From positions 40,306 to 104,305 of the IMG/VR virus record IMGVR_UViG_3300028610_002211: a stretch of DNA of 64,000 nt, one strand, 5' to 3'. The notes under the pieces were generated by a model that saw nothing but the letters and a program-made list of their open reading frames with translations, was not told the origin of the DNA and did no database searches. The stretch comes from a virus. The translations under genes were made by a program, and so were the position numbers. How positions within the stretch are numbered: the first letter of the stretch is position 1; every line of letters starts with the position of its first letter. Shown here one piece after another: positions 1 to 64,000 of the stretch.

Positions 1-2
1 GC

Positions 3-491
3 GCAACCAAAGGCGCCGAAATCAGATCGAGGATTATCAGCGATGAAGACACCATAAAACCACTAAAATTAAAAGAAGAAAGCTACATCACACTGAGGGA
101 AGGCGCAAGGGCGTTCTATCAATTGATTGAGGATACCGTGCCAAGCTCCCCAGAACGGACTGAGGCGCTTAAAAAGGTTGAAGAGGCGTTGATGTGGGCA
201 AATACGGCTTTGTCGCGTTATATGGCCTTACAGTCGAGCCCGGGACGGTCTATGAAAAGAAATGAAGAGCTGTTTTTAGACTATAGAGGGGAAACCGGGC
301 TCGATTGGCGCAATTTCACATTGAATCCCCTGGCCAAAACGCAACCAAAACAAGTTTGTCTAGGTTGTAAAAAACACCCTTGCGAATGTAAATTTTCAAA
401 TCGCATATGGGATGAAAAACATTGCACGTGTGGATCGTTGCGTATCGGGATTAATGCTGAATGTCCAAACGAAGATTGTGATCAAAGATGA
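3..491 (+). CDS. Acb2/Tad1-like helical-hairpin protein with a Cys-rich C-terminal extension (5'-truncated by the window edge)
   Basis: The frame is open from base 3. P-SSPERTEALKKVEEALMWANTALSR is paralogous to 2494..2742. The tail is Cys-rich (CLGC..HPCEC, HCTCG..CPNEDC). Confidence 0.5.
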   Translation, partial: ATKGAEIRSRIISDEDTIKPLKLKEESYITLREGARAFYQLIEDTVPSSPERTEALKKVEEALMWANTALSRYMALQSSPGRSMKRNEELFLDYRGETGLDWRNFTLNPLAKTQPKQVCLGCKKHPCECKFSNRIWDEKHCTCGSLRIGINAECPNEDCDQR

Positions 492-617
492 AGCCGAGCA
501 CGATACCAACCATTTTGAAGGCGTTGGCGGACAAGAAACAAGGTCCAATAGTTGCTGGTTACTTGATCGTGCTGATTATTGTTGTTTTTATCGAACTTAG
601 ACGAAAAAAGGCGAAAA

Positions 618-2473
618 ATGGACAAAACACAAAAAAGTAATCCATCAGTAACAGAGATTGTGAAAGATTGGTTGAAAGAACACGGCTTTGACGGGCTTTA
701 TAATGTTGATTCACAATGCGGTTGCGCGGTTGACGATTTTGCGCTTTGTGGTCAAATTTATTTAGACTGTCAAGCCGGTTATAAAGCTAAAATGGGTAGC
801 GATTCTGAAGACGATTATGGTATTGGTCCAGAAAAAGACCTGTGGTATTGGTCCACAAGAGCTCAAAAGGTAAAAACAAAAAAGAAATAAGGGGTTGATT
901 TATGCATTTAGAAACAAAGGAAGTGTCAGACAAAGTGATTGAGGGGTTCGAGCCGGTACCAGAGCGCCTTTCTGACGCTGCAAAACAGGTTTTGGATGGT
1001 TTCACCCGGGTAACCGCTACACGAGCAACACAAGGCGGTAGAGACCTTATAACTTGGGCCAAACACGAGCTAAAAACGAAAAAACACAAAAAGGCCAAGC
1101 GCAAGCAAAAAAAGCAATCGAAACGAAAAAACAGGTCGAAAAAATGAAAAAAATTGATCTGATAAGAGCAAAAAGGCCGATAGGATCGATAAAACAACAT
1201 GAAATGTTGGCAGGCGGTTTGCAGTCCTTGGCAGATTTGATAATAATGCTCGCCAAAGGTCAAAGAACGGTTTGGATTTTAACGATAGTTAACTTTTTGT
1301 TGTTTATTTTACATTTTTACCACTTTCACTAAACGTTTTGAACAAAAAGAGCTCAAAAATGACAAAAGAACCGAAAAAAGACCAATTTGAAGAAACGTTG
1401 TGTAAGGAGATAGTGAAAAAATTCGGTGAAGACTGGGCGGCAATAGAAGATCGATATTATGAACGGTTGCAAAGACAATTAATAGCATACGAAGATGAAA
1501 AAAAAGACAAATTGAAGATCGCGAGCCTTGAAAAGCGCGTTTTAGAGCTCGAATTAGCAATTGATCGACTTGCTAGAGCGACCGATGGAAATAATTGGGC
1601 GGGGGTGCCTCGCTATCGGGACCAAAAACACGAAAATGAAAAAAAAGACAAAAAACAAGAAAATAAAAGTTAAAAAAAGCTTGGTTATCAAGTTTGAAGT
1701 GTCAGAAACAGAAGACGGCGGTGTAAATGGAACTATCAAGCTAGTTTATATTGATTACGACACTCAAAAGGATGAAAAACAATGCCTTCTTTCAAAATAA
1801 CTCAAAAAACTGATAACGAATGGAACCTTCACGTAACGTTTATTATCGGTACCACGCAAATTTATGCGAGATATGTTGATAAAACTAAAACAGAAGTTGT
1901 TGCCAAAGCGCTAAATGGACTTAGGAACATGTGTGATAAAATAAGCGAGGTCCGAAGCCAGTTGTTATCAGAATATGACAAAGAATGACCAAAAACCCCT
2001 AGAAAGGAAAAAACAAAATGAAGGACTTGAGCGAAACAGATTTGAAAGAAAAACTGTTGGTTGGAACAAAGGCATATGTGTTGATAGAAAGTATAGACCC
2101 GTACGACATAGAAGCGGGCAAACTTGTCCAGTTGGACAAACTGACGGTTATGGGAGTGATTGTTTGCGACCGTTTAGAAGAGGAAACAAGGAGTCTTGTG
2201 ACGGATCGGGTGTTTACCACTTACAAAATAGCTCCAACTAGCTTAGAAGAAGCAAACAAACTTCCCAAACCAAACCCAAACGAAAAGGATTGGGACAAGC
2301 CGCTTGAATATGACGGTCCGATCGCTTGCACCGAACGGCAACTGTTAGAGATAATCGAAGATGAGTTTGTTGCGTTTGAAGCGTTTTATGCCGGTCTGGT
2401 TAACATGACCAGGGCTTATATAGCGCACAAAAAACACGCTTTAACTGAACAAGAGCTTTTTAACACTCTTTAA
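618..2473 (+). CDS. Run of small hypothetical genes (618-890, 902-1147, 1144-1332 with a C-terminal hydrophobic helix, 1359-1673, 1636-1800, 1782-1988, 2018-2473)
   Basis: Abutting or overlapping + strand ORFs, several with SD-like sequences; no recognisable family. Confidence 0.6.
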
Positions 2474-2493
2474 CGCAAGAAAAGGAGAAAAAA

Positions 2494-2742
2494 ATGGGAT
2501 TTAACATTGAAAACAACTTTACTTACCACCCCCCAGGAAAATGGGACATTGAAGTTTATCAAAAGATCCGAGACAAGGCAAAAGAGTTTGCAGAGCTCAT
2601 TGAAAAGCTTTGTCCAGACTCGCGAGAACTATCAATAGCCTTTGGGAAGGTCGAAGAAGCGGTAATGTGGGCCAATGCGGCCCGAGCTCGTTACAAAGTA
2701 TCCCCGACCGGTCCGGAGCCTCACAAGGGAAAAAAACAATGA
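2494..2742 (+). CDS. Acb2/Tad1-like protein (candidate cyclic-nucleotide sponge, anti-defence)
   Basis: NNFTYHPP...IRDKAKEFAELIEKLCPDSRELSIAFGKVEEAVMWANAARAR pattern; strong AAGGAG SD. Confidence 0.55.
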   Translation: MGFNIENNFTYHPPGKWDIEVYQKIRDKAKEFAELIEKLCPDSRELSIAFGKVEEAVMWANAARARYKVSPTGPEPHKGKKQ

Positions 2743-3798
2743 AAAGACAGGTAAGAATATCCAAGAAAGAGGTAGAAGCGCTTCAAAATGACGGTTTAGA
2801 CAAACCACAAATGGAAGCGATAAGACTGGCCCGAGCTCGGGCGGGTTTGTGTCTGTACGATGCTGCAAGATTGATAAACGGTTATCGACGAAACGGCCAA
2901 ATGTCGATCATGGTATCATGGATGCGTAATGATGCGTGACACTCTTTAACACATGTATAACGATCGAGTTATACTCAGAAAGGAATTGTAAAATGGGTGA
3001 ACGTTCAACGATAGTTTTAAACGATAAATGGTGTTGGGTCAATATAGAAATGAAGGATATAAAAAAGGGCGATATATTCCGATCACTAGAAGCGAACAAA
3101 ACACCAGTTTGGGGCGACGGTGCCTTTAAGAGCATTAGAACGTTTATCGCTCTTAAAGACGCAGAAATAAAAAAGGGTGTTGCCGGTGTCGTATCGGACG
3201 GGGTTCCGTGTGTGAATGAATACACACGAACATACATCGATATGGAAAACAACGAACACGCGTATAACGGCCGAACTATCCTTTAACACGTTTTAACGCA
3301 AAAAGGAGAAAAAACGATGAAAAAAGTCAATATTTTGTTAACTTTTGAAGTTGATGACGATTGTGATACAACTGCATTAACAGATTGTATACGTTGCATG
3401 ACTGATGACTTCGATTACGAATTTATCAAAGAAGATACCGGTTCGAGTGCGACTTTATCCGGAATAAAAGAAGTTCAAAGTCTTCTTTAACGTGTTTTAA
3501 CAACCACAGAAACAAAAAAAGGAGAAAAACGATGAACGAAAGTAAAATGAAGCTTTTTTTAGTATCGGACAAACCGAAAGAACAGTTCAATAGTTCAAGA
3601 GACGATCACATAATCATTTTGGCAAAAACAGAAGAAAACGCACTAAAGCTCGCAAAAGAAGAAAATCCGGCTTTGTGTTTGAGAGGTAGTATTGCTGTAT
3701 TGGAAGATGAGAAACACGAAAGGATATTAGTATCCGTTAAATACAACAAGCATTATAATCCGCTGATTGGCGCGACAGCACTCCTTAAACACGCTTAA
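2739..3798 (+). CDS. Small hypothetical genes 2739-2939, 2993-3286, 3317-3490 (57 aa, absent from the ORF track) and 3532-3798
   Basis: AAGGAG SD before 3317 and 3532; contiguous ORFs. Confidence 0.6.
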
Positions 3799-4709
3799 CA
3801 CGCGGTCGGTTATTCGAACACACACGAACACGCAGCAAAACACCCCCAGAACACCAACACATCCCCTAAAACGCTCGATTACACGCTAAGGTATACCCTA
3901 GCCTACCTAACGCTCCAACACGCTTACAGACACTTACAGACATGTTTAACGATATAACGACTTGTCTTTAATTTATGAGGGTGATTATTCTAGTCTTTTG
4001 AGTACAGGCATGTTGAAATTCCCCCTATATAGACAGCGCCTTAAAGGAATACTTTAACACGCTAATTCATATATCAGAAAATCTTTAAAACACTCAAAAA
4101 ACCCAAAAACCTCCAAATAGACTGAAAAAAAGGATCTGTTTCTCGTTCGAGTACTTAATTCAGATGTCGCCACAATCCCCCAAAAATCCCCCAAACAAAA
4201 AACCACACCAAGAGCACCATAGGGGTCACAAGAGCCATAACGATAACAACAGAGATAGTAACAGCCACATATACCTCTAATCGTCCCCAGAACACCCCTA
4301 GAATTCGGTATATGCCGATATACACGCATACACGTAGGCACGTGTAGAAGCGTAACAGAAAGCAGATGAGAGGACATACACGTGATATAGCGTTTAACGT
4401 AATTTAGATGTTTAAGAGGGAATGAGTTAGAGCGTGTTAGAGGGGATTAGTTAAACGGATTAAGGGAGTTAGAGTTGAAGAATAGATATAGCGACCGATA
4501 TAACGACCGATATAACGACCCGTGATAGTTTCGAAAGGCGGCGCGCTCCCGACCTGGGAAAACTCAAAATCAGCAGCACACCTAAACAAGAAACGTACCA
4601 ATCCGAGGGGAGTTAAAGCCACGACCCCAGAAACCTTTAAACGGTTTAAACGCGTTTGTCCTCATACGCACATACACACATATAATACAAATCATTTGTC
4701 GCTTTTATC

Positions 4710-4744
4710 TTGACATATGAGTTAGAGGTGGTTATATTAGTAGT
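4710..4744 (+). promoter_or_regulatory. sigma70-type promoter, predicted +1 on the ATG at 4745
   Basis: TTGACA-17 nt-TATATT, then 6 nt, then ATG. Confidence 0.7.
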
Positions 4745-4987
4745 ATGGCAAGAACAACAGCAATCGAATCGAAAGGAGTAACGGGAATGAAAAGGGCCGT
4801 CTGCTGTAAGTGTCGGGTCATGCGCAACACTGACGAGATGGATCGGACTGTGGGGTGTTTGGGTCAAATCGTTTGGTTGTGTCAACGGTGCAGCAATGCA
4901 CAGCACAAAGAGCAAATTCGCGAAATCTTAATTGATGCTGAATCACAAGGTGTCGATATAGATAAGTGGAGACACCTGCTCGACTAA
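4745..4987 (+). CDS. Small Zn-finger-like protein (second, SD-led start at 4787)
   Basis: CCKC...CQRC; AAGGAG upstream of the in-frame ATG at 4787; GC-rich hairpin follows at about 4995-5026. Confidence 0.65.
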   Translation: MARTTAIESKGVTGMKRAVCCKCRVMRNTDEMDRTVGCLGQIVWLCQRCSNAQHKEQIREILIDAESQGVDIDKWRHLLD

Positions 4988-5614
4988 TCCCCAACGGGGC
5001 GCGGGTTAAACCGCGCCCTACTTCTTTAGTTCGAGTTAAAGCCGTCTTAAACCCGTTCTAACGCTCTAACTCTTTAACTCAACCCGTGGGTATTAACTAG
5101 GGTTAGAAAGGAGCACAGAAGGGCGTATAACGGCATCACAATCGATCCTACCCCCACTGGCAATCCGATGTGGGCCGGGGGGCGGTCTGGACCCATGTCT
5201 TACTGCCGCGCCCAACGCTCAACTTTTTCACCAAAAGCCGTTTTTAACCCATATAATCGAGTTAGAGACCTAACTATTTCACAAAAAATTTTTAACTCGC
5301 AAAGCCAAACTTTCCCAACATCTGAGTTAGACACTACCTAACGACTTAACGACTTAACGACCTAGCGACCCAACCGCCACCCCCCTTTTAACCAATGCCC
5401 ACCTACAAAACCACAGAATAACCCACAAGCCGCTTTAACACCCTAAGACAACCAACCCTATACCCAGATGTTAGAAAGGCACACACAAAGCCCTAATGCG
5501 ACTCCAGGCCTTCGGCCTACCTACGCGCTCGGGCGCGCGCGTGGGAAACGAAGAAAGGGAAACAAAAAAGCTTCCGGAGGTGCCGGGAGGGGGCGAAGAA
5601 AAGTGAGAAAAATG

Positions 5615-5643
5615 TTGACATATGAATTCGGTGTGTCCATACT
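5615..5643 (+). promoter_or_regulatory. sigma70-type promoter for the early operon
   Basis: TTGACA-17 nt-CATACT upstream of the 5.7-10.7 kb gene run. Confidence 0.6.
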
Positions 5644-5760
5644 TGAGAAAGCGAGGGGGGTTGAAAGGAATGAGCCTATGGACGTTTAAGGAACTGGCTT
5701 GGTATAATGGGCGTTTAGATGGTTTGGTGTGGATACTTAAGAAGATGGTGGAGTGAAATA

Positions 5761-6138
5761 ATGGTTGAAGTAATTTCAAAAGGAAAACTCAAAGTCGTTT
5801 GTAAGGTTTGCAGTTCTTTGTTGTGTGCCGAATTTGGGGAAGCGCAAGTTCTCGATTCATACCCTACAACTTGGCGCATAAAGTGTCCGGTGTGTTTTAA
5901 TTGGGTCGTGTTGTCGGCCGTAGAATATGTAAAAGCGGTTATTGAACGATCCGAAGAGGCGAAGAAGGAACCCATACTTTTGTGTAACGCCAAAATGAGT
6001 CGTTGTAACCCAGAGTTTACAAAAAACGAAAAGTTATATATCGATGGTGAGAAGTTCATAGACGAAGACGATGAACTCGCAATCGAAAAACTTATAGAAG
6101 AAGACGAGAAAAAGGAGCAAGCCAATGAACAACGTTAA
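5761..6138 (+). CDS. Zn-ribbon protein
   Basis: CKVC...CPVC; GGAG SD. Confidence 0.6.
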   Translation: MVEVISKGKLKVVCKVCSSLLCAEFGEAQVLDSYPTTWRIKCPVCFNWVVLSAVEYVKAVIERSEEAKKEPILLCNAKMSRCNPEFTKNEKLYIDGEKFIDEDDELAIEKLIEEDEKKEQANEQR

Positions 6139-6349
6139 AGAGATGATCGAGAAAATCAAAGCTGAAATCAAACGTAGTGAGAAGGAGAAAGCGGCGTTAC
6201 CCACTTGGAACAAGACTGAGTTATCACGGCGCGTTAATGCTCGTTTGGTTGGTAAGTTGAACGGATTGCGTTTTGCGTTGGACTTGTTGGAAGGGAAGAA
6301 AGAGGTTGACCCGAAAACGTTTACAGTTCCGAAAAATAGAGGTGACTGA
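6125..6349 (+). CDS. Small helical protein, 'GKLNGLRFAL' paralog family
   Basis: One copy of the module; AAGGAG SD. Confidence 0.7.
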   Translation: MNNVKEMIEKIKAEIKRSEKEKAALPTWNKTELSRRVNARLVGKLNGLRFALDLLEGKKEVDPKTFTVPKNRGD

Positions 6350-6684
6350 TGAACGAGGAAATCAAAGCTGAGATCAAACGTGTTGAGGAAAGGCAGGATA
6401 CGCATTCTATTCTTTCTGCTTGGAATAGATCCGAGTCATCATGGCGTATATCATGGCGTATTACTGCGGCGCATTTAATTGGTGAGTTGAACGGGTTGCG
6501 TTTTGCGTTGGGTTTGCTACAAGGAAAAATCGAGGAAATCGAGACCGAGATCAAACGTGTTGAGAAAAAACAAAGTGACAATTTTGCCTTTTCATCATGG
6601 CGCATCGTTGCTCGTTTAAAGGGTAAGTTGAACGGGTTACGTTTTACGTTAGATTTGTTGAAAGGAAAAGGGGATGAACGATAA
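6349..6684 (+). CDS. Small helical protein with two tandem 'GKLNGLRFAL' modules
   Basis: The internal duplication is visible in both protein and DNA. Confidence 0.7.
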   Translation: MNEEIKAEIKRVEERQDTHSILSAWNRSESSWRISWRITAAHLIGELNGLRFALGLLQGKIEEIETEIKRVEKKQSDNFAFSSWRIVARLKGKLNGLRFTLDLLKGKGDER

Positions 6685-8964
6685 GCAATGTGAAGAATTC
6701 AGAAGGTTAGCAGAAGAAAGCTCGATGTCAATTGGTGGAATGGATGGTGTGAATGACTGCGAAAATATGCTTTTAAAGTTCATGACTCCGGAGTTTATTA
6801 TTGGATACTCGAAGTGGAAAGAAAAGCGTGATAGGTTGGTGAAAGTCGCAAGAGAAAAGCTGTTGACAGAAGGGAAAGAACGAAGGCAAACGCGCGATCC
6901 ACCAAAATTTAATCGTCCGAAGATAAGACCACAAAAAGAAGGAAGGAAAGAGTGACTGATGGTTGAATATAAAAAGGTAGAGTGTTTATGTGGGGAAATG
7001 ATACACACTAGCGTTTGGGGGACGTGGGTTGATGACCAGTGGTTTTGTGGAGAATGTCTAGTTAAAGCAGTTAGTAAAAACAAAAAAACAATCACCAAAA
7101 TCGAAGAAGAGATAATTGGTATTGAGGAAAGTTTGTTAATCACTCAAAACAACGGAACAAGAAACTTAAGAGAACACGAAAACAAAATCAAGTTGGTTGG
7201 GTTTGGGAAAGGTGAATTAAGAGGGTTGCGTTTTGCTTTAGGGTTGTTGAAAAGTGAAAAATAGTTGACCTGAAAACGAAAGGTGGAAGGGATGAACATT
7301 GAACAAGGACTTCAACGTTTAAAAGAATTGTACGGGAATCCGGGAACTTTGTTCTTGGGTGATGCTACAGGTTCACGAGCTCGACTCACTCCGGGTCAAC
7401 AAGTGGCAATCCTCATTGATGGTCCTTACCTAATAGGTACGGTTCAACGTCATCGTACACAGCGCGGGAAAATGATGATTAAGTACCACGATGGACGAAG
7501 AAATTGGATAATCTCACCTGACAAAAACCAGGTGTTGATCGAATGGTATGATCAAATGGTAAAAAGAAAGGTGTAAAAACTAATTGACCCGAAAACGAAA
7601 AAAGGGTTGTAAGCACGATCACAGCGTTAAGGTGAACGGCGTTTGCTGGGCGTGCTTAAAAAAGGGGTTAATGGTTTGCTTGTGTTTGGGGTGTGGGCAC
7701 AAGTGGAAAGAAAAACCAGGCCCAACCGAGTGCCCAGAATGCGCCGGATTCTATGTCAAAAAGGGGTGGTAAGAATGAGATGGGAAAATATATCTTTGTT
7801 GGATGAACCAATTGAATCTAAATTAGTTTTGTCTAAAGCCGAAACAAAAGTTTTGAAAAGAGCATATGATCTTTTAAGTAAAATTAAAAACAAATTAGAA
7901 GAAACTTACGGTGAAGATAAGGCCGAAAAAATACCATCTTGCGAACCTTGGATTTATGCAGAATCTTGGTTTAGATGTGCAATTGACGATTTGAGAGTTG
8001 ATGGAATTAAATTTCCGTTAAAGGATAATAAAAACCTCGTTTTCATTCCAAAACGAGTGAGACTTGGGTTTGAAATGAGAGAATTACCATTTAACCAAAA
8101 GCAGTTTATTGAAGTGACCGGATACATTGAAGGTGGTGACACATTAGACGCTTGCGTGTTTTGCGATTATTCGCGTGATAAGGAGTTTATCGAAAAAGGT
8201 TGCTCAATTGTCAAACTCGTTTGCGCGTTTTATCATCATCAGAGTTTTGAGGTTTCGTCAATCGGTTGTTGTCGAAAGTTCAGAGGATAAAAATGAGCAA
8301 GTATTACGTTTATTTGATAGCAAAAAAGCCGGGTTTTTTTCGTCGTTTGTTCAAGTTGCGCGGTAAAACATCAACCGTAATGAGTGACAATCCGGTTAAA
8401 CCAAAATTACCGAAAGGATATATCTTCTTTTCACTTATCGGTGAAGTGAGGGATAATGAGTAAAATTGACGAAAGCGTAAAAGACTCTACGTCAAAAAAG
8501 GATGGTAAGAAATGACACGTTTAGTGGAAACGTTGCTCGATATGTTAAGAACTGTCGAAAGAGTTTGGCCCGAGCTTGGCAAAACGGCCGAATGGTTTCA
8601 AGGGTATAAAGACGGGATCGAAGTGTCGATCCAAACGATCAAAACTAAATATAGAGAACGGGCGATGAGTCTGCAAAACGCCACTGATTTGCAGCGCGAA
8701 CAGTTAGTTGCAGCTCCACAAAAATACGATGTACTAGGCAACCTCAAAGACAAAGAGAAGCGGATAGCACGCGGGTTTGTTGATATTGGCGATTTGAGAA
8801 TCGGCGACGTTGTCCAGTTTTATCAATACGGATCGCTATTTGTTGACGAAATCGGTTGTTTTACCTGGTTGGTTATTCACTTGCCGGTTAGGGGAGCTGT
8901 TCAACTATCCCGATTGCACTTTGACGCTTTAAAGAACCGCACTACAGACGAAAGACGGGGATAA
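6674..8964 (+). CDS. Hypothetical genes 6674-6955, 6959-7264 (Zn finger plus GELRGLRFAL module), 7283-7576, 7584-7772 (Zn ribbon), 7775-8290, 8293-8463, 8512-8964
   Basis: Tightly packed + strand ORFs with overlapping stop/start codons. Confidence 0.6.
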
Positions 8965-9425
8965 TGAAATCCATACAACCATTATGGTGTTTACAATTAC
9001 CTCTTCAACAACAATCCGTTTTGTTTTTGGCTTCTAGGGGGCCGGATGGAATTGACAAGGCTCACCCCTGTAAAGATGTTCAGCGCGCGTATAGAGCTAC
9101 GGTATTGATTGGAGCCAAACAGGGTAGGTTGTTACATTGGGGTGAATGTGGTGATGGTTTTATAAGTTTAGATCTTTTTAGCGACGATAAAAAATGGTCT
9201 CAAGTTTGCAATCGGTTTTTTCCATTTGTCGACAGTCTTCCCCATCATTATTATATGCATCTTTTATATGGAGTTGAAATACTTGGATATAAACACCCTG
9301 ACATACGATTCAAAAATCGGTGGAATGACTTTTACAAACGAGGAATAGAGGAATTACACTTAATGCCGGAGTCCGAACTTCAAATGGAATTGCGCCTTAA
9401 TGATTGGGATCAAAAATGGTGGTAA
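8964..9425 (+). CDS. Conserved phage protein of unknown function
   Basis: LPLQQQSVL..ASRGPDG, LPHHYYMHL..GVEILGYKHP and LHL.PES motifs resemble a recurrent phage family (recalled, not searched). Confidence 0.6.
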   Translation: MKSIQPLWCLQLPLQQQSVLFLASRGPDGIDKAHPCKDVQRAYRATVLIGAKQGRLLHWGECGDGFISLDLFSDDKKWSQVCNRFFPFVDSLPHHYYMHLLYGVEILGYKHPDIRFKNRWNDFYKRGIEELHLMPESELQMELRLNDWDQKWW

Positions 9426-9443
9426 TTTTAAAAAGGAGACAGA

Positions 9444-10394
9444 ATGAAAAGTGAAAAAAGAAGACGACTTTATAAAGGCGATTCTGTAACAATGATGTTA
9501 GGAGAAATGGGTTATACCGAAAGATGTTGTTCAAATTGCCTTTGTTTTGAAATCGAAGAAGACGAAGAAGAAGAAGAAAGCGATTTGGGTTGGTGTAAAG
9601 CCAATCGGATTTGGCTTCAGATAGATAGCAAAGGGCGCGGTTGTTGCGAAATACACACTAAAAAAAACCCTAATCCAAGCGAAACAAGATCCCAAAAAGG
9701 TGAAAAAATGAAGTGTCCAGATTTGAGCCCGCCCGGCATGAGGGTAAGTTGAACGGGTTATGTGAATACTGCGAAAAGCCGATCGGCGCTAATCGCGTAT
9801 CGCGTGATGGTTTTGATTTTTGTTCGGCGAAATGTTCGGAACAATCCCGCGATTCTGATACTTGCGAACATTGCGGGAAATCAATCGACGGTGAACCGGT
9901 TATTTTTCGTTCCCCTGTCCACGCTCCTTTGTTTTTTTGTTCTGTTACTTGTCAACAAAAATTTGCCGAAGAAAAACGATGAAAGTCAAAATCCACATAA
10001 CGCGTGGAAGGTTTATTGAACTAAGCGACGATCTTTCATGGGAGATCTTCATTATGCGCGCCGCTCAAGTTGTGAAAACGAAAAGACACGAACAAGGATT
10101 ACAACATACTGTAACCCTTGATTGGATAGCTAACATGTTTGGGTTTGACAATTGGGCGTTGTTAACGAAAAATAGAAAGACGAAATAATGAGTCAATACC
10201 AAAAAAAATTGTTCACCGTTGTTGTCGAACAAAGGCAAAGGCTTGAAATCGAAGTAGAGGCGTTTGATGCGCGCGGTGCGCGCGGGCAAATCCAAGACAA
10301 GGGTGTAGTCGAATATGAGAAACATCGGCCAGACTGGCGCCTTGTGGGGGCGCCTGAGTTGATTGTGGTAAACACCTATGAGACGAAAAAATGA
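9444..10394 (+). CDS. Small genes 9444-9752 (Cys-rich), 9713-9982 (two TRASH-like CxxC..FCSxxC repeats), 9979-10188, 10188-10394
   Basis: CEYC...FCSAKC and CEHC...FCSVTC repeats; coupled starts and stops. Confidence 0.6.
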
Positions 10395-10663
10395 TTTATC
10401 AAAATCGAGACTTAATCATGAGTGCCTTGTATGGCGCAGCGCTTTTTGTAGGTGGCAAGCCCAATCCTGCTACCCTTGCCCGGGTTATGGTCGTTCAACG
10501 GTCGCAAGTTGGACGCTGGATTGGGGGCGAAGCGGTTCCTAATCAACGTAATCTCGATCAACTTAATTTACTTTGTAAGTTTTGGAAAAATCACTTGTTA
10601 GAAGTCAAGAAATTAAGAGACGATCTTGATGTGGTTTTGCTACTAGACCGTTTGAAGCGGTAA
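10391..10663 (+). CDS. XRE/Cro-like helix-turn-helix protein
   Basis: NPATLARVMVVQRSQVGRWIGGEAVPNQRNL fits the HTH_3 pattern. Confidence 0.65.
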   Translation: MIYQNRDLIMSALYGAALFVGGKPNPATLARVMVVQRSQVGRWIGGEAVPNQRNLDQLNLLCKFWKNHLLEVKKLRDDLDVVLLLDRLKR

Positions 10664-10686
10664 CGAATCCCCTAAATAATTTTTTT

Positions 10687-10781
10687 AAAATAAAAGTGAG
10701 AATTTTCTTGACATCTGAATTAAGAGGTGTTAAGCTTATAATATGAACAGCGCAACACAAAACACGGGAGCAAGCAAAATG
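10687..10781 (+). promoter_or_regulatory. Promoter/leader cassette, copy 1
   Basis: A-tract, TTGACA(10708)-tctgaatta-TGt-TAAGCT, TATAAT, ATG(10743), AGCGCAACAC, GGAG, ATG(10779). Confidence 0.85.
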
Positions 10782-11333
10782 AACACGGTAACACACAGCG
10801 AAATCAAAAATGAAATTTGTGCCCAAACCCCCCGTTTTGTAGTGGCCAAAGTTGCCGGGCGCTTTGTTCAATTCACGATCCGCAGTAACGGCCAATGGAT
10901 CGAAAAAGGCAAAAAAATCGGGCTCGGGCTCGAATTGGTTTGGAGCTAAAACGATGAAAAACGAAAGCGTAAAAGTCACCAAAGACGTTGAAATCATACC
11001 TTGCGCGGGCAAGTGGTATGCTCACGTTATAGGTTCGCGCAAACACAACATTGGTCATCTTTGGAGTCGTCCGGTTGCACGCAAGCGCGCGATCGAAATT
11101 CAAAGTGAGATCGACGAAGGACTTATCAAAATCGTTCAACAAGGTGTAAAATGAAAACTGAAACCGATAAAGAAATCAACAAGAAGAAGGTTGCAAGGTT
11201 GCGCGAAGAAATGGCCGAACTATACAAGAAGTACACGAAGATGCAAAACGGTCCTGAACGCGAAAAACTTTGGCGCAAAGAGCGGGCATTGTTAGAGGAA
11301 ATACACGGATTAGAACAACATTTGTCTTTTTAG
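10743..11333 (+). CDS. Small early genes 10743/10779-10949, 10954-11154, 11151-11333
   Basis: Directly downstream of cassette 1; coupled ORFs. Confidence 0.65.
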
Positions 11334-11343
11334 GGTGATCTTC

Positions 11344-11435
11344 AAAAATAAATGTCACTTTTTTCTTGACTTCTGAATTAAGCGTGTTAAACTTATAATA
11401 TGAGCGCAACACAAAACACAGGGGACAAGGCAATG
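11344..11435 (+). promoter_or_regulatory. Promoter/leader cassette, copy 2
   Basis: TTGACT(11366)-16 nt-TAAACT, TATAAT, ATG(11400), AGCGCAACAC, ATG(11433). Confidence 0.85.
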
Positions 11436-11783
11436 AAAAGTCAAATCGAGAAAAAAAGTCGCGAAATCAAAAGTCTTTTTGAGACCAGCACTGTTTCAAT
11501 TACTATCGCACAAGGGAGTATTTATTTTTCGATTTGGGACAACAGAAAAGAAGATCGCGAAGAAATGGCAATCGTCAAAGCGAAAGCGGTTAAGTGGATT
11601 ATGGAAAACGACGATCGCAAATGGTTGCATGCGAAATCTCGCGGTTATCGTGTTTGGTGGTGGGGCGGAAACCAAACACGCAATATGGGTTTGCGTTGTG
11701 GTATTAAAACCAAATTGACAGACGCTGAGCACCAAGCTGTTGTCGCTGGACCGGATGCGTGGCGCGCGATACAGGAAAAATAA
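11400..11783 (+). CDS. Hypothetical early protein (alternative start 11433)
   Basis: ORF follows cassette 2. Confidence 0.7.
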   Translation: MSATQNTGDKAMKSQIEKKSREIKSLFETSTVSITIAQGSIYFSIWDNRKEDREEMAIVKAKAVKWIMENDDRKWLHAKSRGYRVWWWGGNQTRNMGLRCGIKTKLTDAEHQAVVAGPDAWRAIQEK

Positions 11784-11864
11784 ATGTCACTTTTTTCTTG
11801 ACTTCTGAATTAAGCGTGTTAAACTTATAATATGAGCGCAACACACAAAGGAGCAAGCAAAATG
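11776..11864 (+). promoter_or_regulatory. Promoter/leader cassette, copy 3
   Basis: Nearly identical to copy 2 over about 65 nt; ATG(11832), AAGGAG, ATG(11862). Confidence 0.85.
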
Positions 11865-12125
11865 TTTGGACAAAACAGAATTGAAATAGTCAAAGAGACC
11901 CGTGATGATGGAACCGGCGCTTTTGAACGTTTGACCGATTCAGCGTTTTACTCGGTTAATCCCGAGCGTTGGACTAATGAAGCCGGGCGCCGATCTTGTC
12001 AGTTGGTTCTTTACTTCGAGATCCCGAGCGGGACAAAAGTTCCTGTGTTGGTAGCCGAACAAGATGATAGCTTTGGCCGGGCGCAGCTGTGGGCGCATGT
12101 CGCCGAATGTACCGCGCTAAGGTAA
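11832..12125 (+). CDS. Hypothetical early protein (alternative start 11862)
   Basis: ORF follows cassette 3; GC-rich hairpin gggcgcc/gggcgccc at about 12144-12163. Confidence 0.7.
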   Translation: MSATHKGASKMFGQNRIEIVKETRDDGTGAFERLTDSAFYSVNPERWTNEAGRRSCQLVLYFEIPSGTKVPVLVAEQDDSFGRAQLWAHVAECTALR

Positions 12126-12192
12126 ACCTTAACCCCCAATTTTGGGCGCCTTACGGGGCGCCCAGGGGCGTCTCGATTGTCTAACTTTTTTC

Positions 12193-12221
12193 TTGACATG
12201 TAAAATGGCTTGGTTCATAAT
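12193..12221 (+). promoter_or_regulatory. sigma70-type promoter
   Basis: TTGACA-17 nt-CATAAT before ORF 12238. Confidence 0.65.
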
Positions 12222-12237
12222 TGAGACAGGGTGAAAA

Positions 12238-14630
12238 ATGGCTAGTATTTTAGATCTCAGAATCTGTTTAGAAAAAGATGGTTGGGCGTTATACGATCCG
12301 AGCACAAAACAACATATTGAGCGCGGTTTAGACGAAAATGGTTTGATTGATCTCTATGGAAAAACGTTTGAACGTGTGGCGCGTGAAAGTGTAAGAATCG
12401 CGATCGAAAAAGCAAAAAAACAGTATTTAAAGGACACAAACTAAATGGGTTATCGAATTTACGATCTAGGTGTTTTGCCAAATGAGTTTTTACCTGAATT
12501 TGTTGCCGCTTTTTGCGATCAAAAACACAAAGGCGATCTACTTTTGGTTCACCCGATAAAAAATAACACCGAAAAACTTTTGATGATAAAATGTAAAAAG
12601 AGTCGTTTGGTATGTTATGCTAGTTGGCTCGATGGTTGGAAAACTGCAAAAGGGTTAATGGGGTTATCTCCCAAATGACCAAAATTGATTTTCTAAAAGT
12701 GTTTGTCACCAGAGAAAGAATTTATCGTTCGAATTCACATTATAGGGGCGATTTGAGAGCTATTAAACACGCGGTATTATTAAACGGGTGGACGATACCG
12801 ATCCAAATGTTAACGGCGCTCAAAAAGATTCTACCGGACTCCACACAAGTAATTATACACAATCCGCTTTGTGGTTTTGATATTGCGTTAGAGTTTAGAT
12901 ATGAAAGTGGTCAAATGAATGAAAGTGGTCGAATAACATTTTATAAAAGCTTTGTTGATGAGAAAAGTTACTTTTATAGCGATCCAAAATCAAATTTGGT
13001 GGATAAATAGGAGCGATAAAGAGATGAAGTTAAAAGATTTTACAGTGATACAAGTTTGGGGGGTTGATAAAAATGACAAAATTTTTATTTTAGCTCAAAT
13101 TATCCCACAAGACGACGAAAGAACAATTATCGATTTGAAGAAAATCGTTGAATCATTTAAACCTAAATCAAAAGAAGAAATGGAGTTTTTGAGAAAATGA
13201 TTTTTACAACTTTGAAAAGCGCTTTCGAAAAGTCACCAAAAATAGAGAGGCCTGAAACAATCGCTTTGCTATCTGGGGTTGATTGTTTTGTAATTATTGC
13301 AAATCGCGTTTGGTTAAAAACCGTTGGTGAATTTTCGATCTGTGATCATAATTGGAAATCTTGGGTTAAAGATAGTTTGCCAATGGCGTATTGTGATGAT
13401 GAACTTGACGATTGTGACGATTTGGTATTGAGCAGTTGCAACTTTTTGGTATTGCCAAACGAAAAACGTAAATTGGCCCAAAGACAATTGGATCGAATTT
13501 GGCGTAATATCCCAAAGCCACAAAAACCAGGTTCTGTTAATTTGCCGGTTGCTCTAAAGTGTGGTGAATGTAATGATCCATTATCTGGTACCGTCTATTT
13601 TTTAAAAGGCGAAGAACCGGAGTTTGTGATTTTTGTTGAGCGTTGTCGTTGTAACGATAACGACGAATAAACAGAGGAGCAAAAAAATGACTATAGAAGC
13701 AATCGAAAAACTACACCTTTCACAAAAATTGACACGGGAAGAAATCGATTTTGCAAAAGAGGTTGCAAGGGTGAAGCGGTGTTACTCTGATTGTTTGAAA
13801 GCTGCAATGTCAAATAAAGGTTGGAAACTCGATCCAATCAAAAGTCAGTTCACTTTACAAAAGAAGAAAAAAAATAAGAATTTTATTGATGTTGATGTTT
13901 TGAACGGGATAACAAACCCACAAAGCGGCAAAGTTTTGGTTGAAGCTGGGTTTATCGATCAACGGATTTGGGATCTTGCTCAATATGCTTTTTTAAGTAT
14001 TCCATCGTGGGACAGGTTTTTTGGATCTATTGCCGCCGCACTTAGGTAAAAAAATGGATCCGAAAAAACTTGACATAACATTGAGCTTTAAAGGTAGTGC
14101 TGCAAACGGTGGGACAAAGATAACCGGGCGCGATAACATCATTGCTTGGATGGCAGAATGCAAAACAATCCTCGACAAACTCGATCAGATAACCAACGAT
14201 CACGATCTCGCTGCTTTCTTCGGTGTTCTTTGCGAGTTTGAATTTACCGATTTTAGAAATGAACTTGAGCGAGCGTTTAAAGCCTGCAAAAATGTTTTAG
14301 AAAGCCCATTTTAGAAAGGGGTTGTAAATGGATAGTGAATCGATTGCAACTTTGATTGCAGGATTTTTTATGGGTGGATTTTTTGGAGTTTGTTTGACCG
14401 CGCTTTGGCTTAAAACGAAAAGCGGTTTTGCTTCGTTGTCTTTGTCTTTCAAACCGAAAGACAAAAAACAAGTTCCCACCCTTTTTTCTCCGGTTACTAG
14501 TTGCAGACATTGCGGATCGAATAATATTTTAATCGAACAAGCAAAAGGTTTGTACCGCTGCGAACATTGTTTTTTCTTGGGTCGCTTGTTTGTTGATCCT
14601 ACAACCGGAGAACCCCGCAAATTTTCCTGA
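12238..14630 (+). CDS. Operon of small hypothetical genes (12238-12444, 12445-12678, 12675-13010, ~13023-13200, 13197-13670, ~13687-14049, ~14054-14314, 14328-14630 with a TM helix and Zn ribbon)
   Basis: Contiguous + strand ORFs with SD sequences. Confidence 0.6.
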
Positions 14631-14642
14631 AAGGAGTTTTTA

Positions 14643-14886
14643 ATGATTCCAACATACACAGAAATCGATCTTGAACCTTGGCTTGGCGCTTCGGGCGTTG
14701 AACGCTTCTCAACGTTAGACACACTACAAGGCTATTTCGAGCCCGAAAACCTCAAAGCAATCCTTGGGCCCGGATGTTGACCTTGAAAGGGCACAGCTGG
14801 CTTGTGAGCAAGCTACAACGCAATGGAAACAGCAACACGAAGACGATCCGTGCAGTTCTTGCCCGGTTGGGCGTTGGATGTCATAA
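14643..14886 (+). pseudogene. Small gene interrupted by an apparent frameshift near 14770
   Basis: AAGGAG-led ORF stops at 14780; the +1 frame continues as PDVDLERAQLACEQ...CSSCPV. Confidence 0.35.
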
Positions 14887-14922
14887 AAGAACCGATCAAA
14901 ACCAGGTTGTAAAAATTATTTT

Positions 14923-15014
14923 AAAATAAATGTCGTTTTTTTCTTGACATCTGAATTAAGGGGTGTTAAGTTTATAGTATGAACAGCGCAACACACAAAG
15001 GAGCCAAGACAATG
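14923..15014 (+). promoter_or_regulatory. Promoter/leader cassette, copy 4
   Basis: TTGACA(14944)-17 nt-TAAGTT, TATAGT, ATG(14979), AGCGCAACAC, AAGGAG, ATG(15012). Confidence 0.85.
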
Positions 15015-15188
15015 AAAAGCGAAGAAATGATAGCCAAAATTGAAAGTGAAAAGAGGGAAGTTAATCGGCGCCTTAAGGATTACGATCTGGCGCAAACTAC
15101 ACCAAATAATTTGACAATCAGGGTGATAAGCCGTTTAAAAGGCAAGTTGTCTGGATTAGAGTTTGCCTTAAAACTGTTGAAAAAATAA
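14979..15188 (+). CDS. Small helical protein, divergent 'GKLNGLRFAL' family member
   Basis: RLKGKLSGLEFALKLLK. Confidence 0.7.
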   Translation: MNSATHKGAKTMKSEEMIAKIESEKREVNRRLKDYDLAQTTPNNLTIRVISRLKGKLSGLEFALKLLKK

Positions 15189-15431
15189 ATGAAAGAGGCA
15201 AGCAAAATGAAAATCCAAATCGCTAGTTTATACGCAAACGAGAAAAACAAAAAAAAGGCCGATCGGATCAAAAAGGCACTACAAGGAAAAACGTCTTTTA
15301 ATTTGCAAGTGTCGGCGGTCAACAAGGGTGGAAACCTCATTATCACAGTTTCGAGTAGCTTTGCCGAAAACATGGTTGAATTGGCTGAGATGGTTATGAC
15401 TCTTCTTGTTGACTTGATCGACGGTGAATAA
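15189..15431 (+). CDS. Hypothetical protein
   Basis: ORF with a likely start at MKIQ after GAGG. Confidence 0.55.
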   Translation: MKEASKMKIQIASLYANEKNKKKADRIKKALQGKTSFNLQVSAVNKGGNLIITVSSSFAENMVELAEMVMTLLVDLIDGE

Positions 15432-16710
15432 AATGAAAAACGTAACACAAGAAAGAAAAATTTTTTGGTACAATCGTTTCGATTTTTTGGCGGTAGCAAT
15501 TCTTTTTTGGGCCACTATCAAAAAGAGCGCTTTCAACAATGCGCGCTTGGTTTTCAACGGCGAAACCCGCGTTGTTAGGGGTCGGACCGAATATTCACCC
15601 AACATCACAGAATACGGTTTTGAAGTTGTTTGCGACATCAACGATCATATCGAAATCCCTGGACACCGCTTTGTTGGAATCGCCGTAAACAAAGGACCGG
15701 GTTGGATCGTTACCAACTTCACTGACGATTTCAAATTCACCAAAGAGGTTGTTGACTCTTTGGATCCACAACGTTGTGATATGTGCGGACACAAAAGAGA
15801 CCGGGTTCGTTTGATGATTCTCGAAAACACCGATACCAAAGAGCTTGTGATCGTGGGTGGCAGCTGCGCAAAGAATTTTCGCAACGTCAATCTTGAAGAC
15901 TTGGTCCGCAAAATGACAATTTTCTCAAGCAACTTTGGCTGTATGGACCCTGATGAATTGGGCGGTTTTGGCGGCGGCGGTCGTAGAATTTTGGATTTGG
16001 TTGAGTCGATCGCGGTTGGCGAATTGTTGATCTCTCGACTCGGGTACACCTCAAGAAAAAAAGCAGATATAGGAATGACTTATGCTACTTCAGATTTGAT
16101 CGCCGATTATTTCGCGAGCAAGGGTAAGTCTTACAAATCCATCAAAGCCGTTATGGACCGCTCAAGGTTAGACCTTGCTCAGCGCATTAAAGAGCTTACA
16201 AACGGCGGTCTGAAGGCGCTTAGGGCTCATTTCGAGCGCGCTAACGAGCGCCGTTGGTCTGAATTCAACAGCAACATGGTTGTTTGGTTGTCTTGTAAAG
16301 AAGACGTTCCGCTTGGTGTCGCTGCTTACCTCGCTTTTGTCAACCTCGAAGGCGCCAAAGAATCGGACCGGACCGATCAGAAAGTTGCCGGCTTCGACGG
16401 TGCACCGATCAAAAAAATGTCAGATTTCGGTTGGTTCAAAGTGGTAAACGTTAGAGCAAAGGAGAATGATTACACTGGTAACACTGATTTTTGTTTCACT
16501 TGTTTGAACGCCGATTCACAAAAACTTTGGTTCAAGGTTGGCGAGAATAGCGTTGCAAATAAAGCTTATGATCAAGTTGTCTCGGGTGATGGGGTTAACC
16601 AAGATCAAGAGATCTGGATCGATGTTCGTGGCAAATTGACCCGAAGCAAAAGTGAAATTGCTTTTGCTTCGCACATCAAATTCAAAAAAGTTGAAATCCG
16701 CACAATCTAA
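15424..16710 (+). CDS. Conserved phage protein with a Zn-binding motif and possibly a C-terminal OB-like fold
   Basis: CDMCGHKRDR...VGGSC motif; 428-aa ORF; beta-rich C-terminus. Confidence 0.6.
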   Translation: MNKMKNVTQERKIFWYNRFDFLAVAILFWATIKKSAFNNARLVFNGETRVVRGRTEYSPNITEYGFEVVCDINDHIEIPGHRFVGIAVNKGPGWIVTNFTDDFKFTKEVVDSLDPQRCDMCGHKRDRVRLMILENTDTKELVIVGGSCAKNFRNVNLEDLVRKMTIFSSNFGCMDPDELGGFGGGGRRILDLVESIAVGELLISRLGYTSRKKADIGMTYATSDLIADYFASKGKSYKSIKAVMDRSRLDLAQRIKELTNGGLKALRAHFERANERRWSEFNSNMVVWLSCKEDVPLGVAAYLAFVNLEGAKESDRTDQKVAGFDGAPIKKMSDFGWFKVVNVRAKENDYTGNTDFCFTCLNADSQKLWFKVGENSVANKAYDQVVSGDGVNQDQEIWIDVRGKLTRSKSEIAFASHIKFKKVEIRTI

Positions 16711-16721
16711 ACAATTTCGAA

Positions 16722-16761
16722 AAGCAAACAAAGGGTGCGGGAAACCGCGCTCTTTGTCTTT
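16722..16761. terminator. Bidirectional intrinsic terminator
   Basis: aaagggtgcgg-gaaa-ccgcgctcttt, A-rich on the left and T-rich on the right. Confidence 0.7.
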
Positions 16762-16897
16762 GCAGAATGTCCAGGGCGCCCTTGTGCGCGCGCCCGCGCG
16801 CGGGCGCATACTCGGGCAAGGGTTAAACACAACGGCCGTTAGAACGGCGCACAAAGGTTCTGAGAAGGAAGTGAGATAAACAGATCCTAAAGGATAA
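16722..16897 (-). ncRNA. Candidate sigma54-driven structured small RNA 1
   Basis: Non-coding; bounded by a sigma54 site and a terminator; arms ccttgtgcgc (16780) / gcgcacaaagg (16847). Confidence 0.4.
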
Positions 16898-16905
16898 TAT
16901 CTAAA

Positions 16906-16923
16906 TTGCAATCTGCGTGCCAA
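16906..16923 (-). promoter_or_regulatory. sigma54 (RpoN) -24/-12 site
   Basis: Minus strand reads TTGGCACGCAGATTGCAA = TGGCACG-N4-TTGCA consensus. Confidence 0.75.
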
Positions 16924-16942
16924 AGGAAAAATAATTTTTTTT

Positions 16943-17027
16943 AAAATAAAAGTGAGAATTTTCTTGACATCTGAATTAGCTGTGTTAAGTTTATAATATG
17001 AGCGCAACAATAAGGAGCAAGACAATG
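16943..17027 (+). promoter_or_regulatory. Promoter/leader cassette, copy 5
   Basis: TTGACA(16964)-16 nt-TAAGTT, TATAAT, ATG(16998), AGCGCAACA, AAGGAG, ATG(17025). Confidence 0.85.
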
Positions 17028-17512
17028 AACGTTAAAATGAAAAAAGGAGAAACAGGTTATTTCAAGGGTGACAAAATACAATTCACCGGAAAAGAAGAAG
17101 TTCTTTACGGTGGGCTTTTCGATGAGTTTGTTTATCTCGAAGGTTATAAAAAAGCAGCTAAAAAAGCATAATGCACAAAGGAGCAAGTAAAATGAACACC
17201 ACTAACAATAATAAAAATACTGTCGAAGAAAAAAGAACAACAATCGAGGTTTTCGACCCTAAAAAATTCGATCACAACCAAAGGTGGTTTCAACCGATCA
17301 ACAATTTTGCTTTTCTTGGACAAGCTTCCGGTATGGCGCTCGCTCACGATCCGATTTATAGGGATAGTCTATGGGCCGAAACAGTACCGCACCCTAATTT
17401 TTTGCGCGATGTCGAGAGAAAATTTCCCGGTCATGTGTTGGTTTATGATGATATGGGTCATGGACGCGATTGGATTCTCTCGATCAAAGGTTCTATTCCT
17501 TCGAACGAATAG
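16998..17512 (+). CDS. Small genes 16998/17025-17171 (absent from the ORF track) and 17171/17192-17512
   Basis: SD-led ORFs; the second reuses the leader fragment cacaaaggagcaag. Confidence 0.65.
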
Positions 17513-17671
17513 CGTTCAACGCCCTTGTGCGCGCCCCTGTGGTAACTTTTGTTTGTCTCCTGTGTTGCGCTAACCATGGGGATTTGAGTCGAACAGGAGC
17601 GCGCACAAGGGTGTTGAACCCGTTCAACAGCTTCAATGAACCTGCCAAAATAAACAGATCCTAAAGGATAA
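17510..17671 (-). ncRNA. Candidate sigma54-driven structured small RNA 2, carrying a copy of the cassette leader in its loop
   Basis: 27-bp near-perfect inverted repeat (17514-17540 / 17593-17619); the loop reads AGCGCAACACAGGAGACAAACAAAA on the minus strand. Confidence 0.45.
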
Positions 17672-17679
17672 TATCTAAA

Positions 17680-17697
17680 TTGCAATTCACGTGCCAA
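17680..17697 (-). promoter_or_regulatory. sigma54 -24/-12 site
   Basis: Minus strand reads TTGGCACGTGAATTGCAA. Confidence 0.75.
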
Positions 17698-17716
17698 GAA
17701 AAAAACCACTTCTGTT

Positions 17717-17809
17717 TAATTTAAATGTCGTTTTTCGGTTGACATCTAAATTAGAATGATTAAGCTTTATAGTATGAGCGCAACACAAAACACGGGAGAA
17801 AACAAAATG
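17717..17809 (+). promoter_or_regulatory. Promoter/leader cassette, copy 6
   Basis: TTGACA(17739)-16 nt-TAAGCT, ATG(17774), AGCGCAACAC, GGAG, ATG(17807). Confidence 0.8.
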
Positions 17810-18393
17810 ACAAAAATCGAAATGGCTCAGTATATTGTTGAGGTCTTGTATCAGTTGGACCACGTACCTGCCCGAGATCACATCCATGTCCAGCGAATAG
17901 CTCGCAGGCCGAAGGTTGCCTTGGAGAATTTGTACGAAAGAGCTTTCGTGGTCGAAGAAGAGCTGAAGGCGAAAAAAACCATAGCTAGCCTGTAAACCAA
18001 AACTGCAAACGGGGGGGGTAACACTCCCCGAAAGGGTGTCCGATGAACGACAAAATAAAAAAAATACTGTTCGAATTGTCGGCCGATTTCACTTTGGCTG
18101 GTATCCAACAAGGGCGCAAATCGTTACACGAGGATAAAGCGCTTTGCCTCAAGGTTTCGAAATTACGAAACGCGATCGATCTTTTGTCACTCCAAAGAGC
18201 GCAACTTGCGCGTTGTTGGGAAGGTGTTTCGATTACTTCTATCGTTGAAACGGTCAAAGAATGTTTGGGCGCAGCGCTTGAATTGGGATCTTTTTTGGGT
18301 AATAACTACCCCGCCGAGTATATCGAAATCGAGTTGCATGGTACAAAATACGTCGAAAAATGTTGGGCCTTGATTGGCGTTTTGTCCGTTTAA
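17774..18393 (+). CDS. Small genes 17774/17807-17995 and 18043-18393
   Basis: ORFs follow cassette 6. Confidence 0.6.
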
Positions 18394-18415
18394 AATCGTA
18401 TTTCATCCCGGTTTA

Positions 18416-18445
18416 AAGGTGTTTCGAAAGGGGCGCCTTTTTTTA
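18416..18445 (+). terminator. Intrinsic terminator
   Basis: aaaggtgtttc-gaaa-ggggcgcc followed by a T run. Confidence 0.65.
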
Positions 18446-18476
18446 TTTCTGTGTAATTCACAAGTCAGGATAATCT

Positions 18477-18494
18477 TTGGCACGTAAATTGCTA
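18477..18494 (+). promoter_or_regulatory. sigma54 -24/-12 site
   Basis: TTGGCACGTAAATTGCTA. Confidence 0.75.
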
Positions 18495-18502
18495 CGCGTG
18501 TT

Positions 18503-18700
18503 GTAAATATTATCCTTTAGAATCTGTCCATCCGTTTCGGCGTCCGAATTAACCGCTTATTTTTGTTGGCGTTAGGCTTTGTGTTTGAAAACGAGTTCAA
18601 GGGCCTTGTGCGCCTTCTCAAGGCGTTTTAACGGGTCAACCTATACCAGGGGTTGAGTTAAAAAAACGGTCGTTAAAACGCCTTGTGGATATCTTGTGTT
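18503..18700 (+). ncRNA. Candidate sigma54-driven structured small RNA 3
   Basis: Shares TATTATCCTTTAG(G/A)ATCTGT and ccttgtgcgc with RNAs 1 and 2; perfect 15-bp inverted repeat at 18619-18633 / 18671-18685. Confidence 0.4.
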
Positions 18701-18723
18701 TAATTCACATGTTGATAAATAGT

Positions 18724-18741
18724 TTGGAATGAATATTGCAA
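18724..18741 (+). promoter_or_regulatory. Variant sigma54 site
   Basis: TTGGAATGAATATTGCAA with correct GG/GC spacing; same upstream box and downstream TTTAGAATCTGT as the 18477 copy. Confidence 0.55.
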
Positions 18742-18837
18742 CGCGCGCTTGTTTACATTTAGAATCTGTACATCCGCTTCAACCTTCGATATAAATTGCG
18801 TTTTGACTTTTTAGTTAAAGAGTGTTAAAACCTGTTC

Positions 18838-19338
18838 ATGAAAATTCTAAGACGAAAAAACATAAAAAGCTTTCCGGGTTATCAAATTTCAAACTTTGGA
18901 ACAGTTAGGAGAGAAGTTTATAAATTGTACGGGATTAAGGAAACGAGGATATTTCCTCATATCAATAATGGTTATCAAATTGCCAATTTAAAAAGCGAAT
19001 CTGGGGAGCAAAAGAAAGTGCCTATTCACAAACTTGTTGCAAAAGCTTTCGTTTCCGGCTGGTTTGAGGGCGCAATTGTTGATCATATCGACGAGAATAA
19101 GCAGAATAATTTTTTCAAAAATCTTCGCTGGGTAACTCATCGCTTTAATTCCTCTCGACGTAAGCGCGATCTGCCTTTGAATGTTTCAAAATTTCGAAAT
19201 CGAAATAGTTATATTGTTCGAGTTTATTTCGGTGGTGAAATCGTTTATTTGGGCTCATATAAGACGGTTGAAGAAGCTTCGAGGGTTGCTGAAAGGGCGC
19301 GCAAGCAAGCGGAAAAAGGGGAAAAACCAACTCGTTAA
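18838..19338 (+). CDS. NUMOD4/HNH homing endonuclease with an AP2-like C-terminus
   Basis: YQISNFGTVR; IHKLVAKAF..VDHIDENKQNN..NLRWVT; YLGSYKTVEEA. Confidence 0.9.
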   Translation: MKILRRKNIKSFPGYQISNFGTVRREVYKLYGIKETRIFPHINNGYQIANLKSESGEQKKVPIHKLVAKAFVSGWFEGAIVDHIDENKQNNFFKNLRWVTHRFNSSRRKRDLPLNVSKFRNRNSYIVRVYFGGEIVYLGSYKTVEEASRVAERARKQAEKGEKPTR

Positions 19339-19470
19339 TTTTTTTAGTTTCGGCGAAGCTAAATCAGAGGGTTAAAATTCTTCTAATTTAAATGTCGTTT
19401 TTCGGTTGACTTCTGAATTAAACAGGTATACAATCAAACAAGAGGTGTTCGACTAAATGGAGGTGTTTAA

Positions 19471-20434
19471 ATGGCAAGGGTTAAAATAATCGACTTTGAC
19501 GCGTTGCGCAGCGCGATCGAAGATTTCAAAGCGGGGTTGCTCGAATTTGCCGAAAATGGGGGTGATTTAAACAAGCTTGTTAAAAATTCAGAAATGGTAT
19601 TGAACCGTTTGACCGGCGAAGAAATGGAAATCTGTATTGTTGTCCAGCACGAAAAAACCCCACAACCAGAATTTGCGATTGTGAAAGGCGCTGTTTATCG
19701 TCAATCAAAGCGGGGCAAAACACACCTATTTCTTTTGACTGGGCACCGTGGCAAGGCGTTTTGTGGAGTCTCGATTGTTGATACAAGCCTTGTTTTATCT
19801 CCAAACGTAGCGGATATTTGCTCCGATTGTGCTTTAGCTGTTAACGATTTAGATGATATTTAACAGTTTTTATTTTCATATATCTGTATTTTCTTAACAT
19901 ATGTTTCACATTTCACGTGAAACATTTCTTGATTTATAAATTGGATTGTGTAAAGCTCACAAAATGGAGGTATCAATGAACGAAAACAGAAAAACAAAAG
20001 AAAAGTCAGAAGATAGCGGGGCGCCCGAACAGGTCGAAAATGAGCTCAAAAAAGAAGAACCATCGTTTACACCAAACGAAATTTTGGAACCGCTTGGGTT
20101 TGTTGAACAACAATTGACCGATGATCAGAGTAATTTGCTCGCTTTTTTTCAATTAACACTGTACGAAAAACCGCGAAAAATCGATCTTGACGCGTCTGTA
20201 ACAGCTGGATTTGACGAAAATGGGACTTATCTTTTAGTTTTTGATTTTGAGATTACGGTATTTATTGACGTTTGTGATGTTCATATCGGGTCTTATGACA
20301 TTATTTTAGACTACGAAAACAGAAATAAGTTTGCCATAATCTTTAAAGCCATTGTAACCTTTTTGTCACAATCGGCAAAACTCTATGTTGCAACACAGGC
20401 TTTACTTGACGAGAAAAAAGAAAAACCAAACTAA
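19471..20434 (+). CDS. Hypothetical genes 19471-19863 and ~19976-20434
   Basis: GGAGG SD for both; promoter TTGACT-17 nt-TACAAT at about 19406. Confidence 0.65.
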
Positions 20435-20450
20435 GCAAGGAAGACGGCCG

Positions 20451-21179
20451 ATGAGTGAGAAGCTTTTGAAACGGGTTGCGGCACTGTTCGCCTTATCCGA
20501 TAACAACCCGAGCCCAGAAGAGGCACAAAGCGCCCTAGAGCAAGCCAGGGCGCTGTTGCAAAAGCACAACCTTACAATGATTGATGTTGAGTCTGTCGAG
20601 GATCACAAAGGGGCTCAGGGCGGTTACAGCGAAACAGCGACGGTTGGAGAAAAGATCGCCCAATGGAAAAAATCTGTTGCCGCTGTTGTTGCCGAATATT
20701 TAGATATAAAAGTTGTTACTAGAAAATATGTGCGTAAAAGAGATGTTAGTTTTTTGTTTTATGGTTTGGTGTTAAACACCGAAATCGCGATCGGTATTTT
20801 TTTATCTTTATTGAGACAAATTGAAACAATGACAAAAAATTACCATGGTAAAGGTCATTACGCAAAAAGCGTATATCGCCAGGGCATTTTATACGGTTTG
20901 GATCAACGTTTGGAAATTTTGAAAATTAGACAAAATTCAAAATGTACTGCGTTGGCTATTTGCTCTAACAAAGTTGCAGATAATTGGATGGAAAACGAGG
21001 GTATAAAAGTTGAACGAGCGAGGGTAAAAACCAAAAAAGAAAAAACGAAAGAGCAACAACGTAAAGATCGAAATCTTTTTGGTTGGGATCGTCAACTCCA
21101 TTTTTCAAGGGGTTTGAGCGATTCTTATTCATTGGTTTTAGAGAAAGTGTTAGACGGTAAAACAAAAGAAGAAAGTTGA
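20451..21179 (+). CDS. DUF2786-domain protein
   Basis: LLKRVAALFALS..NPSPEEAQSALEQARALLQKHNLT N-terminus. Confidence 0.8.
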   Translation: MSEKLLKRVAALFALSDNNPSPEEAQSALEQARALLQKHNLTMIDVESVEDHKGAQGGYSETATVGEKIAQWKKSVAAVVAEYLDIKVVTRKYVRKRDVSFLFYGLVLNTEIAIGIFLSLLRQIETMTKNYHGKGHYAKSVYRQGILYGLDQRLEILKIRQNSKCTALAICSNKVADNWMENEGIKVERARVKTKKEKTKEQQRKDRNLFGWDRQLHFSRGLSDSYSLVLEKVLDGKTKEES

Positions 21180-21217
21180 AAAAATTGTATCTTGTAAATT
21201 AGGGAGATAAAACAAAA

Positions 21218-21484
21218 ATGAAAAAGAATATCGAGATTGAAAAATTCAGAAAACACGTCGAGAATACGTATAAACGCCAACCAACGGGTTGTGGTGGTTC
21301 TTTCGGAGAGATCCTATGTTTCGAAATACACGATCAACCCGTTAACTCCAGAATGAGAGCTAAGTCATTCAATGACGGATATACTACAGGACTAACTTTT
21401 ACTGAGCTAGCAGCAAAATGGGGAATATCCGTTAGCTTTCTGGGTGAGCTAATTCGAGACCATTGTATTAAAATGGAATCGTAA
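21218..21484 (+). CDS. Hypothetical protein with a C-terminal HTH-like segment
   Basis: GLTFTELAAKWGISVSFLGELI; GGGAG SD. Confidence 0.6.
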   Translation: MKKNIEIEKFRKHVENTYKRQPTGCGGSFGEILCFEIHDQPVNSRMRAKSFNDGYTTGLTFTELAAKWGISVSFLGELIRDHCIKMES

Positions 21485-21552
21485 TTGTTATTTCCCTGCG
21501 TCGTTTAATCTTTTACATTCACTACACAACGAATGACACCCTCCATCAATAT

Positions 21553-21760
21553 AAAAAGGGGAGGCTAAACGCCTCCCCTTACTTGTATCGTGCCCGGGAC
21601 GCACCCAAGCTGTCTTTTACAAAACAATGGTGTATCAGATACTCTATTTTGTCAATAGAAAAATGAATAGCCCAAAAGCACAAAAGCCTTGGGTGACACA
21701 ACACCCAAGGCTTTTGAATTGGCGGGTACATTTCAGACACACCAAAGATACAGTAGGAAA
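21553..21760 (-). ncRNA. Two tandem candidate small RNAs of about 70-80 nt
   Basis: Minus-strand promoters TTGAAA-17 nt-TATATT (about 21787-21759) and TTGACA-17 nt-CACCAT (about 21655-21627), each followed by a strong hairpin (21681-21716; 21553-21580). Confidence 0.45.
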
Positions 21761-21840
21761 TATACCGCAGGTGTCGCCAATTTTCAAGTAAAAAATATAA
21801 CTTTTTTGACTTTTGTTTTAGGGTCGGATAACATCAAATC

Positions 21841-22097
21841 ATGACCAGAGTCCAAGGTCAATCGCTAGTTGTCTTTACGCGCTCTCATACGGGCGCTCAA
21901 GAGACGTTTTTCACAAATGTACACTTGACTTCAACCTTTTATATGTGGCGTGCTATCCCCTTGCCAGACACCTGAGAAGCGTATGAAACAAAACCCGTTA
22001 TAAAAACAGTGACGTGTTTCGAGCACTGTTCAAAAAAATATTTTTTTCGAAAACTGACAGTGAGGGACGACGGCTCTAAAAGGGCCGTCGTTTTTTA
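21841..22097 (+). ncRNA. Candidate ~255-nt structured transcript, possibly with a leaderless 44-aa ORF (21841-21975)
   Basis: TTGACT(21806)-17 nt-TAACAT; internal helices; terminator gacgacggctc..gggccgtcgtttttt at 22066-22096. Confidence 0.4.
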
Positions 22098-22112
22098 TAA
22101 AAGGGGTGAAAA

Positions 22113-22742
22113 ATGGTAAGGGGGAAATTTATTGTTTTAGAGGGGGCAGACGGGGCGGGGACAACGACGATTGCGAATTATTTAACGGATAAACTAGAAA
22201 CTAAATTTGGCAAAAGGTCTGTTGTGTTAACTCATGAACCATCAGATTTTGATACTGGTGTTTTTATTCGTGAAATTTTACGAAGTGAAAAAACGGTTTC
22301 GCAAGGTTTGGCAATGGCTTATCTGTTTATTGCGGATCGTATCGATCACACAAAACGCCGAATTATTCCAGCGCTCGAAGCTGGCAAAATGGTTGTTTGT
22401 GATCGTTATTACTTTTCAACTCTGGTTTATCAATCTGTCAAAGACGATTTTTCAAGTTCATGGAAAGAGTTAGAGGGTTTATCTCCTTTAATGCGGGGGC
22501 ATATAGAGCCGGATTTATCTTTGCTTTTGGATTGTAGAATTGACACTTTGCGAGATAGGCGTGAAAATCGAAATGAAGTAAAAGAGATTTATGAAAACGA
22601 TGGTTATCAAAAGATAGTTGTTGATCTTTATCGTGCTTTGTTTTCTAGGTATAGATATAATTCCGAGATGATTGACGCCGAAGAAAGTCTTATTTCCGTA
22701 AAGGCTAAAACGTGGGCAGTGACTAAAGAACTTTTTTCTTGA
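22113..22742 (+). CDS. tmk: Thymidylate (dTMP) kinase
   Basis: FIVLEGADGAGTTT, THEPS, LFIADRIDH, VVCDRYYFSTLVYQ, PDL. Confidence 0.93.
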   Translation: MVRGKFIVLEGADGAGTTTIANYLTDKLETKFGKRSVVLTHEPSDFDTGVFIREILRSEKTVSQGLAMAYLFIADRIDHTKRRIIPALEAGKMVVCDRYYFSTLVYQSVKDDFSSSWKELEGLSPLMRGHIEPDLSLLLDCRIDTLRDRRENRNEVKEIYENDGYQKIVVDLYRALFSRYRYNSEMIDAEESLISVKAKTWAVTKELFS

Positions 22743-22775
22743 CTTGTGAAATAGAATCTGATAAAATCCCTTCCA

Positions 22776-25080
22776 ATGTCTAAAAACATTAAGAGAATTT
22801 ACTGTGTTGACTGTGCTTTTTGTCTTGTCGAACAGGGAAAAAAGCAAGTTATTTATACTTGCCGTTGCCGAGAAAGCGAGAAATACGATAAATGTGTTGA
22901 TCCTTGGGATACGTGTACGCAATTCAAACAACGAGTTTGTACAATGTGCCATGTTGAAGGTTTGAAAAACCCTTGTCCACTTTTACACGGTGGAGAAAGT
23001 TAGAGGTTTGTTTTGGAAACTAATTCAAAAATATTTTGTGATAACGAAAAACACAGAATTACAAAAACCGCAAATGGCAAATTTAAAGTTTACGACAAAG
23101 AGAAAAAGACAACGATCGGTGAATTTGACACTTTGCGAAAAGCAACAAATTCAACAAAGGTTGTCGAGGAAACTGAGATTAAGCCCGAATGGGTTGAACC
23201 CAAACCGCCGAAGAAAAAACCAAAAAGAAGATAAAAGTAATTTGTTGACTTCTGAATTAGAAATTTTATTGACTTGTAATCGAAACCGATCTATATTGGA
23301 TCTGTTACAGAAAGCCATTTTGTGAAAAAACCTCCTACTAGCCCGGTTAACGCCGGGCACTATCAAGAGGTTTCGTGATTTTTATTGACTTCTGAAATCG
23401 AGGGGAAAATGCAAATTGATCTATTTGAACGAATCAAATCTGTTTTGATACAGAAAGGTTGGCAGTATTACCGAAATGAGGATATGTGGACCACTGAAAA
23501 AACGTTAACGTTTGAAAGTGTCGCTGTAACAAATGAAGCTTTGATCTCGATTATGAATACAGACAGCCCTGGCTTAATTGGTCTCTTTTTCACCTATATA
23601 TTGAAAAAACCAGATGTGTTAAAAGATATTTTTGATCTTTTACCAAATAGTTTTTTTAACGAAAATTGGATCCAAGCATAAAAAAATTTTATAACTTGTG
23701 AATCAGGTTGGAGGTAAAACCGTGGTAATCGATACAAAAGAAATGATGTTGGCGCGTTTGCGTGAAAGTTTGCGCGATTATGGAATCAGACACAAAACCG
23801 GGCGAGAATTAACCGATGGTGAAATCTTGCAAGTTTGCGATTTTTTTTGTACCGGATTCACTTTGTTAGCCGATAAATTCCAGTCAATATCGGACGAAGT
23901 TGCGATAATTTTCTCAACCATCGGCTCCAGTTTTAACGATCTTGGCCTTGTAGTTGATGAGAAAAACAGGAAAGCAAATTAAACGCTAAATACAAAGTGG
24001 TTAAAAAATCAGAATCGTTTTTGGTTTGGGTTTGATCGCTGTGAAAAAAAAGAAAAGTAAAACACGTAGAATATTGCTTGGTGGTGATATTGTAGAAACA
24101 ACTTTACCACCAAAATATATTCTTGGAGAATACGACAAGAAAAATGGTATCTGGTACTATTGTCTGAAAGGCTCAATTTTCACAAAACATATTGACTGTA
24201 GAATACGCGTTGTGATTTCTCGTTATACAATCGATCAAATAAACGGCAAATTAGACCTTCAAAAACAGTTTGGAAAACCACCAAATTTTCACACTGAATT
24301 GAAGCGCTATAAGTTCAAAAATTTCAAAGCAACCATCGGCCCGGTTGTTGAGTTGAAGGCGATAGATTCTGTTGATGAATGGCTCGATTATCTTGATAAT
24401 GAGCTTACAAACGATGAATTTAAAATAGCTCGTTTACGTGAAATCTTGACCCATTAGACATTTATTTCTGGTCTCGAAGCAATTTCTAATCATCTGAATT
24501 GGTAAAGTGTTGAAATTGTTGTACGTTTTTTGCATTTTTGTAACGTTTTTTCTACTAAATTAAATTACGAAAACAGTTTTTTCTTTACTTTTGAAATAAA
24601 ACTGTTATCTTTAGTAGTAGAAAGGAGGCGCGAAATGCGTTCTGAAAAAGAAAAAGATACTGATTTAATGACTTTCCGAGCCATTTTTGCGCTCGAAGTT
24701 GGCGGGGGTAGAATCGAGATCAAAGCTAAAAACAAAAAAGGAGCTTGGGAAATATTGAAGAAAATAGAGCCTAAAGCTTTCTTAATGATCAAAAGTTTTG
24801 AAGAAATCGGTTGTTGCTAATGGTGCAAGATCATCACAAAATTAAAATAACGTTAAAGCGTGTTTTGGCGGGCGAGAAAGGTTCGAAGTGTCTTTCGCTT
24901 TCTGCCTTTACCGGTGGTGTATATCCCGAAGATGGTATTGTTATCACGGCAGGGACCGGCGTTGTTACTCAAAGTTGTTACCTTCCAAATTCTGATCTTC
25001 AAGCGGTGTTAATTCTCAAACCCGGGGAAATAATGACCGCTAAAAGCTGGGATACTACCCCCATACCACCAAAAAAATGA
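22776..25080 (+). CDS. Hypothetical genes (22776-23003 Cys-rich, ~23013-23234, ~23409-23681, ~23722-23982, 24026-24457, ~24635-24820, ~24820-25080)
   Basis: + strand ORFs; no family recognised. Confidence 0.5.
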
Positions 25081-25727
25081 AACTGAAAAAGAAAGAGGCA
25101 ATCGAGACCGTTTCGACTTTTCTTGAATTGGTCATTCAGGGCAAGTCGATTGAAGACATTTCAGATGAAATGGGTTACGATATTTCTGAGCTTTCGTTTT
25201 TACAAAGTCGTTTGCTCGAAATGAAAACCTTCGAGTTACAAGGCAAACCGGTTGAACATGTATATGTTGAATACATGATTGAACAATTGAAAAATGTTCA
25301 CACTTTAAACAGCTTGATAGAAAAATTTGACGGCAATTCGAGAAATCTTGCGGCGGTTGTTGCGGCGGTTCGGTTGCGCTCCGATATTCACGATCGTATT
25401 ATGGAAAAAGGTCAAGCTTGTGGAGTGATCCGAAAAGTTCCTGAACGGAAAGAATCTTTACACGGTTTGGTTATTGCCGAGTTAACAGCCGACGATTTAC
25501 GTGAAACCATTGTTAAACAGTATCGAAAACTTGCGAAATATACAACGGGAAAAACTGAAACTATGGCCCAATTAAGGGTTCCAAAAAACTTGCATTATGG
25601 GCCTACGGTTGAAATATCAGACGATAAAGAAGGCGAAGAAGAAGAGATAAACCCAAAGCGCAAAGCTGTGTTAAAAAAGAAAAAAAAGAAGAAGAAAAAA
25701 CGAAAGGGTGATCAAGATGAAGTGTGA
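25077..25727 (+). CDS. Putative terminase small subunit
   Basis: N-terminal HTH-like segment (GKSIEDISDEMGY), helical body, basic tail; lies upstream of TerL. Confidence 0.4.
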   Translation: MKLKKKEAIETVSTFLELVIQGKSIEDISDEMGYDISELSFLQSRLLEMKTFELQGKPVEHVYVEYMIEQLKNVHTLNSLIEKFDGNSRNLAAVVAAVRLRSDIHDRIMEKGQACGVIRKVPERKESLHGLVIAELTADDLRETIVKQYRKLAKYTTGKTETMAQLRVPKNLHYGPTVEISDDKEGEEEEINPKRKAVLKKKKKKKKKRKGDQDEV

Positions 25728-26571
25728 GGCTTTCAACCTGTCGGGCGATTCTTTTGATCCAACAATGGCTTTTATTTTTGGGCGTTGTGCCTATGACATC
25801 GGGACACGGGTTGTTACTTGGGATGAAAAACAAGGTTATGACGGTTATAAGCGGCCGCTGCGAATTAAAACGCGACCAAACGGGGTAGATAACATCAAAC
25901 AGCTGTTGATTCATCACGCAGGCCAAGACAGACGCGACCCAGGCACTATGTACGGCGTTTTATGGGACCAACGTAGGCTATCGGTCCACTTTGGATTAGA
26001 CGAGTTTGCAAGGTCTGTGGGAAGCCTCGAAGCGGGGCCGATTATTTGGCAATTTGTTGATTGTGATTGGCTCACAAAACACGCGGGCGGAATGGACCCA
26101 ACTTCGATCGGGATCGAGGTGTGCCACTTCCCTTGCGCTTGGAAGGGCAAAAATGGCGATCCGGGCTATTATTCACCAAAAAACAACCTCAAAAAAAACA
26201 ACATGCCTCATGAAATTATCGAACAACTGGTATATTCAAAATACCGCAAGGTGTTTGCCTTTACAGAAGGTGTCACAGACGCTTTGGCGCGCCTTTATGC
26301 GGGATGTTGGGTTGCCATAGGGCATCAACGAAAAGGCGGCTTCGAGGGGGCTTATGGGCGTGCTCCGGTGTTTCCTCGGGGTAAGTATGGCCATATCCCG
26401 CTTGGAGTTATCAAAGAATCTAAAAATTGGGTTGGGTTGATCACTCATCGCCAATGTTCAAAGAACAAATGGGACCCGGGTGGGCTTGATCATGAAAAAT
26501 TTGAAAATCTAGTTGCAGATTATTACAATTCTTTTCGTCAAGGTTTGCCCCGTTCGTTGTTACGTTACTAA
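25717..26571 (+). CDS. N-acetylmuramoyl-L-alanine amidase (Amidase_2) endolysin
   Basis: LLIHH, LSVHF, IWQF, KHAG..SIGIEV, THRQ..KWDPG Zn-amidase motifs. Confidence 0.85.
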   Translation: MKCEAFNLSGDSFDPTMAFIFGRCAYDIGTRVVTWDEKQGYDGYKRPLRIKTRPNGVDNIKQLLIHHAGQDRRDPGTMYGVLWDQRRLSVHFGLDEFARSVGSLEAGPIIWQFVDCDWLTKHAGGMDPTSIGIEVCHFPCAWKGKNGDPGYYSPKNNLKKNNMPHEIIEQLVYSKYRKVFAFTEGVTDALARLYAGCWVAIGHQRKGGFEGAYGRAPVFPRGKYGHIPLGVIKESKNWVGLITHRQCSKNKWDPGGLDHEKFENLVADYYNSFRQGLPRSLLRY

Positions 26572-26597
26572 AACCACAAAAAGGGAAGGTGGACAAA

Positions 26598-27458
26598 ATG
26601 TTAAGAACGTTTATTGCGGTTCTATGTTTTTTGATTTTGCCAAGTTGCGAAAACGAAAAACCAATTACTTACAAATCAAATTTAAAAGTAGAAGAAGATT
26701 TTGATTTTTCGTTTGAATGGTTGGACACCGAACAAGAAACCAATTCAAGTTTATTTGAAGAAGTTTGTTTTGAAGAAACTTTTAACAAAACTCAGAAGGC
26801 AAAAAACCAAAAAGCAGAATTCACTTTGGATGAAATAAAAGTAATTGGGCGCGCGGTTGCCGGTGTTTCGAAGTGGAAAAAGAGGTATGGTGTTTGGTGG
26901 GAATGTGGAAAAGCTTACGAGACAGACGAAGAAATTGAGAACTTGGCTCTTTTATATGTTGTTCAAATTTTTAGAAGTGTAAAAAACATTAGTGACGAAA
27001 GCTTTAAATTGAATCCGTGGGGAATGTTAGGGCTTGTTGCAAATGAGTCGTTTTTTGATCGTTGTGCGCTTGGTTTATATCCAAGAAAAAAAGCTTATGA
27101 ACTTGGTATTATCAAAAAGCGGAAAGCGTGTATTTCTCATACTGAAAAGGAGATTTTGACGGCGGTTAATCACCCAAAAATGAGAAAATATTTTTATAGA
27201 ACTGGTTTCGATCTTGGTGTTGGTCAAATGTTGTCTCGTTTTTACAGCGAAGAACAATCGTATGAAAAACAAATTGAATTGGTTTACGGATGTAATGAAA
27301 CAGCGCGCGAACTTCGAAACCGGGCGTTTTGGACGCGATCTAAAAACGGGCCGTCAAAAGAGCCGTGGTTATTTTGGCGGGGTAGCGCAACGCCGTGGTA
27401 TGCGGCAAAAATTCGTCGTTGGGCTCAAAGGTTTGGGGCACGTAAAGACGAGATATAA
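26598..27458 (+). CDS. Lipoprotein with a lysozyme/lytic-transglycosylase-like domain
   Basis: Signal peptide with lipobox LPSC; LVANES.F and DLGVGQM motifs. Confidence 0.55.
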   Translation: MLRTFIAVLCFLILPSCENEKPITYKSNLKVEEDFDFSFEWLDTEQETNSSLFEEVCFEETFNKTQKAKNQKAEFTLDEIKVIGRAVAGVSKWKKRYGVWWECGKAYETDEEIENLALLYVVQIFRSVKNISDESFKLNPWGMLGLVANESFFDRCALGLYPRKKAYELGIIKKRKACISHTEKEILTAVNHPKMRKYFYRTGFDLGVGQMLSRFYSEEQSYEKQIELVYGCNETARELRNRAFWTRSKNGPSKEPWLFWRGSATPWYAAKIRRWAQRFGARKDEI

Positions 27459-27616
27459 TCTGTTTTTCATCTAAAACTAGATCTTTCACAAAAAATCGTA
27501 TAGAATTTTATTGTCATTTGTTTTTCAACCTGCCCCAGTGGCCAAAAAGGTTGCAGGTTGGCGTCACTGTTCGGGCGTCCAACTGTCAAGGGCAATTACA
27601 CAAAGGAAGGTGTAAA

Positions 27617-28309
27617 ATGAGCAGTGGAGTATCAAGAGTAGCGGTAGGTTCTATCAAAGGGACAGGCGCGGATTTGAACGTGAGAACGGTAACGTTCAAA
27701 CCAAAGGTTGTTGAATTGCTCAACATTGGCGGGCTTGCGACCGGAAAATGGGTCAAAGGTATGGCCGATGATAGCGCGCTCAAAGCGGTCACGGCCGGGA
27801 CCATATCATTGGTCACTTCGGACGGTATCACCCCGTTGTCAGACGGCTTCACAATCGGCGCAGACACTGATCTGAATGTCGATGGTGAGTTGATCCGTTA
27901 CGTGGCATACGAGTAAAAACCGGTTCGCGAAAGGCGGTGAGAAATGCCTATATCTATCGACAAAACGCCGAATTATGTTTTGTACAGAGAGGGCCTTGCG
28001 GCGGTTGATGCTGTCTTTGACAAAATCGACAAGGGCATTCACACGAGCCACTATCAAACGGCGCTGATTCAAGTTGTGCCAACCGCAACAGCTAACCCAA
28101 CTGTTGAAGTTCGTTGGTGGTCGGCAGGTGCAAGCTTGTTTGTAAAAGAACATACCGCGATCGTTAAAGCGGGGATTGGTGCTGGTATTCCGTATGAATT
28201 CACGGTCTCTTGTCACGGGCGGATCATGATGGTAGCTGTCAATGTTCTTGCGGCCGGTTCGGCGAAAATCTACGTTTGCGGATCTGAATTCTTACCAAAC
28301 ACCTATTAA
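27617..28309 (+). CDS. Two small beta-rich, probably virion, proteins (27617-27916, 27944-28309)
   Basis: SD-led, Gly/Thr/Val-rich, codon usage like the structural genes. Confidence 0.55.
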
Positions 28310-28315
28310 CAAAAA

Positions 28316-29824
28316 ATGTTGTTATTAGACTCCACAACTTCGTTGGATCAAGGTAGGTCTGACGAGAGTTTACCAGTCGTTGGAAAAAAGCGTTTAAAGA
28401 GGGCTGAAAAATCGGAATTGATCGAGATTTATGAACAATCGATCACGACTGAAAACGCTTGGTTGAAAAAACAAATAGTTGATAATGATCGGATTGACTT
28501 ACTTGCAACCGAGATTTTGGGATATGAAGTAAAACCTTTACATCTTGCTTTGTTACAATTTCAGTTTTTACATCCCGAAAATTTACAATTGGTATACAGA
28601 GGCAGCGGCAAAAGCACGATGTGTACCGTTACAAAAGCGATTCACTTGTTGTTGAAAAACTCAAATCTTAGAATCTTAATCGCTTCAAAAACTACCACTA
28701 ACGCAATGGCGTTTTTAAAAGAAATTAAAACCCATTTTGCACAAAATGAAAAACTGACTGAAGTTTTTGGCCCGTATTATGACCAAAAACTTACAACAAA
28801 ATGGGATGAAAAAGAGATCGAAGTTTTACCTAGAACTAAATTTACAAAAGAAGCTTCTGTAACGTGTGTTGGCGTTGATGGTACAATTGTTTCTAAACAT
28901 TATGACGTGTTGATCTCCGACGACTTGGTTGACGAATCGAATTCACGAACCGATCATATGAGAAGAAAAACACAGACGTTTTATTATCAGACATTAGAAC
29001 CAACTTTAGAGGCGCCCGATCCTTCAGTCCCTCATAGAGGCGAACACCATAAACAAGGGACACGTTTTCACTATGATGATCTTTATGGTCATCTTATAGC
29101 AAACGAGCTTAAAAACCATCACCAAATTATTAAAGCTTTAAACGAAAAAGGCCAAAGTCCGTGGCCAGAAAAACACCCACCGGAGTGGTTTTTAGAAAAG
29201 CTTAAAAAATCCGGTTTGATAATTTTCGGGGCGCAATACCTTTGCGATACCGAAGCGATGAAAGGCAAGGTTTTTCAATATGATGATTGTCAAGTAATCG
29301 AAGACGAAGAAATACCGAAAGAATTACAAATTTATATGGGTATTGATTTGGCGATTGGCGAAAAAGAAGAACATGATAATTTTGTAATTGTGGTTATTGG
29401 TATTGATACAAACTATAACTATTATATCTTGGATTTCTATGAAGGTAAAATCAGATTTAGCGTTCAAACGAAAAAAATCAGAAAGTATTATAAAAAATGG
29501 GATCCAATAAAAACACTTATTGAAACAAATGCCTATCAAGATGCGCAATACCAAAATTTAAAAGACGAAGATAAAACACTTAGGATAAAACCGAAAAAAC
29601 AAACGAAAGACAAAATAACACGGGCTTGGAAACGATCGGCCGATTTCGACGATAAACGCGTATTTTTCAAGAAAACTGGGAAATCACACATTGCAGTTGA
29701 AAGACTTGTGCTTTTCCCAGATGCAAAGGGTTCAAGAGATTTTTTTGATGCATTAGATCTTGCATTTAAAGCGGCAAACACCAAAAAGAAAAGACGCAGA
29801 CCCAAAGAACCGAGTTTAATTTAA
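28316..29824 (+). CDS. terL: Terminase large subunit
   Basis: Walker A RGSGKST, Walker B VLISDDL, GTRFH coupling motif, nuclease GIDLA...DFFDAL. Confidence 0.93.
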   Translation: MLLLDSTTSLDQGRSDESLPVVGKKRLKRAEKSELIEIYEQSITTENAWLKKQIVDNDRIDLLATEILGYEVKPLHLALLQFQFLHPENLQLVYRGSGKSTMCTVTKAIHLLLKNSNLRILIASKTTTNAMAFLKEIKTHFAQNEKLTEVFGPYYDQKLTTKWDEKEIEVLPRTKFTKEASVTCVGVDGTIVSKHYDVLISDDLVDESNSRTDHMRRKTQTFYYQTLEPTLEAPDPSVPHRGEHHKQGTRFHYDDLYGHLIANELKNHHQIIKALNEKGQSPWPEKHPPEWFLEKLKKSGLIIFGAQYLCDTEAMKGKVFQYDDCQVIEDEEIPKELQIYMGIDLAIGEKEEHDNFVIVVIGIDTNYNYYILDFYEGKIRFSVQTKKIRKYYKKWDPIKTLIETNAYQDAQYQNLKDEDKTLRIKPKKQTKDKITRAWKRSADFDDKRVFFKKTGKSHIAVERLVLFPDAKGSRDFFDALDLAFKAANTKKKRRRPKEPSLI

Positions 29825-29833
29825 GGTGAAAAA

Positions 29834-31636
29834 ATGGAAAAGAATACAACAAAGAAGACAGAAGAAACAAGCGATCGAACGGTTGATAGTAACGAAGTAA
29901 ACAAAAGCGCATTAAGAGCAATTAGAGCTCGTGTTGTCGAAGTGAGAAAGTCGACCAATGATGTTAAAGATGGTAAATCGAAAAAAGCAGACGATGATCC
30001 ACTTTATCAATTGGGCGAAAGTGGCAGAATTCTGGAAATGCCTTTTGACGCGCTTAGTTTAACCTTGTTGCTTGAACATAGTGGCGAATTGTCTCAATGT
30101 ATTGAGGCAATGGAGATCAATATTGAAAGTTTTGGCCACAGGTTTATTCCCAGAACGAAAAACAATCTTGATGTTAAATTACCCGATTCACTCAAAGAAG
30201 AAATGAAAAAAGAGCGCGTTCGTCTTGAAAACTTTTTTGCAAATTGCACGTTTGAGTCTTTTGTCAATTTTAGACGAAGGCGGAGAAAAGATCTTGAATC
30301 GACTGGAAATTGTTTTTTTGAAGTTGTGCGCGGCGCTTCTGGCGACATACAGAGTTTTGTACATATACCGGCTTATCAAGTTCGACTTGGTAGACAAGAT
30401 AAAGATTTAGTAAAAACTATAAGGCCAGCTTATCAATTGCAATTAGATGGTTCTGTTGAAATTGTGAAGTTGACAGAATGGAGAAGGTTTAGAACATATG
30501 TTCAATCGAGATTATCAAGGCGCCAGAATTTAGACATTATACCGGGCGATCGGATTCGATGGTTTAAAGAATTTGGTGATGAAAGGGTTTACGAGGCTGA
30601 AACCGGTCATCCACAAAGCGAAGTGGACGAAACAATTCCGTGGGAAAAACAAGCAAACGAAATGATCCATGTTGATTTATACTCGGCCAGAAGTCCGTAT
30701 GGTTTACCGCGTTACATTGGAAATTTGCTTTCAATTTTTGGAGATCGAGCGGCCGAAGAAATCAACTATGTCACTTTCAAAAACAACAATATACCTTCGA
30801 TGGTTATTTTATGCTCAAATGGACAATTGACGCAAGGTTCAGTTGAAAGAATCGAAAGTTTTGTTGAAAGCCAAGTTCAAGGATCTGATAACTACAGCAA
30901 ATTTTTGATCGTCGAAGCTGAGGGTGATTTAGAAGGTGAAGACGGGAATCAAATAAAACTCGAAATCAAACCGTTAACTGAAGATCAACATACAGACGCG
31001 TTGTTTCAAACTTATTCGAAAAATAGCAAAGATAATGTTCGGCGCTCTTTCCGTTTACCTCCAATTTTGGTTGGTCATACTGCGGATTATAACAAAGCAA
31101 CAGCGGATACAAGTAGACGGCTAGCAGATGAACAGATTTTTGCGCCCGAGCGCGACGAATTTGACACGTTGATGAACCGGCTGATTTTTCCAGTGTTGGG
31201 GATCCTTTATCACAAATACAAGTCAAATTCACCAAACACAACCGATAATGAACAGCTTGTTAAAATGCTTGCTACTTCAGAAAAGACGGGCGGTATGACC
31301 CCGTTTATTGCACGGTTTATATTAGAAGGTATTTTGGGCCAAGATTTACCACCTTTCACGGAAAAATTCGATCAACATATGCCGTTTTCTTTGTTAATGG
31401 CCGAAGCTGTAAAAAACAAAGCCGATCCGACCGAACCCGGGCAACAAGTAACCGCGATCAAAAGCGACGGTACGGTTGACGGTGACGTTTTGATAACGCT
31501 TTTAAAAAAGGTTTTGGGCCCGAAGGATCCGTTAATTGAGCATTTAACATCTCTTCAATCTGAAATTGAAAAACAGTGGTCCGCTGATTTAGATGAAGAT
31601 CACGATCACGACGAAGAAGACGAAGACAACGAATAA
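29834..31636 (+). CDS. Portal protein
   Basis: DLESTGNCFFEVVR, YGLPRY, FKNNNIP, FRLPPILVG motifs; follows TerL. Confidence 0.92.
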   Translation: MEKNTTKKTEETSDRTVDSNEVNKSALRAIRARVVEVRKSTNDVKDGKSKKADDDPLYQLGESGRILEMPFDALSLTLLLEHSGELSQCIEAMEINIESFGHRFIPRTKNNLDVKLPDSLKEEMKKERVRLENFFANCTFESFVNFRRRRRKDLESTGNCFFEVVRGASGDIQSFVHIPAYQVRLGRQDKDLVKTIRPAYQLQLDGSVEIVKLTEWRRFRTYVQSRLSRRQNLDIIPGDRIRWFKEFGDERVYEAETGHPQSEVDETIPWEKQANEMIHVDLYSARSPYGLPRYIGNLLSIFGDRAAEEINYVTFKNNNIPSMVILCSNGQLTQGSVERIESFVESQVQGSDNYSKFLIVEAEGDLEGEDGNQIKLEIKPLTEDQHTDALFQTYSKNSKDNVRRSFRLPPILVGHTADYNKATADTSRRLADEQIFAPERDEFDTLMNRLIFPVLGILYHKYKSNSPNTTDNEQLVKMLATSEKTGGMTPFIARFILEGILGQDLPPFTEKFDQHMPFSLLMAEAVKNKADPTEPGQQVTAIKSDGTVDGDVLITLLKKVLGPKDPLIEHLTSLQSEIEKQWSADLDEDHDHDEEDEDNE

Positions 31637-33506
31637 ATTGACGGCGCTTCAAACATATACGCGCTTGGTAAAAGTCGATTCTGTTATTGCCAAGGTCGCG
31701 AAAATTTCAGAAGTCACCCAAATTGGGCGCGGTGAAAAACGAACCCGTTCTTTTATGCAGAGCGCTTGGCAGAAAAGAGCCAAAGAAGCCACTGAAAAAG
31801 CTATTCAACTTGCCAAAAAATTAGAGAAACCTGAAAAAATTGCGGCGGCAATTGACGCAATAATGGAGCAATGGAAAACAGATGTTTTACCAGTATTTAT
31901 ATCCGAGTTTTCGCTTGCCTATCGTTTGGGGCGTGAAGTCGGTTACAAAAAAGCAACAAGGCAGATCAAAGGTTCGCTTCGTTACGGATTGCCAAAAGAA
32001 ACACCCGTTACAAAAGCAAAGGCGCCGGTTGAGTTATTACCATCCTTTGACATTATCGATCGAGAAAATTTAAAGGCGCTCACTAATCACCAAGTTTTTT
32101 GGATCGGCGATTTTTACAAAAAAGGCGTTTCCCAACAAATAGCGGCAACAACCAAAGATGTGATGGCAAGGTGGGGTGAAGGCGCTACAATTGCCGGGCG
32201 CCGGATGGGGCAGAAAATCAGTGAAAATTTTGCCCATGTTCGTTTACCAAGCGGTTTTGTGGGGACTCCAAAACAATATTTCAGCGGGTTGACAGCAAAC
32301 GCTTTCACTGTGGGCCGTGTTCACGGTCAAATGCGTTCTTTTGCTGAGATAGGTATCAAGACTTATACAATCAGTAACCCGGTCGATAAGCGCACCTGTA
32401 AACGTTGTGCTCACTTAAACGATAAACGCTTCACTACAAAACAAGGTGTTGACGCTATGCACGCGGAACTTTCGGCAAAGTCGAAAGCCGGTGTTAAAGC
32501 GGTTCACCCTTGGCTTTCGTTGGGTGAAATTCAAAAAATTTCACCAAAGCCAGGTTTTGTTGGGGGTGCGGCGGGCGTCAAAGATGCAAAGGCTTTGTCC
32601 GAAGCCGGGCAAGCTTTGCCGCCATTTCACTTTAAATGCCGTTGTACGGTCGATATAGCGATCGACTCGATGTCATACAGTAATCTAGTACCGTTAACAC
32701 CACCGACCGCTAGGAAGCCTTCTAGACCCCTTGAGCTTAAACCACCAAAAGCGAGAATCGCAACATTGAGAGATCGGATCGGCCAACTATTGCGAACTTC
32801 GATAATTCGCAAAACATCTTTTACCCATGTTGAAGGTGAAAAGTTTGCGTTTTTAGAAATGCAATCGATACAACCGGGGGGCAAAAAAGCAATAACTGCT
32901 CTTTGGAAAACAGCGGGAACTGAAAAAGCCGAATCTTCGTTTTATCGTTTAGATCGAGAATTGGGTGGAAAAACAATTGTCCCGCCAACAATAGCCAGGG
33001 ATCCCGGCTTGGGATCTGGTGTTGGTACACTTCAACATTTTGAAAAACGTTGGAAGGTTACCGATAAAATTACAGACGCCCAGAAACAAAGAATTCGTTT
33101 ACTAGATTTTGTTTCTGGTAACAGCCAAAGAAGAAAAGGGAATATCTTAAAAACTGGCGCTGGTATAGCTGTTGTGAATAACGACGGTGGTTTTAAATCG
33201 GTAACTCCAAAAAAATATTACTACCCAACTTCGGATAAATTGAAAGATTTGAGCGCAACCGATGTAAAAAAATTGAAGAAAATCGGTTTGAAAAGAATTG
33301 CCGAAATCTTAGAACAAGAGGGCATTTCTAAAAAAGCCGCAAGATTAACACTTTTACGGGCGAAATTGGTAATCGATAAGCCCAAACTTTTAACCAAAAA
33401 GAAGACAAAAACCCTTTGGAATGACCTAGAAAACAACCCCAAAAAACACTTAAAGTCTAAAGATGTTAAGAAGATAGATACCATTTTAGATACAATTTAC
33501 AAGTAG
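31593..33506 (+). CDS. MuF/SPP1 gp7-like head morphogenesis protein with a C-terminal kinase-like (probably inactive) domain
   Basis: DKRTCKRC and PPFHFKCRC; then YRLDRELG..VPPT..GTLQHF..LDFVSGN. Confidence 0.85.
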   Translation: MKITITTKKTKTTNKLTALQTYTRLVKVDSVIAKVAKISEVTQIGRGEKRTRSFMQSAWQKRAKEATEKAIQLAKKLEKPEKIAAAIDAIMEQWKTDVLPVFISEFSLAYRLGREVGYKKATRQIKGSLRYGLPKETPVTKAKAPVELLPSFDIIDRENLKALTNHQVFWIGDFYKKGVSQQIAATTKDVMARWGEGATIAGRRMGQKISENFAHVRLPSGFVGTPKQYFSGLTANAFTVGRVHGQMRSFAEIGIKTYTISNPVDKRTCKRCAHLNDKRFTTKQGVDAMHAELSAKSKAGVKAVHPWLSLGEIQKISPKPGFVGGAAGVKDAKALSEAGQALPPFHFKCRCTVDIAIDSMSYSNLVPLTPPTARKPSRPLELKPPKARIATLRDRIGQLLRTSIIRKTSFTHVEGEKFAFLEMQSIQPGGKKAITALWKTAGTEKAESSFYRLDRELGGKTIVPPTIARDPGLGSGVGTLQHFEKRWKVTDKITDAQKQRIRLLDFVSGNSQRRKGNILKTGAGIAVVNNDGGFKSVTPKKYYYPTSDKLKDLSATDVKKLKKIGLKRIAEILEQEGISKKAARLTLLRAKLVIDKPKLLTKKKTKTLWNDLENNPKKHLKSKDVKKIDTILDTIYK

Positions 33507-33595
33507 CAGAATAGATCTATTTTACAGGCTTCTTTTCATTTCTCACAACTTTTATACTAATATCTAAATTAGAGTGTATTTTTCGAGGTTGAAAC

Positions 33596-34120
33596 ATGCC
33601 ACGTAGAGCGATGACAGCACAAAAATACGAACAATTAAAAGCTGAAAAACAGATCATTCCGGTTGAAAGTGATGAACCGAAAGAGCCGGTTGCAATCGCC
33701 AAAAATACAGAAGAAGCGGTTTCAGTAATTAAGGCATATGTCAAACTTGTAAAGTTAGCAAAAGAAGAACAAAAAGTTACCGGCGTTGTTTTAGAGCCGA
33801 ATGTTTTTGACACGCAAAAAACGACTATTAGTGATGAAGTAATCCGAAAAGCGGCACATGGCTTTTTAGCTGGCTTCAATATAACAACCAAACTTGGTGT
33901 CCAACATAAAGATTTCAAAAAACCGTTTGAACTTTGCGAATCATATATTGCGCCGATCGATTTTGCGTTAGGTGATAAAACGATCAAAAAAGGATCATGG
34001 GTTGTAATCCTAAAAATTCTAAGCAAGAAAATTTGGGACAGGATTAAAAAGGGCGAAATCACCGGTTTTTCAATCGGCGGAAAAGCCAAAATCAAAAAAC
34101 TCAAAAAAGAGGCTGCATAA
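33596..34120 (+). CDS. XkdF-like prohead serine protease
   Basis: GVVLEP, AAHGF, VQH, ESYIAP, GSWV, IKKGEITGFSIGG. Confidence 0.88.
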   Translation: MPRRAMTAQKYEQLKAEKQIIPVESDEPKEPVAIAKNTEEAVSVIKAYVKLVKLAKEEQKVTGVVLEPNVFDTQKTTISDEVIRKAAHGFLAGFNITTKLGVQHKDFKKPFELCESYIAPIDFALGDKTIKKGSWVVILKILSKKIWDRIKKGEITGFSIGGKAKIKKLKKEAA

Positions 34121-34121
34121 A

Positions 34122-35033
34122 ATGACCGAAGAAGTGGCTTTAGAAAAGGCGGAAAGTGTTGGTGTTGAACATGAATACACCGATTTGGAAGTTAACGAAA
34201 TTTCAGTGGTAGATAGGCCAGCAAATCAAAAAGAATTTGCTGTAATCAAATGCGTTGGAAACAGCGCAACACAAAAAGGAGTGGAACCAATGGCCGATCA
34301 AGTAGCGAAATCTACAGAAGAGGCTGCTAATGTCGAAGTGGTTCCTGTCGAAGTGGCCAAGAACGATGATGACTCGGCCATGGAGCAGGCGCTTGAAAAC
34401 CTCGACACTATTTCGAAATCGATTGCGGGGTTAGCCGCTCAAGTCGAAGACGAAGAAGGCGGCAAAACCGAAACCGAAACAGAGGCGGAAAAGGCCGCCA
34501 AAAAAGAAACACCGGCAACGATCTTTGCCAACGCGTTGAAGGCAACCGGCGTTAAAGGCGAAGCGCTCAAAACCGCGCTCAAAAAGTACGAAAAAGTTTG
34601 TGCTTGTGGTTCGGCGACGGTTCAAAAGACCGAAACCAAAACCGAAACCGAAGGCGCCGAAACCGAAACCGAAGGGGACAACGATTTCATGGGGAATCTT
34701 GCGGCGGCGGTTACTAAAGCCAAGGTGTTGACCCCGAAACGGCTTGCGGCGTTAAAAGCGTTGCAAGAACAGTTGGCCAAGATGATCGGTGAAATGGAAG
34801 GAATCCCTCATTCCAAATCACCGAAAACCAAGGTTCCGAAAAACGCAAGTTTCGGCGCAAGCGGTCTAAGCACGATCACAAAAAGCTTCGAAACCATATC
34901 GACGGCGCTGAAAACGCTAACTGGTCGAATCGAACAGATCGAAAACACCCGTCAAGGATCGAAAAGCCTTGGCGAAAGCGGCACTGTAACAACAAAAAAG
35001 GCGGATAAAGATCTTTGGGACAACGTTCTGTAA
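34122..35033 (+). CDS. Capsid scaffolding protein with an N-terminal protease fragment; internal start at 34290
   Basis: EISVVDRPAN, then an acidic coiled coil with TETE repeats; AAGGAG before ATG 34290. Confidence 0.7.
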   Translation: MTEEVALEKAESVGVEHEYTDLEVNEISVVDRPANQKEFAVIKCVGNSATQKGVEPMADQVAKSTEEAANVEVVPVEVAKNDDDSAMEQALENLDTISKSIAGLAAQVEDEEGGKTETETEAEKAAKKETPATIFANALKATGVKGEALKTALKKYEKVCACGSATVQKTETKTETEGAETETEGDNDFMGNLAAAVTKAKVLTPKRLAALKALQEQLAKMIGEMEGIPHSKSPKTKVPKNASFGASGLSTITKSFETISTALKTLTGRIEQIENTRQGSKSLGESGTVTTKKADKDLWDNVL

Positions 35034-35079
35034 AAGAATCGTCCTAGACACCTTTTAACGTAATAGGAGAAAACACAAA

Positions 35080-36288
35080 ATGGGCAATATCGTAAATGAG
35101 GAATTAGTGCACGAAGAAGTGCAAAAAGCTATTACCGCCGCTGATGATCTCGCAACGGGTGGTAAACTCAACGCCGCGCAAAGCGATCGTTTCATCGATT
35201 ATGTGATCGATGAAACGGTTTTGAAACAAAACGCGCGGACCGTGCGATTCCGCAACGAAACGCTAAACATCGACAAAATCGGAATCGGCAGACGAGCGGC
35301 CGTTCCAAAGGTCGAAGCAAAGGATCCGGGTGTTCGACGCGGGATCACAACTTCGCAAGTTCCTTTGACCCCTTCAGAGGTGATGGTGCCAATTGAGATC
35401 TCGGATAATTTCCGGGAGTTGAACATCGAAGGCGACAACGTAACGGATACCATCATCCGTTTATTCGCCACCCAACTGGCCAACGATCTCGAAGAACTCT
35501 ATTTGATCGGTGATACGGTCGGTCCGGCAGTGCTCGAAGGTGACATTGTCGACAGCGGTTCAACAACGTTGTACATCAAAGATTCTTATCTGGCGTTGCA
35601 GAACGGTTGGCAAAAACTCGCAGACGGCGGACACCTCGTTGACGCACTCGGTTTGAACATTGGTGCAAGCGTGTTTTCGCAAGCGCTGCGAGCAATGCCG
35701 ACCAAGTTCCGCAGAAACAGAAAAAATCTACGCTTCTTCATGAGCCCGGATCTGGCTCAACTCTACGCTGAAAAGCTTTCGACCCGTGCGACCAAAGGCG
35801 GCGACGATGCAATGGCTGGAATGATTATCACACCTTTCGGTGTGCCGATCGTCGAAGTTCCGTTGTGGGATTTCCAACCAAAACAGGTCGAACATGTCGC
35901 ATTGCCGGGCACAACGGTTGTGGCGCTGAAATACAAGAACATCGTTGATGTTGTTGTGTTGCCTGAAACACTCGACGATACCCCCACAACGCCTTTCATC
36001 TCGGGAACTGATTACACCCTAGATGCGGCGGCCGGGACGATTGCGCGTGACGGTGGGGGTTCTATCGGCGACGGGGACACGGTCAAGGTGACCTACGGGG
36101 CGAGCCCGCAAATAATGCTCACCCACATGAACAACTTCATTGTCGGGATCGGGCGTGATGTTCGGATCGAGAAAGACCGCGACATCTACAAAACGGTCGA
36201 TCAATACGCGATCACGGCGAAAGTAGCGGTCCAAATCGAAGAAGTCGACGCGATCGTGAAGGTGTACAACATTGGCACGGGCGTTTAA
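35080..36288 (+). CDS. Major capsid protein (HK97 fold, XkdG-like) with an inserted beta domain
   Basis: GGKLNAAQSDRFI, LANDLEEL..GD, MPTKFR, EEVDAIV; position after the scaffold. Confidence 0.92.
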   Translation: MGNIVNEELVHEEVQKAITAADDLATGGKLNAAQSDRFIDYVIDETVLKQNARTVRFRNETLNIDKIGIGRRAAVPKVEAKDPGVRRGITTSQVPLTPSEVMVPIEISDNFRELNIEGDNVTDTIIRLFATQLANDLEELYLIGDTVGPAVLEGDIVDSGSTTLYIKDSYLALQNGWQKLADGGHLVDALGLNIGASVFSQALRAMPTKFRRNRKNLRFFMSPDLAQLYAEKLSTRATKGGDDAMAGMIITPFGVPIVEVPLWDFQPKQVEHVALPGTTVVALKYKNIVDVVVLPETLDDTPTTPFISGTDYTLDAAAGTIARDGGGSIGDGDTVKVTYGASPQIMLTHMNNFIVGIGRDVRIEKDRDIYKTVDQYAITAKVAVQIEEVDAIVKVYNIGTGV

Positions 36289-36385
36289 GTAACCGGCGCC
36301 ATTGCCAAGCTTTAACAGAAGGATAGATAAACAGAGAAAACAAGCCGCTGATTGATTACAAGGGCGGCGCAAGAAAGGCGAAAAA

Positions 36386-37541
36386 ATGCCAAGGGCAAAA
36401 TGTGTATTAACAAGAGGGCCGAGAACCCACACTGTTAAAAACAGGACATTTAAACGAGGCGAATCGCAAACCCTCACAACCGATCACGAAATCAATTACT
36501 ACAGATCAACCTACGGATTCACGGTCACAATGTTGGAAGGGGACAAGAAGGAAAAGACCGCGAAGAAAACGAAAAAGCGAATCTTCACCGAAGAAGAGTT
36601 GTTTGCGAAGAAAAAAACCAAGTTGGTTACCATGGCTGAAAAACACCAAGTTCTTTTGACCGGTAGGGAAAAGAAACCCGAATTGGTCGAAGCGATTTTA
36701 GCCGCTCAAGACTTCGAGGATTAAAAAAATGAAACAAGTGACAACGCGTCAAGTTTCGCCTTTTCAAATCGAATTCCCGAAGACGAAAAAAGTTAAGGAT
36801 AAAAAAGATCCGGTAAAGTTCGAAAGAACAAAAGACGGTGCCCTACATTTTCGTCCGGGGACGGTTGTGATTTTGACTGATGACGAGTATGATTTTCTGC
36901 AAAAAGACATATCTCAAAACAGAAAATTCATATTTCAAGGCGAGGTGAAAGAGCCGAAAAAAGCGAAATGGCCAACACCAACAACGCCAACAACGCCAAA
37001 AGCACAAGAGCCGAAAAAGGCGAAGAAGAAAAGTTAATTCAACCAAGCGGCAAAAACCTTGCTTGGTGTTTCCCAATGGGGTGCCGTGTTTAAGATTCAC
37101 ACCAAAGATGGTAGAACCGTGATTGTCGACCCAAAAAAAGATCACGGTGCAAAAGAGCTGTTGAAACAGTTCGAAAGTCAATTTTATCAAAATACAGTAA
37201 CTGGTATTTCTCTTCTTAGAGAATGTGGTGGGCAAGCTCGTTGCCCGATTTGTAAACGGTCAAATTTGGTCTGTAATAGTTGTGGTAATTCGTTTAGTAA
37301 TCACAAGTGTTCGACCGGTGTTCAATATTCAATTTCAAGGCCAAAAGATTGTAGACGAATTCATTTTGCTCCAACTGTTGTTAAACCAGATCAAAATGCG
37401 GGGAACAAAGGGGGTGAGCGGGTAACTGTTTTTGTCGATGGGTTTAAAATCGATTTAATGGCGCACAATAATCAACCGGCTTTACGGGTTACAGTGGCAA
37501 AAACTGGCGCTCTGAGATATAATCCAGTTGATAAAGGTTAA
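36386..37541 (+). CDS. 36386-36724 (C-terminal HeH/Rho-N-like motif), 36729-37037, 37059-37541 (Zn finger)
   Basis: LVTMAEKHQV..KKPELVEAIL; CPIC..CNSC. Confidence 0.55.
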
Positions 37542-37543
37542 TT

Positions 37544-39239
37544 TTGGCAACTAGTTTACAAAGGTTAAAACAGATAGCAAAGCCGGATAGCTTTGACGAT
37601 CAAAAAAGCGCTGCGCAAATTGCAAATTCAGAAAACAATTCTGTAGATTTGGCAGAATTTGCCGAAGCGCTATTGTCACAGTTTAAACGGATCATCCATG
37701 GGAATCAATCGGGCAACTGGTTTGACGATCCAACTTCTGTTTTTGGCGGCGATGCTTCGTTATTTTCATTATTCCAATCGGCAAGCCCGGAAATACAAGT
37801 CGATTTACAAGACAACAACATTGAAATAATTGTTGTTGGCGACAAAACAGTTTTCCGAAAAATAATCTGGAATTATTCTTTTGAACTACCGATTGGTGAT
37901 AAAGCTTTAACCGGATGTTTCGTTTTTAATCACAATGGCACAAATGTTGATTTAGATAATCACTATTCGTACATACCGCCAGAAATCACAGGTGTAACTT
38001 TCAACGCATCGATAGTCGGAAACGATATTCGATTAACCGTAACAACAAACGGCGTTGGGGAACACCCAAAACTAAGGTATCGTGCCGTGACCATAAAGCT
38101 TGCGGCGTAAAAACGGAGGTAATAGAAAATGACATCAAAGAATTATGGTCTAATCGGCGTTGGATCAATAGTCCAATATGGTAAAGTCGGACCGAAACTA
38201 AAAAACAACTCGGGTATTTTCGAACACAGAAATACTGCCGATGATGACTTTGTTATTGCTCGTGGCGCACACCCAATTGGTGATAACGACTTTGTCACCA
38301 AATATTATTTGGAAACGCGGGCGGATGTCATCGTTACCGGACAAATTGATGGCGGTTCTCCACCTTCACCCACGACCTTGGGGCGGATCTTCATTTGTAC
38401 CACAACGGGCGGCGCGTTCACTCTCAAATATCTGTACCGTGACACGGGCGCAGCATGGGTTGAAATCGTTCCTGTTGAAGGTATGCGTATCAGTGTAACA
38501 GACGCATTGACGGGCGGTACAGACGAGTATGAAGCCGATCACTTGTACATGTGGGATGATGATGGTTCAGTATGGATCGATCTGGGACCGGCACCGTCGT
38601 CTTCTGAAATTATTAAAGCGGCGGCTTTGGCGTTTGACTATCAAGATACGGGCGTCAATTTGATCAAAAACGTTCCCAACGGTTGTACGTTGACAAAAAC
38701 AAAACTCAATGTGACACAAACTTTCGATGGAACAACGCCAGTTGCAAAAATCGGCGATACTTCGGACGACGATCGCCATATGGAAGAAACCGAAAACGAT
38801 TTGGAAGTTGTTGGGTTATATGTCACAGAAAACATGTACCTGTATGGTGCTGCAACCGATGTTGACATAACAGTAACAGTCGGAGGTACACCAACACAAG
38901 GGACGGCGCGGGCGTTGATCGAATACGCGTTACCGTAAACTGAAGAAGGTGTTTTAAATGGGTGATTACAAAGCGGGCAATCTCAAAGGTACGTTAAAAG
39001 ACAACTTTGAGGTTGGGGATGGTGCTGAATACGGGATCGATCGCGTTGGAGATCATTTGCGCGTTAAGGATGTTGAGATGGGTGCTCAGCGAATTTCTGA
39101 CTTGATGGGGTGGCATTTGGTGGAATCCGGACAAACGAGAACAGTTCCAGCTAATTTTACTCATACTGTATCCGATATAACGATTGAGGAAGGTGGCACT
39201 TTAGTCATCGAGGAAGGTGGCGTTTTAGCGATATTGTGA
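37544..39239 (+). CDS. Putative virion decoration proteins 37544-38110, 38129-38938, 38958-39239
   Basis: Beta-rich, Gly/Thr-rich; inside the head module. Confidence 0.55.
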
Positions 39240-39357
39240 CGAATGGCCAAGGGAAGGTGCGGAGTGGGAACATTCCGAGCACCTACGGCACAGATAGGCA
39301 TATCGTTACGGATGTTTATCGAGATTTCGTGAATGTAGAAAATGATGAGGTGTAATT

Positions 39358-40491
39358 TTGACACACCATAAATATTTGAGTCGATTAACAAGTCACCCAG
39401 TAACGCCCGCTACAGGTGTGGATCTCATATATACATTAAGCACTAACGGGCACCTGTATGTCAAAAACACTTTTGGCACTTTCGATTTAACGACCGCAGT
39501 TGGGTTAGCCCACAATGATCTTTCAAACATTCAAGGAGGTGGAGCGAGCGAACGTCAGCATATGACGACAGCACAACACGCCAAGGCCACACAGAACGCT
39601 TCTGGGTCTCAGGATGGGTTGTTGAGTCAGGCTGATTGGTCGGCGTTTGACGGGAAATCCGATTATGCCGATCCTTTGACTACCGATGGTGATATTCTCA
39701 TTCGGGATACAATTACGAAACGGCTGGCTAAAGGGTCAGATGACCAGATATTGACGCTTGCGAGTGGATTACCTTCGTGGGAGGATGCAGCCGCCGAGAG
39801 TGCGTTTTCTATGGACTGTGTTGTGGGGCTGCTGGCCACGTGGATATCGGACACAACGCTGAGAATCGTACCAGGGAAGTGTCGCAGTGATGATGATACT
39901 TTCAATATGGTCTTAGGTAGTAATCGAGACGCTGTGATTACAGCATCTGGGGCCGGTGGGCTCGATACGGGTTCGGAAAGTAGTTCTACCGGATATTACT
40001 TGTGGCTCATCTACGATACAACGGGTGAGACCTATGCAGCCATGCTGAGTGAGAGCGCTACCTCCCCAACAATGCCGGGCAACTACGACAAGAAGAGGCT
40101 TGTCGGATATACCTTCAATGATTCATCGAGCAATCTTCTTGACTTCAAAATGTTCGGTGATGGCTGCGTTCGGTTTGTGCATTACAATGAACCGAGACAA
40201 ACGGTATTACGCCTTTTAAATGGTGGAACTGCAACTAGTTGGACTGATGTCGATTGTAGTACTTTGGTACCGATTAATGCTGTTTCGGTTAATTTACACA
40301 TGCAACATTCGACATCTAGTTTGGGTTATGTTCGTCCAAATGGTATGAGTAGTTTGACCGGAGGAGTTTCATTTGTTTTTGCAGGAAATGAAAATACTGT
40401 TGAGCTTGGAATAGATGACCAAACGATTGAGTATGATACAGGCGGAGGAAGCCTTATTTTGGATTTAGCCGGGTATAGGGTGTTGATTTAA
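39358..40491 (+). CDS. Fibre-like virion protein
   Basis: DGLLSQADW..FDGK and DPLTTDGD..RL..G...L....GLPSW fibre repeats. Confidence 0.65.
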   Translation: MTHHKYLSRLTSHPVTPATGVDLIYTLSTNGHLYVKNTFGTFDLTTAVGLAHNDLSNIQGGGASERQHMTTAQHAKATQNASGSQDGLLSQADWSAFDGKSDYADPLTTDGDILIRDTITKRLAKGSDDQILTLASGLPSWEDAAAESAFSMDCVVGLLATWISDTTLRIVPGKCRSDDDTFNMVLGSNRDAVITASGAGGLDTGSESSSTGYYLWLIYDTTGETYAAMLSESATSPTMPGNYDKKRLVGYTFNDSSSNLLDFKMFGDGCVRFVHYNEPRQTVLRLLNGGTATSWTDVDCSTLVPINAVSVNLHMQHSTSSLGYVRPNGMSSLTGGVSFVFAGNENTVELGIDDQTIEYDTGGGSLILDLAGYRVLI

Positions 40492-42473
40492 TGACATTTC
40501 TGCATAATATGTCTATAGTGGGTGCTCATCCATCTTCACCACCGACCGGTGACTACAATTTGTACGTTTTATCCACCAACGGGCATTATTATCTCCAATC
40601 ATCAACAGAGATTATCGATTTAACAGATGCAGGGGTGAGTTTTGTTACTGATACTAATGAGCCAACGGGGCATATTGATAATAGCGATAGCACCATTTCA
40701 TTTGTGAATGGAACACGAACTTTCACGATACAACCGGCAGTATCTAGTTTTTCGTATTACGAGTCCGGGACGAAATACACTAAAACAACAGCGCAGAATG
40801 TTGTTATAGACGACACGGAGGGGATACACTTCATCTATTTCGACGGTGCGACGTTGACGGCGGTAGCGAATCCTACAGATTCGCAGATTGAAATTATCTA
40901 CAAGATCAAGGCGCTTTGTACGATTCTTTATTGGGATGCAGACAACGATGAACAGATTCTTTTTGGTGAGGAGCGACACGGCTGTGTGATGGATGGCGAG
41001 ACGCATTATTTTTTGCATGCCATAATGGGTACACAGTATCGGTCAGGGGCAGCGTTGAATTCGCTTGTAACAGAGGGCAACGGTAGTTCAAATACACACG
41101 CACAGTTTGGTGTTGATGCCGGGATAATAGCCGATGAGGACCTTGTAATCACATTGGCGGCTGTGACATCGACAACGGGGCTTCCGGTGTACTACAAGTC
41201 CGGGGCGTCAGGATATTGGAGACGTGATTTCAATTCTGGTTTTAGTATTATTACGGCTGGGACGGGCCGGGCGGCGTACAATGAGTGGACTGGTAGTACA
41301 TGGCAGAAAACTGAGATAACAAATACTAAATTTGCATGTCTTCATGTGTTTGCGGTTAACGATATAACATACCCCTATATAGTAATTATGGGACAAGAGG
41401 AGTACTCAACTAAGATAGGAGCGCAAGCGGGAGCACGAGTAGAAATTGATACGCTGGTTACGTCTGGGATGCCGTTTGTGGAGTTCAAGCCAATTGCTAC
41501 GGTTCTCATACAGACGAGCGATTCATATGGTAATGATGTACAGACCAGAACCAGGGAAGTTGAGAGCGGTGTTGATTATGTTGATTGGCGAGTATCCGAG
41601 TTTTCATCGGCGGGGTCGGTGACATCAGATCATAATAACTTGAGTGGTTTGCAGGGTGGTCAGGGCGGGGAATACTACCATCTGACTGAGAGCGAACATA
41701 CGGGACTTTTTATAGACCCATTGACGACAAACGGTGATATTATCATCAGGGACACGACTACAAAGAGGCTGGCAGTTGGTAACGCTGGCGAGGTTCTGTC
41801 GTTGGTCTCCGGTTTGCCGAGTTGGCAGCCATCGTTTGGAGCAGATCCGAAAAAATGGGTTGTTTTCAAAGAGGATTTCATCGGTGCTCGGCTTAACGAT
41901 CATGTTTGGTCACCGTATTCATCCGGGACTGGTAGTTCGATTAATATTCGCACACCTACGGGGGAAAATGGCGTTGTGTATTTAACGGCGGGTCCATCGA
42001 GCGGACGGTATTCGGAGATGGATTTCTATAACACCGGATTGAGTGACGAGGGGCGCAATTTCAGTATGCGGCGGAATCTCGTTATGAAGTTTCGGATTAA
42101 GTGTTCGAGCACATCATCGATATTGGCTCATTGTGGTGTGCTCTTCGGAACAGATATTTTTATTCGATTTACGGCCGATTCAGCTAATGCAAATTTCCAT
42201 TTGCAGACGAGCATATCGGCGGGGACAAATGATTCGGTCAGTACAAGCATCGCATTGGATACGGTTTGGCACGATGTTGAGATCCGTTGTGTGTATGCGT
42301 CTGGGGTTTATTGTTATTTAGACGGATCTTTGGTTGCCTCGATTACCAATTTGAGCCGACTGCCAACAACACAATACGGGTTTGGTTATATTAGGTGTCA
42401 AGCAAAAACGACATCGTCGAAGTCTCTTGACGTGGATTACTACCACGCAATTCAAAAGCGAAATGATGCATAA
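40491..42473 (+). CDS. Fibre-like virion protein with a C-terminal lectin (ConA-like) domain
   Basis: Shares repeats with the previous gene; WHDVEI..VYCYLDG..LDVDY beta-sandwich pattern. Confidence 0.65.
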   Translation: MTFLHNMSIVGAHPSSPPTGDYNLYVLSTNGHYYLQSSTEIIDLTDAGVSFVTDTNEPTGHIDNSDSTISFVNGTRTFTIQPAVSSFSYYESGTKYTKTTAQNVVIDDTEGIHFIYFDGATLTAVANPTDSQIEIIYKIKALCTILYWDADNDEQILFGEERHGCVMDGETHYFLHAIMGTQYRSGAALNSLVTEGNGSSNTHAQFGVDAGIIADEDLVITLAAVTSTTGLPVYYKSGASGYWRRDFNSGFSIITAGTGRAAYNEWTGSTWQKTEITNTKFACLHVFAVNDITYPYIVIMGQEEYSTKIGAQAGARVEIDTLVTSGMPFVEFKPIATVLIQTSDSYGNDVQTRTREVESGVDYVDWRVSEFSSAGSVTSDHNNLSGLQGGQGGEYYHLTESEHTGLFIDPLTTNGDIIIRDTTTKRLAVGNAGEVLSLVSGLPSWQPSFGADPKKWVVFKEDFIGARLNDHVWSPYSSGTGSSINIRTPTGENGVVYLTAGPSSGRYSEMDFYNTGLSDEGRNFSMRRNLVMKFRIKCSSTSSILAHCGVLFGTDIFIRFTADSANANFHLQTSISAGTNDSVSTSIALDTVWHDVEIRCVYASGVYCYLDGSLVASITNLSRLPTTQYGFGYIRCQAKTTSSKSLDVDYYHAIQKRNDA

Positions 42474-42484
42474 GAGGTGATGAG

Positions 42485-43903
42485 ATGGTCAAAATACCGT
42501 ATCAAATTTTGGTTCTAAAAAGTGTTACCAATTTAAAGCAGGTTATTGCAGGCGGCTACACCAATGCCGGGATCAATGATTGGGATCCTGAGTTGGTCGA
42601 AGTGGTTGAGACTCCACAGATTATTCCGTGGGATTTGAAAAATTGGATTGTGTACTGGGATACTGACGCGGTTAAGTATGCTAAGGGTGAGAAGATAGTC
42701 TTGAAGAGTTCAGAGATTACCGATTTTGTGAACGCTAATGCGATTGTCACGGACCCGCATACCGGACTCGTTGGGCCATTCGATCTCATGCAAATAATGG
42801 CCAACCGCAAAGAGCTCCACAACGATTCTGATAGCCCGTTGTACGAGCCGGGCTTTGCCCCTTTGCTCGGGGCCAGTGGGTCGGTACAAAACTTGATTGA
42901 CATTCATGGAAAACTTGGTTGGCACCAACAACAAATCACCGAAGCGCGTTATAGCAAACCGGAAAGTATGCTTATCTATTACGGCTATTTGAACGCGTTC
43001 AATTCAGATACTAACACAAATAACGGCTGGGATAACCAAAAAGTTGCAAAAGAATTCTCAAAATATAACATTTTAGTTTTTGGCAATGCTGTTGCAGGTC
43101 CACTTCATCCCGATTATGCAAACGCTCAAATTATTGTTGCGAGAATTAAACAACTCAACCCAGCAACACAAATTTTCGGTTATGTTGATACAACGAAAAC
43201 ACAAGAGAATTTCGAAAATGATGTTGATGATTGGGTGGATTTGGGCGCAACTGGTATTTTTATGGATCGCGCTGGTTACGATTTTGGAATCGATAGGGCC
43301 GGTTTTAATGCTCGGGTCAATTACGTTCACGGTGAAGGTTTGAACGTAATAGCTAATTGTTGGAATCAAGACAACGTTTATGGGTTGGCCGAAGATCCTA
43401 CTTACCCAAATGTCACTTTTAACCCGAGTGAACTCGATTCAAGCTTGACCCATCTCGATTATTACTTGTTAGAATCGGCGCCGATTAACACAGACGCTTA
43501 TACAGGTACAGGAGGCTACCAGAGCGCTTCAGATTGGGCCATAAGGGGCGTAAAGGCGATCGAGCATAGGGCGGCCAACGGTCCAAGAGTCGCGGCTTGT
43601 GGCATCATTGACGACAACCATGTAAGTGGTCAGGATTTGTTCAATTTTGGGTTTGTTGCGGCCTATATGTTTTCGCTCGAAGCTTTCGGGACTAGTCACA
43701 GTCTTTACGGCGCCGGTTTAGAACCTTATTCAAAATGGTGGAATCGGCCGTCTATTTCGGGCCTTGGAAATTGCAGTTGGTTAAACCCGTCCGTTCAGGT
43801 AGATAACCCGGATACAGACGTATGGTTAAGGTCTACCCAATTTGGCCGGTTGTGGGTTGATTTTTCAAGCGGGGGGCAATTAAGCGGGATAGAAACGTGG
43901 TAA
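42485..43903 (+). CDS. Glycoside-hydrolase-like TIM-barrel protein (GH114/spherulin-4-like)
   Basis: LIYYG, IFGYV, GATGIFMDRAGYDFG, YLLES. Confidence 0.6.
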   Translation: MVKIPYQILVLKSVTNLKQVIAGGYTNAGINDWDPELVEVVETPQIIPWDLKNWIVYWDTDAVKYAKGEKIVLKSSEITDFVNANAIVTDPHTGLVGPFDLMQIMANRKELHNDSDSPLYEPGFAPLLGASGSVQNLIDIHGKLGWHQQQITEARYSKPESMLIYYGYLNAFNSDTNTNNGWDNQKVAKEFSKYNILVFGNAVAGPLHPDYANAQIIVARIKQLNPATQIFGYVDTTKTQENFENDVDDWVDLGATGIFMDRAGYDFGIDRAGFNARVNYVHGEGLNVIANCWNQDNVYGLAEDPTYPNVTFNPSELDSSLTHLDYYLLESAPINTDAYTGTGGYQSASDWAIRGVKAIEHRAANGPRVAACGIIDDNHVSGQDLFNFGFVAAYMFSLEAFGTSHSLYGAGLEPYSKWWNRPSISGLGNCSWLNPSVQVDNPDTDVWLRSTQFGRLWVDFSSGGQLSGIETW

Positions 43904-43907
43904 AAAA

Positions 43908-44429
43908 TTGTCTGACAATGACTACAACTACAAAAAGATAGATCATGAGTTTCGCGATCTTAGAAAAGACAAGGCTTCTGTTGATTGGGTTAAAGCCAAG
44001 TGTGAACCGATCGATAGATCAATTGTGGACTTATGGGCCGCTGTCAATGAGGCCAAGGTTCATAAGTGTAAAAAGGAGGACCAATTGAAAGCTTTAGAGC
44101 AAATGCCGGGCATGCAACGCGATCTTGGCTCGTGGAAATTTTTTCGTAATTTGTTTATTGGGGTGATTGGTACTATTTTAATAGTTGTCATTTCCGCAAT
44201 TGTCGCTTTTGCAAATGTTCAAGCCGATACTGAAAGAACAAAAGAAGATCTAAAAGAACAAAAAAGAAATTATGTTTCTTTTAAACACGATTTAAACCAG
44301 ATAAAAACCCAGGGCACTGTTCAACGACAACAAAAGGCTGATTTAGAAGAAATAAAAACTTCGTTAAAGTCGCTTGTAAAAATTCAGGAAGCGGCGGCCA
44401 AAGAAAAAAAGAAAAAACGAAAAAGGTGA
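43908..44429 (+). CDS. Single-pass membrane coiled-coil protein (holin- or spanin-like candidate)
   Basis: LFIGVIGTILIVVISAIVAFA helix; basic C-terminus. Confidence 0.45.
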   Translation: MSDNDYNYKKIDHEFRDLRKDKASVDWVKAKCEPIDRSIVDLWAAVNEAKVHKCKKEDQLKALEQMPGMQRDLGSWKFFRNLFIGVIGTILIVVISAIVAFANVQADTERTKEDLKEQKRNYVSFKHDLNQIKTQGTVQRQQKADLEEIKTSLKSLVKIQEAAAKEKKKKRKR

Positions 44430-44433
44430 TCTG

Positions 44434-45348
44434 TTGGCTTTATATAATTCAAAACTTGTTCCTTTGATTGGTACGGTTGACAGTGCCAACAAAGGGTTTT
44501 CTACACCAACAAGGTTTGTTGCGGGTTCTATCAAAGCTATGATTAATGGGCAAGTTTATGAACCAAGTGACGATAATTATGGTTGGGCGGAAACAAGTGA
44601 TCAATCTATCGAGTTTACAAATCCGCCTTGGGTTGGTGATGTTTTACAAGCGTTTTACCTAGATTTGGATAGTGAAGGTATTTCGTTGCAAAATGTTGTT
44701 GGGACTCCATTTGATCCAAGCGGCGTTTTACCATGAGGTGAAGGTATGCCTTTTCCAAACGAACACGCAGCAAGACAAACCGATCCAAAACAATACGATT
44801 CTTTTCGAAGGGGTCAACCAAAAGGATTCCCAAGTGGAGTTTTTACGATTTATGGGATCAAAAGCGGAAAGTCAAAAATACAATCAATTCGCTTTAAATC
44901 GAACAAATGGACCGTCGAAGAAGCGAAAAAATGGTTGAAAAAAAACAAATTTAAAACGGCCGTTGAACCGGCTTCAAAACGGAAAGGTGTAAAAAAAATG
45001 GAAAACGCAATTGTTCACAAAGCGACTATAAATTTGATGGGTAGCGAATCAGTTTCTGATTATACCAGGAAAATAAACAGAGCTGGTCAAGATTATCTTT
45101 TTCAGAATCTGAATTTACCAAAAAAAGATTCGTGGATCTATATGCGCGAAGTTTACTCCGATAGCGCTGTTTTTACCGTTTCAAAAAGCGGTGAAGGATC
45201 AAAGCTCTATGGTGTTACGTTTACACGTGATAAAGCCGGGGCTTTTTCGTTTTCATCGCCGATCGAAGTTGAACAATTTACACAATATCGCCCGGTTAAA
45301 ACCAGTGTTGTTGTTACAAAGGTGTTGAAAAAGACTTTGTGGGGATAA
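44434..45348 (+). CDS. 44434-44736 (small beta protein) and 44746-45348 (PFPNEHAAR...QSIRF domain protein)
   Basis: The second N-terminal domain resembles one often fused to phage prohead proteases (recalled, not searched). Confidence 0.55.
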
Positions 45349-45393
45349 AGTCAACCGTATTGTTGTATTTAGAAAGAAAGTAGAAGGTAAATT

Positions 45394-46494
45394 ATGGCCG
45401 GTCTTGCTAGGGGAGAAGAAAATCAACCGTCGAAAATAAATTGGTTCATTCTAGTGAGCGGCGTTAACACAGACGCGTTTGAAATTGGTTTTCGAATTTT
45501 CGACATTGTAGGTGGTTTGCCAGGCACACAAGTGTTTCCCGTTGCGGGTTACGAGGATGTCACCAACGCGCCCGGAAAATTCGGAGTAGGGTCTTACTAT
45601 GCCTATGACAATGGAGCGGGCACAGGGTACACCCCAGAGCTTACAGCGAGCGTAGGGACTCATCGGATTGAGTGGCGTTGGAAGATTTCAGCGGGCGCAG
45701 CATATCAGGCAGGTCACGAAGACTTCGAGGTTTTGGTTGAATCGGCGGGCGGTTCTACTGATACATATTGTTCGATCTTAGACATACGTAACGAAGGGTT
45801 AACCGATCCACCTTATTCAGATGCACAAATTTTGTCTTATATCGAGATTTGGCAAAGTTTTCTCGATCGGGCTTGTCGTCAATGGTTCAACCCTCGAACA
45901 ATGATAATCGAGTTTGATGGGACTGATTCAGACGCAATTCATTTTGGTGTTCCGATTATTACGATTGAATATCTCCAAATCAATGAACGCGGGGTTGATC
46001 TCGAAGTCGAATATTACAAAGTTTATAGTGATCGGAACATGTTTCAGGATCGACAAAATCCAAGAATCAAACTTGTGAACAATCGCGATCGGCGGGATAT
46101 TTTTACAGCGCCGATGGGCGGGCGATTGATTTTCAAGAAAGGACGTAAAAACCAAATCGTAAAAGGAACGTTTGGTTATGTCGAGGCGGACAGTTCAACG
46201 CCAAAATTAATCAAACGAGCTTTAACAAAATTGGTCATCGAAAAATTGACAGCACCGATTTATGTACCACCGGGTGAAGTTGGCGGCGGAAGCGCTACAC
46301 CGCCAATTCTAGGCAACCTTTTGGAAGAATGGACTGATGGCCATAGAATGAAATACACTGCGCCAGGAGGCGACACAAAGCCTGTAGCGGCCGGTTTTAG
46401 GGGTATCACCAATGATCCGGAAATTTTAATGATTATCAAATTGTTTAAGGCTCCAATTGGAATCGCAACACCGGCGAATTTTAGCCACAAATAG
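45394..46494 (+). CDS. Head-tail adaptor with an N-terminal Ig-like extension
   Basis: YCSILDIR..FLDRACRQWF..FGY..P..IKRA. Confidence 0.7.
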   Translation: MAGLARGEENQPSKINWFILVSGVNTDAFEIGFRIFDIVGGLPGTQVFPVAGYEDVTNAPGKFGVGSYYAYDNGAGTGYTPELTASVGTHRIEWRWKISAGAAYQAGHEDFEVLVESAGGSTDTYCSILDIRNEGLTDPPYSDAQILSYIEIWQSFLDRACRQWFNPRTMIIEFDGTDSDAIHFGVPIITIEYLQINERGVDLEVEYYKVYSDRNMFQDRQNPRIKLVNNRDRRDIFTAPMGGRLIFKKGRKNQIVKGTFGYVEADSSTPKLIKRALTKLVIEKLTAPIYVPPGEVGGGSATPPILGNLLEEWTDGHRMKYTAPGGDTKPVAAGFRGITNDPEILMIIKLFKAPIGIATPANFSHK

Positions 46495-46504
46495 AGGGTG
46501 AAAA

Positions 46505-47547
46505 ATGGTAATTCCAAATTTACAACACCCGGTTCCAATTGACGTTGTTTCACTTGATTTAGCAAACACAATTCAAGACGACAAACATAGAGAGGCAGTT
46601 CAACAAACGACAACAACCACGACATTAGGTGTGCCTGGACAAGTCAAATGGTATGCCGAAGAAATGGAAATTGACGCGGGCGGGCGCAAAGTCAAGGCAA
46701 CCGGTTATGTGTTGTTTCGTTATCTCGATTTAACAGCAAGAAGCGTAACGTTAAAATTCAATAGTCGGTTTACAAAAATCGGGAATATAACTGGTTTAGT
46801 CTATGTCGTTAATTTGGCACCAATAGGTCATTATTCCGATCAAGGCGGGGCGACAATGGTTAAAGCGTTTTTTAACGATCGACAACCGGCGGCGGGCGGA
46901 TTTGATCTTTAATGGGGTGGTTTTTTAAAAAAACAAAAGATTGGAAAAAGTTTGAAAGGGCGTTTGGCAGAAGATCTAGAAAAATTATCAAAAAACATAT
47001 GATGCGTGCGACCCTTTTAAACGGAAAAATTTTAGAAAAGAAAATTAGACAATTGATTCAAGAGGGAAAATTTTTAGCAAATGCGCCATTAACCGAAGCG
47101 ATTAAACGAGATAACAAACCTTTGGTAGGTGTCGAGACTGGCGCTCAACTTTTTAAAGCGATAACGTCAAAAGCAATGTCAGGTGATACACCGTTTAAAA
47201 GCGCTGTTTTTGTTGGCGTGTTACGATCAAACGAATTTTATAACGTTGCTCGCACAATTCACGATGGAAAGACGATCGCGGTAACAGAAAGAATGCGCGG
47301 GTTGTTTTTGGGGCTTTCGTTAGCGAGTCAAGGTAAAATCGATAGGTCTCAACTTTCAAAAAGAGGGCGAGATCTTTTCGATTACATGAATAAGGGTTGG
47401 AAACCTCTTAGAAAGAGCACAACACGGATTGTCATACCACCAAGAGAGTTTATTGATGATGTGTTTAAAGATGGTTCGGCAAAAAAATTAGCAATAAAAA
47501 ATTGGCAACAAGCGTTACAAGCGGCGTTTAGAGAAATGGCGAGATAA
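46505..47547 (+). CDS. Head closure protein (46505-46912) and neck/tail-completion protein (46912-47547)
   Basis: Position; NAPLT..KPL..TG..IPPREF pattern. Confidence 0.6.
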
Positions 47548-48782
47548 TGAGAACGAAAAAGATCATAAAACGGTTTATCTTCGAAAACAAAAATCGCGAA
47601 AAAATAACCCTTGGCCCGGGCACTCGTTTACCGCCGGAAGAAAACAATTTGCAATTGTTGTTAACTAGTGGAGGTTATTCAACAGACTCAGACTTGTTTG
47701 TAAAAACAGAGGTGTTCAACCCGAAAAGCGTTGTTACGTTTACCGGTTTTGACGTTTATGCAGATCACCAAGTCGATTTCGAGAAAACGCCTTATTCTAG
47801 TTTGGGTTTTCGTTTAAGTGATGGGGCAAACGAATTTTTTTGGAATGGATCAAGCTGGGAAATAAATGTTGTTGATTGGAATACCGAGGATGAAGTTTCG
47901 GCGAATATTGCGGATTATCCAACTACATCTAAAAAATTACAAATTGTTATAAATCTTGTGACGATAAACGCCAGTTATACGCCAGTTGTGAACGAAATTC
48001 GAGTTTTATACAAATCGATTATCGATTTTCAAGATGATCTGATTTATAATTCAATAGTACCAGCTTTAAGAACTATTAATCCGATCGCTGATTTTCCAAT
48101 TTTGATGACTTCGACAACCGACCAAATCGACTTAAACGATTTTCCGTTACAGACACCTTATAAAATAGTTGATGTTGATAGTTGTTTTAACTACACAGAC
48201 GATCCGGAAAAAGCAACAGATATTTTTTCGAGTTATAATACAGGAACAAAGGTAATTACGTTAACAGGTGCGGTTGATAGTGGGAAAACAGTTTGGATTA
48301 AGTTCATTTACGAGCCAATTGTTGCGGTAGCGACAGATCAAGAATATGCCGAAGTTTCTGAAATTCCAGCGATCCATATTTTGAACATTGATACACTTAG
48401 AAATATGTTAGTAAAAAACACAACGGCGGTCAGAAACAAAGGGGCCGGAACTGCGGTAAAATTGACCAGATTGAGGCAAAAAACCTTTGAATTTACGGTT
48501 GCGGTTTTAACTTCTTCACAGGTAGATCAACAGCGTTTGCAAGACAAAATAAGGGACTTCTTTGAAAACAATATTACTATTAATTTTAGTGGGTTAGATG
48601 TCGAACACACAATGTATATAAGTGACGACTTTTCAACCCAAACAGGAATAAAAGATCTAGCGACTTACACAGGCATTTTTAGGTTTGTCGTCAAGGACGT
48701 TGTATTCTATATAAAGACACAGGATTTATACACTGTTCAACAGTTTTTAATCACTGGTGATTTGGACGTAACTGTAAACTAG
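47547..48782 (+). CDS. Putative tail terminator protein with extra domains
   Basis: Immediately upstream of the sheath. Confidence 0.5.
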   Translation: MRTKKIIKRFIFENKNREKITLGPGTRLPPEENNLQLLLTSGGYSTDSDLFVKTEVFNPKSVVTFTGFDVYADHQVDFEKTPYSSLGFRLSDGANEFFWNGSSWEINVVDWNTEDEVSANIADYPTTSKKLQIVINLVTINASYTPVVNEIRVLYKSIIDFQDDLIYNSIVPALRTINPIADFPILMTSTTDQIDLNDFPLQTPYKIVDVDSCFNYTDDPEKATDIFSSYNTGTKVITLTGAVDSGKTVWIKFIYEPIVAVATDQEYAEVSEIPAIHILNIDTLRNMLVKNTTAVRNKGAGTAVKLTRLRQKTFEFTVAVLTSSQVDQQRLQDKIRDFFENNITINFSGLDVEHTMYISDDFSTQTGIKDLATYTGIFRFVVKDVVFYIKTQDLYTVQQFLITGDLDVTVN

Positions 48783-48886
48783 AAGGAGAAAAAAAATGAC
48801 TCGACGATATGGCAGTTTTTAATCACTGGTGATTTGGACGTAACTGTAAACTAGAAGGAGAAAAAAATGACTCAACGACGTTATGG
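48741..48886 (+). repeat. 72-bp tandem duplication covering a stop codon, SD and the sheath start
   Basis: cagtttttaatcactggtgatttggacgtaactgtaaactagaaggagaaaaaaatgactc at 48741 and 48813. Confidence 0.9.
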
Positions 48887-51155
48887 CCCGACACGTGGCG
48901 CGGGCGTAGCTGTGATTGAGAAAGAGGGCGATAAAACGATCGAACCCGCTGCATTGGGTTGGGCCGGTTACGCCGGACTTCTCGAAAAAGGCCCGGTTAG
49001 TGAGTTGATCGAGTGTCAAAATGCAACAGCGTTTTTCAAAAAATGCGGTTCGTATATTGATGACAGCTTGCTTCCCGATTCTTGCCGCAGCTACTACAGG
49101 TTAGCAAATGGCGCCGGAGGGCTTTTCCTAATTCGCGTTACAGACGGGAATGAAGCGCAAGCCGAGGTAACGCTTTATGCTCGTTATTTCGAAACATTGA
49201 CGCCAATGGGAAAATGCAAAGCGCACAACGGTGGTCGGTGGGGCGGAAAAGAACAAGTCTTTTCGGGTGATGTTGCCGATGTTGCCGACATCACAGAAAC
49301 GACAATCACAACCGGCGAAACGGGTTGGAAAACCGATCAATGGAAAGGTGGGATTGTTGAACTCGAAGGGGTCGCAAACAAACAATATCCGATCGTCGGT
49401 AATACATCGGCCGGTGTGATCACGGTTGCGTCCGATCAAACGATGGATACCGATCTGGACGTGGGAACGGAAACGCGGTATTACCTCACTTTGGAAAATG
49501 AGACGAAAGCGGTTTCAATTCTGATTGGTGATGGTGAAGAAAAACCAGATGAAGAATTTTCACTTTCGGTTTTCGTCGATGGTGACTTTGTCAAAAAGTA
49601 CGGTAACCTTTCAACAGATCCAACGAGTGGCCGTTATTGGGTGTCAGTGATCAACAACGATGACGGCAATGACGAAATCGAAGTTGAAGATCTTTGGACC
49701 GGGGCACACACCGCAAGTATTCGACCGGCGAACATTTACGGAAAAACGGACGGCGTTCCGACAATAACGGTTTTAACGGCACACATTAGCGATTTCACCA
49801 TTAATTCGCCTGCTGGAGGTGATCCAACGTTTGCTTTAGGCACAACAACAGATGTGTTCAAACCGCAAGTTATCACGGTAACAATGATAGATGCAACAAC
49901 GGGGGACGTTGTGTCTGACAGATTTGGCGCTTTCACGGGGATTTTAACCCTTGGGGTAGAATTTATTCCAGATAACAAATGGGCGCCACCGTTTACCGTT
50001 ACGGTGGGCACAAATCCTTTGGAAGCAGCTGAAACCTTGGTCATTGCTTACAAGCCGTTTGTTGCCAATTCTTTGATCGGCGGCTATCTGTATCCAGACA
50101 AGGCAAACTCAAAACTTGAAAAATACAGGATTGTTGACAACGATCACAAAACAATCACTGTTGCACCCGGTTCGGATTTGACGGTTTCGGGCGACGATGA
50201 AGACGAATTCATGGTTGAATCGGCGCTTGAATTGGCGGGCGGAATTGACGGCAATGCAGACGTTGCAGACGCAAGCTACACAACACAGGCGTGGGATACC
50301 GGTTTGAGTCCGTTCAATCGGTTGTTTGGACGCGGTATGGGCATTGTCAAAATGGCAACGCCGGGTGTTATATCGACCGCAGTTGAAAAGGCGGGCGTTG
50401 CTTATGCCGAAGCGAAAAATCACCAATACCGCTACGAAATCCCGGATTCGGTTGTCACAGAATCGGGCGCGATCGGGCATATCAACGATATTCTCGGACG
50501 AAACGATTTCGCGGTTGTAAGTTTTCCATCTTTTTCATGGGTTGCCGATCCGTTAGGCAACGGTGAAGGCAAGCGAAAATTGGTTTCGAGCACGGGAATG
50601 GTTCACGGTAGAGAAGCGCGGATCGCGGGCGACTTCGACGGTTACCACAAGGCCGAAGCCGGGACCACTGCGACGTTGCCCGAAATCTTGGCGTTACCAA
50701 CTGGTGAAGCAATTCTTGACGAAGAACAGCTCAACCCGGTTGGGATTGGCATTATCAAGAAAAAGAAGGGCAACTACATCTTGTGGGGCGATCGGACTTT
50801 GTTTCTTGATCCGACTTGGAAATGGAAACATCAACGCGAACAAATGTCATGGTACGAACACATTTTGGCCGAAAACTTTGACTGGATTGTGTTCGCGATC
50901 AACGATACCGACGAATGGACAAACGCCAGAACGGCTTTGATCGCGCTTTTCCTGAAAGAGTGGAGACCAAAAAGAGCGATCCGGGGTGACACTTTCGCCG
51001 ATGCTGCGATCATCAAAGTTGATTCCGAAATCAACACCGACGCAACAATGGCGGGGGGTGATTTGAACGCGTCTGTTGCGTTGCGATTGGCAGACACGAT
51101 CGAAAGGTTCATTATCACAATCGGCAAACAGGGCATTTTTGATAGCGTTGGTTAA
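48867..51155 (+). CDS. Contractile tail sheath protein
   Basis: GLLEKGPV, GRWG, LAGG.DG, LNPVGI, WGDRTL, ERFIITI. Confidence 0.92.
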   Translation: MTQRRYGPTRGAGVAVIEKEGDKTIEPAALGWAGYAGLLEKGPVSELIECQNATAFFKKCGSYIDDSLLPDSCRSYYRLANGAGGLFLIRVTDGNEAQAEVTLYARYFETLTPMGKCKAHNGGRWGGKEQVFSGDVADVADITETTITTGETGWKTDQWKGGIVELEGVANKQYPIVGNTSAGVITVASDQTMDTDLDVGTETRYYLTLENETKAVSILIGDGEEKPDEEFSLSVFVDGDFVKKYGNLSTDPTSGRYWVSVINNDDGNDEIEVEDLWTGAHTASIRPANIYGKTDGVPTITVLTAHISDFTINSPAGGDPTFALGTTTDVFKPQVITVTMIDATTGDVVSDRFGAFTGILTLGVEFIPDNKWAPPFTVTVGTNPLEAAETLVIAYKPFVANSLIGGYLYPDKANSKLEKYRIVDNDHKTITVAPGSDLTVSGDDEDEFMVESALELAGGIDGNADVADASYTTQAWDTGLSPFNRLFGRGMGIVKMATPGVISTAVEKAGVAYAEAKNHQYRYEIPDSVVTESGAIGHINDILGRNDFAVVSFPSFSWVADPLGNGEGKRKLVSSTGMVHGREARIAGDFDGYHKAEAGTTATLPEILALPTGEAILDEEQLNPVGIGIIKKKKGNYILWGDRTLFLDPTWKWKHQREQMSWYEHILAENFDWIVFAINDTDEWTNARTALIALFLKEWRPKRAIRGDTFADAAIIKVDSEINTDATMAGGDLNASVALRLADTIERFIITIGKQGIFDSVG

Positions 51156-51214
51156 CCCGATCATTGGCTAATAAAATTGCCAAGGTGGTTTTTTAAAAAG
51201 GAGAAAAAAAGACA

Positions 51215-51436
51215 ATGACCACGACAATAAAAAAGAGTATTGGCGATGCCGGGGCCGGGGTTGACCAATCGCACGGGGCGGACACACTTTACGATGCAGT
51301 GAAAGCGCTTGCAACGGACTTGCAAGCTGTGATCGTTGCGCTCAACCAGCTGTTAACGGATTACAACGCCGAAACCGCAGCAGATCACACGACAAGTTCG
51401 GCTACCGCTGTAACGCAAACCTACGAAATCGAATAA
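51215..51436 (+). CDS. Small helical protein between sheath and tube
   Basis: Strong AAGGAG SD. Confidence 0.65.
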   Translation: MTTTIKKSIGDAGAGVDQSHGADTLYDAVKALATDLQAVIVALNQLLTDYNAETAADHTTSSATAVTQTYEIE

Positions 51437-51464
51437 ATGTGATTGCTTGAAAGGAGTTATCTAA

Positions 51465-51914
51465 ATGACTATGAAAGGTTCATTGCAAAACGATCACATT
51501 GCAAAAAACAACTCTACGTTGAGAGTGGTCGGGTTGCCAGTTGATCTAACCATTGTGACCCATGGGGCGATCGAAGAAGAACTAAAAATGGTTGATTTGC
51601 CGGACAACACCAAAGCAAGTGGCGGCGATACCAACCCAGTTGAATTCGATTTTTCTATCCCCATGCATCATGGGAAAGAAGAAGCGGCTTGTGAAGCTTG
51701 GTATCTTGAAGGCAAAGGCCCGGTATTACCAACCTACAAAAAACCGGCTACGTTGGTATACAAGTCGATTTCGGGCGCTTTCGAGAGAAACTTTGCGCTC
51801 GAAGGGTGCTTTATCATCAAACGTAGTTTGCCCGAAGGTGATATGTCGGATGACGGCGAAATGCAGGTAACAACCTGGACATTGAGCGCCGATAACATTT
51901 TGCCATTAGTGTAG
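51465..51914 (+). CDS. Tail tube protein (T4 gp19-like)
   Basis: 149 aa after the sheath; WY..KKPATLVY..TWTLSAD. Confidence 0.8.
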   Translation: MTMKGSLQNDHIAKNNSTLRVVGLPVDLTIVTHGAIEEELKMVDLPDNTKASGGDTNPVEFDFSIPMHHGKEEAACEAWYLEGKGPVLPTYKKPATLVYKSISGAFERNFALEGCFIIKRSLPEGDMSDDGEMQVTTWTLSADNILPLV

Positions 51915-51972
51915 AAACCAAAAACCGGCGGTTGGGCTTAACATAGCTCTAAGCAAATGGAGGTGAACCGCA

Positions 51973-53006
51973 ATGTCTGACAAAGACACCAAGAAAGAAA
52001 TTGGCGTTAAAGGTTCTTTCAAAACTAAAACGTTGAAAGAGCTTGGCCCTAATTTGCCACTAGGGATCAAAACCGAATCTGGCGTTTTTGAAAAAACGAT
52101 CGAGTTAAAGCGTTGGACAATGAAACAAGAAAAGGAGTTGGGCGCAATTCGCGAAGACAACCCACAAGCGAAAATGGGTCAATATGTGTCTATGGTTTTG
52201 GCGCACATGTGCACAAGACTTGGCCCGTATAATTTCGATGGAATGGACAATGTCAAAAAACTTTTGAAAATTTCGCAAATGCATAGTGGCGATGTTTTTT
52301 ACGCCTATTGTTGGTTGCGTTATAAGTCGCTTGGCAAAGATCTCGGGTTGGATTTGACTTGTGGGCGTTGCGATCAAGAGTTTGTTTGGAACGCCGATAT
52401 GGAAACATTAGAGGTGAATTGCTCTGATACCCTCGAAGCGTTTTTGTGGAAACATGAATTTTCGGATCCGTTCGAAATTCGTGGTAATATGTGCAACGGT
52501 TTTGTTTTTCAGCCAAGCCGTTGGAACACTTACGAAACAATGAATGACGCTGATTTCGGCGGGATCGGCGTTATCAAAGAAAAAATGATCCTTGGGAGTT
52601 TCCACAATTTAGTTGACAGTGGGGAACCAATCGCTTTGGCAGAAAGCGAAATTGAAGATCTTGGAAAACTAGATCTCGAAACTTGCGTTAGAGGAATCGA
52701 AGATGAAAGGCTTGGTCCAGATATGTCAGTATCTGTTAAACACAGTTGCAGATATGAATTTATACATCCGATTCGATGGGGTTTTGATGATTTTTTCGGC
52801 GTTTCTTCCCGTTAAGTTCACTTAATGACTTACGGGAACAGGCGTTTGCTTTAACGTATTGTATTAAATCGATGGGTTATGATGCTGTTGAGAATATGAC
52901 TAGAGCCGATCGAGAGTGGTTTTTGAGGCGTTTGAATAGACAGTTAAAACAAGAACACGAAGAAATGAAAAAAGCAGCTAATAAAACCAAAAAAGGTAAA
53001 CGTTAG
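51973..53006 (+). CDS. Tail assembly chaperone (51973-52815) with a predicted -1 frameshift extension to 53006
   Basis: In-frame slippery heptamer T TTT TTC at 52791-52797; the -1 frame is open to TAG at 53004-53006. Confidence 0.75.
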
Positions 53007-53008
53007 AA

Positions 53009-55768
53009 ATGGCACTTGAAAAAGTCGGACTTGGCGCGATCGTAACATCTGACACGAAGCAGTATGTTGATGCTATGGGACGGGCTCGCGATGCAAACGG
53101 CCGTTTTGTCGCGGGCGCCGGTAAGGTTCCGCCTCCACTTGGGAGAATTGGCGCAGCGGCAACAAGGGTTGCAGCTAAATTAAGGGGTATGGCACAAGGC
53201 GTTGCACGCGGCGGTCGAATGATCGGCGCGGGTATGCGTGATATGGGGCTTGGGTTGGCTCCTCTTTCCCTTGGGTTAGGGGCCGCTGTTGCACAAGCGG
53301 CCAAATTTGAGAAGCGCATGAGCGGGGTTGGTGCCGTCTCACGAGCGAACAAAGAAGATATGGCCGCGATGAGTAAAGAAGCGCGGCGTATGGGGATCGT
53401 GTCTGTTTTTTCCGCTTCGCAAGCGGCCGAAGGTATGGAAAATCTTGCCCGAGCGGGCGCCAAACCACACCAAATAATTGCTGGTTTGGGTGGGGTTATG
53501 AATGCAGCGGCCGCAGACGGTATCACCCTGTCCCAGAGCGCCGATATTGTGGCAAGGGTTACCAAGGGTATGGGTCTGGAATGGAGCCAAGCGGGACACA
53601 TTGCAGACACTTTAGCGTTGGCCAGCGCAAGCGCTAACACAAATATTTTGGCACTTGGTGAAGCGTTTATTTATGGTGTTTCCACTTCAAAAGCGATGGG
53701 CGTTTCATTAGAACAAACAACGGCGATTTTTGCGAAATTGGCTGATGCTGGTTTACGTGGATCAATGGGTGGGACTGCTTATGCAAATATGATGACAAAG
53801 CTTGCCAAACCAACGTCAAAATCAATCAAATTACTGAAGAAATGGGATATCAAGTTAGAGACTAGTAAAGGCAAATTGCGCAAGGTCGCTGATATTGTCG
53901 GTGATTTTAGCGAAAAACTTTCGAAGTTAAAATCCGTTACACGACGACAAGCAATTGCGCAAGAAGTTTTTGGTCGAAGGGGTTCACGCGCTTACACTGC
54001 TTTGGCAAACGCTGGTAGAGAGGCAACGTTAGAGTTAGAGGATAGGCTTGTCGCATCTTCAGAAAAAGGCGGCGCGGCGCTTGAAATGGCAAGACGCCGA
54101 TTAGACAATTTTTCCGGTTCAATGACTTTGTTGAAAAGTTCGTTAGAAGGGCTTTCGATCGGGCTTTTTCAACCAATGTTAAAACCGCTTGCAACTTCAG
54201 TTAGACAATTCACTGAAGGTTTTAATAAAGTCTTAATGGCTTTGAATGATATAAACGATTTTTGGGCGGAAAACCCGGATGCAACAGGATTTCCAACAGA
54301 GTCTTTAGAAAAATACGGGAAAACGGTTTCACAAATCGCGCTTGGTTTAAGGGATGCGGTCGACGCTGTCGGTGATGCATGGGATTGGGTTACGAAAAAA
54401 GTTAAAGCGGCTGGTAAGTGGTTCGGGGCAACTTTTGGCGGGGCCACGATGAGAAAAATTATCAAAATCGGAACCTTGATCTTAATAGCCGGGGCCGCTT
54501 TGGCACCTTTGATCCTTAGTTTGGCAATGGCCAAATTTGTGATCGGTGGTTTGATTTCTGTTATCGGCGGTGTTGCAACAATTATCGGCGCTGTGTTTTG
54601 GCCTTTATTGGCTGTTATCGGCGGCATTATCATAGCTTTTCAATTTCTAAAAAAAGAAAACGAGTCGTTTTTACAAACTGCAAGTCGAGTTTGGGGCAAT
54701 ATAAAAATATGGATCTTAGATGTTTGGGAAAACGCTTTGAAACCAATGTGGGCTGGAATCAAAGGCGCCCTGATCCCGGCTATTGAAGAATGGGGCGGCC
54801 TTTGGCAGGAAATTGTCGGCGAAATAAAAACTGTTTTTTCCGAACTTTATCGTGAGTTATTTGGTGGAAACGAAAACACAAAAATCAGTTGGCTTGAAGT
54901 TGGGAAAGTAATTGGCGCGGTTATTGGTGCGATCGGAACTACATTTCTATTTTTTGTTCGTTATATAATTCCATTGTTGGCCGGAATCGGGAAATATTTT
55001 TACAAGGTAGTAAATACAATTTGGGGTATTTGGAAATGGGCAATAACTCAAATCGCCGAAGGTTGGGCAAAACTTGCGCTAGGTATTGAAAAGGTTATAG
55101 AAGGTGACATTTTAGAAGGTTTAAAACGGATCGGACTTGGTCTTTTAGATTTTGTTTTGAAACCATTTCGGTTGCTTCTTGAATCTGCCTTAGCTTTGGG
55201 CGATGCTTTAAATATAGATGTTCCTGACAGTCTTAGAACATTTGCCGAAGAAGGTTTGACAGGGCTCGCTTTCGATATACCAGCAAAAGAAACAGAAAAA
55301 ACTTTTAAAACACGTGCCGAACAAATGGCAAGCTTTGGAATTGTTGAAACAGAGTTGGTTGTTAAACCGGGCGCTGATTTGGGCGGGCGTTTCGGGGAAG
55401 TGAAAACGGTTAAAGGTGAAAAGAGAAGGCGAGAAGAAGAAATCGATCAAATGCGGCGTGATATAGTCAATGCAAGGGAAGCGGCCGGGGCGGATTTAAA
55501 CCCGACTTCAATCGCAAAAGAACTTGCGGCGATGATGGCAAAGAAAGAAGCCGCAGCACAAGCGCCGATCGATGTCAAAGTTGAAAATTTACTCGAAGAT
55601 AAACGAACATTAGACATTAAAAATAATCTTTGTGTTTCTGGCGAAGATGTCAATTTAGCTTCTGGTAGACACAAAGTTGAATTACAAGAAAGAGCCGGTT
55701 TTAAATCAACACCGTGGCAAAAAAGAGCGATACTTGAACATGGTGCGGCGCCGGTTTCACGAGGGTAG
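53009..55768 (+). CDS. Tape measure protein (TP901-like core)
   Basis: FEKRMSGV.AV, FSASQAAEGMENLARAG, GLRGSMGGTA; Trp-spaced repeats. Confidence 0.93.
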   Translation: MALEKVGLGAIVTSDTKQYVDAMGRARDANGRFVAGAGKVPPPLGRIGAAATRVAAKLRGMAQGVARGGRMIGAGMRDMGLGLAPLSLGLGAAVAQAAKFEKRMSGVGAVSRANKEDMAAMSKEARRMGIVSVFSASQAAEGMENLARAGAKPHQIIAGLGGVMNAAAADGITLSQSADIVARVTKGMGLEWSQAGHIADTLALASASANTNILALGEAFIYGVSTSKAMGVSLEQTTAIFAKLADAGLRGSMGGTAYANMMTKLAKPTSKSIKLLKKWDIKLETSKGKLRKVADIVGDFSEKLSKLKSVTRRQAIAQEVFGRRGSRAYTALANAGREATLELEDRLVASSEKGGAALEMARRRLDNFSGSMTLLKSSLEGLSIGLFQPMLKPLATSVRQFTEGFNKVLMALNDINDFWAENPDATGFPTESLEKYGKTVSQIALGLRDAVDAVGDAWDWVTKKVKAAGKWFGATFGGATMRKIIKIGTLILIAGAALAPLILSLAMAKFVIGGLISVIGGVATIIGAVFWPLLAVIGGIIIAFQFLKKENESFLQTASRVWGNIKIWILDVWENALKPMWAGIKGALIPAIEEWGGLWQEIVGEIKTVFSELYRELFGGNENTKISWLEVGKVIGAVIGAIGTTFLFFVRYIIPLLAGIGKYFYKVVNTIWGIWKWAITQIAEGWAKLALGIEKVIEGDILEGLKRIGLGLLDFVLKPFRLLLESALALGDALNIDVPDSLRTFAEEGLTGLAFDIPAKETEKTFKTRAEQMASFGIVETELVVKPGADLGGRFGEVKTVKGEKRRREEEIDQMRRDIVNAREAAGADLNPTSIAKELAAMMAKKEAAAQAPIDVKVENLLEDKRTLDIKNNLCVSGEDVNLASGRHKVELQERAGFKSTPWQKRAILEHGAAPVSRG

Positions 55769-55771
55769 AAA

Positions 55772-56542
55772 ATGGGCTTGTTAGACACTTTATTTTCAGG
55801 ACGATCGTTTTTTATCAAAAACGAAGATGAGCCGAATGCGGAAATCCAAGGTCAATTTCCAGCGCAAGAAGTTCAAAAAACGGTTGGTTCAAAATATTCA
55901 ACTGGCGCGGCTCTTAATCAAGACATCCCTTTTAGACAGTATATTTCTGGAGAAATCGATACAATCACGTTTAACGCGGTGTTTTTTAAACACGATATGC
56001 TTTTTGGTGAACCTGAGAAGGCCGTTGCATTGTTGGAAAGTTGGGTTAAACGCAATAAAGATTTAGCACGGCCACCCATTTGTTCTTTTTCAGTTGGTGA
56101 CGGCCATATTTCAATGGGTTCGTGTACGATCGATAAAGTCCAAGAAACGTTTTTACAACCAACGTTTTTGGGTAAAATGCACCATGTAACATGTGCAATA
56201 ACTTTATCGAGGTATCAAGCTTACAGTCTCGAAGGCGAAGAAGCGGGCGAGACTCGTTACCATAGAGCGAAAGATCGAGAATATTATGAAATGTTATCTT
56301 GGCGCGAATATAGATCGGCTGAAATGGGTGACATTATCCGCAAAAGACACCCTGAAAAACCAAATTTGCAAGTTGGTGATATTGTCAAATTACCATCCAT
56401 TGAAGCGATAAGAACAGAAAGGATTGAACAAACGAGCGAAACTTTTAAAACCGCTTTTGGAAAAAGAGAAACCCCACAAAGAACATTGCGGTTATACATG
56501 TTTGAACGAAGAAACGAGTCTTATGTGAGTCATTTAATATAA
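55772..56542 (+). CDS. Tail tube initiator with a LysM-like domain
   Basis: PPICSFS.G; C-terminal NLQVGDIVKLP. Confidence 0.65.
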   Translation: MGLLDTLFSGRSFFIKNEDEPNAEIQGQFPAQEVQKTVGSKYSTGAALNQDIPFRQYISGEIDTITFNAVFFKHDMLFGEPEKAVALLESWVKRNKDLARPPICSFSVGDGHISMGSCTIDKVQETFLQPTFLGKMHHVTCAITLSRYQAYSLEGEEAGETRYHRAKDREYYEMLSWREYRSAEMGDIIRKRHPEKPNLQVGDIVKLPSIEAIRTERIEQTSETFKTAFGKRETPQRTLRLYMFERRNESYVSHLI

Positions 56543-57699
56543 TGGTTGATGTTCCAAATCTTGGCGGCGGCGGTGTTAATGAAGCCACTTTTGCGCCGAA
56601 GTTTTCAATAGCTGTTGCTGGCACGGTAGTTGACGACAACATAAAACCGTTTGTTCGTTATGTTGATTATGAAAGTACCGATGGAATGGCAGATGTGTTT
56701 CATCTTCGTTGTGTAAATCCAGAAAGCGTTATTTCAAACGCGAAAATTTTTCAACCTGGAAATGAAGCTTCTTTGTTTGGCGGTTACAAAGAGCCGTTGA
56801 CTCATATTGGACGAACAATAATACAAAAAGCGATCCCATTTTTTCCTGAATCTGGCGAACCAACTTTGTCAGTTATCGGTTATACAAAAGATTCTGTTTT
56901 GGGAGACAATTCGCCAGAAAAATCAAAACAGCGTCGTTTTGCAGATCACAAATACAGTGATGCAGTGCGCGAAATTGCAACGCGCTATGGCATGGAAATT
57001 AAAATCAATCCTACACCGGATAAACCGCACGATTTTATACAACGTGTTGGTGTTTCAGATTATGAATTTGTTCAAGGTTTAGCTAATACGACTGGTTATA
57101 CTTTTTGGGTTGATGGTGATGAAAAAGGCGTTTGGACTTTGCATTTTCGCGATCCTGACACATTGGTTGAACAAGATAAGAAATATACATTTAGGTATAA
57201 CGATGGTGATAACTCGTCTTTATTGAGTTTTAGACCTGAATTACTGATAAAAGGCTCAAAAACAAAAATCAAAGTTGTTGTCAAGGACAGAAAAAACGGC
57301 AAGGTGATAAAGGTTGAGGTTGAAGAAGAAAATAACGCGGCACCGGATATTGAAGTTTTAGGTGATCCGGATTCTGAAGTTAATGGCGAATTTACAAGCG
57401 GTAGTGACATAAAACTTTTCTTCGGCAACTTTTCTTTTGATGTTATTTCGGGTAAACGGTTTAAAGATGAAGAAGAAGCAAGATTTTGGGCTGAACAATG
57501 GTTTAGAAAAACAAGAGAAAATTTTGTCATGGCTTCTGGTAGTTGTATTGGGACCGAAACTTTAATGGCGCGTCAAAAACACAAGATCGAGAACACGTCG
57601 AAACCTTATGACGGTGAATATTATTTTAGTAAAGTTAAACATATTTTTGGGGAAAACGGATATAAGTGCAATTTTAGTTGTCGAAGGTTGGTACCATGA
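56542..57699 (+). CDS. Baseplate hub (P2 gpD / T4 gp27-like)
   Basis: IATRYG, QR..SDYEFV..LA..GY.F, YDGEYY..VKH. Confidence 0.85.
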   Translation: MVDVPNLGGGGVNEATFAPKFSIAVAGTVVDDNIKPFVRYVDYESTDGMADVFHLRCVNPESVISNAKIFQPGNEASLFGGYKEPLTHIGRTIIQKAIPFFPESGEPTLSVIGYTKDSVLGDNSPEKSKQRRFADHKYSDAVREIATRYGMEIKINPTPDKPHDFIQRVGVSDYEFVQGLANTTGYTFWVDGDEKGVWTLHFRDPDTLVEQDKKYTFRYNDGDNSSLLSFRPELLIKGSKTKIKVVVKDRKNGKVIKVEVEEENNAAPDIEVLGDPDSEVNGEFTSGSDIKLFFGNFSFDVISGKRFKDEEEARFWAEQWFRKTRENFVMASGSCIGTETLMARQKHKIENTSKPYDGEYYFSKVKHIFGENGYKCNFSCRRLVP

Positions 57700-58559
57700 C
57701 AATTGACAAATATGATGCAACAGTGATGACCAACAACGATCCGGAAAAAAGGGGACGGATAAAGGTTGCTTGTGTTGATTTGTTGGGCGATGAAGAAACG
57801 GAGATTCCGCAATGGGTAACTCCAAATTTAGAGTGGGGTTGGTTCATTGTTCCAGATCCGGGCGAAATTGTCCAAATCGAGGTTTTAACAGGTGATGGAC
57901 AAGACGAAAGTTTTGGTCAATCTTCGGTCGAAAACATGCAATTGCGTTGGTCAAAACGGGCTTGGACCGATGAAGAAGTTGAGGGCGGCGAACCAAGGCC
58001 GATAAACGAAGAATTCAAAACGAATTACGGAAAACGGCGTGGATTTGCAACGCCTAACGGACACATTCTTCTTTTTGATGATACGGATGGGAGTCAAAAA
58101 ATAAGTCTGACTTGGAAACAAAAAGACAGTTATAGTTATATTGCATTTGACGAAAAGGGAAATATAACGATCGCAAATAAAAACGGATCGATGTTACACC
58201 TTGACGCTGAAAACGGCGCAACGACACTTGTTGAAGAACATGGCAATTATTTGACAATGAGCGAAAACGGCCTAAGTATGGTCGATAAAAGCGGAAATAT
58301 CGTTGAACTAAAAGACGGTGTTATCCAAATTATAAGCCAAGGTAATGTTGTTGTAATGGGTAATGATGCTTCGCTTGAAACGGGCACCGTTCACCTTTTA
58401 CAAGGGGCAACCGAAAAAATAATCAAAGGAGATACGTTTAGAGATTCGGTTTATGATTTACATATGCACCCAAGTGCTTTTGGCCCAACGGGTGTTCCTA
58501 CTCATTTAATGAGTATTATTTTAAACTGTTTGAGTCAAAACGGATTTATTGGTGACTAA
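57696..58559 (+). CDS. Baseplate spike (gpV / gp5 OB-fold)
   Basis: DPEKRGRIKV, FIVPDPGE.V, TPNGH..FDD; C-terminal HMH metal motif. Confidence 0.88.
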   Translation: MTIDKYDATVMTNNDPEKRGRIKVACVDLLGDEETEIPQWVTPNLEWGWFIVPDPGEIVQIEVLTGDGQDESFGQSSVENMQLRWSKRAWTDEEVEGGEPRPINEEFKTNYGKRRGFATPNGHILLFDDTDGSQKISLTWKQKDSYSYIAFDEKGNITIANKNGSMLHLDAENGATTLVEEHGNYLTMSENGLSMVDKSGNIVELKDGVIQIISQGNVVVMGNDASLETGTVHLLQGATEKIIKGDTFRDSVYDLHMHPSAFGPTGVPTHLMSIILNCLSQNGFIGD

Positions 58560-58857
58560 ATGCAATTTCCCAGCATTGCCAAGTTTGAGCTTGCCGATTC
58601 CGGGGATCGGAATACCTTCACCTCCGAGTTTGCCGATTCCGCCAATTTTGCCCCCAGGGGCGCCGGATTTGCCAAGTTTGAGCTTGCCGATTCCCGGAAT
58701 CGGTATCCCATCGGTCCCGAGCTTGCCGATTCCGCCAATTTTGCCCCCAGGGGCGCCGGATTTGCCGTCTCTAGGCCTTCCTATCCCTGGGGTAGGATTA
58801 CCATCGATCCCGAGTTTACCGGGTTCGCCTGGCTTCCCAGCGTGCCCTATTGATTGA
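58549..58857 (+). CDS. Proline-rich repeat protein
   Basis: About three 31-aa (93-bp) repeats with mostly third-position changes; flanked by C.FP and CPID. Confidence 0.65.
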   Translation: MVTKCNFPALPSLSLPIPGIGIPSPPSLPIPPILPPGAPDLPSLSLPIPGIGIPSVPSLPIPPILPPGAPDLPSLGLPIPGVGLPSIPSLPGSPGFPACPID

Positions 58858-58863
58858 GGTGTT

Positions 58864-59355
58864 ATGGTCTTACTTGCAAACAAATTAGCGACTGAACTCG
58901 AAGCTATGGCGCCAGTGGCAACCGAGGTTGAAGGGATCGATAATTTTGCAACAGCTTTTGAAAATTATTTTGCCGATTCCGTGGTAACGGCGATACCGGC
59001 AAACCCAAATTCTTTGACAAACTCGACAAGCGCCCTGAAAGCCGCTATGCCGGGCGCAAATGTTGACGCGGCCGCCGCTATTCAAGCGGGAATTATCGCG
59101 TTCTGGGGGCAAGTGGCGGTTGATTTCGTGCTAATTTGGACAACGGCGCCGGTTTTGATCGCGGTTGTACCGCCAACCGGGCTTGGCGGAATAGCGGCGG
59201 CGCTTAATCCTGTGTTTGTGAGCAACAAAGACGCGGCGCTTGGATTGCCAGCGGCGGCGGCTCAAATCGCAGTCGCTTTACATCCAATACAGTTGGGCGG
59301 AATAGCAACATTAGGGCCACCGCCGCCAAGTGGGACACCCGTTCCGATATTGTGA
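58864..59355 (+). CDS. Ala-rich baseplate-region protein
   Basis: GAGG SD; position. Confidence 0.6.
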   Translation: MVLLANKLATELEAMAPVATEVEGIDNFATAFENYFADSVVTAIPANPNSLTNSTSALKAAMPGANVDAAAAIQAGIIAFWGQVAVDFVLIWTTAPVLIAVVPPTGLGGIAAALNPVFVSNKDAALGLPAAAAQIAVALHPIQLGGIATLGPPPPSGTPVPIL

Positions 59356-59365
59356 GGTTGACATT

Positions 59366-59749
59366 ATGCCAAAGGGTTTAAAAATACCATTTCAAGCCAG
59401 CGCAACGGGCGGAATTTCAACGATTGAAGGCGACGAGAACGATAGACAAGTGATTTCAGCATATCTTTCAGACGGTGATAACGAAAACGCGTTTCAACAA
59501 AACATAACTCTTGGTATCGATATGATTTTTGATATTGCCGATCCTTTGATGCGATCAAGGGTTTTTACACGGATTATAAGACTGTTTGAATTTTTGGAGA
59601 CTCAAAAAAGGTTTAAGCTTTTGTCAGATACGGTACAATGGGATGAAACAGATATTGCTAATGGTAACATGATTTTAAGTTTTAGGTATTTGAATTTAGA
59701 AAGTGATCAACCGCAAACTTATGAACAAAAATTTAGTTCAGGAGTGTAA
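59366..59749 (+). CDS. Baseplate wedge / sheath initiator (gp25-like)
   Basis: GLKIPF N-terminus, size, and position before baseplate J. Confidence 0.65.
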   Translation: MPKGLKIPFQASATGGISTIEGDENDRQVISAYLSDGDNENAFQQNITLGIDMIFDIADPLMRSRVFTRIIRLFEFLETQKRFKLLSDTVQWDETDIANGNMILSFRYLNLESDQPQTYEQKFSSGV

Positions 59750-59752
59750 AAA

Positions 59753-61909
59753 ATGACCACGATAACGATCCCAGATTTTAACTATGCGTCTTTTTATTAC
59801 GCTCAAATTCTCGAAGCGTTGATCGTATATAAACGGATCAATTTGCCAGAATTGACAGAAGAGTCTGACGTTGAACCGTCGATCCAATTAATGCGTATGA
59901 TGGCGTTAGTTGGACATTTGAATAATACCTTAATGGATACTTTGGCAAATGAAAATACTTTACCAACTGCAAAGATAGCTGAAAACGTTCGAAACATGTT
60001 GCGTTTAATTGATTATGAAATGTCTCCTGCAACACCTGCCCAAGTTGATGTTGTTTATGAGTTGAGTTTGATTTTGACAACGGCCGTCGAAATAATCACT
60101 GAACGGGCGCAAGTAGCAACAAAGAAAACAACAACTTTGGAACCGGTTTATTTTGAAGCGTTAGAAGGTTTGACCGTTGATCGAACAGATCAACACAGTC
60201 ACGTTTTGGCCGAAGAAGCGGGCGCTTTTACAGACTTCACAACGCTTGCAAATAGCGCTGTGACGCCCGGCGATGATTGGCAACCCTGGGTTACACCGGA
60301 AGCAAAAGACGCTATTTATTGGGGTCATAAGCACGCTATGTGGACGAAATTGTCAGTAACTTTGACAAGTGGGCTTTCTGGTATAAACGGCGTTTATGAG
60401 TTTTACGACGGTAATTTTAGAAAAATTTCTCCAACAAGTGTAACGAATTTGGGTGCAACTCTTGAATTAAACGTGAATTCTTTGTTAGGGACAGCGGACA
60501 GGAGAACAACACTTGTTAGAATTCAGTTGAATACAACAACAGCTTACGAAGACGTTTATAGTACTTGGAACGGTTCATACAACATTGCTACAACAACCGG
60601 GCTATTAGGTCAGTCTTCACCTTCAACGGACGTGGATGACTATACGATCGGCTCTGATTGGACTGAGCTTGACGTTACCGATACAGGTCCAGAATTCCAA
60701 TCACCTTCACAAGAGATAAGTTATGATCTACCACAAACGCTTTCACAAGATTGGGCACTAGCAACAATCGATGGAAAAACCGCTTATTGGTTTCGTTATA
60801 GAATCATTTCGGTTGCAGCGCCAACGGTGATGGTTTTTCAACAAACTAGAATGGACGGCGGAAAACAATATCTTTTGAGATCTACAACACAAGGTAGAAC
60901 AATTATTGAAAACCCGCTTGGTTCTTCTATCGGTTTGGAAGGTCAAACTTTTCTAACTGCAAAAGAACATTTTCTTTGGAATAGCGAAACTTTAACGGTT
61001 GATGGTGATATTTGGGTGCGGGTTGACAACTTTTTAGCTAGTGAAAGTGGTTCGAAACATTATGTGATTAAACTTGGCGAAAATGACAAAGCAACGGTTG
61101 TTTTTGGTGGTGATGGCAAAGGGTTAATTCCCCCAGTTGGCGCGGGGAATATCGCAATTACTTATCGCTATGGTGCCGAAACAAACGGCAATGTTGGTTA
61201 TGAAGCAATTTCAATCGATAAAACTGGTTTGAGTTTTATCAACAAAATTTGGAATCCACGGGGCGCAACCGGTTGGAAAGAAGCCGAAGGGGCAACCGAA
61301 GAATCACTAGAAATTGTAAAAATTGAAGGCCCGGCTTCGATCAGAGTTAAAGACGTTGCAATTAGTCCTGATGATGTTGTTTATTTGGCAGAAAATTTTA
61401 TCGATAGCGCGGGCGCTTCGTCGTTTAGTAGGGCAAAAGCGATTGAAGAGGGTTTTGGCCCAAAAACGATTGAATTGGTTGTTGTTGCAGCGGGCGGCGG
61501 GCTCGCTTCTAGTGCTCAATTAGCGGCACTTGATTTGTACTTTAATGGAGATCAATTTGCAAATCCACCGGTTGAAAAACACTTGGTTGCAAATCAAGAA
61601 GTAACATCAACGAATTACGCACAAAAAGCGATCGATGTTACAGCAACGGTTTATGGTAATGTGACACAAGCGGTTGTTGAAAATCGTTTATCTCAAATTT
61701 TACAACCGGAAGCAAAAGATGAAGATGGGATAAACTATCTTTGGGATTTTGGTGAAACTATTCACCCTTCAAGATTGAATTCTGAGATTTTCGGGATCGA
61801 TAGTTCGATAACAAAAGTTGTTATTACAACACCTTTTGGTGATGTTGGTTTACAAGGTAGAGAATTGCCGATCGCTGGTACTTTGAATATTACGGTTATA
61901 ACACCGTAA
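59753..61909 (+). CDS. Baseplate wedge protein (J / T4 gp6-like)
   Basis: LANE..LPTA, FG.DG.G.IPP, YRYG..GNV, AISPDD. Confidence 0.85.
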   Translation: MTTITIPDFNYASFYYAQILEALIVYKRINLPELTEESDVEPSIQLMRMMALVGHLNNTLMDTLANENTLPTAKIAENVRNMLRLIDYEMSPATPAQVDVVYELSLILTTAVEIITERAQVATKKTTTLEPVYFEALEGLTVDRTDQHSHVLAEEAGAFTDFTTLANSAVTPGDDWQPWVTPEAKDAIYWGHKHAMWTKLSVTLTSGLSGINGVYEFYDGNFRKISPTSVTNLGATLELNVNSLLGTADRRTTLVRIQLNTTTAYEDVYSTWNGSYNIATTTGLLGQSSPSTDVDDYTIGSDWTELDVTDTGPEFQSPSQEISYDLPQTLSQDWALATIDGKTAYWFRYRIISVAAPTVMVFQQTRMDGGKQYLLRSTTQGRTIIENPLGSSIGLEGQTFLTAKEHFLWNSETLTVDGDIWVRVDNFLASESGSKHYVIKLGENDKATVVFGGDGKGLIPPVGAGNIAITYRYGAETNGNVGYEAISIDKTGLSFINKIWNPRGATGWKEAEGATEESLEIVKIEGPASIRVKDVAISPDDVVYLAENFIDSAGASSFSRAKAIEEGFGPKTIELVVVAAGGGLASSAQLAALDLYFNGDQFANPPVEKHLVANQEVTSTNYAQKAIDVTATVYGNVTQAVVENRLSQILQPEAKDEDGINYLWDFGETIHPSRLNSEIFGIDSSITKVVITTPFGDVGLQGRELPIAGTLNITVITP

Positions 61910-61919
61910 AGAGGTAGAA

Positions 61920-62793
61920 ATGACATTTTTTAACGCGATAAAAGGCGCAATCTTAGCCGATTATTTTGGCAGTTCCGCAACAAAAATGGGAACCCCAATT
62001 GAAATTGGTTTAAGTACAACAGAACCGAACGGTGATGGGACGGGAATAACAGAACCGGTTGGGGGAAGTTATGCGCGTATTTCTGTTGCAAACACTGACG
62101 CAGAATGGGATCTAAGTGTCGCGGGTGATTCTGTTGAAAATGTCAATGAACTTCAATTTCCACAAGCAACAGCGGGTTGGGGTGTTATTGGGTGGTTCGT
62201 TTTATATCAATCGGGAACACCAAAGTTTTTTGGACCGATAACAAACGCGGCCGGTGACTCGACTACAAAAAACGTTTTAACTGGTGACTATTTTTGGTTT
62301 ATTGTAAATGAATTAAAGATACAATTTCCACCAGTAGAATAGGGGCGTCGTAATGTTTACGCTATACAACCAATGGGTGATTTTCGATACATTGTGGGGC
62401 GGATCGGCTCCAACCGTTAATATTAAAATCGGGTTAAGTTCAACCCCACCAAATATAGAAGGTGGAAATATCACAAATCCGGGCGGAAATTATGCGCCGG
62501 TCAGTTTGACAACCGATGACTTTTCAATGGTGGAGATCGGAAGTCCATTGACAGACGTTTATGTCAAAAACGATGATGCTATTGATTTTATCGAATCGGG
62601 TCCATCTACCCCTTGGGGCACGGTTTCACATTGGACTTTAGAAGTAGAGATTTCGCCCAGCGTTTTCGAGTTGTATGATTATGGGTTAATAACAAACAGA
62701 CTAACCGGTGCGCCAGAACCAAAAACAATTGGCACAGAAGACATTTTCTCTTTTGACCCTGATAAATTGATTTTCAGGTTTAAAAACACATAG
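61920..62793 (+). CDS. Two paralogous tail/baseplate proteins (61920-62342, 62353-62793)
   Basis: Both have IGLS(T/S)..P...G..YA..(V/K)N...F...WG...(W/H). Confidence 0.7.
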
Positions 62794-62800
62794 GCGAAAA

Positions 62801-63523
62801 ATGACTGGTCAAGTTATACAAGCGGGCGGAATTACAGATCCACAAGTCGAAACCGAATCATTGGGCGGCGGTGGCATCACTCATATGGTGAGAGGTAGGG
62901 TTGATCAAGAGCAAACCGCAATTGCTGTTTTTACAACTAAAGTCCAAGTTGTTTCACCAACCGGTGTTGTCAATATTGACAACCAACCTGTTTCTGTAGT
63001 TGTTTACTTTGACAGAAGGATGAAATACAATTCGGCTCTAATTGACTCGTCAAATTACACTATTACACCACCTGTGGACGGTGTTGGTGTTAATGTTTTG
63101 TTGGTAGAACCAGAAAACGAAGTTGATCCAACGTTCGTTACTTTACTCACAACCGAAATGACAGGGTTTAAATTATATACACTTTCTGTATTAGGGCCGA
63201 TCGGTTTTTTGGATCATGCTCCGATGGATGATACTCAGGCACCAACAAGTCTTTTTCCAGCTTTTGGAAATCCGATTGTCAATTCTGTTATCGCTTCAAG
63301 TAAAAACAGTTGGGTTGTTACTTTTAGTGAAGGGATGTTAGATAACGCTGCGATAAACGATACTGATTATTATGAATTTTTGGTTGAAAAGGGGGATCCT
63401 AGTCCGCCGTTGCAAGTTCGTTCTGTTTCATATATTGCAGCCGACAAGGTGCTTTTGGTAACAGATGATCAAGAACCGGGAAAACTTTACACTTTGCGCA
63501 TTCATGCAATGGGGCCGCCATAG
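62801..63523 (+). CDS. Tandem Ig-like domain protein
   Basis: Two V.F..M...A....NY/YY...V.L.T.....KLYTL repeats. Confidence 0.6.
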   Translation: MTGQVIQAGGITDPQVETESLGGGGITHMVRGRVDQEQTAIAVFTTKVQVVSPTGVVNIDNQPVSVVVYFDRRMKYNSALIDSSNYTITPPVDGVGVNVLLVEPENEVDPTFVTLLTTEMTGFKLYTLSVLGPIGFLDHAPMDDTQAPTSLFPAFGNPIVNSVIASSKNSWVVTFSEGMLDNAAINDTDYYEFLVEKGDPSPPLQVRSVSYIAADKVLLVTDDQEPGKLYTLRIHAMGPP

Positions 63524-63531
63524 GATAAAAA

Positions 63532-64000
63532 ATGCCAATACCACAAACTCAAGTTGTAGATTTCGCATATAACGTTTTAAATATCCCAAATTGGGAAAAC
63601 CAAGGGATCGGGTGGTCGGATCTTCCTACTGCCGAAGAATTAAATCTCGATATGTATCGGTTTATCATTGCTTCTATTAGAGATGAAGACCGAAAAAAGG
63701 GATTTCCGCTTAAACGCTTTTTGGAAGGTCCACAAGCAATTTGGGAAACAACACAAAGGCAAATTTTTCAAATACAAGATTTTTGGGATATATCGATCAA
63801 TTGTTGGTTGGACTGGAAATTTAACTAGGATTACCGAAGTACTCGACTTTGATGTATTGCGCCGGTTGATTTCTATTTCTGTTGTGCTTTGGAAAAAACG
63901 CGGACCAGAGGATGCACTTGTTGACGTAATAAGTCTTACAACACAAGCGCAATCGAGAATTTTTAATTGGTTTTATTATCGTTGGCTTTTAGATGTTGGT
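63532..64000 (+). CDS. Baseplate wedge P2 gpI-like protein; frame break near 63795; runs off the window
   Basis: LKRFL..FWD, then in another frame IVGW..LRRLI..LWKKRG. Confidence 0.6.

Follow-up and report, generated by a model that had tools for sequence, protein, structure and literature searches.

Repeated promoter cassettes are known from T4-type phages as PeSLs, in which a ~100 bp block comprising an AT-rich tract, a strong sigma-70-like promoter and, at the 3' end, a Shine-Dalgarno (SD) sequence with a start codon precedes ORFans in the hyperplastic region, and in which the copies are mosaic, implying recombination between them (Arbiol et al. 2010, PMC2839356; Comeau et al. 2014, PMC4122927). 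In Escherichia coli, mRNAs with an AUG at the 5' end in addition to a canonical SD-led start (5'-uAUG mRNAs) bind 70S ribosomes, are translated from the 5'-terminal AUG and act as leaderless and leadered messages at once (Beck, Fleming and Janssen 2016, PMC4965119); the short uORF opened by this AUG is a separate one, which either stops short of the gene or runs into it in another frame (PMC4965119). Leaderless phage genes, such as lambda cI transcribed from PRM, have the start codon itself at the transcript 5' end. In lambda PR-cro, the -35 element is followed by 17 nt, the -10 element, 6 nt and an ATG, with the SD-led ATG 18 nt further on. The PR start point is the A of the first of these ATGs, and the frame that it opens is closed by TAA at the third codon, so that an extended Cro is impossible.

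Here, we analyze a repeated promoter-leader cassette of an uncultured 104-kb phage (G000), most copies of which lie in a window of 64,000 nt (positions 40,306 to 104,305 of IMGVR_UViG_3300028610_002211). The cassette shares the promoter layout of lambda PR-cro and, with the 5'-uAUG mRNAs, the combination of a 5' AUG (predicted here) and an SD-led start on one mRNA. In contrast to both, the frame of the first ATG runs without a stop into the gene in 8/8 leaders of this phage and 4/4 leaders of a related phage (G001), so that translation from it would extend the cassette gene product. The cassettes differ further from the E. coli mRNAs in being a repeated phage block, with evidence that is evolutionary (the frame lock) and not biochemical, and from leaderless genes in retaining a full SD-led second start; the PeSL descriptions include no +1 AUG locked in frame. 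The cassette is a variant of PeSL-type early cassettes and of 5'-terminal AUGs on SD-led mRNAs. The "undescribed system" proposed in the first-pass annotation is therefore too strong a term, given that PeSLs (PMC2839356) and functional 5'-terminal AUGs on SD-led mRNAs (PMC4965119) are known.

Cassette architecture and genomic context

The seven ATG/ATG pairs listed in the first-pass annotation were all recovered, in frame and stop-free (42, 36, 33, 30, 33, 27 and 33 nt; Table 1). The cassette opens with a strong promoter of host type, in which TTGACA/T is separated by 16-17 nt from an extended -10 (TGn-TAAGCT-like, with TGn before every hexamer). Next come a 6-7 nt AT-rich spacer and the first ATG, followed by a CA-rich unstructured leader, GGAG (7-8 nt 5' of the second ATG in all copies) and the second ATG. 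The first ATG lies 6 nt past the -10 hexamer in 6/7 window cassettes and 7 nt past it in the remaining one (17774). Seven homologous copies, six in the window and one just upstream of it, can be aligned over the stretch between about -60 and the second ATG. The cassette thus has the PeSL features of a repeated intergenic block, an AT-rich tract, sigma-70-like -35 and -10 elements, and a 3' end formed by an SD with its start codon, placed before ORFans in a variable region. In contrast to the PeSL stem-loop, no conserved hairpin was found within the G000 copies, and only the element at 19929, the -10 of which is weak, has a terminator-like hairpin just upstream; copies in G006 and L198 carry a hairpin and T-run directly before the -35.

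Table 1. Cassettes, related starts and associated elements (window coordinates unless marked)
Feature	Position	Strand	Promoter elements	First ATG	SD	Second ATG	Distance	Remarks
Promoter with non-homologous leader	4710..4789	+	-35 4710-4715; TGg and -10 4733-4738	4745	~4771-4776	4787	42 nt, in frame	
Cassette B	10708..10781	+		10743	GGAG	10779	36 nt	56-aa ORFan downstream
Cassette C	11366..11435	+		11400		11433	33 nt	116-aa ORFan downstream
Cassette D	11798..11864	+		11832		11862	30 nt	
Cassette E	14944..15014	+		14979		15012	33 nt	
Cassette F	16964..17027	+		16998		17025	27 nt	
Cassette G	17739..17809	+		17774 (7 nt after -10)		17807	33 nt	
Eighth, homologous cassette	genome 34562			34596 (genome)			33 nt, in frame	Just upstream of window; MSSATHKGENK-M
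Probable further double start	19929..19978	+	TTGATT-N17-TGt-AAAGCT, 6 nt	19964	GGAGG	19976	12 nt, in frame	
Candidate purely leaderless gene	18803..19338	+	TTGACT-N17-TAAAAC, 6 nt	18838	none upstream			
Candidate leaderless gene (2-nt leader)	22739..23003	+	TTGACT-N17-TGa-TAAAAT, 8 nt	22776	none			
Very stable hairpin	17505..17625	+						-64.7 kcal/mol; interior is an inverted cassette-leader copy
Promoter-less leader copy	34260..34292	+						17 nt identical; inside 303-aa gene in scaffold position

The window contains 7 instances of the strict configuration TTGACW-N16/17-TANNNT-N6-ATG, whereas shuffled sequences lead one to expect 0.03, and an ATG follows the -10 by 6-8 nt in 9/11 plus-strand matches to TTGACW-N16/17-TANNNT; the promoter pattern overall has 13 matches against 2.7 expected. 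The same scan yielded 8 configurations in the 104 kb of G000, as opposed to 5 in 1.74 Mb of unrelated viral contigs (2 in frame, 0 stop-free).

None of the seven cassette-driven products of the window has a Pfam family, and in public gene calls the start of the 116-aa ORFan is the second ATG. The product of the off-window cassette is an ArdC-like protein, the family alignment of which begins at the second ATG and the relatives of which, at a best identity of <=43%, all come from unrelated phages. The same promoter type directly serves the start codons of SD-less genes, the candidate G000 counterparts of leaderless phage genes: that at 18838 encodes an HNH/NUMOD4 homing endonuclease with the domain starting at residue 6, and that at 22776 a 75-aa Cys-rich protein. 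The promoter-less leader copy at 34260 keeps the cassette codon phase; an SD and then an ATG in the same frame (34290) lie behind it.

Even the nearest isolates share no more than 25-32% identity with G000 in terminase and capsid. The phage is not T4-like, and its capsid is <=32% identical to that of any isolate. The G001 capsid is ~70% identical to that of G000 at the amino acid level; almost nothing in the G000 region at 30.4-65 kb has a homolog in G001, and the early genes are not in common. When 8 kb of the region were compared by Megablast with 50,697 phage records, nothing matched. Exact-pattern scans of viral and metagenome contigs with the G000 leader and promoter gave chance single matches or none, and these contigs yielded no close relative of G000 that carries the same leader. 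The SD-spacer motif of G001 matched only G001 itself among viral contigs, a terminase profile search of metagenome contigs returned short contigs from which the early regions are absent, and Rfam had no family in positions 4000-25000. A homolog, P0002, 85% identical, sits on an ENA contig.

Reading frame of the leaders

In an unbiased scan, all 8 G000 and all 4 G001 ATG-started leaders were in frame and stop-free; G000 has five distinct distances (27, 30, 33, 36 and 42 nt) and G001 three (24, 30 and 33 nt). The G001 cassettes are its own and of different sequence (24, 30, 33 and 33 nt), and their sister copies with an ATA or ACG start measure 20, 23 and 32 nt. ATA-started cassettes of G006 (13, 21, 24, 26, 37 and 44 nt) are random modulo 3, so that the register, which the first-pass annotation had suggested checking in relatives, holds where the leader starts with ATG. 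Leader lengths that are multiples of three were found in 13/13 ATG-started leaders compared with 23/50 control promoters (23:11:16 modulo 3; Fisher p = 2e-4) and 7/15 cassette-family controls (p = 2e-3). When the spacing was relaxed so that the ATG could stand 5 or 8 nt past a -10-like hexamer, four out-of-frame cases appeared, one at a non-cassette promoter of G006 and three at weak promoter matches in AT-rich G005; neither G005 (GC 34%) nor G007 (GC 59%) has a recognizable repeated cassette.

The chance of (1/3)^7 originally attached to this pattern overstates independence, given that roughly five indels account for the differences among the seven homologous copies. Two of them insert 3 nt behind the ATG, another alters the length by 3 nt ahead of the SD, and the copy at 16998 has a -2/-1 pair. 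The alignment of the G000 copies is mosaic, and since the copies of one genome share ancestry and recombine, independent events are few, about 4-5 in G000 and 3 in G001. Some of these events are compensatory: compared with cassette D, cassette F is 2 nt shorter on the 5' side of the SD and 1 nt shorter on the 3' side, a combined change that leaves the frame intact, and G001 copy c1 carries non-3n indels of -4 and -2, the sum of which is divisible by three.

The extension peptide does not share this constancy. It varies from phage to phage (MSAT... as against MGRNEKKG... and MGITKEIR), and in the copy at 16998 the SD region is in another codon phase (I-R-S, not K-G-A), which speaks against the shared N-terminal tag that had been proposed. 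Judging from these sequences, what is conserved is the open frame and not the peptide, and accordingly no function is indicated for the long isoform. The frame relation between the two ATGs nevertheless looks to be under selection. Because it is kept in a related phage and absent from ATA-started sisters, the first AUG is probably read by ribosomes, and decoding of the 5' AUG to give two in-frame starts per gene is the most likely interpretation of the pattern. Of the earlier proposal of two translation routes or two isoforms with a common tag, the double start thus gains from the frame lock in two phages, while the tag does not stand.

Start-site assignment and alternative explanations

The predicted start at the first ATG agrees with the first-pass annotation and follows from a TGn-extended -10 well spaced from a consensus -35. 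The main transcript could instead begin elsewhere, with TATAAT or TATAGT as the real -10 (starting ~7 nt later, in the conserved GCGCAAC) or with upstream read-through dominating, in which cases the AUG would be absent or internal and unused. A perfect TATAAT does stand directly before the ATG in 4/7 homologous copies and TATAGT in 3/7; the cassettes also follow one another closely, and a clear terminator immediately precedes few of them. We rejected TATAAT, which the first-pass annotation had itself raised, as the true -10: it lies 22-23 nt from the -35, lacks TGn and paired with no -35 in the promoter scan. It is also missing from the 4710 promoter, the promoter at 18803 and all G001 copies, where the ATG still lies at 6-7 nt. 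Relatives have non-TATAAT spacers at this position, and in G001, G002 and G006 the AT(G/A) start lies 6-7 nt from the -10 irrespective of spacer sequence. A MotA-like activator box (TCTGAATTA) serving TATAAT was likewise rejected; the box also follows the -35 in promoters with no second hexamer, and TCTGAATTA is therefore not placed relative to TATAAT. A start away from the first ATG would, moreover, leave the reading-frame constraint unexplained, and we regard it as improbable. Unlikely too, although less so, is that the register reflects chance and shared ancestry, AT(G/A) being the conserved first triplet of the family, spread by duplication and recombination with 3n indels by luck, and the first AUG being little decoded. 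G002 and G006 have ATA at the position of the first ATG, so cassette function does not require the AUG; this, the small number of independent events among mosaic recombinant copies, the unconserved peptide and a frame +2 nearly as open as the one in use (1 stop, versus 11 in frame +1) all fit such an origin. It accounts poorly for the recurrence of the pattern in 4/4 unrelated G001 leaders, for ATA- and ACG-started sister copies out of register, for two separate cases of compensating non-3n indels, for Fisher p values of 2e-4 to 2e-3 and for the lack of any such bias in the background scan.

The leader might also be conserved mainly as an RNA operator, the target of an anti-leader hairpin RNA (17505-17625) or of an early-gene shut-off protein, with AUG and frame incidental. 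In the seven homologous leaders, the stretch that runs from the first AUG up to and including the SD region is complementary to the plus-strand RNA of the hairpin interior. The pairing energies are -28 to -35 kcal/mol, whereas shuffled sequences give -16 +/- 3.7; no pairing was found with the 4710 leader. The leaders are rich in CA and ACA, and ACA-rich enhancers are known sRNA targets (PMC3879156). An operator predicts no modulo-3 rule, however, and the rule holds in the 4710 and G001 leaders, both of which lack that sequence. We give this reading as the principal cause of the pattern little credence; as a function of the leader it is compatible with a double start.

A putative double-start module

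The explanation that we favor, with some though not strong confidence, is that these are repeated early promoter-leader cassettes with a predicted 5' AUG and an SD-led AUG, both in one frame. G000 would be a lytic myovirus with PeSL-like repeated cassettes placed before fast-evolving small genes. Host RNA polymerase would start at the A 7 nt after the -10, and early mRNAs would begin with pppAUG. The next 24-39 nt are unstructured and rich in A and CA/ACA, with GGAG 7-8 nt before the second AUG; the calculated probability of being unpaired over leader nt 1-10 is ~0.8 in 6/8 leaders, 0.67 for 4745 and 0.42 for 17774. CA repeats boost leaderless and leadered translation according to Martin-Farmer and Janssen 1999, as cited in PMC9031893, and ACA motifs act as translation enhancers (PMC3879156). 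A 70S ribosome could enter at the 5'-terminal AUG, as on a leaderless mRNA, or a 30S subunit at the SD in the canonical way, and either route would lead to the same protein, with or without a hydrophilic extension of 9-14 residues.

Cassette geometry and enrichment are observed, as is a frame lock limited to ATG-started leaders in two phage lineages; from these we infer the transcription start and decoding of the first AUG, as well as any benefit. An adaptive double start and an in-frame state that is simply the sole one tolerated seem to us about equally probable. Possible benefits would be fast or robust early expression, or protection of the 5' end by a bound ribosome; the second view assumes that out-of-frame reading from the 5' AUG would overrun the true start. 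It is a more speculative and rather doubtful step to an adaptive two-route module that insures early genes, including the ArdC-like anti-restriction gene, and is later silenced by the hairpin RNA at 17505-17625, which would cover both entries in the seven homologous leaders and make up an on/off circuit of early-gene translation.

If the 5' AUG is read, the cassettes provide evolutionary evidence, from uncultured phages, of in vivo decoding strong enough to shape a 5' leader, the length of which would be quantized in codons. The rule that ATG-started leaders must be 3n and stop-free, whereas ATA-started leaders need not be, could serve to recognize leaderless-type initiation where nothing but the sequence is known. 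The annotated starts of phage early genes would be corrected by it as well, since each gene would have two isoforms, and it suggests compact expression cassettes that do not depend on one initiation route.

Cassette architecture and predicted transcription start

The window (bases 40306-104305 of the 104,305-bp IMG/VR record of the phage, G000) carries genes for a terminase, portal, capsid, tail sheath, tape measure, and baseplate, which makes the phage a myovirus; no tRNA genes were found in the window, and the phage has no close cultured relative, the best isolate identities being <=26% for the terminase and <=32% for the capsid. The cassettes sit among small plus-strand genes, the majority without a known family, with the replication module on one side and the structural module on the other. 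Each cassette comprises an AT-rich tract, a -35 element (TTGACA or TTGACT), a 16–17-nt spacer opening with a conserved TCTGAATTA box, a TGn-extended -10 (TAAGCT, TAAACT, or TAAGTT; TATATT at 4710), 6 nt (7 nt at 17739) occupied by TATAAT or TATAGT in the homologous cassettes, the first ATG with 24–39 nt of leader behind it, and a Shine-Dalgarno sequence (SD; GGAG, in one copy GGGG) 7–8 nt before the second ATG. In the alignment, the copies are homologous between roughly -60 and the second ATG, and the genes beyond are unrelated. All seven ATG pairs described in the first-pass annotation were recovered, none interrupted by an in-frame stop, along with an eighth cassette upstream of the window (see table). 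The gene behind the latter codes for an ArdC-like anti-restriction protein that combines an ArdcN domain with a zincin metallopeptidase domain, which fits immediate-early expression.

This configuration of promoter and ATG far exceeds chance, with 7 matches to the strict pattern in the window versus 0.03 expected, and an ATG lies 6–8 nt past the -10 in 9 of the 11 plus-strand strict promoters. Only five comparable sites were detected in 1.74 Mb of unrelated viral contigs, two of them in frame and none stop-free.

The earlier reading of the first hexamer as the -10, which puts the predicted start on the first-ATG A, agrees with our analysis. A start elsewhere is very unlikely; the adjacent TATAAT was rejected as the -10 given that the first hexamer is correctly spaced from the consensus -35 and carries the TGn extension, and that an independent promoter scan found no -35 pairing with TATAAT. 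In further G000 promoters of this type, the ATG still lies 6 nt past the -10 despite unrelated spacers (agtagt, ctgttc, cacaaa, and caaatc). Likewise, in related phages, AT(G/A) opens the leader at the same distance irrespective of spacer sequence: TATATT, taaaac or taattta, ATG in G001; TATAAT, tgaaga, ATA in G006; TATACT, TATAAT, ATA in G002. Taken together, these observations make the start at the first-ATG A a well-supported prediction. The layout recurs at lambda PR (-10, 6 nt, ATG, with the SD-led cro 18 nt later), where transcription starts at the A of that ATG.

Features of G000 and related phages (window positions unless indicated)
Feature	Position	Details
Cassette, non-homologous leader	4710	42 nt between ATGs
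Cassette B	10708	36 nt
Cassette C	11366	33 nt
Cassette D	11798	30 nt
Cassette E	14944	33 nt
Cassette F	16964	27 nt
Cassette G	17739	33 nt
Eighth cassette	genome 34562	33 nt, in frame
ArdC-like gene	genome 34629-35450 (L144 630-1451)	
Candidate leaderless gene	18838-19338	HNH/NUMOD4 endonuclease, domain from residue 6; same promoter type, no SD
Candidate leaderless gene	22776-23003	75-aa Cys-rich protein; same promoter type, no SD
Candidate leaderless gene	genome 32026-32262	small Cys-rich protein; no SD
Post-(-35) box	4716-4724, 10714-10722	equal offset in other promoters; also G006, L198 promoters
Promoter unit	21806-22096	strong promoter, ATG at +1, 44-codon ORF of doubtful coding value
Terminator hairpin	about 22066-22096	
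Thymidylate kinase gene	22113-22742	
Hairpin	17505-17625	just after gene 17171-17512; ~29-bp stem, -64.7 kcal/mol
Leader copy, no promoter	34260-34292	17 nt identical; in-frame ATG 34290
G001 repeat arrays	L133 6250-6480; L138 about 9235-9290 (G001 109235-109290); L135 about 19640-19760	
5′-hairpin leaders, examples	G006 oriented 18287, 90130; G002 oriented 314, 6760	

Reading frame in related phages

Relatives were found via the capsid and a terminase profile, and the complete records (G001, G002, G003, G005, G006, and G007) were taken. The replication and structural modules shared by G000 and G001 are 30–70% identical in amino acids; the early regions of the two phages have next to nothing in common, and there G001 carries its own cassette families, with a leader and SD spacer unlike those of G000. 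The in-frame spacing of the two starts recurs in G001. Its four copies with an ATG 6–7 nt past the -10 place that ATG 24, 30, 33, and 33 nt ahead of the SD-led one, each in frame with it and uninterrupted by stops, whereas sister copies opening with ATA or ACG have 20, 23, and 32 nt. Nine G006 cassettes have the extended -35 seen in G000 and ATA as the first triplet; the lengths of these ATA-type leaders (13, 21, 24, 26, 37, and 44 nt) are random modulo 3. Only one G006 copy has an ATG close to its 5′ end; it measures 36 nt and is in frame. A further +1-ATG case, in an unrelated low-GC phage fragment (L198/L229), is in frame at 27 nt and precedes a 24-codon hydrophobic ORF.

ATG-started leaders were in frame in 13/13 cases, compared with 23/50 control promoters (Fisher p = 2e-4) and 7/15 cassette-family controls (p = 2e-3), the copies within a genome being related in both comparisons; the replication set alone gave 5/5 (binomial p = 0.004). 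Chance combined with shared ancestry of the copies is an unlikely explanation. Copies within one genome are related and mosaic, so that the independent events number about 4–5 for G000 and about 3 for G001. Paired non-3n changes preserve the frame in G000 copy F (-2 nt before the SD, -1 nt after) and in G001 copy c1 (-4 nt and -2 nt). When the spacing was relaxed to 5 or 8 nt, four sites were out of frame: a G006 promoter outside the cassettes accounts for one, and weak matches in AT-rich G005 for the other three.

Other promoters and leader copies

Three candidate leaderless genes have an ATG 6–9 nt past the -10; judging from the cassette-type promoters that sit directly on SD-less genes, G000 seems to use leaderless starts elsewhere as well. 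The box right after the -35 is present in nearly all G000 early promoters (TATGAGTTA at 4710), its first part, TTGACWTCTGRA, is common to phages of 32% and 54% GC, and the box may bind a regulator or reflect what the host polymerase prefers. The unit at 21806, with a terminator hairpin ~255 nt downstream, ahead of the thymidylate kinase gene, had no Rfam match; its product could be either a small RNA or a small protein. Non-coding DNA of G001 contains an AT-rich ~20-nt repeat ending in TGTAAGCGC, in arrays of 3–4 tandem copies that look more like iterons or operators than promoters.

Inside the hairpin at 17505 lies the cassette leader in inverted orientation. The plus-strand RNA of the hairpin is complementary to each homologous leader, all seven at -28 to -35 kcal/mol (shuffles, -16 +/- 3.7), and not to the 4710 leader; it could silence early genes by antisense pairing or be an inverted-cassette relic. 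The promoterless leader copy lies within a 303-aa gene at the scaffold position, in unchanged codon phase (NSATQKG) and followed by an SD, which suggests a portable, coding-compatible translation-initiation module, here serving a nested product. Many ATA-started leaders of G006 and G002 have a 5′ hairpin with GGCAAA or GAAA in the loop, whereas those of G000 and G001 have a 5′ AUG and no hairpin; these may be alternative means of protecting or marking the mRNA 5′ end.

Extension peptides and proposed translational entry

The extension peptides vary between G000 (MSATHKGASK, MNSATQNTGASK, and MSATIRSKT) and G001 (MGRNEKKGDSK, MGITKEIR, and MESNEKKGETK), and even within G000, and the SD of copy F is read in a different codon phase from the other copies; the shared functional N-terminal tag suggested previously is therefore unlikely. 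Judged from sequence, the property conserved in the cassettes is the open frame. Retention of the leader chiefly as an RNA operator is improbable. The leaders are almost devoid of structure (MFE over 60 nt, -1 to -6 kcal/mol) and rich in CA/ACA. Whether an mRNA is leadered or leaderless, CA repeats enhance its translation (Martin-Farmer and Janssen 1999, as cited in PMC9031893), and ACA motifs 5′ of the SD are enhancers (PMC3879156).

In architecture and genomic role, the G000 block resembles the PeSL cassettes (PMC2839356), but it has no conserved stem-loop and its phage is not T4-like. E. coli 5′-uAUG mRNAs are used in both modes, leaderless and leadered (PMC4965119), and the cassettes are predicted to work alike, although the separate uORF that defines those mRNAs is absent because both starts share a frame. 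The RNA 5′ end would be the AUG of the first ATG, so that ribosomes could enter each gene by a leaderless or an SD-led route without a change of frame. If the 5′ start were out of frame, ribosomes would be sent over the real start, a problem that lambda meets with a stop at codon 3 of the 5′-AUG frame. Judged from sequence, the in-frame double start may equally well be a benefit or just the tolerated state. The new evidence is a correlation, in which leader length modulo 3 tracks the presence of the ATG, though relatives lose the ATG too. On balance, early mRNAs probably begin with AUG, and ribosomes probably read that AUG often enough that only codon-sized changes in the leader survive.

Follow-up and report, generated by a model that had tools for sequence, protein, structure and literature searches.

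The present locus raises the question of whether a phage carries promoters of the sigma-54 class (-24/-12) and, if so, what these would drive. The window analysed here is a stretch of 64,000 nt (genome positions 40,306–104,305) from a genome of 104,305 bp; coordinates refer to the window unless marked as genome positions.

Four candidate sigma-54 sites and their surroundings

The published sigma-54 consensus, TGGCACG-N4-TTGCW, has 12 specified positions (PMC6424431), all of which are matched at three sites (A, B and C) within 1.6 kb. This agrees with the initial annotation, whose fourth, variant copy (TGGAATG-N4-TTGCA; site D) was also recovered.

16907–16922, minus strand: putative sigma-54 site A, TGGCACG-CAGA-TTGCA, exact -24/-12 consensus
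17681–17696, minus strand: putative sigma-54 site B, TGGCACG-TGAA-TTGCA, exact consensus
18478–18493, plus strand: putative sigma-54 site C, TGGCACG-TAAA-TTGCT, exact consensus
18725–18740, plus strand: putative sigma-54 site D, TGGAATG-AATA-TTGCA, two mismatches in the -24 element, GG and GC kept

Three exact matches compare with 0.03 expected, and none of 100 shuffles contained three or more. Apart from A, B and C, the 104,305-bp genome contains no exact match; the next-best matches elsewhere in a genome-wide scan are sub-consensus and intragenic, and the intergenic regions outside the cluster contain no such motif. The matches are far above chance, and the four copies, judged by their bases, look exactly like landing sites for bacterial sigma-54 polymerase.

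Each site belongs to a larger module, in which a remnant or full copy of an early-promoter box is followed by TTGG(C/A)A(C/T)G-N4-TTGC(A/T) and then, 16–23 nt past TTGC, by a TTTAGRATCTGT box, which is found 3' of all four sites. As first reported, TATTATCCTTTAG(G/A)ATCTGT lies 3' of A, B and C, and D has TTTAGAATCTGT alone. The only close relative that we found, a 2-kb metagenome contig (L033), keeps this layout.

16880–16899, minus strand: box A, TATTATCCTTTAGGATCTGT, with core TTTAGGATCTGT conserved at 12 of 12 positions in L033
17654–17673, minus strand: box B, TATTATCCTTTAGGATCTGT
18508–18527, plus strand: box C, TATTATCCTTTAGAATCTGT, 7 nt farther from the -12 element than in A and B
18758–18769, plus strand: box D, TTTAGAATCTGT

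Assuming a start 12 nt past the -12 GC, the core TTTAGGATCTGT of box A would lie at about +6.

The cluster is located in a variable region of small genes, with about 12 sigma-70-type early cassettes between genome positions 31988 and 63690. Two of these, each with a hairpin upstream, stand back-to-back with sites A and B, an arrangement that had been recognized from the start.

16964–16997, plus strand: early promoter cassette (TTGACATCTGAATTA ... TATAAT, then ATGAGCGCAACA leader), divergent from site A
17739–17772, plus strand: early promoter cassette, divergent from site B
18454–18468, minus strand: degenerate cassette-box copy (CTGACTTGTGAATTA) upstream of C, without a matching -10
18701–18715, minus strand: degenerate cassette-box copy (TCAACATGTGAATTA) upstream of D, spaced as in C

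The initial annotation described a 12-bp box upstream of every site and in the same orientation. The box is present, with equal spacing in C and D, but it is the -35/spacer part of the early cassette and belongs to the opposite strand; in C and D it is a degenerate reverse complement of the cassette box TTGACATCTGAATTA. Long stretches of non-coding DNA are confined to the surroundings of the sigma-54 sites, and the other early cassettes adjoin the preceding gene directly. Within 260 nt upstream of the sites, we found no activator-type sites and no common inverted repeat or 10-mer besides a TAATTCA-ATGT box, located at -56 in A, B and L033 and at -24 in C and D (a difference of 32 bp, or about three helical turns). 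The window had been said to lack a gene for an AAA+ enhancer-binding protein; at the sensitivity of a PF00158 search (E up to 1), this holds for the whole genome. A phage-encoded sigma-54 or sigma-70-family sigma factor was likewise not recognizable in the genome.

The setting resembles the PeSL (promoter-early stem-loop) cassettes of T4-type phages, in which early-promoter cassettes and stem-loops are repeated in a variable small-gene region and serve as recombination points, and which comprise sigma-70-like promoters and terminators only (PMC2839356). Here, a repeated strong early promoter with a stem-loop terminator is found in the sigma-70-type cassettes and not in the sigma-54 module. This module, including its box and roughly 150 nt of additional DNA, has no described counterpart in PeSLs.

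Conservation and distribution

Comparison with L033, in which the protein encoded by the flanking gene is 71% identical, shows which bases are kept. The L033 site reads TGGCACA-TGAA-TTGCA. Between A and L033, TTGGCAC and TTGCAA agree at 13 of 13 positions and the box at 12 of 12, all four changes in the site fall within the G and N4, and the surrounding non-coding DNA is 60–69% identical, with the background put at 60–72%. Preferential conservation of GG and GC in relatives, which had been proposed as a test of the sites, is thus borne out in L033. The two dinucleotides are exactly 10 nt apart in the three exact sites, in D (two mismatches) and in L033 (one mismatch). Among the paralogues, A/B and C have only the blocks TTTGGCACG-N4-TTGC and ATATTATCCTTTAGRATCTGT in common, with a differing N4 and a 7-nt indel between the blocks. 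N4 is distinct at every site (CAGA, TGAA, TAAA and AATA in A to D), and the A/B and C/D copies and L033 agree with the earlier observation that conservation falls on the -24/-12 bases; two independent comparisons (A/B with C, and A with L033) carry this selective pattern. The L033 contig is itself a mosaic, joining a promoter like that of B to a body like that of A, with other flanking genes, and its modules are shuffled exactly at the early cassettes.

More distant relatives do not have the system. A complete relative (G001; capsid protein 70% identical) has neither the sigma-54 cluster nor the dnaB leader discussed below. We therefore regard the cluster as a cassette that is accessory to the variable early region, and the system as dispensable. 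All four genomes found via the capsid protein (G001–G004) are without the region, the early cassette and the sigma-54 cluster. Cultured phages gave no DNA-level match and protein identities of at most about 36%. Scans of IMG/VR with the box, the early cassette, the sigma-54-plus-box pattern and two neighbouring proteins returned chance matches or nothing, and a scan of GTDB with the family of the 428-aa protein (encoded next to unit A, below) found nothing. As clues to the host, an endolysin look-up led to viral clusters only, and a match in a Deltaproteobacteria metagenome-assembled genome (L038/L039) was rejected as an ordinary chromosomal sigma-54 promoter; we treat it as chance because it is one independent event, with about 0.4 expected by our own estimate.

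Downstream units and complementarity to a helicase leader

All four sites were initially described as pointing into non-coding DNA. This does not hold for D, which precedes an open reading frame for an HNH endonuclease.

16716–16895, minus strand: unit A, predicted non-coding, about 180 nt, convergent with a 428-aa gene; fold -59.8 kcal/mol, z -1.8
16731–16757, both strands: terminator hairpin 3' of the 428-aa gene; plus strand fully paired with G.U wobbles, minus strand with two mismatches and a T-rich tail in A
17500–17669, minus strand: unit B, predicted non-coding, at least 170 nt; fold -73.8 kcal/mol, z -6.9
18505–18700, plus strand: unit C, predicted non-coding, about 200 nt, with GGCCTTGTGCGCC, an 11-bp long-range stem and a weak T-rich tail; fold -57.5 kcal/mol, z -2.3
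18838–19338, plus strand: HNH homing-endonuclease gene (NUMOD4 + HNH_3 + AP2-like) downstream of D; Pfam HNH_3 4e-9, phrog_59 3.6e-25
16828–16867, plus strand: 40-nt copy (35/40 nt, 87.5%) of the 5' leader of a DnaB-like helicase gene; source at genome 8750–8789, blastn E 1.5e-5

The C and D segments are paralogous and run collinearly from about -60 as far as the start codon of the HNH gene, a position at which C has AAG. Units A and B are oriented against the transcription of all neighbouring genes. A ccttgtgcgc-type motif had been noted as shared among the units, and CCTTGTGCGC indeed recurs at 16780, 17523 and 18604 (plus strand) and at 17610 (minus strand), in a similar position in all three units, with one more copy outside the cluster at genome 8778. 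On the sigma-54-driven strands we found no conserved open reading frame for a small protein; the sole ATG-led frame in unit A is not kept, as its L033 counterpart ends after 8 codons (sequence read by eye). Searches for Rfam families and tRNAs yielded none at gathering scores, and the interval 16600–18900 gave chance-level Rfam matches only. A replication origin in the region was considered and rejected, as the cumulative GC skew climbs steadily throughout.

Conservation of RNA structure appears weak. Unit A is 60% identical to the homologous L033 segment, its main (long) stem is not kept there, and the consensus fold of these two sequences (-22.9 kcal/mol, 5 double changes) is better on the plus strand (-36.3 kcal/mol). 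The hairpin 3' of the 428-aa gene has the make-up of a plus-strand terminator. Unit B contains a 27-bp inverted repeat (17514–17619), the loop of which carries a copy of an early leader, sense on the minus strand and antisense on the plus strand. For 7 early leaders, pairing with the plus-strand anti-leader of B is predicted (z -8.3), a signal that is not on the sigma-54-driven strand, and on the minus strand of B there is no clear terminator.

A lead to a function is the copy of the dnaB leader, which unit A would carry as antisense on its sigma-54-driven strand. The complementarity stops 3 nt short of the helicase ATG (genome 8792), and the predicted duplex (-44.6 kcal/mol) is the best trans duplex in the genome (genome-wide mean -12.0, sd 4.0). 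Unit C has an exact 11-nt seed (CCUUGUGCGCC) against the same site, with the second-best duplex in the genome (-31.9 kcal/mol). Unit B has no match to this leader, and for RNAs A and C the early leaders do not reach significance as targets (z -0.5 and -1.6). The match could also be a plain duplication with no antisense role. The small-RNA family that was initially suggested to lie behind the sites is plausible from these features: A has a predicted promoter and a shared terminator, and both A and C show complementarity to a leader of the phage, but the main stem of A is lost in L033 and B has no terminator.

Interpretation and significance

We put at about 0.5 the probability that sites A–D are genuine promoter modules of the sigma-54 class (-24/-12), forming an accessory family in the variable early region of this uncultured 104-kb myovirus, with A–C heading non-coding units and D heading the HNH gene. 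Host RNA polymerase with sigma-54 would dock on the sites and fire only under an active enhancer-binding ATPase; because the phage has none recognizable, this would be a host protein, or else an unrecognized phage factor. The output would be three short non-coding RNAs, of about 180 nt from A, at least 170 nt from B and about 200 nt from C, and the degenerate site D would give the mRNA of the HNH endonuclease. In RNA A, 40 nt would be antisense to the DnaB-like helicase gene at its leader and ribosome-binding region, the place against which RNA C would direct its 11-nt seed. Given this complementarity, we take helicase down-regulation to be the likeliest function, with a host signal acting via sigma-54 to reduce translation of the replicative helicase. 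The specific proposal of a sigma-54-dependent, trans-acting antisense RNA family against the phage's own helicase leader, in which a host enhancer-binding protein, and with it a host signal, would brake phage DNA replication, is a long way from secure and we rate it as improbable.

Closed complexes of sigma-54 holoenzyme are stable even when no activator is present. The sites may dock the polymerase without promoter activity, their closed complexes acting as insulators or roadblocks to read-through between the end of an early operon and the next early promoter, or as a sponge for the small host pool of sigma-54, multiplied by genome replication. The phage has no recognizable activator gene, the sites have no shared upstream enhancer-like element, RNA structure appears poorly conserved, and all three exact sites lie just past the end or terminator of a plus-strand gene and ahead of the next promoter or gene, all of which would fit such docking. 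Bonocora et al. reportedly used ChIP in 2015 to describe non-productive or intragenic sigma-54 binding sites. Available descriptions of ChIP-mapped sites in E. coli and Salmonella include non-productive, intragenic binding (PMC3844500), and these sites resemble ours in having a consensus in odd geometry, sometimes antisense to genes and with no obvious enhancer; however, they are scattered and usually sub-consensus, whereas here three perfect sites occur in 1.6 kb, each with a downstream box. Docking alone does not account for the TTTAGRATCTGT box, strictly conserved 3' of all the sites, the 150–200 nt of extra DNA per site and the CCTTGTGCGC motif shared by three units, and four sites per genome would make a modest sponge. 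We consider this reading unlikely.

Equally doubtful is that the sites are unrelated to sigma-54 and represent sigma-70-type or phage-factor promoters, or operators, with -35 TTGGCA/TTGCAA and -10 TATTAT/TAGRAT. Scans found TTGGCA-N18-TATTAT in A and B (10/12) and TTGCAA-N18-TAGAAT overlapping D, TTGCAA-N16-TAGGAT fits A, B and L033 (sequence read by eye), TAGRAT falls within the fully conserved box, and the complete relative G001 has no sigma-54 sites. Yet C lacks any sigma-70 geometry (spacers of 23–25 nt) and has the full 12-position sigma-54 consensus, the early promoters of the phage are of a different and much stronger design, and no phage sigma factor was found. Conservation of CACG and TTGC at an exact GG-N10-GC in five copies would also go unexplained.

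A similarly small likelihood attaches to A, B and C being functionless leftovers of a selfish cassette, in which the promoter and 5' leader of the HNH endonuclease spread by recombination between early cassettes. The collinearity of C and D up to the HNH start codon, the mosaic region with the rearranged L033 promoter, body and flanking genes, the scraps of other leaders held by the units in either orientation and the documented PeSL-mediated shuffling (PMC2839356) are consistent with this history. It is the gene-less copies that are perfect, however, and the copy before the HNH gene that is degenerate, which argues against A–C as dead copies of a gene promoter, and L033 keeps the consensus bases and box while the spacer and flanks change.

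The promoter-module reading has partial precedents. The phage antisense RNAs lambda OOP, P22 sar and P1/P7 c4 block translation of a phage gene, have sigma-70 promoters and act mostly in cis or on immunity genes. Here, too, a short RNA would show complementarity to a phage mRNA at its ribosome-binding region (35/40 nt, DnaB-like helicase leader), but it would act in trans on a replication gene some 48 kb away and would come from a sigma-54 promoter. Bacterial sigma-54-dependent small RNAs include GlmY, CrcZ and NrsZ. The LuxO-activated Qrr1–5 are described as a further set (10.1101/2021.07.01.450815). In common with our units, the bacterial systems feature a multi-copy family of short RNAs, textbook -24/-12 promoters and a shared, conserved short motif possibly pairing with the ribosome-binding region of a target; they differ in having defined activators with upstream sites, conserved structures and Rho-independent terminators, whereas at this phage-borne locus we found no activator site and structure is weakly conserved. 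Among phages, a sigma-54-like promoter is described for Pseudomonas phage YuA (Ceyssens et al. 2008, via bioRxiv 10.1101/2023.10.13.562163). According to that secondary account, YuA is likewise a virulent phage with a host-type sigma-54 promoter beside sigma-70-like ones and no activator of its own reported, and its single site, supported by a promoter trap and transcription start-site mapping, serves protein-coding genes. The present case differs in being a repeated cassette of four candidate sites that mostly faces non-coding DNA, with two sites against gene flow. Our literature search found phage use of sigma-54 for YuA only, and no phage-encoded sigma-54-dependent small RNA.

A sigma-54 promoter stays silent unless an ATPase that senses a signal activates it. 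If the sites drive phage regulatory RNAs, the phage would use a sensor of the host, having none itself, to read host physiology directly. A few small RNAs may in this way be coupled to host signalling, for which nitrogen, motility or development had been suggested at first. The phage appears to be without the usual lysogeny functions. If the link to the helicase is true, a simple circuit would let a lytic phage match its replication to the state of the host, as a slow-down switch gated by host state, and the compact cluster of four sites with a predicted target would offer a convenient test case.

The four candidate sigma-54 sites and their early-region setting

The source record of the window (hereafter the genome) is 104,305 bp long and rated 100% complete in IMG/VR. 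PHROG and Pfam matches identify a contractile-tailed phage (tail sheath, tape measure, baseplate, portal, large terminase and capsid protein phrog_1623) with replication genes for a DnaE-type polymerase, DnaB-like helicase, primase, SbcCD-like nuclease, ThyX and thymidylate kinase. The plus strand carries nearly all of the genes; cultured phages gave no DNA-level matches and protein identities of at most ~36%. The candidate sigma-54 (−24/−12) cluster sits among small early genes, each preceded by a repeated promoter cassette (A/T-rich upstream stretch, TTGACATCTGAATTA, TATAAT, then leader ATGAGCGCAACAC...AAGGAG) found in ~12 copies at genome positions 31988–63690. In the main cassettes (window 16964–16997 and 17739–17772; genome 34562, 51013, 51671, 52103 and 55249), the TTGACA–TATAAT gap of 22–23 nt exceeds standard sigma-70 promoter spacing. 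An extended −10-like TGn-TAAGYT lies 16–17 nt 3′ of TTGACA; the actual −10 and start site may therefore not be those assumed in the initial annotation. Window 3799–5467 is unusual: it combines short tandem motifs (cgacttaacgacttaacgacc) and GC-rich hairpins with several ORFs on the minus strand, where three degenerate early-promoter boxes are also found (4077, 4170 and 4414).

The features of the cluster are as follows; units are the predicted non-coding stretches 3′ of the sites.

16716–16895, minus strand: predicted unit A, running into the hairpin 3′ of the 428-aa gene
16907–16922, minus strand: site A, exact TGGCACG-N4-TTGCW
17681–17696, minus strand: site B, exact TGGCACG-N4-TTGCW
18478–18493, plus strand: site C, exact TGGCACG-N4-TTGCW
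18725–18740, plus strand: site D, TGGAATG-AATA-TTGCA, with GG and GC retained
18838–19338, plus strand: HNH homing-endonuclease ORF, downstream of D

The three exact matches noticed from the sequence compare with 0.03 expected, a count of three was reached in no shuffle, and a whole-genome scan found the exact motif nowhere outside A, B and C. A near-consensus TGGCAGG-CGGT-TTGCA at window 1208–1223 (plus strand), inside the C-terminal part of a membrane-protein-like plus-strand frame and with no box after it, is probably a chance match. A downstream box, TATTATCCTTTAG(G/A)ATCTGT, lies 3′ of A, B and C, and D is followed by TTTAGAATCTGT. Early cassettes at 16964 and 17739 diverge from A and B, respectively; C and D carry a degenerate reverse complement of the first 15 nt of the cassette, at equal spacing and lacking a usable −10. 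The 12-bp box previously described upstream of the sites is thus the early-promoter box on the opposite strand. A, B and C point into non-coding DNA, as had been stated; D does not, lying ahead of the HNH ORF.

The only upstream element common to the sites is a TAATTCA-ATGT box at −56 or −24, two positions separated by 32 bp or some three helical turns; no enhancer-like repeat common to the upstream regions was found. Genome-wide profile searches with PF00158, PF04552, PF04542 and PF08281 were all empty, extending to the genome the earlier observation that the window holds no enhancer-binding activator. The sites fit the sequence definition of a sigma-54 promoter; no accompanying enhancer was found.

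Conservation of the motif and competing readings

Two independent comparisons bear on selection. Within the genome, the A/B and C/D lineages have only two blocks in common, TTTGGCACG-N4-TTGC and ATATTATCCTTTAGRATCTGT, between which N4 varies and a 7-nt indel occurs; the surroundings are unrelated. The second comparison is with L033, a 2,012-bp contig from a close relative found in one metagenome scan, whose homologue of the 428-aa gene (the plus-strand gene beside unit A) is 71% identical. Its layout is that at A: gene end, terminator hairpin, A-like GC-rich stretch, minus-strand TTGGCACATGAATTGCAATTTATACTATATCATTTAGGATCTGT and divergent early cassette. Between A and L033, TTGGCAC and TTGCAA are unchanged (13/13), as is the box TTTAGGATCTGT (12/12), and all four changes within the site fall in G+N4; background identity is 60% in the non-coding body, 67% from the box to the −12 element and 69% in the spacer to the early promoter. 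Preferential conservation of GG and GC, which the initial annotation had proposed as a test, was found in both comparisons.

The sigma-54 reading is the best supported, at a probability of about 0.5. Among published phage cases, the closest comes from Pseudomonas phage YuA, which is reported to have a sigma-54-like promoter (bioRxiv 10.1101/2023.10.13.562163). Docking of sigma-54 without transcription would fit both the absence of an activator and the position of the sites between operons; we consider it unlikely, and it accounts for neither the conserved box 3′ of the sites nor the extra DNA nor the shared motif. It is also improbable that the sites are promoters of sigma-70 type or for a phage factor: the geometry is passable in A, B and D and, by our own reading, in L033, whereas C lacks it and keeps the full sigma-54 consensus. 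That A–C are dead copies of the HNH promoter is contradicted by the conservation pattern in L033 and by the copies themselves, since the gene-less ones are perfect and the degenerate copy, D, is the one ahead of the HNH gene, which argues against decaying duplicates of a gene promoter.

The predicted units and the dnaB leader

Within the early region, long non-coding DNA occurs only beside the putative sigma-54 sites, which supports treating each site and its downstream stretch as one unit. Assuming +1 at ~12 nt past the −12 GC, the predicted start of the box TTTAGRATCTGT is about +6 for A, B and L033, +8 for D and +13 for C; this variation points to a promoter-proximal or 5′-end RNA element with loose spacing. 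ATCCTTTAGGAT is palindromic in A and B and non-palindromic in C and D. The hairpin 3′ of the 428-aa gene pairs fully on the plus strand in both A and L033, counting G·U wobbles, whereas the minus strand of A has two mismatches and then a T-rich tail; it is therefore primarily the plus-strand terminator, possibly used bidirectionally. The main feature of unit B is a 27-bp inverted repeat (z = −6.9). No minus-strand terminator was found in unit B, so its putative transcript would continue antisense into the 106-aa gene, the neighbouring plus-strand gene. Unit C contains a long-range stem of 11 bp, and its T-rich tail is weak; the predicted transcript may continue as far as D and the HNH gene. 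From about −60 to GTTCA(A/T)G, C and D are paralogous and collinear, the HNH ATG of D being AAG in C; this paralogy extends to the HNH start codon (window 18592–18598 versus 18832–18840). Two origins are conceivable: insertion of the HNH gene took place behind an RNA unit, or C is a duplicate that has lost the gene.

Conservation of RNA structure is weak (two sequences only) and Rfam returned no family matches; a small-RNA reading of the units is plausible. Among the closest functional analogues are phage antisense RNAs such as lambda OOP and P1 c4. Bacterial sigma-54-dependent small RNAs such as Qrr1–5 also belong here (10.1101/2021.07.01.450815).

The plus strand at window 16828–16867 carries a copy (35/40 nt) of genome 8750–8789, the leader of the DnaB-like helicase gene, which ends 3 nt 5′ of the ATG; on the putative sigma-54-driven strand of unit A the copy is antisense. 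The predicted duplex between 29 nt of RNA A around CCTTTGTGCGCC and the dnaB leader reaches −44.6 kcal/mol, the top trans site in the genome for this segment (genome mean −12.0, s.d. 4.0). The shared motif CCTTGTGCGC is exactly complementary to GCGCACAAGG, 14–23 nt 5′ of the dnaB ATG; for the C version, GGCCTTGTGCGCC, the leader ranks second genome-wide (−31.9 kcal/mol), and for the B motif it did not rank in the genome-wide scan. Early leaders were not significant partners of RNAs A and C in the duplex test.

The unit B loop holds an early-leader copy that is sense on the putative sigma-54-driven strand; its anti-leader is on the plus strand only. On that strand the loop of the 27-bp hairpin, which lies just 3′ of the 106-aa gene (window 17514–17619), shows complementarity to seven early leaders and their Shine–Dalgarno sequences (mean duplex −36.6 kcal/mol, z = −8.3); a sigma-54-driven RNA B from the minus strand would be the full complement of this element. 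Separately, the HNH leader GTTAAAGAGTGTTAAAA (window 18814–18830) has a 17-nt exact complement on the plus strand at 2458–2474 (blastn E = 4 × 10−4), the end of ORF 2018–2473, with a further 12-nt copy at 2939–2950.

An antisense role would suit A and perhaps C; an equally good fit is a past scattering of leader fragments through inter-cassette recombination of the kind described for PeSL cassettes (PMC2839356). The cassette architecture around the sites resembles that of PeSLs. The dnaB leader is an unproven but concrete, newly added candidate target for the small-RNA reading.

Distribution among relatives

A capsid-protein search of IMG/VR identified four relatives (67–72% identity), including G001, whose 113.8-kb genome is complete and has terminal repeats. 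The dnaB leader is lineage-specific: G001 lacks it, its helicase-loader-like gene directly adjoining dnaB. In our genome, an 80-nt insert between these genes (8709–8791) holds a promoter-like TTTACA-N18-TATACA and a leader akin to early leaders (GAGCACAACGG...GGCGCACAAGGA). The region 5′ of a distant homologue of the 428-aa gene (L034:1–130) contains GGAGGGGAAGTTTTCTTCC(A/C) in four to five iteron-like copies.

In two Deltaproteobacteria MAGs (L038:6701–6742 and L039:3730–3771), a promoter of sigma-54 type, TTGGCACGGCCATTGCC, lies on the chromosome ahead of a DRTGG/HATPase/4Fe-4S operon; 14 nt beyond this promoter comes TTTAGGATCTGTGCA, the L033 box plus three more matching bases. As one independent event against ~0.4 expected by our own estimate, the match is probably chance; it is still the sole lead towards a host group.

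None of the four capsid-found relatives has an exact sigma-54 site (one-mismatch matches equal the reversed-pattern control), and none shares DNA with window 15400–19500 or carries the early cassette. The absence of both cluster and cassette from these relatives argues that the sigma-54 cluster is an accessory feature of a single lineage's variable early region, outside the core programme.

Follow-up and report, generated by a model that had tools for sequence, protein, structure and literature searches.

The DNA analysed here (hereafter the window) is a stretch of 64,000 nucleotides comprising bases 40306-104305 of a 104,305-bp phage record from IMG/VR, which is rated complete by CheckV. All long reading frames of this phage lie on the + strand, and the terminase, portal and major head genes begin at ~28.3 kb of the window. 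The terminase is ~26% identical or less to those of the nearest cultured phages, and the phage does not belong to the T4-like group. Between 10 and 18 kb the window carries short genes, each group of which is headed by a repeated cassette made up, in order, of an AT-rich run, a -35 hexamer, a 17-nt spacer, an extended -10 element, an ATG at ~+1, an 11-nt core, a Shine-Dalgarno sequence (SD) and a second ATG. Six copies are present in the window (Table 1) and a seventh lies at genome position 34,540. The setting is an uncultured, deeply divergent phage without cultured relatives, in which one leader is common to all early cassettes.

Two relatives, both short contigs (hereafter L039 and L040), were obtained by scanning metagenomes for the cassette. 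In the window cassettes, in L039 (1497-1541) and in L040, where the cassettes lie on the minus strand near 1925, 1655, 1166 and 852, the first ATG at ~+1 is always in frame with the ATG led by the SD. Leader lengths vary between cassettes and every difference is a multiple of three. As the first ATG stays in the frame of the SD-led ATG despite these differences in length, the early leader is suggested to be translated, either as a common N-terminal peptide of the MSATQ type or from a leaderless start. The leader core and SD are found again at 34260-34292, without a promoter, within the 34122-35033 frame and ahead of an internal ATG. A 13-nt inverted repeat (17717-17729 / 17741-17753) overlaps the -35 hexamer of cassette 6, with weaker forms in cassettes 2-4, and is a candidate operator. 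Further upstream, a 13-bp hairpin with a GAAA loop and T-rich tails (16719-16752) stands directly after the stop codon of gene 15424-16710; it is likely to be the terminator of the cassette-4 operon and is absent from the listing of the terminator scan.

Table 1. Features of the early region and of the hairpin locus, in window coordinates.
Feature	Position	Strand	Remarks
First ATGs of the window cassettes	10743, 11400, 11832, 14979, 16998, 17774
Copies of the sigma54-type box	16907-16922(-), 17681-17696(-), 18478-18493(+), 18725-18739(+)	both	Three exact, fourth variant
Cassette 5 promoter and its two genes	16964-17512	+	First ATG 16998; near-consensus promoter
Early gene upstream of the hairpin	17171-17512	+	TAG stop 17510-17512
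Stem 5' arm	17514-17540		Inverted-repeat search; 74% identity to L039
Loop	17541-17592		52 nt; 81% identity to L039
3-bp helix inside the loop	17545-17547 pairs with 17587-17589		Consensus folds of both strands
Leader-like 25-mer	17547-17571	-	Core, SD and spacer, no start codon; + strand is the anti-leader
Stem 3' arm	17593-17619		Inverted-repeat search; 70% identity to L039
Conserved box	17654-17697	-	Sigma54-type -24/-12 at 17681-17696, then 14-nt block at 17654-17667
Cassette 6	17739-17806	+	Sigma70-type promoter, first ATG 17774, leader, SD; second ATG 17807

The hairpin and its loop

The last early gene before the hairpin encodes a protein with homologues on other contigs at 95% and 74% identity. 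Directly 3' of this gene lies a hairpin of 106 bases, the base of which is 2 nt past the TAG stop codon. The 27-bp near-perfect stem described in the original prediction is real: 25 of its 27 positions pair (93% complementary), the exceptions being one G-T and one C-A, and it is more stable than any shuffled sequence. RNA fold energies are -66.7 kcal/mol for the + strand and -61.4 kcal/mol for the minus strand, with z scores of -6.4 and -6.6, respectively, against 200 dinucleotide shuffles, none of which was as stable (0/200). The sequence of the arms is unique, with no second copy in the window or in the 104-kb genome.

The loop had been described as carrying an inverted leader, with leader motif, SD and spacer present and the second ATG missing. 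This description is confirmed by an exact 25-mer on the minus strand of the loop, for which 0 matches are expected by chance. The 11-nt core within it is identical to the core that follows the -10 region in the seven cassettes, and the loop copy aligns to the leader from the first ATG through the post-SD spacer with a 7-nt gap. An inverted leader copy is found only in the cassette at 17514-17806, and the window loop is closer to the SD region of the L039 type than to any leader of the window. One detail fared less well: the upstream ATG in the SAT frame (MVSATQ) is present in the window, at 17577-17575, but is not kept in L039. A 39-aa minus-strand ORF starting at 17577 was rejected, L039 having ATA in place of the start codon and an in-frame TAG just before it. 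Since the minus-strand ATG is not conserved in L039, the comparison of the two sequences indicates that no small protein is encoded by the hairpin.

An intrinsic terminator was also considered and rejected. The stem is GC-rich but encloses a loop of 52 nt, nothing is listed at this site by the terminator scan, and no T/U run of the kind that marks a canonical terminator comes after the stem in either phage, whichever strand is read. Elsewhere the phage does have canonical terminators, one following the cassette-6 operon (18415-18440) and another preceding cassette 7. Searches of Rfam gave no match at the gathering score for the window and only noise up to E = 10 for 16650-18900.

Conservation in a distant relative

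The conservation evidence for the hairpin comes from one relative, L039, in which positions 1186-1371 align with window 17510-17704. Homology begins at the TAG stop codon; the DNA before the stop is 50% identical and thus unrelated, and the L039 hairpin starts 2 nt after the stop codon of a gene (718-1188) that is unrelated to the upstream gene of the window. On the other side, the protein of the gene 3' of the cassette (window 18043-18393) is 41% identical in L039, relative to which the window has an extra 62-aa gene. As the hairpin module is shared while its flanks are unrelated or 41% identical, it is an orthologous element of two widely separated phages. Another distant relative, a 108-kb phage with 66% terminase identity, lacks cassette, box and hairpin alike in the matching region, and no relatives were returned by blastn of 16900-18400 against cultured phages, by locus searches anchored on the flanking-gene proteins in viral, metagenome and genome collections, or by searches of viral contigs with DNA patterns of the arm, box and hairpin. 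The cassette pattern gave 14 matches in viral contigs, all by chance, and the hairpin pattern gave 9 palindromes in genome contigs, all unrelated.

Between the window and L039, the 27 pairs of the stem show six two-sided changes, three one-sided changes and no broken pair (0). All three one-sided changes still pair or newly pair, and the L039 stem is paired at 27 of 27 positions, one of them as G-U. Within the loop, one pair of the 3-bp helix is A-U in the window and G-C in L039, and two 9-nt blocks, the counterparts of the leader core and of the SD region, show no difference between the two phages. The spacer between hairpin and box (17620-17653) is 47% identical, with indels. The original prediction had made conservation of the loop in relatives its own test, and the loop is indeed conserved, at 81% and together with six compensatory pairs. 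With a compensated stem and a loop that retains 81% identity where the spacer has 47%, the hairpin is best described as selected and not as a decaying scar; on this evidence it is an island under purifying selection, in which the sequence of the loop matters as well as the stem. Since the loop holds an inverted copy of the early-gene start signal, the hairpin is probably a regulatory RNA element. Through this covariation it joins the small number of non-coding elements in metagenomic phages that evolution can be said to support, here by way of one relative.

Concerted evolution of a DNA inverted repeat could mimic such covariation, because the arms of inverted repeats can be homogenised without selection on RNA. 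The constraint might then act on DNA, with the palindrome forming a cruciform or a protein site, e.g., a replication origin or nicking site near the HNH gene, and the loop copy providing an additional target for a factor that also recognises early promoters around +1. The surroundings are in keeping with this, as the 2-kb region contains four boxes in both orientations, AT-rich runs and GC-rich palindromes. However, the arms hold G-T and C-A oppositions in the window and T-G in L039, which fit mutation followed by compensation over copying; a compensatory change is also seen in the 3-bp helix inside the loop, and the region yielded no evidence of an origin. Constraint at the level of DNA is consequently regarded as highly improbable.

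Could the stem alone be the functional part? The hairpin would in that case serve a composite intergenic cassette purely by its structure, whether it attenuates transcription, is cut by RNase III or stabilises 3' ends between two early operons, and the leader copy in its loop would be the footprint of recombination between cassettes, with no sequence-specific role. Near-perfect dsRNA of ~20 bp or more is the substrate of RNase III, and the stem has 25 of its 27 positions paired in the window and all 27 in L039. At 27 bp it is long enough for the enzyme and is a plausible substrate, cleavage being a prediction here. At the T7 R sites and lambda sib, RNase III cuts long stems and thereby sets the stability of mRNA 3' ends. 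The present hairpin shares with these sites a long double-stranded stem between or after early genes; their loops have no known complementarity to other messages, unlike the loop described here.

Closer in its layout is the PeSL of T4-type phages, an intergenic stem-loop in AT-rich DNA with a strong sigma70 promoter and an SD, which occurs in repeated copies (PMC2839356, PMC4122927). PeSLs flank variable small genes and are kept while the genes are swapped (PMC2839356, PMC4122927). The same features are found in this phage: the cassette is repeated seven times, a stem-loop, an AT-rich run and a promoter all lie within 17514-17806, and the conserved cassette stands between swapped genes, the upstream one unrelated and the next 41% identical. 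That the module is kept while the flanking genes differ between phages, as described for PeSLs (PMC2839356, PMC4122927), supports a structural role, as does the array of four cassettes with GC-rich stem-loops in L040, none of which is of the present hairpin type. PeSL stem-loops, however, have been shown to terminate transcription, whereas the stem here encloses a 52-nt loop and is followed by no U tract on either strand, despite the canonical terminators found elsewhere in the phage. A role for the stem only also predicts a loop that has diverged like the spacer (47%), and the loop is 81% identical. A hairpin acting by its structure alone is therefore considered unlikely. Each cassette of L040:1-1955 heads one small unrelated gene, and with the stem-loops between them these cassettes resemble a PeSL array outside the T4 group.

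Predicted pairing of the + strand loop with the early leaders

If the hairpin is a regulatory RNA, from which strand does it act? A choice by counting G-U against A-C oppositions was discarded (two wobbles and one mismatch versus one wobble and two mismatches). On the + strand, the terminator scan lists nothing between 16998 and 17514. Given the near-consensus promoter of cassette 5 and the lack of an intervening terminator, a + strand hairpin RNA is therefore made if the promoter works. It would form the 3' end of the cassette-5 early transcript, or an internal part of transcripts that read through to cassette 6. The 27-bp stem would present the 52-nt loop, which has at its centre two complementary blocks, one for the 5' end and the other for the SD region of the leader.

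The complementary blocks measure 11 nt and 5+8 nt in the window, and 9 and 12 nt in L039. Duplexes predicted between the + strand loop and the seven leaders have energies of -27 to -35 kcal/mol and z scores of -3.3 to -5 against shuffled loops, and take the form of two helices around a bulge. The L039 loop is predicted to pair equally well with four of the six leaders of L039 and L040. Across the whole + strand, the best leader-complementary 30-mer is the loop itself, with a score of -34.3 against -27.2 for the next (background -9.5, sd 3.7), so the coding strand has exactly one such leader-complementary segment. The leaders stood out in this 30-mer scan, but not when the full 52-nt loop was scanned for duplexes across the genome. 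These duplex scores are not independent evidence, because the complementarity follows from the homology between loop and leader. The proposal that the + strand loop could pair with the early leaders holds in these predictions, for all seven leaders and with the loop as the best segment of the strand.

Two modes of action may be envisaged. In cis, on read-through RNA, pairing would be with the nearest target, the leader of cassette 6, which follows 205 nt downstream; the proximal promoter of cassette 6 lies between anti-leader and leader, and the complementarity starts at ~+4 of the cassette-6 transcript. In trans, the loop could pair with all seven leaders, possibly once RNase III has cut the stem and freed the loop. 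In either mode, pairing would mask the first AUG and the SD and so lead to less translation, or to cleavage of early messages.

There is a precedent for the cis arrangement in T4: the genes e, soc, 49 and I-TevI have an anti-RBS upstream of their proximal promoters, and it blocks translation from read-through RNA only (PMC3014915). Both partners are present on the long transcripts of these genes, while those started at the proximal promoter have the RBS alone (PMC3014915). In the same fashion, the anti-leader lies upstream of the own promoter of cassette 6. The two systems differ in that the strands of the T4 helix are adjacent, whereas 205 nt separate them here (~270 in L039), with the anti-RBS placed inside a hairpin loop; and T4 has one target where the seven leaders are possible targets here.

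For the trans arrangement, the original prediction had drawn a comparison with the P1 c4 and P4 CI RNAs. CI of P4 is a same-strand antisense regulator that is cut out of the transcript it controls. For c4, an account that cites Citron and Schuster (1990) likewise places the antisense segment on the strand of its targets and has the regulator excised from the very RNA that it regulates (PMC8198154). The geometry of P1/P7 c4 and of P4 CI is also seen here: the several targets are on the same strand, and two short complementary blocks cover the ribosome-binding region. The comparison stands as to this geometry and fails as to family membership, no Rfam match in sequence or structure having been obtained. 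The hairpin also differs from c4 and CI in that the antisense segment is placed in a 52-nt loop on a 27-bp stem at the 3' end of an operon, and in that the phage has no signs of lysogeny in the window.

The + strand is favoured because transcription is certain if the promoter works, because the hairpin adjoins a stop codon in both phages, and because the anti-leader is unique. That the hairpin is a conserved RNA element of the + strand with an anti-leader loop is our leading proposal, put forward tentatively and with somewhat less than even confidence. What we infer here, from sequence, is selection at the RNA level, activity of the + strand, pairing in vivo and the effect outlined above. Three observations weigh against the proposal: the loop does not track the leaders of its own phage, a conserved promoter-like box on the minus strand aims at the hairpin, and similar boxes precede structured non-coding DNA. 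Early shut-off and insulation are known in a few model phages, where they are achieved by proteins (RegB, RegA) or by local RBS hairpins. If the pairing works, the leader and anti-leader would constitute a compact global riboregulator and a ready-made orthogonal part.

The sigma54-type box and the minus strand

The minus-strand sigma54 site of the original prediction also exists as a sequence element. The box lies 61 nt upstream of the hairpin on the minus strand, oriented towards it, and the match at 17681-17696(-) is to the exact sigma54 consensus, with GG at -24, GC at -12 and fixed spacing. Exact matches to this consensus number three in the window against 0.03 expected. The L039 box is 89% identical, with two changes, both outside the GG and GC, and again faces its hairpin from ~50-60 nt away. 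Copies of the box sit in a repeated unit of ~60 nt with the conserved 14-nt block, and two of the four units (A to D) face left and two face right. Comparison of five copies shows constant -24 and -12 elements with a variable spacer between them. The DNA that follows the box is structured and GC-rich in units A, B and C, and in unit D it is a gene for an HNH endonuclease (18838-19338). A sigma70-like reading of boxes A and B was rejected, as it is lost in copies C and D and in L039.

A small RNA of ~150-160 nt could accordingly start at the box and display the sense leader in its loop, with an SD and no start codon. Such an RNA might act as a mimic that titrates leader binders, either a protein or the 30S subunit, or form a long duplex with the 3' end of cassette-5 mRNA. 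In favour of it are the excess of exact consensus matches, the constancy of the -24/-12 elements over a variable spacer, and the conservation and orientation of the box in L039. In addition, units B and C share 20 of 24 nt from the side of the box into the hairpin arm, in the same orientation, and unit C stands directly after a canonical terminator, which implies that it needs a promoter of its own. On the other hand, no Sigma54_activat domain is encoded by the phage, the genes of which are all on the opposite strand, and the hairpin is not followed by a minus-strand terminator in either phage. The structures after the box differ among units A, B and C, part of unit A resembles a decayed + strand 5' untranslated region, and box and hairpin are divided by a spacer that is not conserved. 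Transcription of the hairpin from the minus strand is judged rather unlikely, although the conserved box makes it the leading alternative to the + strand. It is compatible with transcription from the + strand, as convergent transcripts would both contain the hairpin.

In bacteria, the Qrr RNAs of Vibrio and GlmY/GlmZ of enterobacteria are short structured non-coding RNAs driven by -24/-12 promoters. GlmY/Z also have an overlapping sigma70 reading, as do boxes A and B here. These are bacterial genes with known activators, whereas the present box belongs to a phage in which no activator domain was found. To our knowledge there is no phage example of a sigma54-dependent small RNA, and a search of the literature found none either. 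If the minus strand is indeed read from the box, this would be a phage that uses sigma54, with the hairpin transcript as the first phage small RNA driven by it.

The components of the locus are of known kinds, namely an antisense or anti-RBS element, a long processing stem and a mobile promoter cassette. What appears to be new is that one conserved hairpin shows the inverse of a common early leader and stands beside a sigma54-type box; this combination of hairpin, inverse leader and box was not described in the literature found. At its most ambitious, the proposal is that a small hairpin RNA, made as part of an early transcript or from a host sigma54-type promoter, switches the translation of the whole early set through its antisense or mimic loop. 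We regard this as doubtful. Were it true, a riboregulator would be doing the job of the RegB nuclease of T4.

Two further observations concern the DNA that follows the other boxes. In unit A, a stretch of 40 nt (16828-16867) is 87.5% identical to genome 8750-8790 (window -31555 to -31516), a segment that directly precedes the ATG of a + strand gene (8792) as its 5' untranslated region. The stretch is followed by an SD-like run and GTG-AGA-TAA and looks like a dead gene start; a short motif akin to it precedes the SD of L039 gene 718-1188. Unit C contains a perfect 15-bp stem with a 37-nt loop (18619-18685), which is ~11 kcal/mol more stable on the + strand than on the minus strand.
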